DNA from: Octopus sinensis
Taxonomy: Eukaryota
DNA: 64,000 bases
Direction of reading: 5' to 3'
Assembly: GCF_006345805.1 (NCBI RefSeq)
Contig: NC_042999.1
Coordinates: 23,870,001-23,934,000 of the forward strand
The notes beneath the pieces were generated by a model, which saw nothing but the letters and a program-made list of their open reading frames with translations, did no database searches and had not been told where the DNA came from. Both the position numbers and the translations under genes were made by a program. Shown here piece after piece: positions 1-64,000 of this stretch. The first letter of the stretch is position 1. The number at the start of each line of letters is the position of its first letter.

Positions 1-155
1 ATACATAGAGTAAATTTTGACCGGCCACCTATTTGGTAGCAAGGTTGTGAAGGAAAGCATCTTGCTTTGCTCATTATCCTTTAAATCTTAAGAAGTGGAT
101 TTTTATAGTTCCTTGATATCGGGATCGTTTGTAGTGTATGTATATATTATATTAT

Positions 156-465
156 GTGGAAGCGCAATGGCCCAGTGGTTAGGGCAGCGGACTCGCGGTC
201 GTAGGATCGCGGTTTCGATTCTCAGACTGAGCATTGTGAGTGTTTATTGAGAGAAAACATCTAAAGTTCCACGAGGCTCCGACAGGAGGTGGTGGCGATC
301 CCTACTGTATTCTTTCGCCACAACTTTCTCTCACTCTCTCTTCTGTTGGCCTGCTCACTTAGCCAGCGGGGTGGCGTCATTTGAAGGCTAAAACAATGCG
401 AAACGCATTGTGACCAGCGATGTGTAGCAACATCTGATAGCCTAGTCGGTCACGGTGGTCACGGG
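156..465 (+). mobile_element. tRNA-derived SINE family A; further copies near 2071-2373(+), 7558-7925(+), 9937-10218(+), 18975-19264(-), 30630-30960(+), 36724-37001(-), 43711-43900(+), 51628-51945(+), 63180-63451(+)
   Basis: Head with Pol III A-box (tggcccagtggttagg) and B-box-like (ggtttcgattcc) motifs; shared body; variable 3' tails. Boundaries approximate. Confidence 0.85.
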
Positions 466-520
466 TATGTATGTATGTATGTGTGTGTGTATGTGTGTGT
501 GTGTGTGGTGTGTGTGTGTA

Positions 521-557
<37 letters not shown>

Positions 558-998
558 TGAGGTACCAAGCAATTGTGCTCATTATTTATTGTTTTAATGA
601 TTTTTGATTGCATAAAGAAAACTCTCTGCTGGTGCTGGAAAAGAAAAAAAACCAACTCTCCGGTGTTTAGCACCAGTCAGCTCAGAATGAGTAGGCTCAT
701 GATCAAAGGCTTTCCAGAGGAGACAGTAATTATCTTTATATTCTAGAAATAGCATACACCATACTACGTCATACAACGTCTTTTTATATAAAGGATGTAG
801 AGCGTATTTGAGGGAAGTTAGACTGTAATAGTAACATTAGCAGGAGTGGCTGCGTCGTAAGTAGCTTGCTTACCAGCCACATGGTTCCGGGTTCAGTCCC
901 ACTGCGTGGCACCTTGGGCAAGTATCTTCTACTATAGCCTCGGGCCGACCTAAGTCTTGTGAGTGGATTTGGTTGACGGAAACTGAAAGAAGTCCGTC

Positions 999-1082
<84 letters not shown>

Positions 1083-3072
1083 TTGTGTTTCTGTGTTTGT
1101 ACCCTCAACATCGCTTGACAACCGATGCTGGTGTGTTTACGTCTCCGTAACTTAGCAGTTCGGCAAAAGAGAACGATAAAATAAGTACTAGGCTTACAAA
1201 GAATAAGTCCTGGGGTCGATTTGCTCGACTAAAGGCGTTGCTCCAGCATGGCCGCAGTCAAATGACTGAAACAAGCAAAAGAGTAAAAGAGTATCAAGTA
1301 ACCACATAGATGTCACCCTCATCGACCGGTGAAAATCCGTGTTATCCATTGGTGTCTAACCAGAATTTTAAAAAAGGTTTGACGAAAATTTAAAAAGTGG
1401 GTGGGGCATTATCAAGTATGTGATGTAAGAATATTTTGAGGTTTATACTATTCTCAAGGGGGCATTAGCTGGCGATGAAAGTAAAAGAATGAGTTTCAAA
1501 TGGAAAATGAAATCGTGTTTTGGCCTGAGCCAAAAGGAAGTTATTTCTTGTCCCAGAGCGCTCTGCAATATTTAGAGTTAATATTGGTTTCAAATTGGTG
1601 CAATTTAGAGGGAGGCTTAAGTCTTTTACATCGATTCCAGTACTCAACTGGTACTTATTTTATCGACCTAGAAACGATGAAAAGCAGAGTCGACCTCGGC
1701 GGCGTTTGAACCCAGAACGTAAAGACGGACGAAATGCCACTAAGGATTGTACACGGCGTGCTAACGATTCTGCCAGTTGGTCGCCTTATTTAGTATTAAT
1801 ATTGCGAATCGACTGCAACAGTGGAAAGTATACTTTTGGTAGTAGTTGTTATTACTAAGCCTTAAATCAACCCTGATCCAGCTAATTATTTACAAATTGG
1901 ACATTTCTTCTTATTTTCGAGTCGCTGCATCCAGGAACAAATTATCCAAATGCATTGCCTTTTTAAGACAGTAATTGAGATTTAGTTTGAGAAATTTGGC
2001 CTCGCTCGGTTCACATTTATCTGATGATCTGAGCTTGAACTTTGTCCGTTGTATTGTAATCATTCTGTTAGTGGAGGCACATGGCCTAGTGGTTAGAGCA
2101 GCGGACTCGCGGTCGAGGAATCACGGGTTCGAATCTCAGACCGGGCGATGTGTGTGTTTATAAGCGAAAACTTCTAAGCTCCACGCGGCTCCGGCAGAAG
2201 GTAGTGGCGAACTTCTGCTGACTTTTTCGCCACAACTTTCTCTCACTCTTTCCTCCTGCATCTTGCAGCTCACCTGCCACGGACCGGCGTCCCGTCCAGG
2301 TGGGGAGCCTATACGCCAAGAAACCGGGAAACCGGCCCTTATGAGCCAGGTATGGCTCGAGAAGGAACAAACAATCATTCTGTTTATTGTGTGCATGCCG
2401 TGTGACGATATGCAAAGTCTGATCTGTAGCTGAAACACATTTGTCTGGAATCTACTTTCCGAAGATTAGCTGAAATGCATCTACCTGTGCAAAATAAACA
2501 TCAAGAGATTTTGAACTATTTTGCATAAGCAGATATTTCCTTCTGATATTTCATCATCTTAAGGCGACGAGCTGGAAGAATGCTAAACGGGACGAAATGC
2601 TTAGCCGGATTTCGTCCATCATCACGTTGTAAGTTCAAATTTCTGTGAGGCCGACTTTGCTTTTCATTCCTACGGGGTCGATAAAATAAGTACCAGTTGA
2701 CCACTGGGGTCGATGCGATCGATTTACCTATCTCCCCGAAATTGCTGGCCTTGTGCCAAAATTTGAAATCAGTATTTTATCATTTTAAGGCGGCGAGCTG
2801 ACAGAATCGTTAGCACGGCGGACAAAATGCTTAGCGGCATTTCATCCGTCTTTACGTTCTGAGTTCAAATGCTTTGCTCTTCATCCTCTCGGAATGCAGC
2901 GCAATGGGACAGAACCTGAAACCATGTGGTTGGGGAGCAAGCTTCATACCACACAGTCATTCCTGCGACTATGCATTTTATAGAAAGATATGTGTTTATA
3001 ACCCTGTGTGTAGATCTTATCTGTTTTTCGACTGAAATAATACTTATGATTTTCGTTACTGCTACATTTCAG

Positions 3073-3306
3073 GTACGATGGATTTTGTTCGAGTTATTAA
3101 AGCATATATTAAAGGAATCCCGATGTTATCTTATGTTTCAAACGATATAAAACAATGCAGTTCTAAATGCCTTGAAATTGACGAATGCAAGTCTTTTAAC
3201 TACGATACTAAATTTCATATTTGTGAATTGTTCACAATCAACGCTGCTTCGAGTACTGTCTTAACATCGAGAGGATGCTACCACAAGGTTTATTATCAAC
3301 GTGTCC
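3073..3306 (+). CDS. Paralog on plus strand: PAN/apple domain 1 exon (GTMDFVRVIKAY...QCSSKCLEIDECKSFNYDTKFHICELF...GCYHKVYYQRV)
   Basis: Acceptor tacatttcag|, donor |gtaag; 234 bp, phase 1 to 1; canonical PAN C-x3-C-x5-C-x-x-F-x-Y...C. Confidence 0.85.
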
Positions 3307-4177
3307 GTAAGTATACTTCATAAATATAACTAAATAAATTTCTATTCGTTGAATAATACATTGTTGTTGTTGTCGTCGTCGTCGTCGTCGTCTTCGTCCT
3401 CCATATTTCTCTTCCTTCACCCACTCCTCCCCTTCATCGCTCATGAATATATATGCATTTGTGTGTATATATATGTTGTTAGAAGGCGGCGAGCTGGCAG
3501 AAACGTTAGCACGCCGGGCGAAATGCGTAGCCGTATTTCGTCTGCCGTTACGTTCTGAGTTCAAATTCCGCCGAAGTTGACTTTGCCTTTCATCCTTTCG
3601 GGGTCGATAAATTAAGTACCCGTTACGCACTGGGGTCGATGGAATCGACTTAATCAGTTTATCTGTCCTTGTTTGTCCCCTCTGTGTTTAACCCCTTGTG
3701 GGTAGTAAAGAAATATATATATATGTTGTTTGTTCCTCTTCGAGCCACGCCTGGCTCATAAGGGTTCACTCCCTGCTTGCAATATATATCAAATGCAGAC
3801 TGTATCGAATGACCAGCTGGAGAAGGCGTCCTCCTGAGGTTAAAATAGCTGTGATTTCGGTCCCTACGGAACAGCCATATTTAAGTGGTGATAAACGTTA
3901 ATTCTCAGTATTATTTCTGCTGTCATCTCTTATAGAGATTTTCTGAACTTGCTAATTTGCTTGTTAATCCTCCTCTATTTTCTTTTACCCAAAGTCGGGA
4001 ACTTTTCTGTACCCATTGTCATCTTCTACATCATCACATTCCAGAATTATCTAAATTCATGCTATTGTTCCACTCAAGCAATTTTTCGTTGTTGTGTTTC
4101 TGTACATGAAATTGAATTTAGTATGCGATTGAAGTAACCAACTGAATAATATCTTTTCAATTTCATTCATTTTAAAG

Positions 4178-4393
4178 TGTCAAAAAATACCTCGATAAAT
4201 GGAGCTTCAATTATTGACTGCCATACTTTAGAAGTGAGCGAAGGAATATCTACAATAAAATTATGTGAAGCGAAGTGTTTACTGAAAAAGTGTTCAGCGT
4301 TTGACTATTCAAAACTTCAGAGAACATGTAGAATTATGCTTTCTACAAAAACAGAATTTCAACTTACAGGAGACGAGAAGAAGACGTTTGTTG
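4178..4393 (+). CDS. Paralog on plus strand: PAN/apple domain 2 exon (LSKNTSINGASIIDC...LCEAKCLLKKCSAFDY...TCRIM...TFV)
   Basis: Acceptor ttcattttaaag|, donor |gtaagg; 216 bp, phase 1 to 1. Read-through to the TGA at 4417-4419 is possible, but the donor position matches the minus-strand paralog exactly. Confidence 0.85.
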
Positions 4394-4656
4394 GTAAGGC
4401 ACGCATAACAAATTTTTGAAAACTATTTAAATATTCTCTCTGCTTGTGTTATTATGAATTTGTTTAACTTATTACATAATTTACAACAAATGTATTATGG
4501 GTGTTTGGTTGAGAAGTTCTCTTTGTATGCAAATGGTTCCGGATTCAGTCCATCTCCATGGACTCTTGGGCAAGTGTCTTCTATGATACTACAACGCCAG
4601 GCTGACCAATGTCTTGTGAGTGAATTTGGTAAATAGAAACTGCGTGGAAACCCGTC

Positions 4657-4724
<68 letters not shown>

Positions 4725-5619
4725 GTATGAATGTATGTTTATGTGTGTGTCTGTGTCTGTTTCTGCGTTTGTCTCCGCCAATGCTTGACAACCATTGTTA
4801 GTTGTCTACGGTCCTGCAACCTAGTGGTTCGTCCAAATGTGGCCGACAGACTAAGTAGACCGAAGGAAAATCATTGAAGCACGATAAAAGTTAAAGAATA
4901 TTCACAAGATATTTTTAATATCAAACGATAAAGAAAATCCTTTCTGCCTGCATTGTTGCTATTACAATGAAAGAAGTCAAACTGTTACATCGCATCATGT
5001 CGTGGTTTACTTAAGCATCGTTCATGATGCTCAATTTTATCGAAAAATATTTGATACATTGCCAGAAAGCGTGGAAAAGTTGCATTACTCCAATTCAATC
5101 ATTCATTTATTCATGCTGGGGCCAGTATTACTCGTGAGTGAGAAGTCCATTCTCTGTCTATCTCTAGCCAAGCCTTGACCATGCAAGCCGAAAGAGACGT
5201 GTGAAATTGATGCACCATCTCATCTCTGATCAGTCGTGAGATTTAGGCCATTGTCTTGGTGTCCATTCAGTGGCTTGGATCATCAATCTACTGTCCTTAA
5301 ATCATGCAAAGTAACTAATGATGAAATCATCGATTCCTCTCTGCTATCAGGTCTAAATACTTCTATTCCGATCGCGCGGAGGGATGCCGAGCATTCGACC
5401 GAGCTTGCGACCACGTGTAACTCCAAAATGGTGATGTTTAATATACGCATCTGACTACACGGGCTTGCTATAGTCGTTGACTATCTTAGTTCTGATCCAA
5501 CACTCTAATTAGACCAATATATGAATTAATTCCATCGACAAATCTAAGCGCTCTTTTACGTTCAAATAACGTTCTACTAGTTCGATTCTCTATTTCGCTA
5601 AAATATATTCTCTTTGTTT

Positions 5620-5853
5620 AAGGCGGCGAGCTGGCAGAAACGTTAGCACGCTGGGCGAAATGCGTAGCCGTATTTCGTCTGCCGTTACGTTCTGGGTTCA
5701 AATTCCATCGAGGTCGACTTTGCCTTTCATCCTTTCGGGGTCGATAAATTAAGTACCAGTTACGCACTGGGGTCGATGTAGTCGACTTAATCCGTTTTAT
5801 CTCTCCTTGTTTGTCCCCCTGTGTGTCTAGCCCCTTGTGGGTAGTAAAGAAAT
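5620..5853 (+). mobile_element. SINE family B (aggcggcgagctggcagaa...ttctgagttcaaattcc...); copies near 3483-3712(+), 22938-23465(+, tandem), 28626-28995(+, tandem), 47040-47587(-), 50381-50615(-), 55308-55540(-) plus many decayed ones
   Basis: Repeated consensus with tRNA-like head; this copy has a 17-bp TSD atatattctctttgttt (5603-5619 / 5854-5870). Confidence 0.85.
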
Positions 5854-5875
5854 ATATATTCTCTTTGTTTTTCAG

Positions 5876-5889
5876 CCATTACATATTAA
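5876..5889 (+). CDS. Probable terminal coding exon of the plus-strand paralog (AITY*)
   Basis: Strong acceptor ttctctttgtttttcag|cc, phase 1, TAA at 5887-5889, AATAAA motifs near 5941 and 5990. Confidence 0.45.
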
Positions 5890-6216
5890 GAAAAAACGCC
5901 GTTGCTTTCGGAGAAAATGTTCCTGTCACTATTTCTTATGAATAAAAAAAAAAAAGGATATGTGGAAAACATTTGAAGTAAACGCACTTAATAAATAAAT
6001 AAATAGATAGAATTAAAATTACTATAAATGTAATGCTTTTCTCTAGCATTTTCATTTAGATATTTGAAAGTATCAATAATGAATAAAGATGTTAACTATG
6101 CATATACTGAGTAGTTTTGTATTCACTATTTGTAAGAAACCTATAATCAGAAAACAAATGTGGTACTCAGTACTATATAGAACATGGCCACCACACCTGT
6201 TCTCTGTTTATTATTA

Positions 6217-6268
<52 letters not shown>

Positions 6269-6269
6269 T

Positions 6270-6824
6270 GAGTGAGAGAGCAGTGCATGCCGTCAAAGTG
6301 ACACTGGGGTAAAATATACAAAGCGCAGTGTACCCATCATGACTACCCGTCTGATAAGGGTACGCCAGGCACATGCATCACAACCAAATGTGCACGACAT
6401 GGTGATCTCATATCAAGATAAACATTGCATGACCTTGCTGGTGGGGCTCAGTTAGAATTTTCTTCTGGTCGAGTAGCTCATCCCGCTCAAAAGGTCCCTG
6501 AATAAGGATTGTTTAAGGATGTTGAACGAAACACCCTTGTTTCCAAAGGTGAATTATCCAAACCACCAAGATTTCCTTTCAACACATGGCTATGATGCTC
6601 CCCAACTACACCTGCCTGTGATCAGAGATGCACATATCGTCAGTCACTAAGGGACATGCTCAACTGGTTAAAGTCAAACAACTGACAAGCAAATCTGTGG
6701 TATTGAGAAGAATATTTGCTGTAGCCCATCTTTTATACCAAGACAAAACAATGTACATGATAACACTTCCAATCAGTAAAGATCAGAAGCCATGAGAGCC
6801 ACTGTCTGATACTGCATCAGGGCA
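6270..6824 (-). mobile_element. (AAT)n-embedded non-autonomous retroelement, near full length; other copies at 6933-7193(-), 31363-31888(+), 36171-36588(+), 44767-45288(+), 53934-54016(+)
   Basis: All copies share the 3' end gc(t)ctctcactc followed by (AAT)n and differ at their 5' ends; five of six sit between (AAT)n tracts. Confidence 0.8.
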
Positions 6825-6850
6825 TTTATGATTATTATTATTATTATTAC

Positions 6851-6932
<82 letters not shown>

Positions 6933-7192
6933 GAGTGAGAGAGCAGTTCATGCCATCAAAGTGACACGGGTAAAATATACGAAGCCCAATATACCCAACA
7001 TGACTACCCGTCTGATAAGGGTACACCAGGCACATGCATCACAACCATATGTGCGCGACATGGTGATCTCATATCAAGATAAACAGCGCATGACCTTGCA
7101 GGTGGGGCCCAGTTAAAATTTTCTTCAGGTTGAGTAGCCCATCCCGCTCAAAAGGTCCCTGAATAAGGATTGTTTAAGGATGTTGAAAGAAC

Positions 7193-7246
<54 letters not shown>

Positions 7247-7254
7247 TATTATTA

Positions 7255-7293
<39 letters not shown>

Positions 7294-7413
7294 CGCACAC
7301 TAGGCTATCTCAGGGATAACGCGTAGCGTTATTCTATACCGTATACTGGAATGGAGAGTGAGAACTACTACTGAACCCAATTTTTTATTGTTTCGCACCT
7401 TACTGGTCCCCTT

Positions 7414-7451
<38 letters not shown>

Positions 7452-7923
7452 TGTGCGTGCGTGTGCGTATATATGCATATATGTATGTATATATATATAT
7501 ATTTATATGTTTATATATATGTTATATATGTTTATATATATGTTATATAATATGTATGTGGAGGCGCAATGGCCCAGTGGTTAGGTCAGTGGTCACGTGG
7601 TCTTAGGTTCACGGTTTCGATTCCCAGACCGGGACTTGTGAGTGTTTATTGAGCGAAAACATCTAAAGCTCTACGAGGCTCCGTCAGGGGTGGTGGTGAA
7701 CCCTGCTGTTCTCTTTCATCACAACTTTCTCTCACTCTTTCTTCCTGTTTCAAAGGGCCAGCCTTTTCACACTCTGTGTCACACTGAATCTCCCCGAGAA
7801 CTACGTTAAGTGTACACGTGTCTGTAGAGTGCTGAGCCACTTGTATGTTAATATCACGAGCAGGCTGTTCCGTTGATCGGATCAACTGGAACACTCGTCG
7901 TCGTAACCTACGAAGTGCCAACA

Positions 7924-8006
<83 letters not shown>

Positions 8007-8365
8007 ATATATATAAAGTAGATAAATGGTACAACAAGGCAACAATATTTACTGGAAAATAGCAATCGATATAAATACGACGCTATTGTATAGCTTCACT
8101 GCGTATATACTAGCAAAGACGTGTGTGTGCAACAAACATGAAAAAAACATTGTCTTACCTCTAGGAAGAACATTTGATAAATAGACAACTTAGAATCGGA
8201 TAATGCACCGGTCTCTAACTCTTCGAAAAAGTTTGACAACGTAAATTTGATTAGTCTTCATCAGCTGCATTTACCTAGACAAAATTTCAAATGTTGCTAC
8301 ATCAATGCCAGTACACTCGTCTGAATGCTAAAACTTTAACAGAACGAGAACATACTGGACGAGCT

Positions 8366-8509
8366 AGAATTCATGACTCACTTATTAGTTATATTTCTTA
8401 ATATGCTTATTTTATTGTTATTTCGTAGTTGTTGTATTGTTTAAACTTATTATTTGATTCCTTAATATGCATATTAATAAATATAATTAACAAGTGAGTC
8501 ATGAATTCT
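8366..8509. mobile_element. Small MITE-like element with perfect 18-bp TIRs
   Basis: agaattcatgactcactt ... aagtgagtcatgaattct around an AT-rich core. Confidence 0.55.
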
Positions 8510-9034
8510 GGCCCACACTGTATATATGTATAGTAATGATAACAATAATCCAACGATGGAATTTCACAAATATTTTAAAGCATCGCTACGCGCGTTTCCA
8601 CAAATCATATGTTGTTTGTGACCATAATCCGCATACCTAGGATGATTACAATGTGATTTGTAATATCCATGAATATTATGACATGCTGTTATTCATGCGT
8701 TCATATCCTCAAGCGGAAGCTGGCATAATAACATAAAAGCTTTTAAATGCGTACTCACGAATGTTTCTCGTAAATGAACTTAAAGGGTATATATCTCGCC
8801 TGAAGATGGAGGCAGTGTTACTCGATAATTGATCCAAGTAACTAACATTATTCCGGACCACCAAGCCCCCAGAAACAGCTGTTGGATTCCTAAAACACTA
8901 CCCATTTAACCCCTGGTATAATTCATATTCTGTAATTTGGACTATTTTTTATCCATACATATACATTTTTTTTATTAAATGTATTTAATATTCTGCATGA
9001 ATCGATTTGCATAACTTGTTTGTCATTACATTTA

Positions 9035-9109
<75 letters not shown>

Positions 9110-10451
9110 TCTCTTCAAAACGGTATGATTTCAAGGGAATTGGCTGCGACTTCGAGAGGGGCAGTCAACGGAGTAAAGGTACTTTTAACCTTTCACGCTT
9201 CTCGAAATAATTAAAAAATTATGTAATTAATTAATAATTAAAACATTAACTATCAGTTATTGACTGTTCTTATAGTGGTTTCTAATTTGCGCACAAGTCC
9301 AGTAGTTTCGAGGGAAAGTGTTATGCGAAACCATCGGCCCTAGTTCAGACCTAAACCTCATCTTATTGACTCCAGACGGATAAAAGGCGAAGCTTATCTC
9401 GGTAACATTTGAGGTAGGGACGTAAAGAACCGGAACTTCATGTTTTAATAATCTTTTCTTATCTTACGACAAGACCAGCAGTTTTTGAAAGTGTGTAGTC
9501 GACTACATCGATCCCAGCGCTCAACGGGTACCTTTTTTTATTAACCTCAAAAGAATGAAAGGTAAAGTAACCTCGGCAGTATTTGAACTCAGAATGTAGA
9601 GTCGGAAGAACTACCGCTAAGCATTTTGTCCGGCACTGTCACGATTCGGCCAGCTTACCGCCTTATTTCATATCTCAATGACATCTACAACTAAGGAGGA
9701 GAGCTGGTAGAATCGTTACAACGCGTGACAAAATCTTCAGCGGTATTTTGTCAGTTTATATGTTCTGAGTTCAAATTCTGCCGTGGTCAATTTGGATTTC
9801 ATCTTTGCGGAGTCGACAAAATAAGAAACATTTGAGCAATGGGGTTGATATAACCGACTAAACTTCTCTCCCGAAATCGCTGGCCTTCTGTTAAAATATA
9901 GAACTAATAATATTTACCTGAAGTATGTTTATACTCGTGGAGGCACATGGCCTCGTGGTTAGAGCAGCGGACTTGCGGTTGAGTGATCGCGGGTTCGAAT
10001 CTCTACCGGGCGATATGTTTGTTTATGAGCGAAACACCTAAGATCAACGCGGCTCCGGCAGAAGGTAATGGCGAACTTCTGCTGACTCTTTCGCCACAAC
10101 TTTCTCTCACTCTTTCCTCCTGCATCTTGCGTCCTGTCCAGGTGGGGAACCTATACGCCAAGGAAACCGGGAAACCGGCCCTTATGAGCCAGGCGTGGCT
10201 CGAGAAGCAACTAACAACATTGTTCATACTGAAGATTAAATTCTTAATTTTTTTTTAAAAGAGAAAGATAAAGGAAATAATAGGTGTTAATCTTATGGTA
10301 GTTGGTATTTTCTTAAGAAATCTTTCACTATTAACAACACAATCAAATTTATCAAATAAGCAAAAATCAAAAGACACTCATGCTGAAATATATTTATTTT
10401 CAATATAACGTGAATGTGTTTATAAAATACTAACACTATATATTATATATA

Positions 10452-10505
<54 letters not shown>

Positions 10506-10509
<4 letters not shown>

Positions 10510-10825
10510 GAAATGAAGAAAACGCTGACAAAATAATTTAAGTAAAGGAGAGTGTATTTAATTAGGTGAAAGTTCTTTTTACCGGTTGCGCATTTGTTAT
10601 GCTTATCAAAAGATATTTTTTAAAGAGAGATAGAGTTCATTTCTGATAGATTTTTTTCTCTTATCTGATAAGAGAAAAAAAATCTATCAGAAAGGAACTC
10701 TATCTCTCTTAAAAAAATATCTTTTGATAAGCATAACAAATGCGCAACCGGTAAAAAGAACTTTCACCTAATTAAATACACTCCCCTTTACTTAATTATT
10801 TTGTCAGCATTTTCTTCATTCCTTT
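10506..10825. repeat. Near-perfect palindrome of about 320 bp centred on 10666
   Basis: Centre ctcttatc-t-gataagag; arms complementary for about 160 bp with a handful of mismatches. Confidence 0.92.
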
Positions 10826-10863
10826 TTTTATATATCACAACTCGTGTTCCACATCTCCTTTTT

Positions 10864-10943
<80 letters not shown>

Positions 10944-11709
10944 ATGTATGTATGTGTGTGTGCATAAGCATATATATCTGTATAGGGAGACAGATATGTA
11001 CCTGTGTGACTGTGCATGCATGTACACCCGAGAGGTTTAATTATCCTGTATAATATACACACCGACATGCACATGTGCAGTTAAATGCGTACCTATCTCT
11101 CAGTAGTTCTGACTATATTTTAAGCGTGTTTTTGTGTTTAATTGAACTAAAAAGAAAAAAGAAAATGAGAACAAAATTCGCAATTGGCGATCCATGGTCA
11201 GGTAGAGATAGACAGGTTATACTGGAAAGGAACCTAAAAGTAAAAATAGAGTACGTTGATTAGATGACCAAAAACTAAAGATATTTATATTCATGATTAA
11301 AAAGGATAATTCTTAATAAATGCAAAATAGATAAAATTTATAATGAAATTCATAAAACCATCTCTCTTTCTCTCTCTCTCATACACACACACACACACGC
11401 ACACACACACACATACTTTGTACAATAGGCACAAGACCTAAGGCCGGGACTTCGTAGGGAGGGTGCAACTCTGTTACATCTACCCCAATGTTCAACTGGT
11501 TCGTAAGTCATCGACCCCGAATGTCAAGCACGGTGAAATTTGAACTCAGGACATAAAGATGGACGAGATACAACTAAGCATTTTCCTCGTCGTGCTAATA
11601 ATTCTGTTAGGCACTTTTCTCATAGTCCACATTCCTACAATTTCGTCTTTTAGTAGTCGGTAGTTATCAATTTCCTCTATAGTTATTATACAGGGTGTCC
11701 ACAAGGTCT

Positions 11710-12063
11710 GGGTACATGGAGTAAATAAAATCATAACATAAAGAATTAAACATAAGAAATAATAATTTCTTAAAGTATGTGTTAATCCCCATGTGGGTAC
11801 ATGGAGTAAATAAAATCCTAACATAAAGAGTTAGATATAAGAAATAATAATTTCTTAAAGTATGTGTTAATCCCCATGTGGGTACATGGAGTAAATAAAA
11901 TCATAACATAAAGAATTGAATATAAGAAATAATAATTTCTTAAAGTATGTGTTAATCCCCATGTGGGTACATGGAGTAAATAAAATCATAACATAAAGAA
12001 TTGAATATAAGAAATAATAATTTCTTAAAGTATGTGTTAATCCCCATGTGGGTACATGGAGTA
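11710..12063. repeat. 85-bp minisatellite, 4 units plus 14 bp
   Basis: gggtacatggagtaa recurs at 11710, 11795, 11880, 11965 and 12050. Confidence 0.95.
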
Positions 12064-12425
12064 AGTGAGGGCGCGTCGCTTCGTGGTTAGGGCATTCGGC
12101 TCATGATCGTAAGGTTGTGAGTTCGATTCCCGGCGACGCGTTGTGTCCTTGAGCAAGACACTTTATTTCACGTTGCTCCAGTCCACTCAGCTGGCAAAAA
12201 TGAGTTGTACTTGTATTTCAAAGGGTCAGCCTTGTCACTCTCTGTGTCACGCTGATTATCTCCGAGAACTACGTTAAGGATACACGTGTCGGTGGAATGC
12301 TCAGCCATTTGCACGTTAATTTCACGAGCAAGCTGTTCAGTTGATCGTATCAGCTGGGACCCTCGTCGTCGTAACCGGCGGAGTCTTTCTACACAATCAT
12401 ACAAACTCAGATATCTATCTATCTG

Positions 12426-12458
<33 letters not shown>

Positions 12459-12463
12459 TTATC

Positions 12464-12494
<31 letters not shown>

Positions 12495-12711
12495 CTATCC
12501 ATCTATCTATCTCTCTCCCTCTATCAATCTATATATATATATCACACACACCTATATATATATATATGTATGTATATATATATATTATATATATATATAT
12601 GTATGTATTTATATATATATAAAATATATATATATTATATATATTATATATGTATATATATGTATATTATATATATATATATATAGATATAAATATATAT
12701 ATAATATGTAT

Positions 12712-12777
<66 letters not shown>

Positions 12778-12925
12778 TGTCTTTACTCTCTTTTTACTCT
12801 TTTACTTGTTTCAGTCATTTGACTGTGGCCATGCTGGAACACCGCCTTTAGTCAAGCAAATCGACCCCGGGATATATTCTTTGTAAGCCTAGTACTTATT
12901 CTATCGGTCTCTTTTGCCGAATCGC

Positions 12926-12962
<37 letters not shown>

Positions 12963-13063
12963 TTATATATATATATATATAAATATAAATATATATATAT
13001 GTAATATATATATATATATATATATAATATATATATATATATGTATAATATATATAAATATAA

Positions 13064-13113
<50 letters not shown>

Positions 13114-13146
13114 ATATATATATATAATGTATATATATATATATGT

Positions 13147-13226
<80 letters not shown>

Positions 13227-13728
13227 TGTCTTACTCTCTTTTTACTCTTTTACTTGTTTCAGTCATTTGACTGTGGCCATGCTGGAACACCGCCTTTAGT
13301 CAAGCAAATCGACCCCAGGACTTATTCTTTGTAAGCCTAGTACTTATTCTATCGGTCTCTTTTGCCGAATCGCTAAATTACGGGGACGTAAACACACTAG
13401 CATCGGTTGTCAAGCGATGTTGGGGGGGGGGGGGGGCAAACATAGACACACAATCATATACACACACACATACATATATATATATATACACATATATACG
13501 ACGGGCTTCTGTCAGATTCCGTATACCAATTCCACTCATAAGGCTCTGGTCGGCCCGCGGCTATAGTAGAAAACACTTTCCCAAGGTGCCACGCAATAGG
13601 ACTGAATCCGGAACCATGTGGTTGGTAAGCAAGCTACTTACCACACAGCCACACATATTAAACTATAAAAGATTATTGCATTACTGGTCTTTGTATCATA
13701 CAAGTATAAGTGTAGATTTTTATTTACT

Positions 13729-13757
13729 TCACCCTCCTACAGAATTTTTGGTCTTGG
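13729..13757 (-). CDS. Probable terminal coding exon of the VWD/PAN gene (AKTKNSVGG*)
   Basis: Acceptor gtttctacttttag|cc in phase 1, TGA at 13731-13729, AATAAA at 13724-13719; the paralog's candidate last exon also starts ag|cca. Short, so an alternative acceptor (e.g. near 13890) cannot be excluded. Confidence 0.5.
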
Positions 13758-15108
13758 CTAAAAGTAGAAACCATTTGTGGTTATAAGGGAATCAGATCGA
13801 TCAAGTGCTTGTAATATTGTGAATTCGAAAGTAATCGTTTGTGTTATAGCTTTACTGTATTTGTGAAGGAGGACACTTCATTAAATTCTTTTGATACAGA
13901 AGAACACCATATATATGAAGGGAAAAGACAAATAGTTGAATCAACCCGAAAATATCTGTAAGACGTCAGGTCTACCCGCCAGGGTTCTCTATGTATCTGT
14001 AACTGGAATGATCTTTTCTAAGGTACAAGACCGAGAAGATCGGGAAAGCTTTGTTTCTATGGAAGACAACCGATTGCATATCTTATAGGTCTTCCTTCTC
14101 TGCACCATGAACGTTTGTCCGAAAGTAAGACTAAGATTGATATATTTTGGTGCCAGCGTCATCGAGCATGAATTCAGAACGTAAAAAGATGGAAAAATTT
14201 CGCACGGTATTTTGACTAAAGATCTAATACGTGGTGAATATTCTTACGTGCTTTAGTCACGTTGCAGCCACACTGGTGTACAGCCTTCAAAGGTTTAATC
14301 GAACATAACGACCCTAATAGTTAATTGTTTTTTAAAGTCTTATACTTATAGGCACAGGAGTGGCTGTGTGCTAAGTGCCTTGTTTACCAACCACATGGTT
14401 CCGGGTTCAGTTCCACTGCGTGGCACCTTGGGCAAGTGTCTTCTACTATAGCCTCGGGCTGACCAAAGCCTTGTGAGTGGATTTGGTAGATGGAAACTGA
14501 AAGAAGCCCGTCGTATATATGTATATGTATATATGCATGTGTGTGTTTGTATGTCTGTGTTTGTCCCCTAGCATTGCTTGACGACCGATGCTGTTGTGTT
14601 TATTCCCCCGTAACTTAGCGGTTCGGCAAAAGAGACTGATGGAATAAGTACTGGGTTTACAAAGAATAAGTCCCGGGGTCGATTTGCTCGACTAAAGGCG
14701 GTGCTCCAGCATGGCTGCAGTCAAATGACTGAAACAAGTAAATGAGTAAAAGAGTAAAGAGTTATGCCATCAGTCTCTTATGCCGAATCGCTAAGTTACA
14801 AGGACGTAAACACAGCAACACCGATTGTCAAGCAGATTGGGGGACAAACACAGAATAAAGACATACCCGCACACACAACCACATCTCACAGACACACACA
14901 TACACACTCACGACGAACTGCCACACATTTTTCACACACCAAATTTACTCATGAAGCAATGATCAGTCTAGAGTGATTGTAGCAGACACACGGCCATGGT
15001 GCTGCGCAAAATCAAATGGTTACAAAGCAAGCTTCTTAACCTCACTGCCATTTATACGCATGCTCATTAACAAAATGTAAAGTTGTACAGGAAACACAAA
15101 ATACATAC

Positions 15109-15324
15109 CAGCAAAATAACTATCCTTGTTAGTAATGAACCGTAAGTATCTGTTGTAAGTCATCACCATTTTGCATACTTTCTTTGACTTAAGAAACGTT
15201 GCTCCGAAGCATCCTTTTTGCAAGCACATCTCTTGACAGTCTTCTTTATTCTTTACGTTAGTAATTGTCTGAAGATCATCGCAGTTTTCAATTGAAGCAC
15301 CATTTATTACGAAATTGCGTTTAC
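15109..15324 (-). CDS. VWD/PAN gene exon: PAN/apple domain 2 (SKRNFVINGASIENC...DCQEMCLQKGCFGATF...VCKMV...SYFA)
   Basis: Acceptor ttttcactgaaag|, donor |gtatgt; 216 bp, phase 1 to 1; same length as plus-strand exon 4178-4393, with shared INGASI and all five Cys aligned. Confidence 0.85.
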
Positions 15325-15783
15325 CTTTCAGTGAAAATCAAGAAATGTATAATGTTATGTGTATTCCTTTTAAATTCTTATCAACACATATAAGACATGT
15401 CAAGAAATACGTGTATACACACACACACACATACAAACACACACACACTCGCACACTCATACACATATACATACATATATATGCATATATATATTAATCT
15501 TTGTTTTTATGGTCAGTTATAAGCAATTTTACATTAATATGATCGGTTACTCTAAACGCTTGTAGAGTACGAATCTATTATTGTTATACAAGAATGTTGT
15601 TGATAGCGAATTCGAGTTTCGGACAGCTATATATATATAAATTTATGTAATAAACTGCTACTGTTATGGACATCACTATATAGGACAGACGAGTATGACA
15701 CTGGGACGGAGAACCACTCTATATAATGAGCAAATCCAATTCCCGCAATAAAAATAGATTCTTCTAAGTGAACACAGAGAGAG

Positions 15784-15835
<52 letters not shown>

Positions 15836-16689
15836 TGCCGGTAACATCAAACAAAATTTCACAGTTTTCCCCTTCTACCCGTGCAAAGACACAATTTCGT
15901 TACAAGAACTTTTAAATAAAGAAAATCTATTCATCGAAAAATACAGAACACGTCTAAATATGTATGCATAACCATCTCTATACATATTTTCATTCGTGAC
16001 TACATACCCATCGCTGTACATATTCTCCCCCCCCCCGCTTACCGAAAGATAAACAATTATCTCCCCCGTCCACAATAATAATGATAACCAATTACTTCTC
16101 CTTAGAGTTTTCTACTTGTTGAATCATTCATTCATAAATTCCACACACAAGGACAAAATTTTTTTCTTTAGAAAATACGTACTTAAATAAATTTTTCTCT
16201 CCACTCGGTCTAAAAAATGTTTGCTGTAACTTGGTTGATAGAAGTTATTAGTATTAGTATTGTTATTAATTATATCAGTATTATTATTCTTATGATTTAT
16301 TATATTGGGATTGCTAGGAGGTTGCTGTTGGTGTCTGGGTAAACTGGTTGGAAATACGTGGTTCGGGTTTCTTCGTTGGAATAAATTGTTTGGGTGCTTA
16401 ATTATGTTTGGGATGTTGAGGACTTGGTTGTGTTGTCTGAGTAAATAGGTTGAGAGTCCGTAGGTTGAATTTCTTCGTTGAGGGATAGAGGAAGTCTCTT
16501 GGACGTTTCTAGTTGCTGGGGAGAAAAAAATCACTCCTAACCCTAGGGTTTGACCCAGTATTTCTTATTAGTGAAAGGTGTATGAAGCCTTGTCCAGGAG
16601 GAACTGATGTCATCAAACGGTATCTAGCATTCATCGGGTGTTTCGACCCTGAACCGTAACACCCTCCCATTGGTGGGTCAGTAGAAGTG

Positions 16690-18235
16690 GCTAGGTCACT
16701 GTTCCTCATCTCCTCATGGTTTCCAGCTTAACTCTTCTCCCTTACTCCAAAGCCAACAAGAACCTCTTTCAGCTGCCTCTCCCTCCTGCACACTGCCACC
16801 CCTCGCTTCTTACCTCTGATTACAATTGTTGTAAGTATCCACCATGCCTACTAAGCTGGGAATCCCCTGCAGCCAGCTTCGTCTAGAAAAAGCCATACTT
16901 GCCGTCCCTTCTTCCTGCAATCCTGCAGAAGGCTCTCATATCTGGCACGCTTCCGTTCATGGGCCTTATCACAGCCCTCTCCCACGATAATTTTCTTGGC
17001 CTTTTCAGACCACAGGACCACATCTTGCCTCAGGGTTGTATGGACAACCTGGGGAAACTGCAATCTCTCCCCAAGTCCACTTTCATATCCTATAGTTGAG
17101 ATCCTTGCAGCAGGCTATGTATTGTTTTTGGTGACTCTACTAGTCTCTCTCCCTCTTTCACAAACTTAATTGCTGCTGTTACCTTCGCTTGGTGATGATG
17201 CTTCTTGCACTTTTCCTGCTCCAGGGTGTGAGCAATTGTTGCAAGAACCCTATCATGGCACCATTTAAATTTACCTTGAGAAATTGCTATTCTGCACCCT
17301 GCCAAGATGTGTGCCCGTTGCTCCACAAAGGGGTCCTTCCCCAAACCCCCATCTGTGCAGGTTTGCTGGCGTCGGGGGAGTGTCACACCGCCCGCAGCAG
17401 GAAGGCGATGCGTAAGAGTTTAGCTTTCACAGGTCAGTCTACGTGATCTCCTCTAAGGGAAATTTTATCTAGTCCATGCACCCTGAGATACCAACCCCAC
17501 ACCTCTTGGTTTTCTTCTTTCTTCCTCCTGGTACCGCACCGCTTCCTTGGTCATAGCCCGCCTCTCCCTGTTGTCTGCTTTCTTCCATTGTCGAAAATAG
17601 GAAGAACCAAGACCCTAGAAACCCATGTCTGTAACTCCAATGATGTCGCATAGCAGCAGCATCCCTTCAGCCTGAGCGACTGCGGCGCTAGCAGCCTACT
17701 TTCGCCAAGACCTTACCTGCTTGTCTTACAAACTCGTCCTTAGAATCTCTCTACATCATTACAACTTTACATTTTGTTACTTTAAATTCCTCCACTGCGG
17801 ATGACAGGGGAAGTTGTAGCTGTCTCTATCGTATGTACAGGTCTATTGAAGTGAAGCTTGGAGTTACACCTAGCCATCTTCGGAGGTATTTATTTATATT
17901 CCTCTCCACCCTTTCCACACTTGTTATCGGAACATTATACAGTATCAGCAACCATATGGGTCTTGGGAGCTGTCCATGTTGGTAGAGCCATGCCTTGAAC
18001 TTTCCTGGAAGCTCTGATCTATCAATCCTCATCAGCCACTCTTCTGCTTGCTTCACAATGTTGGTGACATTGCTTCTGTCTGACAGCGACTTGTCCAACA
18101 TCTTTCCAAGGCATTCAATAGGATTTTCCTCTATTGATGAAATGGCCTCTCCTTACACTTTCAGCCTGATTTTGTAGGTTAATTTCGCCCATCCCTGATC
18201 ACCACGCACCTCGATGTTTTTGGTTTAAACCTCAT
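16690..18235 (-). mobile_element. Degenerate restriction-like-endonuclease non-LTR retrotransposon (HERO/NeSL-like), 3' portion with frameshifts
   Basis: Fragments LPGKFKAWLYQHG..., LRRWLG, HILAGC.IA.SQGKFKWCHDRVL, and RQDVVLWS...CDKAHERKRARY...EAGCRGFP. Confidence 0.8.
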
Positions 18236-18327
18236 TCATGCCCATGTCGCCATGTGTTCTTTCTGCATCCACAATATATATATATATATATATGTATATA
18301 CAATATACATGTGTTCTTTCTGCATAT

Positions 18328-18379
<52 letters not shown>

Positions 18380-18934
18380 ATATATATGTATATATATATA
18401 TAACATATATATATACACTCTCAAAGGGACACACTGTCCCCTGTTATAAACCACATTAGGGGAGTTAAATAATATTGTAAGGCGGTAAAATTTTGGAAAT
18501 CGTATTTCTTTTGTACCTAGTAGTCATGTTTTATTTTCTTTGAAATCGGGAGTATTTGAAATTTCACAGGAGGTGAAATAAGACTTTCGTCTTATAGATG
18601 TGCAGATACACAGACTTTGAGCTTTATTATATAGAAGATATTTTTCATGCAATTTACGCATACTTGCACGCGTGGTGGACACAGTTCACGTCAAACAGCT
18701 GACTGAGTAAAGTTTACTATTCAATGCATGGGATAAGGCCTAAACAAACACATTATCGATTTTTGCACTTGCGAGATGAATTTCGGAACAGAAATAGCGC
18801 AGTTCAATTTTCATTCACCTAAACTTTAAGTGACCCATTTTTGGTGGTTCTACGATTTGTTGGCTAGGAGGAGATGTGGCGGGAAGTTAAATACACAGAC
18901 TCATACACAGACACACACACAGACACACAAGTTG

Positions 18935-18978
<44 letters not shown>

Positions 18979-19569
18979 TGTTCCTTCTCGAGCCACGCCT
19001 GGCACATAGGGCCGGTTTCTCGGTTTTATTGGCGTATAGATTCCTCACATGGACGGGACGCCGGTCCGTCGCAGGTGAGCTGCAAGACGCAGGAGGAAAG
19101 AGTGAGAGAAAGTTGTGGCGAAAGAGTCAGCAGAATTTCGCCATTACCTTCTACCGGAGCTTAGGTGTTTCGCTCATAAACACACACATCGCCCGGTCTG
19201 AGATTCGAACCCGCGATCCCTCGAACGCGAGTCCGCTGCTCTAACCACTAGGCCATGTGCCTCCACACACATACACACACACATGCATATATATGTATGT
19301 GTGTGTATATATTTGTGCGTCTGTGTTTGTCCCCCAGCATCGTCTGGCAACCGATGCTGGTGTGTTTACGAGCCCGTAACTCAGCGGTTCGGCAAAAGAC
19401 ACTGATACAATAAGTACTAGACTTACAAAGAATAAGTCCTGGGGTCGATTTGTTCGACTAAAGGCGGTGCTCCAGCATGGCCGCAATCAAATAAGTGAAA
19501 CAAGTAAAAATATATAAAATTTTAAAAAAATTTCTTTCAAATGTTTCAACTTCAAACGTGCGGTCATAC

Positions 19570-19792
19570 TGGGGCACCACCTTTGACTGTGCTACACCAT
19601 TATTTGAATCCTCCTCTGACATGTGGAATTTGGAAAATGATGGAGTTTGATGCCGCTACCCTCATCACTGTTTCCTGCTGTGAGTTAGGCTCGTCTGGAA
19701 CCTTTGACAGGAAGAGATCCAGTTTTGCTTTAAAGATACTTACATCTACACCATGCAGATCTCTCATTCATTTTTTGGAAGGATATTGAAGA
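19570..19792 (-). mobile_element. 3' fragment of a CR1/L2-like LINE
   Basis: LFNILPK / RDLHGVDVSIFKAKLDLFLSKVPDEP...SNS resembles the end of a CR1-group ORF2. Confidence 0.55.
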
Positions 19793-20487
19793 GTACGCAT
19801 ATACAAATATACCCATCTGTGTGTGTTCATGTGTGTATATATGTATATCAAAAATGACCAAAGGTCCCACCCAAGCCATCGGTTCATAAGTTCAGCTTCA
19901 GGAATCTGTAGTGTATGCATAATGCGGGTGTAGAATCCTAGAATAATGTTAAGTATTGTACATGGAAAAATACAGAACGAGCAGTAATTATGCTTGGAAA
20001 ATTACAGAACAAGAAGAAAAATTTTTTTCTAAATATTATTGTCCCCTGAATAGCTGTGAAACCAGCTTAGAATATTGGTTGAGCACCCTTAGAAAATGAA
20101 ACAGAAGTCGAAAAAAGCAAAAAAACAAATAAAAATGCGACTAGCACGTCGCTATAAAGGATCGAACAGCCTTCTGCAGTATTAAGTTAAATGATCCCTG
20201 AGATCAGATATCGTCTTTCATAAGGCTAAATATCTTAAAATTGGGTGTGTGTCGCTAGCCGGAAACTGGCAACTGTGTTATCTCTTTATCATACGGTTTC
20301 AGCATCGTGAGATGAGTCGGCACAGCTCGCCAGTTCTCGAACAACCACGCTACGAGCATATATGTTTGTTCCATAAAGATTTATGGATGATTTAGCGAAT
20401 CGCTAATGTGTATACCAATAATTAAATTAAGCAGTTAGTTAGCAGAGTTTCACCAAAAAGGAAAACAATAAATATATATATACTTAC

Positions 20488-20718
20488 TGATTTTCTGAGT
20501 ATAGAATTTTGACTGGCAGTCGGCAGAGGTCAAAGTAAAATTGCCACTCGCATCAACATTATATATGTCACATATTTTACGAGCATCATCGTAGTTATAT
20601 GCCTTGCAATATTTATTATTCCAAAAGATGTGAAAGCATTGGTTATGATCCACTGAATATGAAGCCCAAGCAATGGCGTTCAATTCTGCTTTATATACTC
20701 TAATATAATGCCATCGAC
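20488..20718 (-). CDS. VWD/PAN gene exon: PAN/apple domain 1 (GRWHYIRVYKAEL...QCFHIFWNNKYCKAYNY...ICDIY...DCQSKFYTQKI)
   Basis: Acceptor ttttcttcgcag|, donor |gtaag; 231 bp, phase 1 to 1; C..YNY......C PAN motif; aligns with plus-strand exon 3073-3306. Confidence 0.82.
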
Positions 20719-20922
20719 CTGCGAAGAAAATATATAAAATAGGAAAGAAAAATAGTAAAATGCCGTAGTTTATTAAAAAAATAATAAAAGAGAATATTCT
20801 TATAGTCTTACCACGGTTTAAAAATATGGTTTGAATTCTTTCAGTAAACATCCTACGTAACATAGTATACATGTCTTCAACGCGAATTCATAAGAAAATT
20901 TAAAGACTGATATTTCTTTCTA

Positions 20923-22209
20923 CTAGTTTGTTCCGAAAATAAAGGCCGCTCTAACTGTTGTGTTTTGAAAGGCACTTTTATCATAGTATTTTTATTATAT
21001 TTAGGTGAATTTCGACAAATTTAATAATTGATGTATGCTCTTTAATAATTCTTTACTTATTTCAGGCAAAAACATTTTTGAAGCATAGGCACCCTTAATT
21101 ATGAACATGACAAAATGGACCTTCGTTTACTTTTCTTGCAGGAGTTCAAGCTTGGGAAAAATGCCTCCCAAACTGCTGCCAATATCAACAGAACATGGGG
21201 AGAGGGGTTCACAAGTGATCGCATACTACGAAAGTGGTTTCAGAAATTACGTAGTGGTGATGATAACCTTGAAGATGAAGAAGGTAGATGACGGTCATGC
21301 AGTCTTAACAGCGAAAAATTGAAAGCAACTGTTGAACAAAACTCACGTCAAAGTGTTAGAGAAATGTCTCAAGCACTTGATATCGGTATTGTAACGCTCT
21401 CGCGCAATTTTCAAAAGATTGGTATGGTAAAAAAGCTCGATAAATGGGTACTGCATGAGCTCAATGAAAATCAGAAAGTTCGGCGTTTTGAAGTCTGCTC
21501 GATGCTCTTTCTACGAAACACCAATGATCCTTTTCTTGAGCGAATAGTCATTTGGGACGAAAAGTGGATCTTTTATAGATCCTTTATGATAACCGTAAAC
21601 GATCAGGTCAATGGCTTGATCGTGATGAGTCCCCCAAACATTTCCCAAAGACAAAGTTGCATCAGCAAAAGATTATGGTGACTGCCTGATGGTCTAGAAT
21701 CGGTATTTCCCATTACAGCTTTCTGGAAGCCAATCAGAGCATTACAGCAGAGGTCTACTGCAACCAACTCGCTGAAATGCATGCCCACTTGCAAAAATTT
21801 AGATCTGCATTGGTGAATCGGCGTGGCCCAATTCTGCTCCACGATACTGCAAAGTCCCATGTTGCAAGAATGGCACTGCAGAAGCTCACAGGCTTGGGAT
21901 ACGAGACTTTACCACATCCTCCATATTCTCCTGATCTTCCACTCACTGACTACCATTTTAAGAATTTAAACACGTTAAGTGATAAAAATTTTCAGGTCCA
22001 AACTTGAGGTAGAATCAGCTTTCAAAGATTTCTTAGCATCAAAGCCAATACGTTTTTATCAACGGGGCATAAATGTTCTCGTGGATCGATGGCAGAGATG
22101 CATAGATATTCACGGCTCATAATTTGGCTAATCAAAACATTACTATTGTTAATTTTTCCAGACTAAAATTATGTTTCTGAAATCGGTCATTATTTTCGGA
22201 ACAAACTAA
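20923..22209 (+). mobile_element. Full-length mariner (about 1.29 kb) with inactivated transposase
   Basis: TIRs tagtttgttccgaaaataa / ttattttcggaacaaacta with TA flanks; motifs WVLHEL, WDEKW, LHDTAKSH, HPPYSPDL; several frameshifts and stops. Confidence 0.9.
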
Positions 22210-23556
22210 TATATACAGTTAATAATTCTTCACTATCACAGATCACTCAACATCCTAGTTTTAAAAATTAGATAATAACAAAATTTGTAATTTCCTTGTG
22301 TTGCTAACGAAAATACCTAACTGTATCTTTTTACTTCTTCCGGCAATCTACAGTTAATTTGACAATATTCATATTTGACATGATTAATAAACAATATTCA
22401 TACTTTTCAAGTACATGGTTATTGGGTTTTGAATCCTAACTTCTTTTATTTAATAATTTCTTCTCCCACTTCTTTTTTGGTTAGGCTAACTCCTTAAAAG
22501 AAAGGCAACAAATTATAAACAAATTACACCATTGCTGTATTTTACTAGATATGTCAAAAATGAAGTAAACAAATGCGTTTCTACTCTAGGTACAAGGCCC
22601 GAAATTTTTGGGGAAGGGGCCAGTTGATTAGATCGACCCCAGTAACTGGTACTTTATTTATAGATCTCGAAAGAATGAAAGGTAAAGTCGTCCTCGGTGG
22701 AATTTGAACTCAGAACACAAAGACAGACAAAATATCTATTTATTACTACCCACAAAGTGCTCAACACAGAGAGGACAAACAAGGACAGACAAAGGGATTA
22801 AGTCGATTATATCGACCCTAGTGCGTAACTGGTTCTTAATTTATCGGCCCCGAAAGGATGGAATGCAAAGTCAACATCGGCGGAATTTGAACTCACAACG
22901 TAACGGTAGACGAAATACTTATTTCTTTATTACCCACAAGGGGCGAAATGCTTAGCGGTATTTCGTCTGCCGTTACGTTCTGAGTTTAAATTCCGACGAG
23001 GTCGACTTTGCCTTTCATCCTTTCGGGCTTGATAAATTAAGTACCAGTTACGCACTGGGGTCGATATAATCGACTTAATCAGTTTGTCTGTCCTTGTTTG
23101 TCCCCTCTATGTTTAGCCCCTTGTGGGTAGTAAAGAAATAGGTATTTCGTCTGCCGCTAGGTTCTGTGTTCAAATTCCGCCGAGGTCGACTTTGCCTTTC
23201 ATCCTTTCGGGGTCGATTAAATAAATACTAGTTACGCACTGGGGTCGATATAATCGACTTAATCCGTTTGTCTGTCCTCGTTTGTCCTCTCTGTCTTTAG
23301 CCCCTTGTGGGTAGTAAAGAAATTGGTATTTCGTCTGCCGTTACGTTCTGAGTTCAAATTCCGCCGAGGTCGACTTTGCCCTTCATCCTTTCGGGGTCGA
23401 TAAATTAAGTACCAGTTGAGTACTGGGGTCGATATAATCGACTATCCCCGTCTCCTAAAATTTCAGGTCTTGTGCCTATAGTAAACAGGATTATTTAATT
23501 GACAGTTAGTGATATGTCGAATGATGGTTGTGTAAACATGCAAAATTTATACCTAC

Positions 23557-23734
23557 CAAGGCGGTAGCGACAGTCTGATCCATAATATCCATTGTTACAG
23601 AAACATTGTCGTCTACCATTTTTAAGACTACATTTACCAGTCTCTGAACAAGAATATGAATTTTTCCTGTATTTGCCAGTTGCTGCACAATAGTATGTGT
23701 TATTACAAGTAGAATCAACGAGACTTGAATATTT
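23557..23734 (-). CDS. VWD/PAN gene exon: Cys-rich plus EGF-like segment (KYSSLVDSTCNNTYYC...CSETGKC...QCFCNNGYYGSDCRYRL)
   Basis: Hand-translated. Acceptor ttcattcatag|, donor |gtagg; 178 bp, phase 0 to 1; CxCxxGYYGxxC EGF end. Confidence 0.88.
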
Positions 23735-24637
23735 CTATGAATGAATCAAAAGTTGAACATCTCTTAAAATACTGAGGTCATTAGATTTGTTTTCATCCTT
23801 ATTACTGCAATAAAACATTCTCTTTATAATTAACAATTCTTTCACTAGTAACATATTGATTTCAAATTTTGGAACACGGTCAGAAAATTTGGAGGGGAGA
23901 AAAGTCGATTACATCGACCCCAGTGCTCAAATGGTACTTATTTTATCGACCCCGGTAGCATTTGAACTCAGAACGTAAGAAAAATATGCCACTAAGTATT
24001 TCAAACGGCGCGATAGCAATTCTGCCGCCTTATTTTACTACTTGTATACTAGAAATAATATACTAATATACTAGAAATAACTAATGCAATGGATTGTTAG
24101 GATCATTAGTACGCCGGGCAATATTTCTAGTGGCATTCCGTCCATCTTAACGTTCTGAATTCAGATGCCCCTTTCGGGATCGATAAATAAGTGCCAGTTG
24201 GGCACTGGGATAGATTTAAGCGACTTGGCCCTTCCTGAGAAATTGTTAGGCTTGTGCCAAAATTTAAACATCAGTCTATTAAAAACAACTTAGATATCCT
24301 TTCTAATAAAGGAACAAGACCTGAAAGTTTTAAGGGAGGGGACTAGTCGATCACATCAACCCCAGTGCATAACTGGTACTTAATTTATCGACATCGATAT
24401 GTGTAAGTGCAGCGTGCTGGCAGAATCGTCAGCACGCCGGGCGAAGTACTTTGCGGTATTTCGTTTGCCGTTACGTTTTAGGTTCAAAATCACCTGGGCC
24501 AACTTTACCTTTCATTCTTTCGGAGTCGATTAAACACGTACCAGTTACGCACTGGTGTCGATGTAATCGACTTAATCGCTTTCCCCAAATTTGAGGCCTT
24601 GTGCTTCCAGTAGAAAAGGTTAATTATTTGTATATAT

Positions 24638-25160
<523 letters not shown>

Positions 25161-25264
25161 AGAGATGCGTATATGCATATTAGTAAGGAAAAATTAAAAT
25201 GGGAAATTGAGGACCAATACAAGTCACATGATATAAGAATTGATATATTAAAAAAATTAATTAC

Positions 25265-25455
25265 CTTAATGTATACATCATTAATGGAACAACCACAGCC
25301 ATCGTTTTTACGAGCGCAAGTTTTTCCGCTGTAATAGAGATTCGGTCCGCAAGTACAGCCTTCAGAGAACGTTGAACATTCTGTGGTGTTCAAACAATCG
25401 TTTCGGCAGCTTGTGGCATAGTACTTGTAGCTTTCGTAATATGAACAGAGTTTTG
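25265..25455 (-). CDS. VWD/PAN gene exon: second TIL domain (PKLCSYYESY...SCRNDC...EGCTCGPNLYYSGKTC...GCGCSINDVYIK)
   Basis: Acceptor ctaatccttcag|, donor |gtaatt; 191 bp, phase 1 to 0, identical in length to the first TIL exon. Confidence 0.88.
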
Positions 25456-25753
25456 CTGAAGGATTAGATCGGTGGAAAACATAGAAACTTAATTCTCTGT
25501 TATATGAAGTATGGAGTATACGTACATGCACACACACACACAGACGTGCAAACACACACACACACACACACGCAGACACACACATTCACACACACGCACA
25601 AACACACACACAAACACACACAATAACGCACATACACACACGCACACACATATATATATACATGTATATTTTATGCATACACACATATATGCAAATGGTT
25701 ATGCATAAGCGTATATGTACACCGAAATATTTATATATTCATAGACACACACG

Positions 25754-25871
<118 letters not shown>

Positions 25872-25891
25872 CCTACATACATACATAATAC

Positions 25892-25942
<51 letters not shown>

Positions 25943-26918
25943 GTATTATATTAAATTAGAGATAAAACCACTATTAGGCAAATCATACAATGAAAAACTT
26001 AAGCCAATACATAAGATTAATTAATTTATATTATTTTAAATATATATCAAAATTATTAAAAAAGATAATGAGTTTTATCTCTAATTTAATATAATATAAT
26101 ATTTTACTATAAAATTGGATTCAATCCTAAATCTGATTTTTCCCTGTAAGTTTGGATTTATTCCCTAATATTTTATTATATACATATATATTTGAGGGAA
26201 TATTAATCCTAACTTACAGGGAAAAAATTCAATTTAGAAATGCTAAATCAAATTTCACACAACATAATATATATATATATATATATAAAATTAGAAAGAA
26301 CCACCTTTTATCAATTCAAAATGAACAATTAAATTACACCATCTAGAAAATTACATATAATAGAAATATTGAAATTAAAATTAAAATAACAATAAAATAC
26401 CAATGATTAAGTAAATTGCAAAAAAATGATAAAAACGTATATAATTGGTAGAATAACGACACGTGTTTCGTGGCTATATTTAAGAAATGATTATAGTAAA
26501 AAAATTAATAGTAGTAGTAAAATCACTTCGATATAAATATAGCTATTTATTTCAAACGGTATTCTACTGACCCTGTCGATCACTTCTTTTCAGCCAGAGC
26601 CATGTAGATACTTTACCAGAATCCTCTATGTTTTTCTTGATGGCTTTTCTTGTAATGCCCAGGATACCATTAGCTTTACTCGGTGTTCAATCAGCAAACC
26701 CTCGACTTATGACACTTCAGAACCAACTATAAATATTCTACTGCTTTACGGAGGCTTTGATTCATATATATTGACTATGATAGACTTCCCACTGATTTTT
26801 CTTTCACTCCTATCAATCATTTCGTTCTCAGCTGCTTTGTTCTCCACTGTTATGACCATTTCTCTCCCAGACTCTTTCAAAAATCACTAATAATAAGAAT
26901 AAGAAGCATTAAACTCAC

Positions 26919-27187
26919 GACATCTTGCAACTCCTCTCCAGTTTATTGGTACTCCAGCTCTTTCACACTCAGTAACAAAAGCTTCAATACTTTTACAAAA
27001 TAAAATCTCGGTATTCACACTGTCGGTGGATGAGCAGACATCTGATTGACAAGATTCAAAAAACCGATTGGCTAGTTCTTGGCCAAGCGTTTGTACACAC
27101 GATGTGAAAATACTACTGTGTATGATATTACATCGTTGCATTTCAGTACTGTTGCATTTTATGTTAACAACACTTGTTGCATTACAC
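26919..27187 (-). CDS. VWD/PAN gene exon: second C8 domain (...FFESCQSDVC...FCKSIEAFVTECERAGVPINWRGVARC)
   Basis: C8 pattern; acceptor ttgtatttctag|, donor |gtgag; 269 bp, phase 2 to 1. Confidence 0.9.
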
Positions 27188-27356
27188 CTAGAAATACAAA
27201 AAGAAAGAGCAAGACAAAATACAAAATTATTTATCAGAAGCATTTAGAATATAGAAATAAGTTTTTATCTTCTGTCAGCAGAGTCATATCTTATAAACCA
27301 TAGAAGTCACAGACAACGTTCGGAATTAGGCCATTATTAATTCAATTGTACCACGG

Positions 27357-27680
27357 ATTCCATGGAAGGCGAGGCTCACCAATGGAAAAGTTCTTAGGCA
27401 GATCAGGCCGAAAATGTCACTAGAAGCTAGGATCACCAAGCATAGATTGGCATATTTCGGTCATATTATGCGGAGAAAATCCCTGGAGAAGGACATCATG
27501 CTCGGAATGGTCAGTGGCAAGAGAGGAGGAGGCCGACCAAGAACCCGCTGGCTTAACACCCTCAAGAGTGATACCGGAATGGACATAGCAAATCTGAAAG
27601 AAGCGGCCCAGGATAGAACTGACTGGAGGACACTGATCTAACGAGTAACCGAGAATCGACTTCGACTGAGCGGATAGATG
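27357..27680 (+). mobile_element. 3' fragment of an RTE/BovB-like LINE
   Basis: RLAYFGHIMRRKSLEKDIMLG..SGKR..GRPRTRWL...AQDR..WR matches RTE C-termini. Confidence 0.8.
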
Positions 27681-29035
27681 ATGATGACCACGGCTCACCC
27701 TTAGTTACATAATCTCACTGCTGAAATCGAAAGTGAAACAACAGAAACTTCTAACAAAGTTCAGATACTCCCGCTACTAACATTGTTTGAAGCCCTATAT
27801 AAAAGCGATCTACAGCAAAATAGAGCGTGTCATCTCCACTTGTATATTTCTTGATTAACTAATTATTCGTTACTTAGATATTCGTTCATATATTTAAGCG
27901 ATGACATTAATATCTAGTTAAAAATTTCGTTTCATAACAACGTATTCTCTAGGTTAGATTTCAACGACTCTGGTACGGTAAATGACCGGTGGCTGGCTTC
28001 AGCGTATACTCGGCATATATACACACGCTCTCGCTCTCTCGCTCACACACACACACACACGCATCTATACATTAATGTATGACATAAGGGCTATGTCTCC
28101 TATAAGATGTCGAATGAACACTCAGCTCATTGTTCAGACAACGTCGATTTGATGGAGAGAATAATCTAATGTGCGGCACGAACCTTTGATCACTATAAGC
28201 CAATCCTTTGTGCAGGTCGTTCGGCAAAAGCTGAACGCTCCTACGTCGTCTTCGACGGGGGAGGCCATCATGCATGCATTTACATGTTTGTGTGTGCGCG
28301 TGTGCGGTGCGTAATTTGTGGTTGTGTGCGTAATTTGTGGTTGTGTGCGTATATGTTTGTATCTGTGTATGGCTGTGTTTGTTCCCACCAACTCCTTGTT
28401 TTAACCGGTGTTCGTTTTCTTAGCGGTTCGGCTAAAGTGTACTATAAAATAAGTACCAGGTTTAACCTCTTGTTTTATCGACCCCGAAAGAAAGGAAGGC
28501 ACATTCTACCTCAGGAGAATTTGAAACTAGAACGTAATGACGAATAAAATACTGCTCAGTATTTTGCCCGGCGGACTAATAATTTTTCTATCTCGGCCCT
28601 TAAAACTACTAAATATTAATTATTGGAACGCGGCGAGTTGGCAGAAACATTAGCACGCCGGGTATTTCGTCTGTCGTTACGTTCTGAGTTCAAATTCCGC
28701 CGAGGTCGACTTTGCCTTTCATCCTTTCGGGGTCGATTAAATAAGTACCAGTTACGCACTGGGGTCGATATAATCGACTTAATCAGTTTGTCTGTCCTTG
28801 TTTGTCCCCTCTATGTTTAGCCCCTTGTGGGTAGTAAAGAAATAGGTATTTCGTCTGCCGCTAGGTTCTGTGTTCAAATTCCGCCGAGATCGACTTTGCC
28901 TTTCATTCTTTCGGGGTCGATAAATTAAGTACCAGTTATGTACTGGGGTCGATCTAATCGACTGGGCCCCTCCCCCAGAACTTCGGGCCTTTTGCCTTGA
29001 GTAGAAAAAAAAATTAATTATTGGACACCACTTAC

Positions 29036-29334
29036 TCTTCGTTAGAATCGCCAGCGACCTGATAACTATTTGCAATTAAACTGTCTTTGTCTGTTAGAGA
29101 TGAAACGTCTCGTCCAGCCTTTGTACGTAAGTCATCTTGTTTTCCATTGCAGTCACCGCAGATACCAGTTAGTTTGTTAGCAAACGAGATTGGAAGGCTC
29201 ACAGTAACTCTCTGATTTCCATCATACTTCACTGTTAATCCCCATTCGGTCTTAACTGTTATCCAACCGACAGCATAATATGCTTCAAATTCCTCGAATT
29301 TCACGACAGGGAGAGTGTATTCTTCTTCATTAAC
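29036..29334 (-). CDS. VWD/PAN gene exon: VWD domain, C-terminal half (...GLTVKYDGNQRVTVSLP...LTGICGDCNGKQDDL...)
   Basis: GICGDCNG VWD signature; acceptor atatttcag|, donor |gtaag; 299 bp, phase 0 to 2. Confidence 0.92.
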
Positions 29335-29377
29335 CTGAAATATATAATGTTTATTGAGGGATACCTGATTTTCCAAT

Positions 29378-29410
<33 letters not shown>

Positions 29411-29412
29411 CA

Positions 29413-29464
<52 letters not shown>

Positions 29465-29999
29465 GCATATATAGTGAAATTATGCTGCGTAAAAAAGCCA
29501 ACAAGAAGAGTACTCCAGCTACTGAGAGTCCGTTATTAACGTATGCGTTACTAATAGTTTCGGGTACATGACAAATTTGTTTATTGGGCGCTGATTATTC
29601 TATGAAACCAAGAAATATAAATAGAAGACCATATTTGCTTTTGCATCGCCTCTTGCCCGGTCCTCTGATATATATCAGAGGACCTGGAGATATATATCTC
29701 GCTAGGTCCATTGATATATATATATATATATATATCTGCTTCGTGTAATTTCTGTCCCTCCTGGCTTCTTTACCGATGAGTGCGTAGCCTTTTGGAAGAT
29801 TGACTTGATTAAATTTAATTTAATTTAATCAGGCTGGATTGCCATTAAAAAACGCCGAAACAATGCATTGTCTAAAGATGAATAGGGTTAATGTTTTTTT
29901 TAATTTTCCTTAAATTTCGGAATTACTACTATTTGCGGTTGGAATCCTGGCTGCTCTTTCTAGTGGGTCGAATGGCCTATTGAAGCCGTTCCTCAATTG

Positions 30000-30105
<106 letters not shown>

Positions 30106-30514
30106 GTATCTATGTATATATATAAATTTATATCACTTTTTTAAAAACCGATCATATCAAGTGGCTAGCATGGGAATAAACACCTCATAGGTAATAATTA
30201 TTATTAAAATTATATTTAAGGGTATCTAAAAGATACTATCATGCTAGAAATAGCAGACAAAATTTGACCCTAAAACCACATCAAATATTCATAATACCAA
30301 AAATTATTGGATAACTCCAGATCCGGATTCCCGGCTTTGCACAAGAAATGCTTTGATTCATCCGTGGAATATACACAAGTTACTACATAACGACCAATCC
30401 ATTCAGTGCATTTTGGAGATCACCTTTGGAGGACCCACAGAACATCGTGTCATCTGCAAATAATCACCAACCGATCCAACACATGTTTAGATTTCCAAAT
30501 TCTGGTAGTAGTAA

Positions 30515-30571
<57 letters not shown>

Positions 30572-30954
30572 TAACAGCAGCAGCAATAGTAGTAGTAGTT
30601 GTGGTGGTTGTAGTAGCAGCAGCAGCAACGTGGAGGCGCAATGGCCCAGTGGTTAGGGCAGCGAACTCGTGATCGGAGTGTGTGTTTATATAGCAAAAAC
30701 ACCTAAAGCTCCACGAGGCTCCGGCAGGGGGTGGTGGTGACCCCTGTTGTACTCTTTCGCTCCAACTTTCTCTCACTCTTTCTTCCTGTTTCTTGTCCCC
30801 GATTTCCTACGCAGCCGCTGAGCGTGCATGCGCATTCATCCATCCGTCGATGCTCTCGGTGTCGGAGGTTGACCTGCTTTCTCTTCTGCGGGTCTTACGA
30901 ATAGCAAAGGACCACGCTTCGGACTTCTCCCACTGGGCGAAGACCGCTACGCTC

Positions 30955-31021
<67 letters not shown>

Positions 31022-31264
31022 GCAACAGCAGCAGCAGCATCAACAGCAAAAACAGCAGCAGTTGCTCTTATATAGATATCCGTTGGTAGAAAATCCATCA
31101 TCCTATATTATACATATATAAATAACGTGAATACGTAAACATTGAAATCAGCACTCTGTACCATATTAGAAAATCGAAGGCGTTTCTTTAGAGATGAAAC
31201 CGAAGAATTAGAAAAGAGGATACAAAATATCAATATGCATTTAGTTTTGACTCCTTCTATTCCT

Positions 31265-31335
<71 letters not shown>

Positions 31336-31894
31336 TAATAATAATAACAACAACAATAATAGTGCCCTGAAGCAGTACCAGACAGTGGCTCTCATGGCTT
31401 CTGATCTTAACTGATTGGAAGTGTCATCATGTCCATTGTTTTGTCTTTGTATAAAAGATGGGCTATAGCAAATATTCTGCTCAATAGCACAGATTTGCTT
31501 GTCAGTTGTTTGACCGTAACCAGTTGAGCATGTCTCTTAGTGGCTGACGATATGTGCATCTCTGATCACGTGCAGAAGTAGTGGGGGAGCATAGCCGTGT
31601 GCTGAAAGGAATTCTTAGAGGTTTGGATAATTCACCTTTGGAAACAGGGGTGTTTCGTTCAACATCCTTAAACAACCCTTATTCAGGGACCATTTGAGCA
31701 TGATGGGTTACTCGACCAGAAGAAAATTCTAACTGGGCCCCACATGCAAGGTCATGAGATCACCATGTCGTGCACATTTGGTTGTGATGCATGTGCCTAG
31801 TGTACAGACGGGTGGTCATGATGAGTATACTGGGCTTCGTATATTTTACCGCAGTGTCACTTTGATGGCATGCACTGCTCTCTCACTCAATAAC

Positions 31895-31985
<91 letters not shown>

Positions 31986-32450
31986 GTAATAATAATAATA
32001 ATAATGATAATAATAATAATCCAAGCATTCTCCAGAAAAATACTCTGTACAAAATCCAAAAATTATCATTGTAACGACTTGAGCTTATATCTTATTCCCT
32101 TGAAATCTCTGTGAGACTTGGTGTCAACTTGTATAAATACAAGAAAAATGCCAAACATATAATTAATAATATTAATAATAATAATAATGATAATGATAAT
32201 AATAATAAAACAATGCCGTGCAACTTAGGCAGAAGGCCAGCAATTTGGAGGAGAAGGATATTTGACACCATCGACTTATTTACTTGAGTAGTTTTTCATT
32301 TTGTCGATTCCGATGAAAATTAAAGTTGACTTCGCCAGGATATGAAATCAAAGCGTAGAGTCATAAAAAGGCCCGCAAGGAATTTTGTCATGTGCTCTAA
32401 CGTTTCTGCCCATTCACAGCTCTTAATAATAAATAATAATGGAATCTTAC

Positions 32451-32695
32451 CAAAATTCTGTTTAATGGTAACAAATTAATTGTGATCGAATTTATTTTGA
32501 TGTCTACTGCGCGTTTAGGGGTGTGGTATGGTTCCATAATACTTCGACGTTCGCTCTTCACATCAACAGAAAACACTGTGCTCCCTGATTGTCCAGATAC
32601 GATATTATACGTGCAGTCTCCCTTGAAACTTATCGCTTGTCCATCAAACGTTCGATAATAAAACTCTCCATAATTGTAGCAGGAACACTCTTTCT
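32451..32695 (-). CDS. VWD/PAN gene exon: VWD domain, N-terminal half (EKECSCYNYGEFYYRTFDGQAISFKGDCTYNIV...)
   Basis: TFDG..F.G.C.Y VWD signature; acceptor tttcttttcaag|, donor |gtaag; 245 bp, phase 1 to 0. Confidence 0.9.
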
Positions 32696-32871
32696 CTTGA
32701 AAAGAAAAACGGAAATATATGAAGCGGCAAAGATTTTCATGGTAGTATTTCTTAATTATGAGGTAATAATAAACCATTAAGTTATAACGTATGTTCTATT
32801 TTATGCACTCACACACACACACATACATACACACAAAAATACACATATATATATGAATATATATGTATATA

Positions 32872-33522
32872 CAAGGGGGTACCCAAAAGAAACTGGAATT
32901 AAGCAATATTATTTTATTCACTTAGTTTTACATGTTTACACTTTTATCGCCTTCAAAGGGTTCTCCTTTTGGAGCATCTGTCCAGGCGCGTTTTCCAGTG
33001 TTCGAAGCAGTGTTGGAACTCTTGAAAAGTGATGCTATAAGCGCCTCCGACCCTTTTTCTTCAACTCTCCCACATCTACAAATTCAGTAGCACCAGTGAT
33101 GACCTTCGAAAAAAGATCCGGATCAATTACCGACAGTTTTTTCCCGTTCACGACAGGTGTTCAATTGTGATTGCTTTTGATTTTCCGTGAGCAAGCGAGG
33201 CACATATTTTATTGCAACTCCTTTCATTGGCAATTCCTCGCTCAAAATTCGTTGGCAGGAGCTCTACGACACATCAGTCATATCAAGAAGTTCGTCATCT
33301 CAGTCAGTTCTCTCTCTTTCTCTCTTTTACTTGTTTCAGTCATTTGAATGCGGCCATGCTGGAGCACCGCCTTTAGTCGAGCAAATCGACCCCGGGACTT
33401 ATTCTTTGTAAGCCCAGTACTTATTCTATCGGTCTCTTTTGCCGAACCGCTAAGTGACGGCGACGTAAACACACCAGCATCGGATGTCAAGCAATGCTAG
33501 GGTGACAAACACAGACACACAA

Positions 33523-33567
<45 letters not shown>

Positions 33568-34165
33568 CATATATACGACGGGCTTCTTTCAGTTTCCGTC
33601 TACCAAATCCACTCACAAGGCTTTGGTCGACCCGAGGCTATAGCAGAAGACACTTGCCCGAGATACTACGCAGTGGGACTGAACCCGGAACCATGTGGTT
33701 GGTAAGCAAGCTACTTATCACACAGCCACTCCTGCGCCTATGCGTTCATGAATTTTAGATCTGTTCGGGAGCTCGACGTCCTCGCTGAACGAGGTTGGTT
33801 TTCAAGCAACATGTGACCATTTCTAAAACATGGAAACCTTTTTAGAAATGGTCGGAAATTTGTGTTTTTCCCATGGCAGCGGCCTTGTAAGATGTCTGAA
33901 GCATGGCAAATGCTTCGTCCGCCGTTTTCCCTATCAGAAAACAGAATTTCGCGGAAGCACGCTGTTCCTTCGTTTCAGCTGTCGCAAAACTCGAGGAGCC
34001 GGAGAGAGGTACTAAAAAACAAAGTCACACCACGTGGCGGTACGACTTCATTCGACGGACTAATGCCTGAGGGTTGCATAAAGTGATTTCTAGCGGCGAA
34101 GGCCAGATCTACCAATGGGTTTGTTCCACAGAGAATGTTTCCAGTTACTTTTGGCTTCCTCCTCA
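32872..34165 (-). mobile_element. Internally deleted mariner with a SINE inserted at about 33302-33740
   Basis: Degenerate TIRs (caagggggtacccaaaagaaactggaa / ttccagttacttttggcttcctcctca), TA flanks; N-terminal EQRASAKFCF.IGKT..EAFAML helix-turn-helix region. Confidence 0.7.
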
Positions 34166-34262
34166 TATATATATTGGCTAAACTGGCAAAATGACCATTC
34201 CGAAATATAACAATATATATATATATATATATATTATATATCATATATATTATATATATATA

Positions 34263-34657
34263 CTAGCAGTATCGCCCGGCGTTGCTCGGGTTTGTAAGGG
34301 AATAACTATATAAGCACTTTTAGAGATGTAAAGTATAATAGCCATCTCAATATGGCTAACCACAAAGGGGGGTGTTACTGTAGCTTTTTACGTTCTGAGG
34401 TTTAATAATTAATTTTTAGAGAGTTACTTCCCTTATATAATAGCAAAAAAAAATGCATTAAAAATGAGAAAAATTGATGGTAATTTTTTTTTTAAATCGT
34501 AGACTCATCGTAGACGCGCGCTAATACCCAGAAGGGCTCGATATGAATCACGACTATAAGATACCCGCTTTTGGTTACACTGCACCGCAAAATGTGGAAG
34601 TAGTTAGGAATCTAAATCGTAGGAGACAGACACACAACTTCACTTTTATATATAAAG

Positions 34658-34658
<1 letters not shown>
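34263..34658 (-). mobile_element. Non-autonomous Helitron-like element
   Basis: On minus strand: A|TC...CTAG|T termini with GC-rich subterminal hairpin CCCGAGCAACGCCGGG; no TSD. Confidence 0.7.
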
Positions 34659-34688
<30 letters not shown>

Positions 34689-34709
34689 ATATATATATAG
34701 ATATATATT

Positions 34710-34745
<36 letters not shown>

Positions 34746-35613
34746 AATATATATATAAAAGAATATAGTTAGTGGGTAGAGGGATTGAAGAATTAGGGAG
34801 GGACGAGAAAGAGAAGCAATGGCTCTGACGAAATTAGTATTAATGTCTTTTTGGGGTTGTTCAATTTACCTCAATTCATCAATAGACCAATTGAGTAAAC
34901 CTATCAGTAGTGTACATATAGTAACTAGTGGAAACAGCTGTATGGCAAATTTGCTCTAATAAAGGAATTATATGTATATTTTCCTTGTTTCTTATATATA
35001 CACAGATATGGCTGAAGTAAGCAGACACCTCGTAAAGCATCGTTTTATGCTTATTCTAACTTGTTTGGTTTTATTATTTTTTTTTATTAATTGACACTTT
35101 TTAAGTTTCAGTTTCGAAATGAGACTGTTTAATCGTGCTATGTACGAAAGGTTTAGAACTGTCTGAATTTCAAAGAGGCTCTATTGTGGGTCATTCTGAG
35201 GGAAGATATAACGTAAAATTGCAGCGAACCTTGGGTTCCCGCTTTCTACAGTTAACAGAGTGATTGTGCAATTCACCGGAGAGGGGAAGGAGTCCACATC
35301 ATCTCGCCTAGGTTAACTAGAGCCCTCTGACAGGACCTTTCTCTTTATTAATAAAAGTGTGGAGAATAATCCTCGTTGCAAGGCGTCTGAGATAGCTGAA
35401 CAAGTTGATGTCAGTCCCAGAACAGCCACCAGGACTGAACCCGGAACCGTGTAGTTGGTAAGCAAGGCTACTTACTACACAGCCACACCTGCGCCTTCGG
35501 CAGAATTTGAATGTAACGACATGCTAAACGCCGCTAAGCATATTGTTTAACGGTTTAACTATTGTACTGGGATAATAATGGATTAAATATAAGAAACGAT
35601 TACTGTAACTTAC

Positions 35614-35730
35614 CTTGAGCACAAAATCGGCCAAAATAATTCTCAGTACATTCACAAATGAAGGTGGAATCTTTGTTGATACATTCTCCTCCATTCTTGC
35701 ATGGATTTGTTTCATTGTTGCAGGGATCAA
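35614..35730 (-). CDS. VWD/PAN gene exon: EGF domain (VDPCNNETNPCKNGGECINKDSTFICECTENYFGRFCAQ)
   Basis: Hand-translated (the ORF track shows another frame). Six-Cys EGF with PCKNGGEC; acceptor attattcag|, donor |gtaag; 117 bp, phase 1 to 1. Confidence 0.92.
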
Positions 35731-36070
35731 CTGAATAATTAATAATTGGTAAAGAAAAGACAATTGTTAAAGTGTGTACTCCAGCATGACCGCAGCTTTA
35801 AATAATTTAAGAAAAAGATATATATGCATGCGCGCGCGCAGAAGTGTGTGTGTGTGAGCGAAATTCATATTATTCGTATATACATACCTACGTATAGTTT
35901 AATTATCTGACTAAAAAAATTCTGTTAGGAAATTCCTTACACGTCTAACATATAAATCTTGCACACTCATATTCATGTATGCATATAGATATACACATTT
36001 ATACACAGACACACACACACCCACCCACCCACACATATATATGGATAAAAAACAGATTGATTAAAATTCG

Positions 36071-36101
<31 letters not shown>

Positions 36102-36102
36102 G

Positions 36103-36170
<68 letters not shown>

Positions 36171-36690
36171 TTGCTTGTCGGTTGTTTGACCTTAACCAGT
36201 TGAGCATGTCCCTTAGTGGCTGACGATATGTGCATCTCTGACACGAGCAGAAGTAGTGGGGGAGCATCATAGCCATGTGTTGAGAGGGATTCTTGGGGTT
36301 TGAATAATTCACCTCTGGAAACATGGGTGGTTCTTTCAACATCCTTAAACAACCCTTATTCAGGGACCTTTTGAGCGGGATGGGTTACTCAACTGAAGAA
36401 AATTCTAACTGGGCCCCACCTGCAAGGTCATGTGCTGTTTATCTTGATGAGATCACCATGTCGCGCACATATGGTTGTGATGCATGTGCCTGGTGTACCC
36501 TTATCAGACGGGTAGTCATGATGGGTATATTGGGCTTCGTATATTTTACCCCAGTGTCACTTTGATGGCATGCACTGCTCTCTCACTCAATAATAATAAT
36601 AATAGTAATATTATTATTATTAGGAAGTATGGCTCCAAACGTACAGGGAAAAATTAGATTTAGTATTAAATCAAATTTCACTGTATAAAT

Positions 36691-36723
<33 letters not shown>

Positions 36724-37018
36724 CCGCGTGACCGACCAGGCTATCAGATGTTGCTACACATCGCTGGTCACAATGAGCTTCGCATTGTTTTAACCTTGAA
36801 ATGACGCGACCCCGCTGGCTAAGCGAGCAGGCCAACAGAAGAAAGAGTGAGAGAAAGTTGTGGCGAAAGAGTACAGCAGGGATCACCACCACCTCCTGCC
36901 GGATCCTCGTGGAGCTTTAGATGTTTTCTCTCAATAAACACTCACAATGGTCAGTCTGGGAAATCGAAGCCGCGATCCTACAACCGCGAGTCCGCCATTG
37001 CGTCTATATATATATATA

Positions 37019-37113
<95 letters not shown>

Positions 37114-37139
37114 TATATATATATAATATATATATATAT

Positions 37140-37620
37140 ACATACATAAATATATACATATATACATACATACATACATATATAATATATACATATATAT
37201 ATACATACGTACATACGTACATACATACATACATGCATACATACGTACATAATACATACATCCATACATAAATACACACATACATGCATGCATACATACA
37301 TACATGCATACATCCATGCATACATACATACATGCATGCATACATAGAAACATACATACATACATACATACATTCATACATACATGCATACATGCATACA
37401 TGCATACATACATGCATCCATACATGCATACATACATGCATACATACATACGGACGTCCATCCATCCATCCATCCATCCATCCATCCATACATACATACA
37501 TACATTCATACATACATGCATACATGCATACATGCATACATGCATACATGCATACATACATGCATCCATGCATACATACATGCATACATACATACGTACA
37601 TCCATCCATCCATCCATACA

Positions 37621-37650
<30 letters not shown>
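37140..37650. repeat. Compound (CATA)/(CATG)/(CATC) microsatellite forming the RTE 3' tail
   Basis: Seen directly; abuts the RTE stop codon. Confidence 0.85.
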
Positions 37651-37651
<1 letters not shown>

Positions 37652-39078
37652 CACCTTGACCATCCAGTCCGTCGGGCGTCCATTTGACACCTCTGGTCAC
37701 AGCACGCTGTCCACTCCTCTCTGGATCGCGCCTTTCTCATCCACGTGATCCCATTCGCTCTCCTGAAATCGTAACTCCACCGTCGTGGAGGCCTTCCGGG
37801 TGGTCGTTTCCGCTCGCCCGGGTACCACTCGACAACTGCGCGGGTCCACCGATTATCGGTGAGCCGGGTGACGTGTCCAGCCCATCTAAACTTGCTGCGT
37901 GTATATTCTGCTATGACATTCCTCACGCCGGACTTCTCTCTGATGACCTCGCTACTGATGTGCTCTCTCAACGAGATTCCAAGCATTGACCTTTCCATGG
38001 CTCTTTGAGCCGTTACCAGTCTCTGTTCTTCTCTCTTTGTTGTAGCCCATGTTTCACTACCATATAACATTGCAGGTAGAACTGTGCTGTTGATGAGGTT
38101 GGCACGGGTGGTCCTGTCCAACCTTCCCTTGAGCACATCCCTTACGCCATTAAACGCCTTCCATCCGGCCCTTACTCTCTGTGAGATCTCCTTTTCGATA
38201 TCTCGGCACATATTCACTTTCTGTCCCAGGTAGACATATTCCTTTACCTCCTCTATTTCATCACTGCCTATCACCATTCGACCTGTTGGTACGTTGTCTG
38301 ACCGCATGAACTTCGTTTTCATGCGGTTCGTCTTGAGACCTACTGCAGAGCTTTTGATGTCGAGCTCCGTCAGCATGGTCTGAAGCTGATCCGTGGTTTC
38401 AGCGATGATTACGATGTCATCAGCGAAACGGATGATGTCATTGATGTTGACACCGCCTTGCCAGTCGATTCCTCTGATGATCTGCTCGAGACATGCGGTG
38501 AAAAGATTTGGAGAGATCGTATCTCCTTGCTTCACTCCTTTCTCGACCGGCACTCGTATGGGTGATGACAGTAGAGCTATGTCGGTGGTGCATCCGGAAT
38601 TTGCCTCCATGAGCAGTTGCACATATTGCGCCTCGACTCCTTGCCTCTGCAGCGAGCTCAGCACTGCGTTGGTTTCGACGCTTTCGAAGGCCTTCTCATA
38701 GTCTACAAACGCAACGCAAAGAGGCAGCTTGTACTCATTCGCTCGCTCAAACAGTTGTGTTAGAGTAAAAATATGGTCGATCGTGATGTAGTTTTTCCGT
38801 AACCCGGCTTTTTCCCTCGGTTGCTGTTCGTCGAGATGACGTGATAACCTGTTCAGAATTGTCTTTGTGAACAGCCTGTACACGTGAGACAGCAGGCATA
38901 TAGGTCGGTAGTTCTTTAGATCTTCTCTATCGCCCTTCTTATATAGCAGGATGGTATTTGACACTTTCCACTGCGAGGGAATTCTTCCCTCATCTAGAGA
39001 GTGCGTGAATCGCTCAGCGAGGATTTTCCAGAGCTGCTCTCTGCCTGACTTTAGCACCTCCGATGTTATACCGTACGA
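37651..39078 (-). mobile_element. 5'-truncated RTE-clade LINE with an uninterrupted reverse transcriptase/C-terminal ORF (about 475 aa)
   Basis: Motifs KKGDREDLKNYRPICLLS, FVDYEKAF, GVKQGDTISP, RFADD, YVYLGQ, RWAGHV, GRPPRRW; no endonuclease domain (truncated); stop is followed directly by a (TATG/TGCA/TGGA)n tail. Confidence 0.93.
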
Positions 39079-39100
39079 CATACTACATAGATACATACAT

Positions 39101-39148
<48 letters not shown>

Positions 39149-39332
39149 ATATATATATACCCAAAATAAGAGAAATGTCTCCGAATTTCCTGTAATTATT
39201 AGGGAAAACCCTGTATCATCGTTAAAAAGACACTGCATATGATAAGACTTGTAAAAATATTAACATATGTGCCAGAACGAAATCAGTACATCATATTACA
39301 TGGGCAGTCATATTTATATATATATGTATATA

Positions 39333-39368
<36 letters not shown>

Positions 39369-39664
39369 CATATTATATATATATAATATATATATAGCTC
39401 TATATATATATATATCAATTCATGGCTGCTTGATGGGCTTTGATTTGGATTAACTGGACTTCAAGAACGCGATCACAAGACTCTATTAGTAGCCTGGTGC
39501 AGAAAGTTTAACAAGTATTTCGCCTGAACTATCAATCCCTTATTACTTCTCGTTGTTTTGATATCTATCTATCTATCTATCTATCTACTATCTATCTATC
39601 TATCTCTATCGATCTATCTATCTATTTATCTGTCTGTCTGTCTATCTATCTATTTATCTATCTC

Positions 39665-39711
<47 letters not shown>

Positions 39712-39797
39712 ATCTATCTATCTATCCATCCACTGTCTGTCTGTCTGTCGTCTGTCTGTCTGTCATTCTATCTATCTCGCTATCTGTATCTGTCGTC

Positions 39798-39881
<84 letters not shown>

Positions 39882-40246
39882 TCATACATGCTGAGACTAT
39901 CTTTAGGTTAATTAAAATACTATGTTTTACGAAATTGTATTTATGGATTTTGTAACAACTCCACTTTACAAAATCAATTCTGGATATTTGAGGCAAGCAC
40001 TGCAAATAAAAGACAAATATTAAGGTGATGTGTTCCCCTCGCCAAAGTAAGAAAATGTATAAAGAATACATAAATGATATTTTAAAAACATGTTTCTGTA
40101 TCATTTCTCACAGATCCGCATGATTCAGTTAAGCAGAGCTAACCTGAAGGTCACAATGCCCTGTAAAATTATAAATAAATATAAATTTAGAAAAGTATAT
40201 AGTTAAGGACTCGATGTTTTAAACAAAAGTCAACTGAAAAGCTTAC

Positions 40247-40810
40247 CAGAGCACGTTTTCTTTAAAATTTCGGCCTTTGCTTTGTTTAAGTCATAAAAGC
40301 TCTTAACCAACATCAAATTACTGGTATTTGTTTGGCCGATAATATTTTGCAACTGTTTTTCATCAGCATTTTCTCCAATTCCTACTATATAGATATTGAG
40401 GCCAGCTTCATTTAGAGTTTTAAACAACTTCTTTGTGTATGTTTCATAATTTAGTTTGCTTCCAACGAATAGAACAACAGAAGTATGACTTTTTAAGGGG
40501 TATCTGAAATTGAACCACGATCGGTACGAATTCATGAACCAGAGCGCCGCATGGAGTGAAGTGGAACTTTGGTTGTGGTACGGTAATAGCTTTGCAGTTT
40601 CCAGTACTTGTTCTGGATCATCTGAAGACTTTGAATGGATGTAAGTGTAACTGTTACCCCAAAACGTAAGAAATCTCAATCCTACCGAATACAAGCTCAA
40701 GGTGAAAAAGTCAAGAAAACTCGTTGCGAAACTTTTGATTTCCTCAAATTGCAATTTGCCAATAGCACTGGCTTCCATCAGAAATACTACATCAACTGGT
40801 TTGTCACACA
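40247..40810 (-). CDS. VWD/PAN gene exon: von Willebrand factor A (VWA) domain
   Basis: Inside ORF 40230..40919. Acceptor ttttcctacag|, donor |gtaag; 564 bp, phase 1 to 1. CDKPVDVVFLMEAS start, IYIVGIG and terminal C are typical of VWA. Confidence 0.9.
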
Positions 40811-40969
40811 CTGTAGGAAAATAAAGTAAAAACAAAAGAAGGGAATTAGTCGTAGAAAAGACGATTGAAATATTGATATTTATTATACGAATATATACAA
40901 GGAGTACGAATATATACAAGGTTATTTTGAAGTAGTAAACTTATAAATCATATATTACGGGGTTCTAAA

Positions 40970-42950
40970 GCAACCATTGATCACTGGCAAAGGGACAGTG
41001 GCACTAATTTGAAAGTAAGTTCACAGAGAAAAAAATGGAAATGTCGAACTTGGCAACATGTAAATTGTACAGCATCGTATAAAACAGAATGGCATCAAGG
41101 AACTAAGACAATAATACCTGAATAGACAATACTGATTAGAGAGAAGGTGTAATAACCAAAAAGGAGATATCGGCAGATGGCATCTATCATCTCGGACTTG
41201 AACGAAGATTATTCTAACTCCAATTAATCGTTAAGATTATCGGTATTTGTATTGACATATAAACAGAAAACATAGATAAGCTACTCCTGCAAATTGTAAA
41301 CCTCAAATTCTATTCCATCAAAAAAGAAGTTACTCATTTCTGGGAAAAGCTTGGAGTGCCTACATGAAAGCAATGACAACATTCCAAGCTCCTGTATGAA
41401 GAAAGTCTTCAAGACCTTCAAAATCTACACAACGATAATTTAACTCAACGGGGCCTATCCGTACAGAGTGCATCAAAAGAGCGCATATGGTATTAAAGAA
41501 CGAAATCAAGTTCGATAACTGGTTTAAAGCTATTAACATCAGAGTAGTACATGTTAGTGACGTACACTTTCAGCATCATCAACTGAAAATAAAATAAAAC
41601 AGCGTGGGACTGGAAAATAGAACACCGAGAGATTAGTCAATGCACGATCCGAAAGTATGCCAACAGACTGCGCCTACCAAAGGCTTCAGGTGTACGAAGT
41701 TCATTCTAACTTGAACCGTATTTCAAGACTATTACTATTAGAAAATGCATATACTTAGAAAATGCAGATGACCCTCTCCTCCATGTTATAAAACGACAAA
41801 TCTATACCATAAAAAAAGAACTCAACATAATTGAAGAAAAAGATTTTTCGGTCAAGTACCCCAATAACAAAAGTCACCAATTGAGGGAAGCTACCTGCTT
41901 CACTCAATTGCTGATTTTTGCTAAAGGCTGAGGTTAGCGTTAAATTTTGAAATTCTAAAATACGCTAAAAAAAGTCGGTAATTACATGAAAAGGATACAA
42001 GAGGAGAACTAACTGAAGTGACACTAGTTGCTAAGGAGATTAAAAGCAGAGGCTGAAAGGCAACGAGTCACTATACAAAACGAATCTAGAGTCTAGCGAA
42101 TAGACTGTAATTATTGCTTCTTTAAGGACGGAACATGCCAACAATGTAATATATTCAAAAAGTATGTAGAAACTATTAACATTGCCCCTGAATCCCTGGA
42201 ATTAGCAACTGTTGAATACATTCCTGCAGCGGTATACAGGAAAATATGCAGGAGTTTACAAGATCGAGACAACTTAGAAATAATTCACTCATCAGTCAAA
42301 AAGTCACTGATAAGAACGATATCACCATTCTCTAGGACTTGCTCATCCACATCTCTATATCTATAAACAGCAAAATGTCTGTGTATCTGTGTGTCCTTTA
42401 TACAAATCCACAGTTTTTTACGTAAAAAGCTCGCATTTTGTATGGTCTTTCAAAATAGTCCGAGGGTGGTCGTGAAGATGTTTTCATTTTCCCAGTCACC
42501 CCAGAAAGCCATTAAAAAATCGATAAACCAACCCCCTATTCCCATAAGTTATGGGCATATGGGCATTGCCGAAGCCCAATGAATATTAATTACTTTCATA
42601 AAAAGCTCCAGCTAGCTCATAAACAACAAAACTGGCCCGGGTTGAAATGTGATAAGAAACTTAGCTCTTGATTTAGTGAGAATTATTTTACTGCGATCCG
42701 GCAACGAACAACAAGCACTAGTACTAGACCCGGTCATAGTGCTAGTAGAAATATAAAAACCAAGAAACTAGACATCGCTGTTAAGAACAGACAGATAACA
42801 GGTCCTTGTTTATTGACATATAATCGGAAATGTATCAACTTTGTGAAAGTCTTAGAGAATCTAATCACGCTAAAAGACCATGAGATTGAAATTAGTAAGG
42901 TATATATTATAGAAACTGAAATAATACGAATGTTAATTAGATTTTTAGAA
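40970..42950 (+). mobile_element. Highly decayed R4/Dong-like LINE relic interrupted by a Helitron-like element
   Basis: Scattered peptide remnants only (C..ETIN.A..LA..EY..VYRKIC; KLDIAV...LFIDI; EIEISK); many stops. Confidence 0.4.
42352..42721 (+). mobile_element. Non-autonomous Helitron-like element
   Basis: A|TCTCTATATCTATAAA...CTAG|T termini; subterminal hairpin degenerate. Confidence 0.5.
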
Positions 42951-43009
42951 TATATGAAAGAGAAGAAAGCAAAAGTTTATCAGTAGTATGTCAGCCAAGA
43001 TTAATATGT

Positions 43010-43600
43010 TTCTTTATTAGCCACACAGGGCTGCACACAAACGGGACAGATTACAAAGTAGAGGTTTTCTTTTTGGGGGAAAGAAAAAAAAAGATGGGGT
43101 AGGTTTTCGATCAAAAGGGATCGTAAAAGGGAAAGAAGAAGAAGAAAAGGAAAAGAAACAAAAGTAAAGAAAACGATCAATAGGGATCGTGTATCCCAGT
43201 GTCATGATGTAAGGTGTAAAGGGGGAAGCAGATAAGGTTTATCCATGGAAAGAAAAGCCTACGGAAAAGACCACGGTAACCTCGGTCAATATTGTTACAT
43301 GTTACCACATTTGTTTGCAAGCAGGTAACCCTCTGTTTTAAATTTCCGGGTTCATAGGATTATGCTCAAGGTGGATTCGTCATTCATACGTACCATCCTT
43401 GCTACATTCACCTATCTTTTTTTAAAACATTCGCTAGACAAAACTGGCCCCTCTACTCTCACTTTCCTTTTCAAGTGATACTTGAAGAGATTGACCAGAG
43501 AGGAAAGTGTTTGTCTCCAATCCTTTCCGGCCAAGATTGATATTTAGGTAATCCAGAAGATCACGCTACTGAGAGCAGTTCACATATTATACGTCACCCA
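43010..43600 (-). mobile_element. 3' fragment of an L1/Tx1-like LINE
   Basis: FKYHLKRKVRVER...F.KR(W)VNVARMV end-of-ORF2 pattern followed by a 3' UTR. Confidence 0.45.
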
Positions 43601-44533
43601 AGTGACATCATCTCCGAAGTGCTACAGGCTTATGGCTTGGACCCGGATCTACACAAAATCAATTACGAAGCATAAAGGAAACTGCAGCAGCAAAAACATC
43701 AACAGCAGCGGTGGAAACGCAATGGCCCAGTGGTTAGGGCAACGGACTTGCGGTCGTAAGAGCGTGGTTTCGATTCCCAGACCGGGCATTGTGAGTGTTT
43801 ATTGAGCAAAAACACCTAAGCACCACGAGGCTCCGGCAGGGGGTAGTGGTGAACCCCGCTGTACTCTTTCACCAAAACTTTTTCTCACTCTTTCTTCCTA
43901 CTTCTGCCACAAAGCAGGGGAACCATGGTGTAACCCACTATGGTGTGGTAAACTTTCAGACCGTAGTCTAGATTGCGAATCCTCTGTACCCTAGGATGGT
44001 TCAGATCTCCACCCGTTAAAAGCCAGCGTTTACGGAATGAGGATAACAACATAGCTTTCGCGCCCGTGCAACTGCCAGTCTATCGCGTGTGGTGGTTGGA
44101 TCTTCAAGAATGCCACACGCATTCTTAGTAGCTTAGAGTAGGCTCGAATTAGAGATTATTCTTTGTGGCTAATGGCGTGAGTCGTGATTGGAAGAAGAAG
44201 AAGAAGAAGAAGCGAAGAAGAAGAAGAAGAAGAAGAAGAAGAAGAAGAAGAAGAAGAAGAAGAAGAAGAAGAAGAAGAAGAAGAAGAAGAAGAAGACAAC
44301 AGCAGCAACAATTACAGCAATAACAACAATGGCTTCACATTTAGGCGAATGCTAGCAGTTTGAAAGGGAAGCGGTTGGTCGATACCACAGATCCCAGTAT
44401 TTGACAGGTACTTTATTTTATCGAACCTGAAATGGCAAAAGTTGATCTCGAGAGGATTTAATCTTAAAACGTAAAGACGACACAAAGCATTTATTCCGAC
44501 GCCCAAGTGGTTCTGACAACTAATCGTCATCAA

Positions 44534-44595
<62 letters not shown>

Positions 44596-44667
44596 TTGAT
44601 GATGATGATGATGATGATGATAATAATAATGATGATGATGATGATGATGATAATAACAATAATAATA

Positions 44668-44766
<99 letters not shown>

Positions 44767-45497
44767 GATGATAAGTGCATCTCTGAGTGGCTGATGATAA
44801 GTGCATATCTGATGTCTTGGTATAAAAGATGGGTTACAGCAAATACTCTGCTCGATACCACAGATTTGCTTGTCAGTTGTTTGACCTTAACCAGTTGACC
44901 ATGTCCCTTAGTGGCTGACAATATGTGCATCTCTGATCACGAGCAGAAGTAGTGGGGGTGGATCATAGCCATGTGTTGAGAGGGATTCTTTGGGGTTTGA
45001 ATAATTCACCTCTTGAAACATGGGTGTTTCGTTCAACGTCCTTAAACAACCCTTATTCAGGGACCTTTTGAGCGTGATGGGTTACTCGACCTGAAGAAAA
45101 TTCTAACTGGGCCCCAGCTGCAAGGTCATGTGTTGTTTTTCTTGATATGAGATCACCATGTCGTGCACATATGATTGTTATGCATGTGCCTAGTGTACCC
45201 TTATCAGACGGGTAGTCAAGATGGGTATACTGGGCTTCGTATATTTTACCCCAGTGTCACTTTGATGGCATGCACAGCGCTCTCACTCAATAATAATAAT
45301 AATAATTTTCCTTTTTCTTTTTTTTCTGTCTCTTTTCTCCTTTTTGTCTATCACATGGCTTTGTAATTGAACATTGGCCAACGAATGTATTCAATGAGTT
45401 ACTTTGCCCAAGGTGTTGGGAAGACACTCGACAAGAAATGGAAATAAAATTGAAAGAAGCTAATGTTACTGATAACAACAACAATAACAGCAACCAA

Positions 45498-45543
<46 letters not shown>

Positions 45544-46052
45544 CTACTACTATTATTATAGAAACAATTCCTATTGTAGTAGTTGCATTATGTATCATAA
45601 AAAACATTCAAACAGATACATAACAAAACCTCCAGTACTTAAAAGTGTATATTACATGGAAAAATGCGAGCATGAACTGTAATATTCTTAAGATTATAAA
45701 CCTGGAAAAATACATGACAAGTTATTACACCTGTACAAGTATAGGACTTGAAGTAAAGTAAAGCATAAGAAACTTTTTACTTAAAACATTGTAGCAAATA
45801 ATGTTAGTTCTAATTTATCACACTTTACAGTTCTCATCTTTTAAATTTATTGCACAAAACTGTTCAGGTAATTTGTAAGTTTGTCTAATTAACCACTTTT
45901 TTTTCTGTATTTAAGGTAGTAAATTAGCCAAATTCTACTTAAATAAGTATAGTGTTATTTGTAAACTATAATAAAATATTAGCAGGTGATGCTGTAGATA
46001 TTTCCTCAAACTATCAACTGTTGAACAATTACATTATGATAATGATAATAAT

Positions 46053-46290
46053 AAGCCAATTATTGTTTGTGCGTTGGGAACAGTATCAGAAGGCATCAAA
46101 GGAAATATAAAAGAAATTGGAATAAACTGCCCAGTAAAAATGTCACAAATGTTTTGTCTCCTTGGCACGGCCAGAATAATCAGTAAAGTATTAGCTGAAA
46201 AGAACGGATAGTAGTAGGCCGCAGGTAGCCAGCCCGCTACGTATGCAGGACTCGAGGAGCTCCAACAAAACCTGTGATAAAGAGAAATAA
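46053..46290 (+). mobile_element. 3' end of an R4/Dong-like LINE, flanked by AAT-type repeats
   Basis: PIIVCALGTV...CLLGTARIISKVL matches R4/Dong C-termini; (AAT)n tail follows at about 46288-46306. Confidence 0.6.
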
Positions 46291-46312
46291 TAATAATAAT
46301 AATAATCATTAC

Positions 46313-46496
46313 CGAATTTCTCGCATTTGCCATTTTGCAGTATATAGCCTGGATTGCAGTAACACGCTTGCTTGTTTTGGGATATCGTACACTGGCTGTT
46401 ATCTGGACAACCATTTATTTCCTTATGTGTTAGATGTCCTGTACCATTACATGTTGATATACTGTTACAGTTTGGTCCATACCTTTCTTCATTAAT
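46313..46496 (-). CDS. VWD/PAN gene exon: Cys-rich (TILa-like) plus EGF-like segment (INEERYGPNCNSISTC...CPDNSQC...QACYCNPGYILQNGKCEKF)
   Basis: Hand-translated. Acceptor aatttccag|, donor |gtaat; 184 bp, phase 0 to 1; CxCxxGY...C EGF-type end. Confidence 0.85.
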
Positions 46497-46728
46497 CTGG
46501 AAATTTTCAAAAGCATAACATCAAAACAATTAATTGGCAGGAGATTTGATGTATACATTTACGTACCCGGTCTGATGATCGGGAACGTGAAAATTGAATG
46601 ACTGGATGTGAAAGGGCCAACTTTTATAACCATAAACAACACTCGCCCTTCGGCATTGAGTTCAGTATAAATCTATGATTAAAAGTAAATAGAGGAAGAG
46701 AGGAGCGCTGGTAATCGCGAAAGAGAGC

Positions 46729-46784
<56 letters not shown>

Positions 46785-46856
46785 TGTATGTGTGTGTGTG
46801 TATGTGTGTGTGTATGTTGTGTGTGTATGTGTGTGTGTGTGTTGAGTGTGTGTGTG

Positions 46857-46910
<54 letters not shown>

Positions 46911-48262
46911 GAGAGAGAGAGATAGTGAGAGTAAGTGAGATATATATAGAGGGCGGGAGTAAGAGAAGGATGCATGGGTTTAGACTAAAGATGCTTTTTA
47001 AATGACTAATCCTTTCTAATGTAGGCACAAGGCCTGAAATTTGGGAACTGGTACTTATTTCATCAATCCCGAAAGGATGAAAGGCGAAGTCGACTTCGGC
47101 AGAATTTGAACTCAGAAAGTAAAGACGGACGAAGTTCCGCTAAGTATTTCGCTCGGCGTGCTAACGATTCTAATTTATTTATTGCCCTCAACGGGCTAAA
47201 CATAGAGAGGACAAACAAGTACAACAAACGGATTAAGTCGATTACATCTACCCCAGTGCGTAACTGGTACTTATTTAATCGACCCCGAAAGGATGAAAGG
47301 CAAAGTCGACCTCGGCGGAATTTGAACTCAGAACGTAGCGGCAGACGAAATACCTATTTCTTTACTAACCACAAGGGGCTAAACACAGAGAGGACAAACA
47401 AGGACAGACAAATGGATTAAGTCGATTACATCGACCCCAGTGCGTAACTGGTACTTATTTAATCGACCAAGGAAGGATGAAAGGCAAAGTCAACCTCGGC
47501 AGAATTTGAACTCAGAACGTAACGGCAGACAAAATACGACCACGCATTTCGCCCGGCGTGCTAACGATTCTGCCAGCTCGCCGCCTTACCAGATATGTAC
47601 CAGTTCAGTCATAACCCAATATTCACGACCATGGTTGAGGATAAGCACCTACGATTGTATAATGATATTTCTGTTTGGATTGACGACTGATATAATCCTA
47701 TACATATAAAATAGATTTTGTTAAAATATCCATCTTTTGTTACCAAATATCAAGCGTAATCGCAATCTAATGAATAAAGCAACATAAAGTATCTTGCAGG
47801 ATTTAGGGAAATTTCATATAATTTTCTTCGAACCAATCTCTTCTATTTCTTTTACTAGTTCCTGTCATTTGACTGCGGCCATGCTGTTGCACTGTCTTGA
47901 AGTGTTTTAGTCATACAAATCGATCGCAGTACCTATTTTTTAAGTCCTTGTTCTATCATACTCTTTTGCTGAATCGATGATGTACGGCGACTTTAACAAA
48001 CCAACACACTAGACAAATGATGGGGAAAGACATTAACTCAAGCTCAAAGACAACCAGACAGACAGACAGACACAGAGACATACACACACAGAAGACCGCC
48101 ACATATATATATAGAGAGAGATAGATAGATAGATAGATAGATAGATACATGTGTATATTTAAAGGGAAAAAACTACTAGGTGGTCAGCCATATGCTAGAA
48201 GTAGAAGTAGATCACCTACGATCAAACTACAAAGAAAAGAATGTTCTCTAGAGGAAAATTTT

Positions 48263-48338
<76 letters not shown>

Positions 48339-48550
48339 GTATCACACAGTGGGACAGAGCCCAAAGCCATGTGTTGCGAAGCAAATTTCCAACCACACAG
48401 TCATGTCAGTATGCTTGCATTCATCAAAAGTTTTTCTCATTTAGCTTAGCCATTTCTGTCAAACTACAATTTGAAGGTGTATTATCAAGCAATATCTACA
48501 AAAAACTGATTAACATAGTATATTATAAATTTCAACAATATTAAACGTAC

Positions 48551-48741
48551 CGTCATATATATTTTATCGTTCATGCAACCGCATTCTGATTTGGGAACAC
48601 ACTTATCTCCACTGAGAATAAAACCAGATTTACAAATACAGCCTTCCGTGTATTTTGTGCACTTTGGATCTTGATTTACACATGTTGGTTGACAAACAGG
48701 CGTTTTGTGGCTATATTCTTCATTTAATGGACATTCCTTCT
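48551..48741 (-). CDS. VWD/PAN gene exon: TIL domain (EKECPLNEEYSHKTPVCQPTCVNQDPKCTKYTEGCICKSGFILSGDKCVPKSECGCMNDKIYMT)
   Basis: Hand-translated (this frame is not in the ORF track). Acceptor ttttatttttag|, donor |gtacgt; 191 bp, phase 1 to 0; TIL pattern with CQPTC, EGCxC and CVPxxECGC. Confidence 0.9.
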
Positions 48742-49648
48742 CTAAAAATAAAACATAAAAGACAAGCTGTTATAATATAATAAAAAGTGACAAAAAAGCA
48801 TAGCATACGGAACCATGCAAGAATAACACATACAATAGACACTGATATACTGAATCTATAATCTGTTATCGACCAAACATCATTACAATTTCGACACCTT
48901 CCAATAATATTGTTCAGATTGGCAGTGTCAGCAAACATAAGATGCAGGAGTATAAATGAGGGGATATGATAGGCGAACACGAACAGAATATATATGTATA
49001 TATATATATTTATATGTATGTGTGTGTGTGTGTTTGTGTGTCTGTCTTTGTCCCCCTAGCATTGCTTGACAACCGATGCTGGTGTGTTTACGTCCCCGTC
49101 ACTTAGCGGTTCGGCAAAAGAGACGGATAGAATAAGTACTGGGCTTACAAAGAATAAGTCCCGGGGTCGATTTGCTCGACTAAAAAAAAGGCGGTGTTCC
49201 AGCATGGCCGCAGTCAAATGACTGAAACAAGTAAAAGAGTAAAAGCGTAAAAGAGAAGAAATAAGGCAGTAGCAACCACAGGAAAAGACGTGGTTTCTAG
49301 GCAGAGCATTAAAAACGCACGTGCTATGGGAATAGGGTGAAATATATAAAACGAAAGAAACAAATAAAGAAGGGTAGTAAAAAAAAAATAATAAACGATT
49401 TGGAGAGATGTACACATACATCAAATGTCTTTCGACTATGCAGTGGCATTGCCGAAATATATGCAAAAAAATGTCTTAATTCCAAAATGTGACGTTGCTT
49501 TTGTCTTGTACTACATTCCTACGATGGAGCTTTGTATTAATATTATTAGAAACCAGCTCCTTCCTCAGAGGAAGAGTCTAAATTATTAAAAACAGAAAGG
49601 AACATACATACATACATACATACATACATACATACATACATACATACA

Positions 49649-49682
<34 letters not shown>

Positions 49683-49732
49683 CATACCATACATACAATG
49701 CATATATATACATACATACATACATACATACA

Positions 49733-49766
<34 letters not shown>

Positions 49767-50030
49767 CATACATATATACATACCATACATACAATGCATA
49801 TATATACATACATACATACATACATACATACATACATACATACATGCATATATATACATACATAATACATACATACATATACATACATACATACATACAT
49901 ACATACCTACATACATACATACATACATGCATATATATACATAAATACATACATACTACATACATACATACATACATACAATATACATACCATACATACA
50001 ATGCATATATATACATAATACATACATACA

Positions 50031-50103
<73 letters not shown>

Positions 50104-50807
50104 TATATATAGATATATATATATATATATACACATACATACATGCGTAACAAACTGCCGAAACACCAATCTGGAGAAATTAGTCTTCTCACAACCAGAA
50201 TGGATATAGCTAATGCGAAGACTACAAATTCAAGCCATCAATGGAACTGTAAAAATTTGTAAAACTTTCCAGAAGCTCAGAATTTAGGTAGATATGCGCA
50301 TGCTTAGGCATGCAATTATATGCATGAGATTACATACGTAAAGTAAAACATACACATCTGCACATACACAGATTCCAAATACCTATTTCTTTACTACCCA
50401 CAAGGGGCTTAACACAGAGAGGACAAACAAGGACAGACAAACGGATTAAGTCGATTATACCGACCCCAGTGCGTAACTGGTACTTAATTTATCGACCCCG
50501 AAAGGATGAAAGGCAAAGTCGACCTCGGCGGAATTTGAACTTAGAACGTAACGGCAGGCGAAATACAGCTACGCATTTCGCCCGGCGTGCTAACGTTTCT
50601 GCCAGCTCACCGCCTATTCCAAATATCTTTCACATACACAGACACATGAAAAAATACGATCAGCTTTGGGAGATTACTCGGACGTAAACCAATCGACACT
50701 TGTTGCCAAGCGGTTGTAGGGATAGAAGCGAAAATACAATGACACATACATGTGGCAAAGAAGCTAATTTCTTACCAGACAGCCACAACTGCGCCCTGAA
50801 CATAATA

Positions 50808-51269
50808 GGATCTTTTCGGTTTGAACGGCAGTTTTTAACATAATTTCTAGGTAAGTAAAAAATTTTGATCTTCGTATACTGGTAGAATGTGTTTATAAAA
50901 CATCATTTTCTCTTGGCTTTCTTGAGAAAATTCTGTAGTTTGTAACATATTTCGTCTTTAATTTCTTGCATTTCGGCAATTTTATCCAATCACTGTCGTC
51001 TATTGAGTTAAAAAGCATTCTGTGCCGCATGAATATGTCCCTCGGTAAGAAACACATTGGGTTTATTTACATTTGTGAAGAAAAAAGATACCCTTCCCCC
51101 ACCCCTAACCCTAACCCTAACCCTAACCCTAACAAACTATAACTAACCCTAACTAACCCTAAATCTAAAACAAATTGAAATGCAATAGATCAATACTAGG
51201 GTCATAATTATGGGTGACAATTTCATATGACTCCGCTAGAAAAAACTGCCGTTGAAACCGAAAAGATCC
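50808..51269. mobile_element. TIR MITE with internal telomeric (CCCTAA)n array, copy 1
   Basis: TIRs GGATCTTTTCGGTTTGAACGGCAGTTTT / AAAACTGCCGTTGAAACCGAAAAGATCC; flanks acataata/atataata (7 of 8 match). Confidence 0.85.
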
Positions 51270-51321
51270 ATATAATATATGTAAATAATCAGAATCGATG
51301 AGAAGTATATAAAAATCTTAC

Positions 51322-51587
51322 CACATTTTGCTGTTTTTCTCCAATCGATAAATATGCCTGCATCTTCGCATTCGTCTGCCATTGACTCAAGTGTCTTGCA
51401 TAACACCGACTGAAGTTTAGGTTGCTTTAGATATGCGCAAACATCAAATTTACACGATTCCAAATGTCTATTGAGTTTCTCTTGTCCAATATTGTCTACG
51501 CAAGTTTTAAATAAGTTGCTACTTAGAATATTGCAACCCTTCACTTGTGTCGGGCTGCAATTATCTTCAGGTTGTTGACTCACGCAT
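51322..51587 (-). CDS. VWD/PAN gene, first visible exon: C8 domain (CVSQQPEDNC...CKFDVCAY...LCKTLESMADECEDAGIFIDWRKTAKC)
   Basis: Acceptor ctaattatcag| and donor |gtaag; 266 bp, phase 2 to 1; C8 cysteine pattern with W-R..C end; similar in size to the second C8 exon (269 bp). Confidence 0.85.
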
Positions 51588-52407
51588 CTGATAATTAGAG
51601 AAATGATTTACCCATTAATAACGTCATAGCGGAGGCGCAATGGCCCAGTGGTTAGGGCAGCGGACTCACGGTCGGAGGATCGCAGTTTCGATTCCCAGAC
51701 CGGGCGTTGTGTGTGTTTATTGAGCGAAAACACCTAAAAGCTCCACGAGGCCCCGGCAGGGGTTGGTGGCGACCCCTCTTGTACTCCTTCGCCCCAACTT
51801 TCTCTCACTCTTTCTTCCTGTTTCTTGAGTAAAGCTGTGATGGACTGGCGTCCCGTCCAGCTGGGGAGGGGGGGACATACGCCATAGAAACCGGGAAACT
51901 GGGCCCATGAGCCTGGCTAGGATTGAAAGGGGCGCATAAATAAAATAATAAAACGTTATAGTAGTCTATGACATGACTATATTTCGTGCATTAATACAAT
52001 GGACAAAAACGGTATATTATTTGCTGTCCTTACCAATGGTTTTTGTTCTTAAAATCGTTTGTCTCAGTCATTTGACTGCGATCAAGCTAGGGCACGACCT
52101 TGGAAGGCTTTACTCGGTCAAATTAACGTAAACAAACCAATACCGATTGTTTGTAAGCGTACGCAGACGCATATATATAGTCAGACGCCATGATAGATTG
52201 TTAGCCACTACACACATTTTTTTCTCTCCTTGTTTCTCTCCTTGTTTTTTCTGTGTCCCTTTCTGTAGAAGAGCGTAGGCTCGAAACGTAAAACACTCTT
52301 TCTATTCCTGAGCGCTATACTAATACATTTGTTTGTTTTGTACAGCAGCTGCCTTCGTTTTTTGTTTATTTTCGTAAACTTTCCCCTTTACCATAATATC
52401 TATATAT

Positions 52408-52444
<37 letters not shown>

Positions 52445-52451
52445 CTTACAA

Positions 52452-52482
<31 letters not shown>

Positions 52483-53020
52483 CACGCACAAATACAAACA
52501 CACACACGCATACACACATACACACACACACACATTGAAGACCAATGAGTGTGAGATGTTGGCGAATTTCATTCCAGGCCGTCTGCATATGCCTATACAA
52601 GTCATTAATCTGAAAGAAAGTCCTGTTTAATTTTTGATACGATGACTTTAAGTGTACTTTTGAAATACTTATGGTAGAATAGTCATTACTTTTTACATTG
52701 TATTTTCTTTTTTTGCTTTTTTTTAGCTTATACCATAATAGTTAAATTTGTATCGAGTTTGCCAGTTTAAAAAGAGTTTATATCAGGCTCATATGAAATA
52801 CTGCATACTGTAAAAATTCAAAAGGATCTTTTCACAAATAAAAGCAGCACGAAATATTCATTCTGTCTATGGAAATGAAGCTTTAAATGTTCGGACATGC
52901 CAACGATGGATTGGCTTTGGGAAATTTTCCTTTCACAGATTCACCTCGATCTTGCACAACTATAGTTTGTCAATACTGAGCTTCTGAAGATTATAGTGGC
53001 AGAAAATTCAAAGCAAACTG

Positions 53021-53478
53021 GGATCTTTTCGGTTTGACCGGCAGTTTTTTCTAGCGGTGTCATATGAAATTGTCACCCATAATTATGACCCTAGTATCGA
53101 TCTATTGCATTTCAATCTGTTTTAGGGTTAGGGTTAGAGTTAGGGTTAGTTAGGGTTAGTCAGGTTTAGTTAGGGTTAGGGATGGGGGGAAGGGTATCTT
53201 TTTTTCTTCAGAAATGTAAATAAACCCAATCTGTTTCTTAAACGAGGAACATATTCACACGGCACTGAATGTTTTCACCTCAATAGACATCATTGATTGG
53301 TTGAAATTACAGAAATTGAAGAAAAAAACAACAAATATCTTAGAAACTACAGAATTTTCTCAATAAAGCCAAGAGAAAAAGATATTTTATAAGCACATTC
53401 TACCAGTATACGAAGTTTAAAAGTGTTTAGTTACGTGGAAATTATTTTAAAAAACTGCCGTTCAAACCGAAAAGATCC
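53021..53478. mobile_element. Telomeric-repeat MITE, copy 2 (TTAGGG on plus strand)
   Basis: Same TIRs; perfect 8-bp TSD gcaaactg. Confidence 0.9.
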
Positions 53479-53803
53479 GCAAACTGCGCTAGAATTATGA
53501 AAAATAATTAAATTTAAGCCACACTTCGATCATAAAACCCCCTTTATAAACTAGGAAGAGAGTCTAAACTAGGTCAGCGAATCCCTCATAGTCTGACTGC
53601 TTCTCAGCTTTACGAAAGAGTTGCGATCTGTCTGTCCTTAAAGGGTAGACTTGCTGCCAAACGTTCCCTGTACAGGATCGTCACAATTGGTGAAAAGTAG
53701 GTTCTCCATAATCATCTCGTACAAAAAATGACAATTCTTAGCAGCCTACGAAAAAGGATAACCCTCCCGAAACCAAAACTACGCACGTAAAAGAAGATTA
53801 TTC

Positions 53804-54337
53804 GGACTTTTTCGGTTTGACCGGCAGGTTTTTAAAATAATTTCCACGTAACTAAAAAAATTTTAACTTCGTATACTGGTAGAATGTGTTTATAAAACAT
53901 CTTTATCTCTTGGCTTTATTGAGAAAATTCTATAGACGGGTAGTCATGATGGGTATACTGGGCTTCGTATATTTTACCCGAGTGTCACTTTGATGGCATG
54001 CACTGCTCTCTCACTCAATAATAATAATAATAATAATTTTCCTTTTGTAAGATATTTGTTGTTTTTTCTTCAATTTCTGCAATTTCAACCAATCAATGAC
54101 GTCTATTGAGGGGAAAACATTCTGTGCCGTATGAATATGTCCCTCGTTTAAGAAACAGAATGGGTTTATTTCCATTTGTGAAGAAAAAAAGATACCCTTC
54201 CCCCACCCCTAACCGTAACCCTAACCCTAACCCTAAAACAGATTGAAATGCAATAGATCGATACTAGTGTCATAATTATGGGTGACAATTTCATATGACA
54301 CTGCTAGAAAAAACTGCCGTTCAAAACGAAAAGATCC
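53804..54337. mobile_element. Telomeric-repeat MITE, copy 3, with an insert of about 110 bp
   Basis: Same TIRs; flanks gattattc/aattattc (7 of 8 match); inverted relative to copy 2. Confidence 0.85.
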
Positions 54338-54715
54338 AATTATTCTCTGTTTTTTGGTGGGTTATGAAGGGTGTCGTTAAATCAAAGCGAAACAGCTAAA
54401 GCGAAGTATTCGCCAATTAGAAGCCTGTATAAGAATTCGCTGAAGAGCGTACATCATTGATCAGCATGAAACAGATAAGGCAAGACAGCATATTGCTCAA
54501 GTCACTCGGGAAAAATTGTTACACTAAATTGAGAAGTTAACACTCCACCCTCTTTACTCTCTTAGCCTTGCACCATATGACTATCATCTTTTCCGATTAT
54601 TGCAGCATTTCTAAGAGGGGAAACAGTTTATTAATAGGGAAGGGCTCAAACATGTTAGTGTTTCTTTGAATTGAAGCATGAAGAATTTTACATTCGAAAG
54701 ATATACCATTTACCA

Positions 54716-55047
54716 AGTAGATCGGGACCCCCTTCGGTCACGACACTGACCATGAGATTGCACCTAGAAAGTTACCCTCCTAGTCACAAGTCTGGGCAAG
54801 ATTGTTTGTGGAAGACCAGCAGTCGCCCATGCATACCAGCCTCTCCTCTCCACGCCACCAGTGTTATCCAAGAGAAAGGCAAAGGTTGATACAGCTTGGC
54901 ACCAGTGACGTCGCAACTCATTTCTACAGCAGAGTGAACTGGAGCAACGTGAAATAAAGTGTCTTGCTCAAGAACACAACACGCAGCCCGGTCAGGGATT
55001 CGAACTCACAACCTCACGACGTAAGCTCGACGCCCTAACCACTGAGC
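54716..55047 (-). mobile_element. tRNA-derived SINE (family E, related copy at 12067-12385 +) inserted in the mariner relic
   Basis: Head gtggctcagtggttagggcg...gagttcgaatccc; flanking direct repeat agtagat. Confidence 0.75.
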
Positions 55048-55207
55048 CACGCGCCTTCACGAGTAGATAGGAGTAAATGTATCAATTAAGACTCACAAAG
55101 CATTTTCCTTCTCATTTTGAAATGTGAAGGACTTTCTTTCTAACCTTATAATGGTAATGAATATTTACTTCCTCCGTTGTATTATATAAATAATAAGTGA
55201 AACGCGT

Positions 55208-55307
55208 NNNNNNNNNNNNNNNNNNNNNNNNNNNNNNNNNNNNNNNNNNNNNNNNNNNNNNNNNNNNNNNNNNNNNNNNNNNNNNNNNNNNNNNNNNNNN
55301 NNNNNNN
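55208..55307. other. Assembly gap (100 N, true size unknown)
   Basis: Run of N in the sequence. Confidence 1.
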
Positions 55308-56229
55308 GACAGACGAAATACCTATTCTTTACTACCCACAACGAGCTAAACACAGAGGGGACAAACAACGAATTAAGTCGATTAGATCGACCCCAGTGCG
55401 TAACTGGTACTTAATTATCGACCCCGAATGGATGAAAGGCAAAGTCGACTTGGCGGAATTTGAATCAGAACGAGCGCAGACGAAATACTGCTAAGCATTT
55501 CGCCCGGCGTGCTAACGATTCTGCTAGTTCCCGCGCCTTCACGCACGCGTCATATTTACAGTTTATTTATTATTCAAGTAACAGTGAATGACTGCGGCTG
55601 GAGCACTGGCCTGCCTTGATGGATTTAATCAACAATTCACACTCGGTACTTATTTTTTATATCTGGCAGTAATTCGTCGGTTACCTTTTCCCGGAACGCT
55701 AAGATACGGAATGGAAGCAAACCAATGCCGGATGTCAAACGATGATAGGGACAAACACGAACGTATGCACACAAATTATAGTAATAACAATTTTATATAT
55801 GTATATAGTAAAAATAATCCTTTCTACAGGAAGCTCAAATTTTGGGGAAGGGATTAAGTCAATTATATCGGCCTCAGTATGTAACTGGTACTAATTTTAT
55901 CAACCCTAAAAGGATGAAAGGCAAATTCGACCTCGGCGGAATTTGAACTCAGAACGTCTTTAAGGCGGACGAAATGCCGCTAAGCATTTCGCCCAGTGTG
56001 CTAACGATTCTGCCAGCTCGCCGCCATATATATATAGTAATAATAATAACAACGCTCCTTGGATGGAATTTATTATTATTATTACTATATTTAGCCTACA
56101 TTATATCAGTAAAGCTCGATACAACTCCAAATACTGGTTCACCAGTCAGCATCATTAGACTGTGGTCGGCACAAAAGAATAGGAGCATTCGTTTTTGAAT
56201 AGTTAAAACGTTTCTCGTAAACAAGTTTC

Positions 56230-56406
56230 CCAGATATATATATCTGTCTTCCCATCCCTGGATCTTTCCTTCGATGTTTCCGACGAAGAGCTCCGCTCGA
56301 AACGTTAAACCCTCCTTCTTTCCTTCTTTCCTGAGCGTCCAATAATACTATATTTGTTCCACGTCCTCGCGTTGTTGTGTTTTTTTGTGCTTTCTTGTTT
56401 GGATTA

Positions 56407-56441
<35 letters not shown>

Positions 56442-56640
56442 CCTCGTGTGTACCGTTGGCGATTTTTTTTCTCTGTCTTCCCTTCTCTGGATCTTTCCTT
56501 CTCCTATGTTTCCGACAAGAGCTTCGCTCGAAACATTAAACCTCCTTCTTTCCTTCTTTCCTGAGCGTCCAATAATACTATATTTTGTCCACGTCCTCGC
56601 GTTGTTGTTGTTTTTTTTTGTGCTTTCTTGTTTGGATTAA
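56230..56640 (+). repeat. Two tandem copies of a Penelope-like terminal unit (about 190 bp) separated by (TA)n
   Basis: 56240-56410 is repeated at about 56473-56645; each carries a gaagagc..gctcgaaac motif. Confidence 0.6.
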
Positions 56641-56652
56641 CTTTATATATAT

Positions 56653-56696
<44 letters not shown>

Positions 56697-57165
56697 CTCG
56701 GTCTGTTAACGGCTAGGCGTTCAGACGAGTATATACTGGTATTGATGTAGCCACATTTGAAATTTTATCTAGGTGAATCTATCCGATGAGAGAACTAATG
56801 AAATTTACATTAACGTAATTTGGAAGTTTCGAAACCTCGGTCCAAGATTATCCACATCTGGTTTGTACATTTATTTAAGTTCTTCCAATAGGTAAGATGA
56901 AATTTTTTATGTTCGCCGCCCGCGAACATCTTTCCCAGTATATATACACAGTGAAGCTTTACTATATTATCGACTGTAGCTATTTCCAGTAAATATTGGT
57001 GCATTGTTGTACAACTATCCTATATATATAATATGTATATATATATATGTGTGTGTGTGCGTGTGTGGGTGTGGGTGTGTGTGTGTTTGGGTGTGTGTGT
57101 ATGTGTCATGCATGTATGTATGTGTGTGTGATGTATGTATGGGTGTGTGTGTATATATGTATGTA

Positions 57166-57213
<48 letters not shown>

Positions 57214-57788
57214 ACACACATATTCATATATATGCGTATGCGTCTTTGTGTCCGTTTGTCACCCCTCCACCGCTTTACAAGTAGTGTTGGTGTATCTACG
57301 TCTCCGCAATTTAGCGGTTCGGCCAACAGTTCGATAGAACAAGTACCAGATTTTAGAAAAATGTAGTGGGGTTTATTATTTCGACTAAAAAAAAGAAATT
57401 CTTCTAGGCTGTGCCCCAGCATGGCCGCAATCGAACGACTGAGACAAGTAAAAGATAAAATATAAAAGATAAAATATAAAATATAAATGTTGTTAAGCAA
57501 TGCTAGGAGGACAAACACAGGCACACAAACATATACACAGACACTTGTATATATACATATATACGACAGGCTTCTTTCAGTTTCCGTCTACCAAATCCAC
57601 TCACAAGGTATTGGTCGGCCCGGGGCTATAGCAGAAGACACTTGCCCAAGATGCCAAGCAGTGGGACTGAACCCGGAACCATGTGGTTGGTTAGCAAGCT
57701 TTATTTAGTTTCAGCTCACAAGGTGTGGCCATGCTGGGGCACCGTCATTTGAAGATATATATATATATAAAATTATAATTGAGGCTTT

Positions 57789-58087
57789 CTAAGAGATACC
57801 GCCACACTGGAAATAAAAGCCAAAACCTGATTCTAAAACCACATTAAATGTTCATACAGCACCAGGAGAGAAGACAAAAAGACAAAATAAACTAGCAAAA
57901 ATACTGGATAATTCCAGATCCCGGATTTCTGGCTCTGCATAAGAAATTCTTTGCCTCTTCAATGGAATATACAAGTTTTGCTAGTTTATTTTGTCTTTTT
58001 GTCTTCTCTCCTGGTGCTGTATGAACATTTAATGTGGTTTTAGAGTCTGGTTTTGACTGCTATTCCCTGCGTGGCGGTATCTCTTAG
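57789..58087. repeat. Foldback inverted repeat with a 69-bp perfect inner arm
   Basis: 57832-57900 is the exact reverse complement of 57976-58044; outer arms are diverged. Confidence 0.92.
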
Positions 58088-58706
58088 ATACCATAAATTA
58101 TAATTTTAATAATAATTATTACCTTTGAAGGGTTTTATTCCATGCTGGCCACTGATAAGGTCGATGTTTAAAATTAACGAATTACCTTATTATATATATA
58201 TATATATATATATAGATAATATTATATATATATATATATAGATATATATATTTATTTATTATTTATATATATATATTTATTATATATATATTTATTTATT
58301 TATATATATATTTATTCATATATATATATATATATTACTTTTATATCTTAATTAAATTTATATTTTTTATTTCATTTTCTAAATAGGTTTTGCCAATTGA
58401 AATATTACTTAATATCAATTACCTGTTAATATGTATAAATTTTAATATGTATCTAAACGAAGTACTGTAGTTAACAGAATCGGCAGAGCAAGAAACCCAA
58501 TGCTTCCGCTATCGCAGATCACATCATTGCAGTATCAAATTGATAATCGATTCCTGACGTGTAAACAATATAATTGCTACACATGTATGGCGAACTAGTA
58601 AACTTGTGGGATTGGTTATTTCCTGGTTTATGTACTGAGTGTAAGGGACCAGAGTTCTAATTTCGCTCACGTAAACTTGGTCTTACATCCTTTCGAGAGT
58701 GGGAGT

Positions 58707-58873
58707 CAGGGCCGGCTCAAGATACCGGCAACTCGGGCAGTCGCTCGGGGTGCTATGTGCCTTTTAGTCTACATTTTCAGTTTTTCTCCTTGTGAAAGTT
58801 TTTAAAAATTATACTTGTTAGGACGCCGAAGTTTAGCTTGCCCGGGGCGCCAGCAACCCTAGGGCTGGCCCTG
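58707..58873. mobile_element. Short hAT-like MITE
   Basis: TIRs cagggccggc / gctggccctg; imperfect 8-bp flanks gtgggagt/ggtggagt. Confidence 0.55.
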
Positions 58874-59301
58874 GGTGGAGTGTTGTTAAAACTTCTCAAA
58901 CCAGAACGGTGGATTGGTAGAACTGTTAGGGTATCAAACGAGATGCCTTGTGGTATTTGTGGTATATGTTTCAACCTCCTTCGTACTTTGGCAGCGAAAC
59001 GTGAAATGACAGTGCTAAAAAGCTGTATCGCCCCAAAAGCAATGGGCCTTCTTTTGGACAACTTCTCCTGGACGGGAGAGACACGCATGCATGGGCAACT
59101 GCCTGTGGCCACACCCAATAAATATTTGCCTCCCAACCACATAGCTCCGGGTATAATCTCATTGCGTGGCACTTTGGGCAAGCATCGGGCCGTGATTTAA
59201 TGGACGGATCTGAAAGAGGCTATCATATTTATATATATATATATAATATATATATATATTATATCTATATATATTATATATATATTATATATATATATTA
59301 T

Positions 59302-59337
<36 letters not shown>

Positions 59338-59528
59338 ATATATATATTAGGCGAACACCTTTTGCCATGTGATCGACTTGAAAAATTATTAAGACACTTG
59401 GATATTTTCACAACAATGGTATCCTTAATTCACAAATAAAGAAATTATATATACATACATACATACATTCATACATACATACATACATACATACATGCAT
59501 ACATATATGTGTGTGTGTGTGTGTGTCG

Positions 59529-59581
<53 letters not shown>

Positions 59582-60648
59582 GAGTGGCTTTGTGTTTGGT
59601 TCTCATGATTGTTTGACAACCGGTGTCAATGTGTTTACGTCCCCGTAAATTAACGTTTCGGCAAGAGACTTTATAAAGTGATAAGAACTGCGGTCAATTC
59701 ATTCGACTAAAAATTCTTCAAGGCGGTGCCCCAGAATGGCCGCGGTTAAATTAAACGAATAAAAGAAAAATGATATGTAAGACAATGATAGTTTAAGACA
59801 TAAGACATAAATAGTATACACAGGGTGCCGGAGCTCCCTATATAACCATTCATAAACTAGGAGCTCCTTAATTAGTCTATACACTATAGATGTGTGGCTC
59901 CACAAGAAATTAATTATTCTGCTCAATGAGTCTTACATATCTTTTATCTTTTACTTGTTTAATTTGTTTGTGGCCATGCTGGGGCACCGTCTTGAAGAAT
60001 TTTTAGTCAAACATATCGACCCCAGTACATTTTTTTTTAATCTCTTGCCGAAATTCTAATTTACAGGAATGTAAACATATTAACATCGGTTGTCGAACGG
60101 TAGTATATGACGCCATCAAATCACGGCCCGAAGCTATCATAGAAGACACTTGCCCAAGGTACTACGCAGTGGGATTTGAACCCGGAACCATGTAGTCGGG
60201 AAGCAAACTTCTTACCACACAGCCACGCCTACGCGAAACATAATGAAATCATACGTGGATGTTCGACAACTCTTACATCTCGGGAACTGTAATAAATCTC
60301 ATGAAGATGTTTTGCACTTAAAACTTTCAAACCAAATGTATGAGTTGAGTAATTCTGTTTAATGCACAATCTATAGTTTTCCCAAACTAAATGAATTTCT
60401 GCGTTGAGATACATATGTATTGTGTTCCGACAATAACTTCAAATTTCTTACTTCTATACAAATCTACACGTTTATTAGTGAGGAAAGTAGGAGTGGCTGT
60501 GTGGTACGTAGCTTGTTTACCAACCACATGGTTCCGTGTTCAGTCCCACTGCGTGGCACCTTGTGCAAGTGTCTTCTTCTATAGCCTCGGGCCGACCAAA
60601 GCCTTGTGAGTGGATTTGGTAGATGGAAACTGAAAGAAGCCTGTTGTA

Positions 60649-60691
<43 letters not shown>

Positions 60692-61171
60692 ATATGTGTG
60701 TGTATCTGTGTTTGTTCCCCCATCCAACATCACTTGACAACCGATGCTGGTGTGTTTCTGTCCCCGTAACTTAGCACTTCGGCAAAAGTGACCGATAGAA
60801 TAAGTACTAAGCTTACAAAGAATAAGTCCTGGGGTCGATTTGCTCGATTAAAGGCGGTGCTCCAGCATGGTCGCAGTCAAATGACTGAAACAAGTAAAAG
60901 AGTAAAAGAGCAAAGAGTATGTCAATTTGCAAAATATTCTCAAATACATTAGAAGGCTCCAGTGAAAAGGCATTAGGATCAGTATCTTCATAATTAAGAG
61001 TAGGCGTGCTTGTGTGATAAGAAGCTTGCACCCAAATCACATGGTTCCAGGTTCAGTCCCACTGCATGGCACCTTGGACGAATCTCTTCTATTTATCCAT
61101 GGGCCGACCAAACCTGGTGAGTGGATTTCGTAGACGGAGACTGAAAGTAGCCCGTATTGTGTGTGTGTGGT

Positions 61172-61257
<86 letters not shown>

Positions 61258-61626
61258 TATGCGTGTGTACCTTTGTGTCTGTGTTTCATAACCAGTGTTG
61301 GTGTCTTTACGTCCAGTAACATAGCGGTTCTGTACAAGGCACCGATAAATTAAGTACCAGACTTAAAAAGTACTGGGGTCGTTTCATTCGACTAGAAAAT
61401 TTATTCAAGGCAGTGCTCCAGCCTGGCCGCAGTCTAATGGCTGCATGAAATATAAGATAAAAAGACCGTCATCGTCATCGATATCAACTCCTGGAAATTA
61501 CAGTTTCGAGTCCCTGGACTTATAGCGACTTACAGACCTGTCAATAGGGTGTAATTAACTGAGATAGCAATTTCTCCTGAACGGGACAACCAGTTCGTAA
61601 AACGTTAGAATAGGGAAAACAAACTG

Positions 61627-62083
61627 GGAATTTTTCGGTTTGACCGGCAGTTTTTTCTAGCGGTGTCATATGAAATTGTCACTCATAATTATGACCCTAG
61701 TATCGATCTATTGCATTTCAATCTGTTTTAGAGTTAGGGTTAGGGTTAGGGTTAGTTAGGGTTAGTCAGGTTTAGTTAGGGTTAGGGATGGGGGGAAGAG
61801 TATCTTTTTTTCTTCACAAATGTAAATAAACCCAATCTGTTTCTTAAACGAGGGACATATTCATACGGACAGAATGTTTTCACCTCAAATAGACGTCATA
61901 ATTGATTGAAATTGCAGAAATTGAAGGAAAAAACAACAAATATCTTACAAACTATAGAATTTTCTCAATAAAGCCAAGAGAAAAAGATGTTTTATGAACA
62001 CATTCTACCAGTATACGAAGTTTAAAAGTGTTTAGTTACGTGGAAATTATTTTTTAAAACTGCCGTTCAAACCGAAAAGATCC
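61627..62083. mobile_element. Telomeric-repeat MITE, copy 4
   Basis: Same TIRs and internal sequence as copy 2; flanked by a 139-bp direct repeat. Confidence 0.85.
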
Positions 62084-62660
62084 CTCCTGGAAACTACAGT
62101 CTCGACTCTCTGGACTTATAGTGACTTACAGACCTTTCAATAGGGTGTAATTAACTGAGATAGCAATTTCTGCTGAACGGGACAACCAGTTCGTAAAACG
62201 CTAGAATAGGGAAAACAAACTGTTTAACAGTTGGCTTCTTAGCACTCACATTTAGAACAAAAGAAATAAAAAAACGAAAGAACGAAAGAAAATTACGGTT
62301 AAATTAACAAGAATGCTGTAACGTCAGTTTATTCGTTGAGAAATGTATTAATGTTTTCTTTTATAAATAAAATAATACATTTTATTGAATCATAAGTGAT
62401 TTTTTTTTATTCTTAATATTTTCAAACGGCTTCAATTCACTAGATTGTAAACTGGAATGAGAATCTGAAAATAGGAAAAGAGAAATATGCCATAAAACAT
62501 AAATTTTAAACAAAAATTCAGCGAATTGAGTACTGACGAGGGATGAGTAGTCTAACCCATTGCGTACGCGGTAGAGTCACCCCTTTTTGCTTTAATTTTT
62601 TGTTATAAGAAGCTTGCTTTCCGACCACATGGTTCCAGGTTCACTCCCAATGCGTGGCAC

Positions 62661-62692
<32 letters not shown>

Positions 62693-62931
62693 CATATATA
62701 ATATATACATATATACATATATATATACATATATACATACATATATATATAATATATATACATATATACATACATATATATATATATACATATATACATA
62801 CATATTATATATATACATATATATATATATATACATATATACATACATATATATATATACATTATACATATATATATATACATATATACATATATACATA
62901 TATACATATATACATATAACATATATACATA

Positions 62932-62964
<33 letters not shown>

Positions 62965-62988
62965 GTATGTATGTATATATATATATGT

Positions 62989-63030
<42 letters not shown>

Positions 63031-63043
63031 TATATATATATGT

Positions 63044-63122
<79 letters not shown>

Positions 63123-63128
63123 ATATAT

Positions 63129-63168
<40 letters not shown>

Positions 63169-63442
63169 ATAATATATATGTGGAGGCGCAATGGCCCAAT
63201 GGTTAGGGCAGCGGACTCGCGGTTTCGATTCCCAGACCGAGCGTTGTGTGTGTTTATTGAGCGAAAACACCCTAAGCTCCACGAGGCTCCGGCAGGGGGT
63301 GGTGATCCCTGCTGTACTCTTTCACCACTCTTCTCTCTTTCTTCTTTCTTGCTGTGGGCCTGCGCTTAGCCAGCGGGGTGACGTCATTCGAAGGCTAAAA
63401 CAATGCGAACGCAACATCTGAAGGTCTGGTCAGTCACGTGAT

Positions 63443-63487
<45 letters not shown>

Positions 63488-64000
63488 TTACAAAAAGAAA
63501 ATAGAAACTACACGTGGTAATGTAAGGGGAAAGTAAGAAAAATAGACGAAAATGCACATTGTAACTAAAAAAAAGTAAAGGTTTTTTATGCAAAGTAACG
63601 AACGATATATACAATTAGATGAACTGAGGTAGGAATAAAAGTAATAAAAGTCATTATTGTGAAATTATTAAAGAGATTCAAGCATACCTATATATGTATT
63701 ATCATAAAATTAGGTGGTGTGAAAGGTGAAGATAGATTTGATACAGCCATTTCGTAAACTTCGTTATGTAGTATTAATGTTGGTATGCAAGCAATCATAT
63801 ACTCTTTTACTCTTTTACTTGTTTCAGTCATTTGATTGCGGCCATGCTGGAGCACCGTCTTTAGTCGAGCAAATCGACCCCGGGACTTATTCTTTGTAAG
63901 CCCAGTACATATTCTGTCGGTCTCTTTTGCCGAACCGCTAAGTGACGGGAACGTAAACACACCAGCATCGGTCGTCAAGCAATGCTAGGGGAACAAACAC

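What the first reader, a model, noticed from the sequence alone, without database searches (positions are those of the whole stretch)
3073..20718. Tail-to-tail pair of strongly diverged paralogs sharing the PAN-PAN C-terminus
Seen: plus exons 3073-3306 and 4178-4393 mirror minus exons 20718-20488 and 15324-15109 in order, phase and length (234 vs 231; 216 vs 216). PAN2 aligns without gaps, yet only 17 of 72 residues are identical (INGASI, the five Cys and a few others). The putative stops are about 7.8 kb apart. Inference: an inverted tandem duplicate family whose binding heads diverged while exon geometry stayed fixed, as seen in recognition proteins under diversifying selection. More members may flank the window.
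Basis: partly seen in the sequence, partly recalled or inferred. Interest (0 to 1): 0.72.

Follow-up and report, generated by a model that had tools for sequence, protein, structure and literature searches.

The report
Fast-evolving octopus PAN-tailed adhesion gene pair
Two neighbouring Octopus sinensis genes that face each other tail to tail both end in a pair of PAN/Apple binding domains, and in one of them those domains and a VWA domain change about twice as fast as neutral DNA between octopus species, which marks it as a candidate recognition protein.

Summary
All four exons have AG/GT borders at the stated coordinates, are phase 1-1 and encode PAN/Apple domains. P1 matches M1 (27/78) and P2 matches M2 (18/73, no gaps) far better than the cross pairs.

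The window is Octopus sinensis chromosome CM016861.1. The minus gene (M) is XP_029633305.1, "zonadhesin-like": C8-TIL-EGF-VWA-EGF-VWD-C8-TIL-EGF-PAN-PAN plus a 17-nt last coding exon. The plus gene (P) is annotated with a 656-aa product carrying EGF, VWD, TIL and PAN_1. The stop codons are 5.3 kb apart, not 7.8 kb.

P and M are not sister duplicates. They are two of at least seven old paralog lineages, seen only in octopods among named sources.

Diversifying selection is supported for M only. Against the syntenic O. bimaculoides ortholog, dN/dS is 3.6 for PAN1, 1.5 for PAN2 and 2.8 for VWA, versus 0.5 for the VWD/C8/TIL core. The PAN1 and VWA exons are twice as diverged as their own introns. 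O. vulgaris repeats the PAN1 and VWA result.

P's PAN2 and the PAN pairs of other paralogs are conserved (87-91% identity). Function is inferred, and no expression data were available.

The parts
3073..3306 (+). P gene PAN1 exon (234 nt, phase 1-1)
   Evidence: AG/GT borders and open frame. Pfam PAN_1 3.5e-10.
4178..4393 (+). P gene PAN2 exon (216 nt, phase 1-1)
   Evidence: The O. bimaculoides ortholog is 94.4% nt and 62/71 aa identical with the same splice sites.
5876..5889 (+). P gene last coding exon (CC ATT ACA TAT TAA, giving ...FV-A-I-T-Y-stop)
   Evidence: The annotated gene end maps to 5889. The sequence is identical in O. bimaculoides.
11217..11233 (-). M gene last coding exon (GT TCC TTT CCA GTA TAA, giving ...AG-SFPV-stop)
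   Evidence: The joined exons translate exactly to XP_029633305.1.
15109..15324 (-). M gene PAN2 exon (216 nt, phase 1-1)
   Evidence: dN/dS is 1.0-2.6 against O. bimaculoides.
20488..20718 (-). M gene PAN1 exon (231 nt, phase 1-1), the fastest-evolving exon
   Evidence: dN/dS 3.6 (3.4 when O. vulgaris is used). Exon divergence 0.214 against 0.100 for the flanking intron.
23557..23734 (-). M EGF-like exon
25265..25455 (-). M TIL-2 exon (TIL-like; no Pfam hit when scanned alone)
   Evidence: It aligns with the TIL domains of the paralogs.
26919..27187 (-). M C8-2 exon
   Evidence: Pfam C8 2.3e-12. Exon borders.
29036..29334 (-). M VWD exon b
   Evidence: Pfam VWD. Exon borders.
32451..32695 (-). 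M VWD exon a
   Evidence: Pfam VWD. Exon borders.
35614..35730 (-). M EGF exon
   Evidence: Pfam EGF 7.8e-8. Exon borders.
40247..40810 (-). M VWA exon (metal-site motif DxSxS not kept); dN/dS 2.5-3.4
46313..46496 (-). M EGF-like exon
48551..48741 (-). M TIL-1 exon
   Evidence: Pfam TIL 1.2e-8. Exon borders.
51322..51587 (-). M C8-1 exon
   Evidence: Pfam C8 3e-13. Exon borders.
53663..53715 (-). Annotated first coding exon of M; doubtful, because the model is cut short at its 5' end
   Evidence: The VWD-1 exons present in O. vulgaris and O. bimaculoides are missing from the window next to the N gap.

Best explanation
The window holds the 3' ends of two convergently transcribed members of a gene family whose PAN-PAN tail was found only in octopods among named sources. 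The family encodes secreted, cysteine-rich mosaic proteins. The full layout, seen in paralog P0067, is signal peptide, VWA, an EGF array, VWD, C8, TIL, EGF, then two PAN/Apple domains and a tail of 2-4 residues (longer in one paralog lineage) encoded by its own tiny exon.

Shown: the two genes are old paralogs, not a recent inverted duplicate. Their PAN exons keep the same order, phase and near-identical length, as in other family members.

Shown: the minus-strand gene M (XP_029633305.1, "zonadhesin-like") keeps its VWD/C8/TIL scaffold under purifying selection. Its VWA and PAN1 modules collect amino-acid replacements about twice as fast as neutral sites, and PAN2 is elevated. The plus-strand neighbour P and the other paralogs do not show this.

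Inferred, by analogy with von Willebrand factor, mucins and zonadhesin: the VWD-C8-TIL unit builds disulfide-linked multimers. The VWA and tandem PAN modules bind a protein or glycan partner that itself changes quickly, either a gamete surface or a pathogen or parasite surface.
For: - Identity and gene models: the joined window exons translate exactly to XP_029633305.1. Names and sources come, the locus and neighbouring genes, and domains from Pfam.
- PAN fold: the AlphaFold2 model of M's PAN-PAN has mean pLDDT 90.3 and pTM 0.83. Its best PDB matches are factor XI and prekallikrein apple domains, AMA1, TgMIC4 apple 1-2 and the lectin SML-2, all at probability 1.0.
- Family: the PAN-PAN profile search gave 9 hits at or below about 1e-22. 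All named ones are from Octopus or Argonauta, and the full-length ones place PAN-PAN 2-4 residues from the C-terminus. The shared architecture is visible in the family alignment.
- Synteny: the tail-to-tail pair is present in O. bimaculoides, and introns align at about 90% identity.
- Selection, O. sinensis against O. bimaculoides (NG86): PAN1 3.58, PAN2 1.47, VWA 2.76, core 0.52. LWL85, YN00 and ML give 2.2-5.0 for PAN1+2 and 2.8-3.4 for VWA. Fisher tests of dN>dS give p=0.021 for PAN and 0.0007 for VWA.
- Against neutral DNA: the replacement-site difference fraction is 0.197 for PAN and 0.228 for VWA, against 0.0955 over 5,174 intron nt (p=2e-8 and 5e-15). Exon against its own flanking intron: PAN1 0.214 vs 0.100, VWA 0.227 vs 0.099.
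- Replication with the independent O. vulgaris assembly: PAN1 3.44, VWA 2.52.
- Sister species O. sinensis and O. vulgaris: 36 nt and 29 aa differences in PAN1+PAN2+VWA (1,011 nt), against 13 nt differences in the other nine exons (1,940 nt). The 1 kb of intron next to PAN1 has 7 differences.
- Not a pseudogene: 983 codons are open, all 24 splice sites are kept, and all exon indels are multiples of 3. A neutral simulation expects about 15 stop codons, and 0 of 2,000 runs had none.
Against: - No expression, proteomic or binding data were available, so secretion, multimer formation and the partner are all inferred.
- The selection test rests on three closely related species and pairwise methods. 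The PAN2 signal is weak (dN/dS 1.0-2.6, and the exon is not clearly faster than its short flanks).
- Replacements in M also hit family-conserved columns: 10 of 37, with no significant bias toward variable sites (p=0.15). The VWA metal-site motif is lost, so relaxed constraint contributes.
- M's 5' end is unresolved in this assembly (N gap at 55208-55307), and no signal peptide is seen in its model.
- The P gene's upstream exons lie outside the window. Its architecture is known only from a precomputed annotation line.
Confidence: 0.72

Rival explanations
1. The two genes are simply old paralogs. The low identity between the P and M PAN domains reflects age and ordinary drift, with no special selection on the binding domains.
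For: P is closer to other paralogs (mostly 35-39%) than to M (29-31%). All paralog pairs fall at 25-49%, apart from one closer pair at 61%. P's PAN2 is 87% conserved with dN/dS about 0.8-1 and is more conserved than its intron. Other paralogs' PAN pairs are 89-91% conserved between the same species.
Against: This does not explain M. dN/dS is 2-5 in PAN1+2 and 2.5-3.4 in VWA. Exon divergence is twice that of the flanking introns. Replacements are in excess even between O. sinensis and O. vulgaris.
Confidence: 0.17
2. The minus gene is a decaying, non-functional copy, and its fast change is loss of constraint.
For: The annotated model lacks a signal peptide and its first VWD. The VWA metal-site motif is lost. 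O. sinensis has Phe at a family-invariant Cys of PAN1. 10 of 37 conserved columns changed. A Pfam scan of the full-length protein no longer reports PAN_1.
Against: Loss of constraint gives dN/dS near 1 and divergence equal to introns, not twice as high. The frame is open over 983 codons in three species, all splice sites are kept and indels are in-frame. A neutral simulation expects about 15 stops. Core exons have dN/dS 0.2-0.5. The missing 5' part sits beside an assembly gap and is present in O. vulgaris. The Cys is intact in O. vulgaris.
Confidence: 0.06
3. The apparent acceleration is an artefact of assembly error, a comparison of non-orthologous copies, or gene conversion from paralogs.
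For: Both the O. sinensis and O. bimaculoides assemblies contain gaps in this locus. The family has many paralogs.
Against: Flanking introns are collinear at about 90% identity. dS in the fast exons (0.07-0.14) matches intron divergence, which excludes paralog mixing or conversion. The independent O. vulgaris assembly gives the same values for PAN1 and VWA.
Confidence: 0.03

Closest known systems
Mammalian zonadhesin (ZAN)
   Same: Has VWD-C8-TIL units with EGF. It evolves by intense positive selection and mediates species-specific sperm-egg adhesion (PMC9275260). NCBI names the minus gene "zonadhesin-like".
   Different: No MAM domains, mucin region or membrane anchor were found here. The octopus proteins add VWA and a C-terminal tandem PAN, and the selected modules are VWA and PAN rather than VWD. 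Zan arose within vertebrates (PMC9275260), so the likeness is one of kind, not orthology.
IgGFc-binding protein, alpha-tectorin, gel-forming mucins and von Willebrand factor (proteins with VWD-C8-TIL "D assemblies")
   Same: These were the best non-cephalopod sequence matches to the family profile. They share the VWD-C8-TIL unit, and VWF also has VWA domains.
   Different: Only 22-28% identical to M over 32-54% of its length. None of those hits carries PAN_1 in its precomputed Pfam list. No VWC, CTCK or ZP domain was found in the octopus proteins.
Tandem PAN/Apple binding modules: factor XI and prekallikrein apple domains, Toxoplasma MIC4 apple 1-2, Sarcocystis lectin SML-2, Plasmodium AMA1
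   Same: Same fold by Foldseek (probability 1.0, E 4e-6 to 1e-3). From established knowledge, all are ligand-binding modules for proteins or galactose.
   Different: Sequence identity is only 9-17%. The two-domain TM-score is about 0.38 with rmsd of 9.5 Å or more, which fits a different domain packing. The protein context differs, and no ligand is known for the octopus proteins.

Membership tests
PAN/Apple domain (Pfam PF00024) | Sequence match above the Pfam gathering score | tested here: met
   P1 40.0 bits, P2 27.3 bits and M2 25.7 bits, all above 21.4. M1 alone scores 19.3 bits (below), while the M tandem scores 34.7 bits. A scan of full-length XP_029633305.1 does not list PAN_1.
PAN/Apple domain (Pfam PF00024) | Alpha/beta PAN fold | tested here: met
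   The AlphaFold2 model has pLDDT 90.3, with one helix packed on a sheet in each half. The top PDB matches are apple/PAN proteins.
PAN/Apple domain (Pfam PF00024) | Conserved cysteine framework | tested here: met
   Five Cys per domain are aligned across the family. The one exception is that O. sinensis M has Phe at the second Cys of PAN1, while O. vulgaris and O. bimaculoides keep Cys.
VWD-C8-TIL mosaic proteins | VWD, C8 and TIL domains in that order | tested here: met
   For M, shown by Pfam on the exons and on the full protein. For P, known only from the precomputed record of its 656-aa product, which lists EGF, VWD, TIL and PAN_1.
Zonadhesin proper | MAM domains and a mucin-like region at the N-terminus | tested here: not met
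   No MAM hit in P0001, P0069, P0067 or P0068.
Zonadhesin proper | C-terminal transmembrane anchor | tested here: not met
   Most family proteins end 2-4 residues after PAN2, and one paralog lineage has a tail of about 17 residues. No hydrophobic tail is seen.
Zonadhesin proper | Sperm acrosomal expression and egg-coat binding | not testable with these tools
   No expression data were available. The O. maya "zonadhesin" qPCR primers (PMC6522055) do not match this locus.
von Willebrand factor | VWC repeats and a C-terminal cystine knot | tested here: not met
   No VWC or CTCK hits.
Inverted tandem duplicate pair (sister paralogs) | The two copies are each other's closest relatives | tested here: not met
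   P to M is 29-31% identical, while P to other paralogs is mostly 35-39%. The neighbour-joining tree has no P+M clade, though deep nodes are weak (25-46% bootstrap).
Recognition proteins under diversifying selection | dN/dS above 1 in the binding modules and below 1 in the scaffold | tested here: met
   Met for M: PAN1 3.4-3.6, VWA 2.5-3.4, core 0.5-0.7. Not met for P: PAN2 is about 0.8-1 and the exon is more conserved than its intron.

The most novel reading that the evidence does not exclude
The minus-strand gene is an octopus recognition protein in an arms race. The leading candidate is a gamete or sperm-storage adhesion factor that works like mammalian zonadhesin and contributes to reproductive isolation between Octopus species. 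The alternative is a mucosal decoy or opsonin against parasites that themselves use PAN adhesins. In either case the VWA and PAN1 modules would be the specificity-determining surfaces.
Probability: 0.3. Interest if true: 0.8.

Novelty: new variant of a known kind. Interest (0 to 1): 0.55.

Why it matters
Very few fast-evolving recognition genes are known in cephalopods, and I found no paper describing this family in five literature searches.

This case has a clear split. The scaffold is conserved, with dN/dS 0.2-0.5. The VWA and PAN1 modules change about twice as fast as neutral DNA, even between the sister species O. sinensis and O. vulgaris. That gives a specific candidate for gamete recognition or host-parasite interaction in octopus, and it names the two modules to test.

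It also shows a limit of standard annotation. Pfam on the full-length protein misses the PAN tail of the fast-evolving copy. Two of the three species' gene models for M are cut short by assembly gaps.

Tried and rejected
- Word-indexed protein searches with the 150-aa PAN-PAN peptides found nothing, although XP_029633305.1 is in the collection. The exhaustive profile search found it.
- An ORF-against-ORF search for a shared last exon downstream of PAN2 found only SINE-like repeats. The real last coding exons are 14 and 17 nt and became visible only through the annotated protein.
- I considered reading through the PAN2 donor, which gives a hydrophobic tail in M, and rejected it. The donor sites are conserved in both genes and in O. 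bimaculoides. Four paralogs end 2-4 residues after PAN2. The O. bimaculoides read-through model is explained by an assembly gap over the last exon.
- The inverted DNA repeats between the two genes are dispersed SINE copies, not remains of the duplication.
- No upstream P-gene exon was found in 1-3072.
- The first VWD of M was sought in 53716-64000 and not found.
- The O. maya "zonadhesin" qPCR primers do not match the locus.
- Literature searches for this accession, for octopus Apple or PAN domains and for PAN+VWD in molluscs gave nothing specific.
- Rfam found no RNA family in the window.
- Look-ups of P0067 and P0068 failed because only the longest isoform of a gene is on record. P0110's gene range was too long to return DNA or coordinates.
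- The P PAN1 ortholog could not be compared, because it falls in an O. bimaculoides assembly gap.


Full report
**1. The observation**

The four stretches are real exons.
- Each is bounded by AG and GT exactly at the coordinates given and is open in the frame offset by two bases.
- All are symmetric phase 1-1. Lengths are 234 and 216 nt on the plus strand and 231 and 216 nt on the minus strand.
- Pfam assigns PAN_1 to P1 (3.5e-10), P2 (3.2e-6) and M2 (1e-5). M1 alone falls just below the cut-off (19.3 against 21.4 bits), but the M tandem passes at 34.7 bits.
- The two PAN-PAN units align end to end with 46/151 identities (E=1e-24).
- P1 matches M1 at 27/78. P2 matches M2 at 18/73 without gaps. 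Cross pairs are much weaker. So a two-domain unit is shared, not just a domain type.

The one wrong detail is the distance between the stop codons (section 2).

**2. What the genes are**

An exhaustive profile search with the two PAN-PAN units returned a 1,006-aa protein that matches the minus-strand exons.
- It is XP_029633305.1, "zonadhesin-like", from Octopus sinensis.
- The encoding contig is chromosome CM016861.1. Window position x equals record position 23,870,000 + x.
- Joining 14 window exons reproduces that protein exactly.

The order of M's exons is:
- a doubtful start exon (53715-53663);
- C8, TIL, EGF, VWA (one 564-nt exon), EGF;
- VWD (two exons), C8, TIL, EGF-like;
- PAN1, PAN2;
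- a last coding exon of 17 nt (11233-11217) that adds SFPV and the stop codon.

The plus-strand gene is annotated too. Its product is 656 aa, with EGF, VWD, TIL and PAN_1 hits on record. Its coding end maps to 5889, which is the end of a 14-nt last exon (5876-5889, ending ...AITY-stop). So the plus gene does not have an unrelated N-terminus, as far as the annotation record shows. The stop codons are 5,328 bp apart, not about 7.8 kb.

**3. The family**

The strongest PAN-PAN relatives (E at or below about 1e-22) come only from Octopus and Argonauta among named sources. Two unnamed read-archive contigs are also among them.
- The full-length members share one layout. The most complete one, P0067, has a signal peptide, VWA, about 20 EGF repeats, VWD, C8, TIL, EGF, PAN and PAN, and ends two residues after the PAN pair.
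- No member has a membrane anchor, MAM, VWC, CTCK or ZP domain.
- A model of M's PAN pair is confident (pLDDT 90.3, pTM 0.83). Its best matches in the PDB are all apple/PAN proteins: factor XI and prekallikrein, AMA1, TgMIC4 apple 1-2 and the lectin SML-2.
- PAN exon geometry is kept in four paralog lineages. PAN1 is 231, 234, 234 or 237 nt and PAN2 is 213-219 nt, always phase 1-1 (the borders of two paralogs were read by eye from the printed flanks).

**4. Are P and M a duplicate pair?**

No.
- P's PAN pair is 39% identical to P0066, P0067 and P0094, and 35% to P0068, P0005 and the Argonauta protein. It is only 29-31% identical to M.
- A neighbour-joining tree shows at least seven lineages that predate the split of O. 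sinensis and O. bimaculoides. One of them also predates the split from Argonauta. There is no P+M clade, though deep nodes are weakly supported.
- The tail-to-tail arrangement itself is old: it is present in O. bimaculoides.
- Other relatives lie nearby. A VWA-EGF gene of the P0067 group sits about 76 kb to the right of the window. In O. vulgaris the D paralog lies about 205 kb from the M ortholog.
- One PAN-PAN gene is 61 Mb away on the same chromosome.
- The immediate right-hand neighbour, with a 1,757-aa product, has no Pfam hit on record.

**5. Is there diversifying selection?**

This could be tested because the syntenic O. bimaculoides locus was retrievable (L002). All 12 M exons from C8-1 to PAN2 have orthologs there with AG/GT borders, and the frame is open over 983 codons.

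NG86 dN/dS per exon:

| Exon | dN/dS |
|---|---|
| C8-1 | 0.41 |
| TIL-1 | 0.17 |
| EGF-a | 1.39 |
| VWA | 2.76 |
| EGF-b | 0.89 |
| VWD-a | 0.97 |
| VWD-b | 0.38 |
| C8-2 | 0.47 |
| TIL-2 | 0.51 |
| EGF-like | 0.98 |
| PAN1 | 3.58 |
| PAN2 | 1.47 |

Pooled values and tests:
- The core is 0.52 and PAN1+PAN2 is 2.23.
- Three other estimators give 2.2-5.0 for PAN1+2, 2.8-3.4 for VWA and 0.5-0.7 for the core.
- Fisher tests of dN>dS give p=0.021 (PAN) and 0.0007 (VWA).

A second neutral yardstick is independent of codon models.
- Aligned non-exon DNA differs at 9.55% of 5,174 sites (K=0.10).
- Replacement sites in PAN differ at 19.7% (p=2e-8) and in VWA at 22.8% (p=5e-15).
- The PAN1 exon is twice as diverged as its own 2 kb of flanking intron (0.214 against 0.100). 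The same holds for VWA (0.227 against 0.099).
- C8-2 equals its flanks. PAN2 is not clearly above its short flanks.

The independent O. vulgaris assembly repeats the result for PAN1 and VWA: PAN1 3.44 and VWA 2.52, with PAN2 at 1.01.

The pattern is visible even between the sister species O. sinensis and O. vulgaris.
- PAN1, PAN2 and VWA carry 36 nucleotide and 29 amino-acid differences in 1,011 nt.
- The other nine exons carry 13 nucleotide differences in 1,940 nt.
- The 1 kb of intron next to PAN1 carries 7 differences.
- By my own Poisson arithmetic, 8 differences in the 231-nt PAN1 exon at the intron rate has a probability of about 2e-4.

M is not a pseudogene. A neutral simulation at the intron rate expects about 15 stop codons, and none of 2,000 runs stayed open. 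All splice sites are kept, and all exon indels are multiples of three.

**6. What is not accelerated**

- P's PAN2 is 94.4% (nt) and 87% (aa) identical to its O. bimaculoides ortholog, with dN/dS about 0.8-1. It is more conserved than its intron, which is about 88% identical.
- P's PAN1 ortholog lies in an O. bimaculoides assembly gap, so it could not be compared.
- Between the same species, the PAN pairs of two other paralogs are 91% and 89% identical, against 62% for M. In P0067/P0094 the PAN region is no faster than the rest of the protein.
- Among paralogs, PAN2 is the most diverged domain (20-35%). That reflects long-term divergence, not necessarily selection.

**7. Caveats**

- Replacements in M also hit conserved family columns: 10 of 37, with no significant preference for variable sites.
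- The VWA metal-site motif DxSxS is absent from both M orthologs.
- O. sinensis shows Phe at an invariant PAN1 Cys, in the codon at 20624-20626. O. vulgaris keeps Cys, which points to a very recent change, a polymorphism or an assembly error.
- So some loss of constraint is mixed in, but it cannot produce rates above neutral.
- The M model lacks its first VWD and a signal peptide. Both other species have that VWD, and the window has an N gap at 55208-55307.

**8. How it most likely works (inferred)**

By analogy with von Willebrand factor, mucins and zonadhesin, the conserved VWD-C8-TIL units would form disulfide-linked multimers. The EGF repeats would act as spacers. The VWA and tandem PAN modules would bind a partner. 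In M, VWA and PAN1 are the parts under positive selection, which fits a partner that changes quickly.

Octopus papers report transcripts labelled "zonadhesin" in the oviducal gland at fertilisation and in the white body (PMC8976471, PMC6522055). Their primers do not match this locus, so this is context only.

**9. Verdict**

- The family assignment and the fixed exon geometry are right.
- "Inverted tandem duplicate" is not right.
- Diversifying selection is well supported for the minus gene only, and is centred on PAN1 and VWA.
- The gene models already exist in public annotation, but the family and its selection pattern appear undescribed.

Noticed in passing
window 55208-55307 and 53663-53715: A 100-N assembly gap lies upstream of the minus gene. 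The first VWD exons, present in O. vulgaris (P0075) and O. bimaculoides (P0069), cannot be found in the window. The annotated start exon is a short ORF with no signal peptide. So XP_029633305.1 is probably cut short at its 5' end.
   Followed up: partly
window 20624-20626 (minus strand): O. sinensis reads TTT (Phe) where O. vulgaris reads TGT and every paralog has Cys, at the second Cys of PAN1. This is a very recent substitution, a polymorphism or an assembly error.
   Followed up: partly
window 37654-39099 (minus strand): A 482-codon open frame with a reverse-transcriptase domain (RVT_1, 3.4e-30) lies in the intron between the VWA and EGF exons. It is a retrotransposon insertion.
   Followed up: partly
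window 62464-64000 (minus strand): The 3' end of another annotated gene lies here. Its product is 1,757 aa, on the same strand as M and upstream of it, with no Pfam hit on record. The stated end coordinate does not coincide with a stop codon, so it may include untranslated sequence.
   Followed up: partly
window 837-1288, 12791-13661, 14360-14751, 19331-19518, 22743-23443 and elsewhere: Many dispersed copies of SINE-like repeats of about 130-206 nt occur in both orientations at 80-93% identity, together with long TA/CA-type microsatellites. They account for every DNA-level inverted repeat between the two genes.
   Followed up: partly
L002 73300-73875 and 78606-79313 (O. bimaculoides): Assembly gaps cover the orthologs of M's last exon and of P's PAN1 exon. 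This explains why the O. bimaculoides M model reads through the PAN2 donor, and why the neighbouring 769-aa model lacks PAN.
   Followed up: yes
XP_029633305.1 (P0001), whole protein: A Pfam scan of the full-length protein, and its precomputed domain list, do not report PAN_1. The excised C-terminus scores 34.7 bits and folds as two PAN domains. Routine annotation therefore misses the tail of the fast-evolving copy.
   Followed up: yes
P0002 and P0003 (Octopus sinensis and O. bimaculoides, other chromosomes): A separate octopus family of very long proteins is built from repeated PAN-PAN-Sushi-like units, with up to 16 PAN matches in 2,643 aa. It suggests a broader expansion of PAN domains in octopods.
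   Followed up: no
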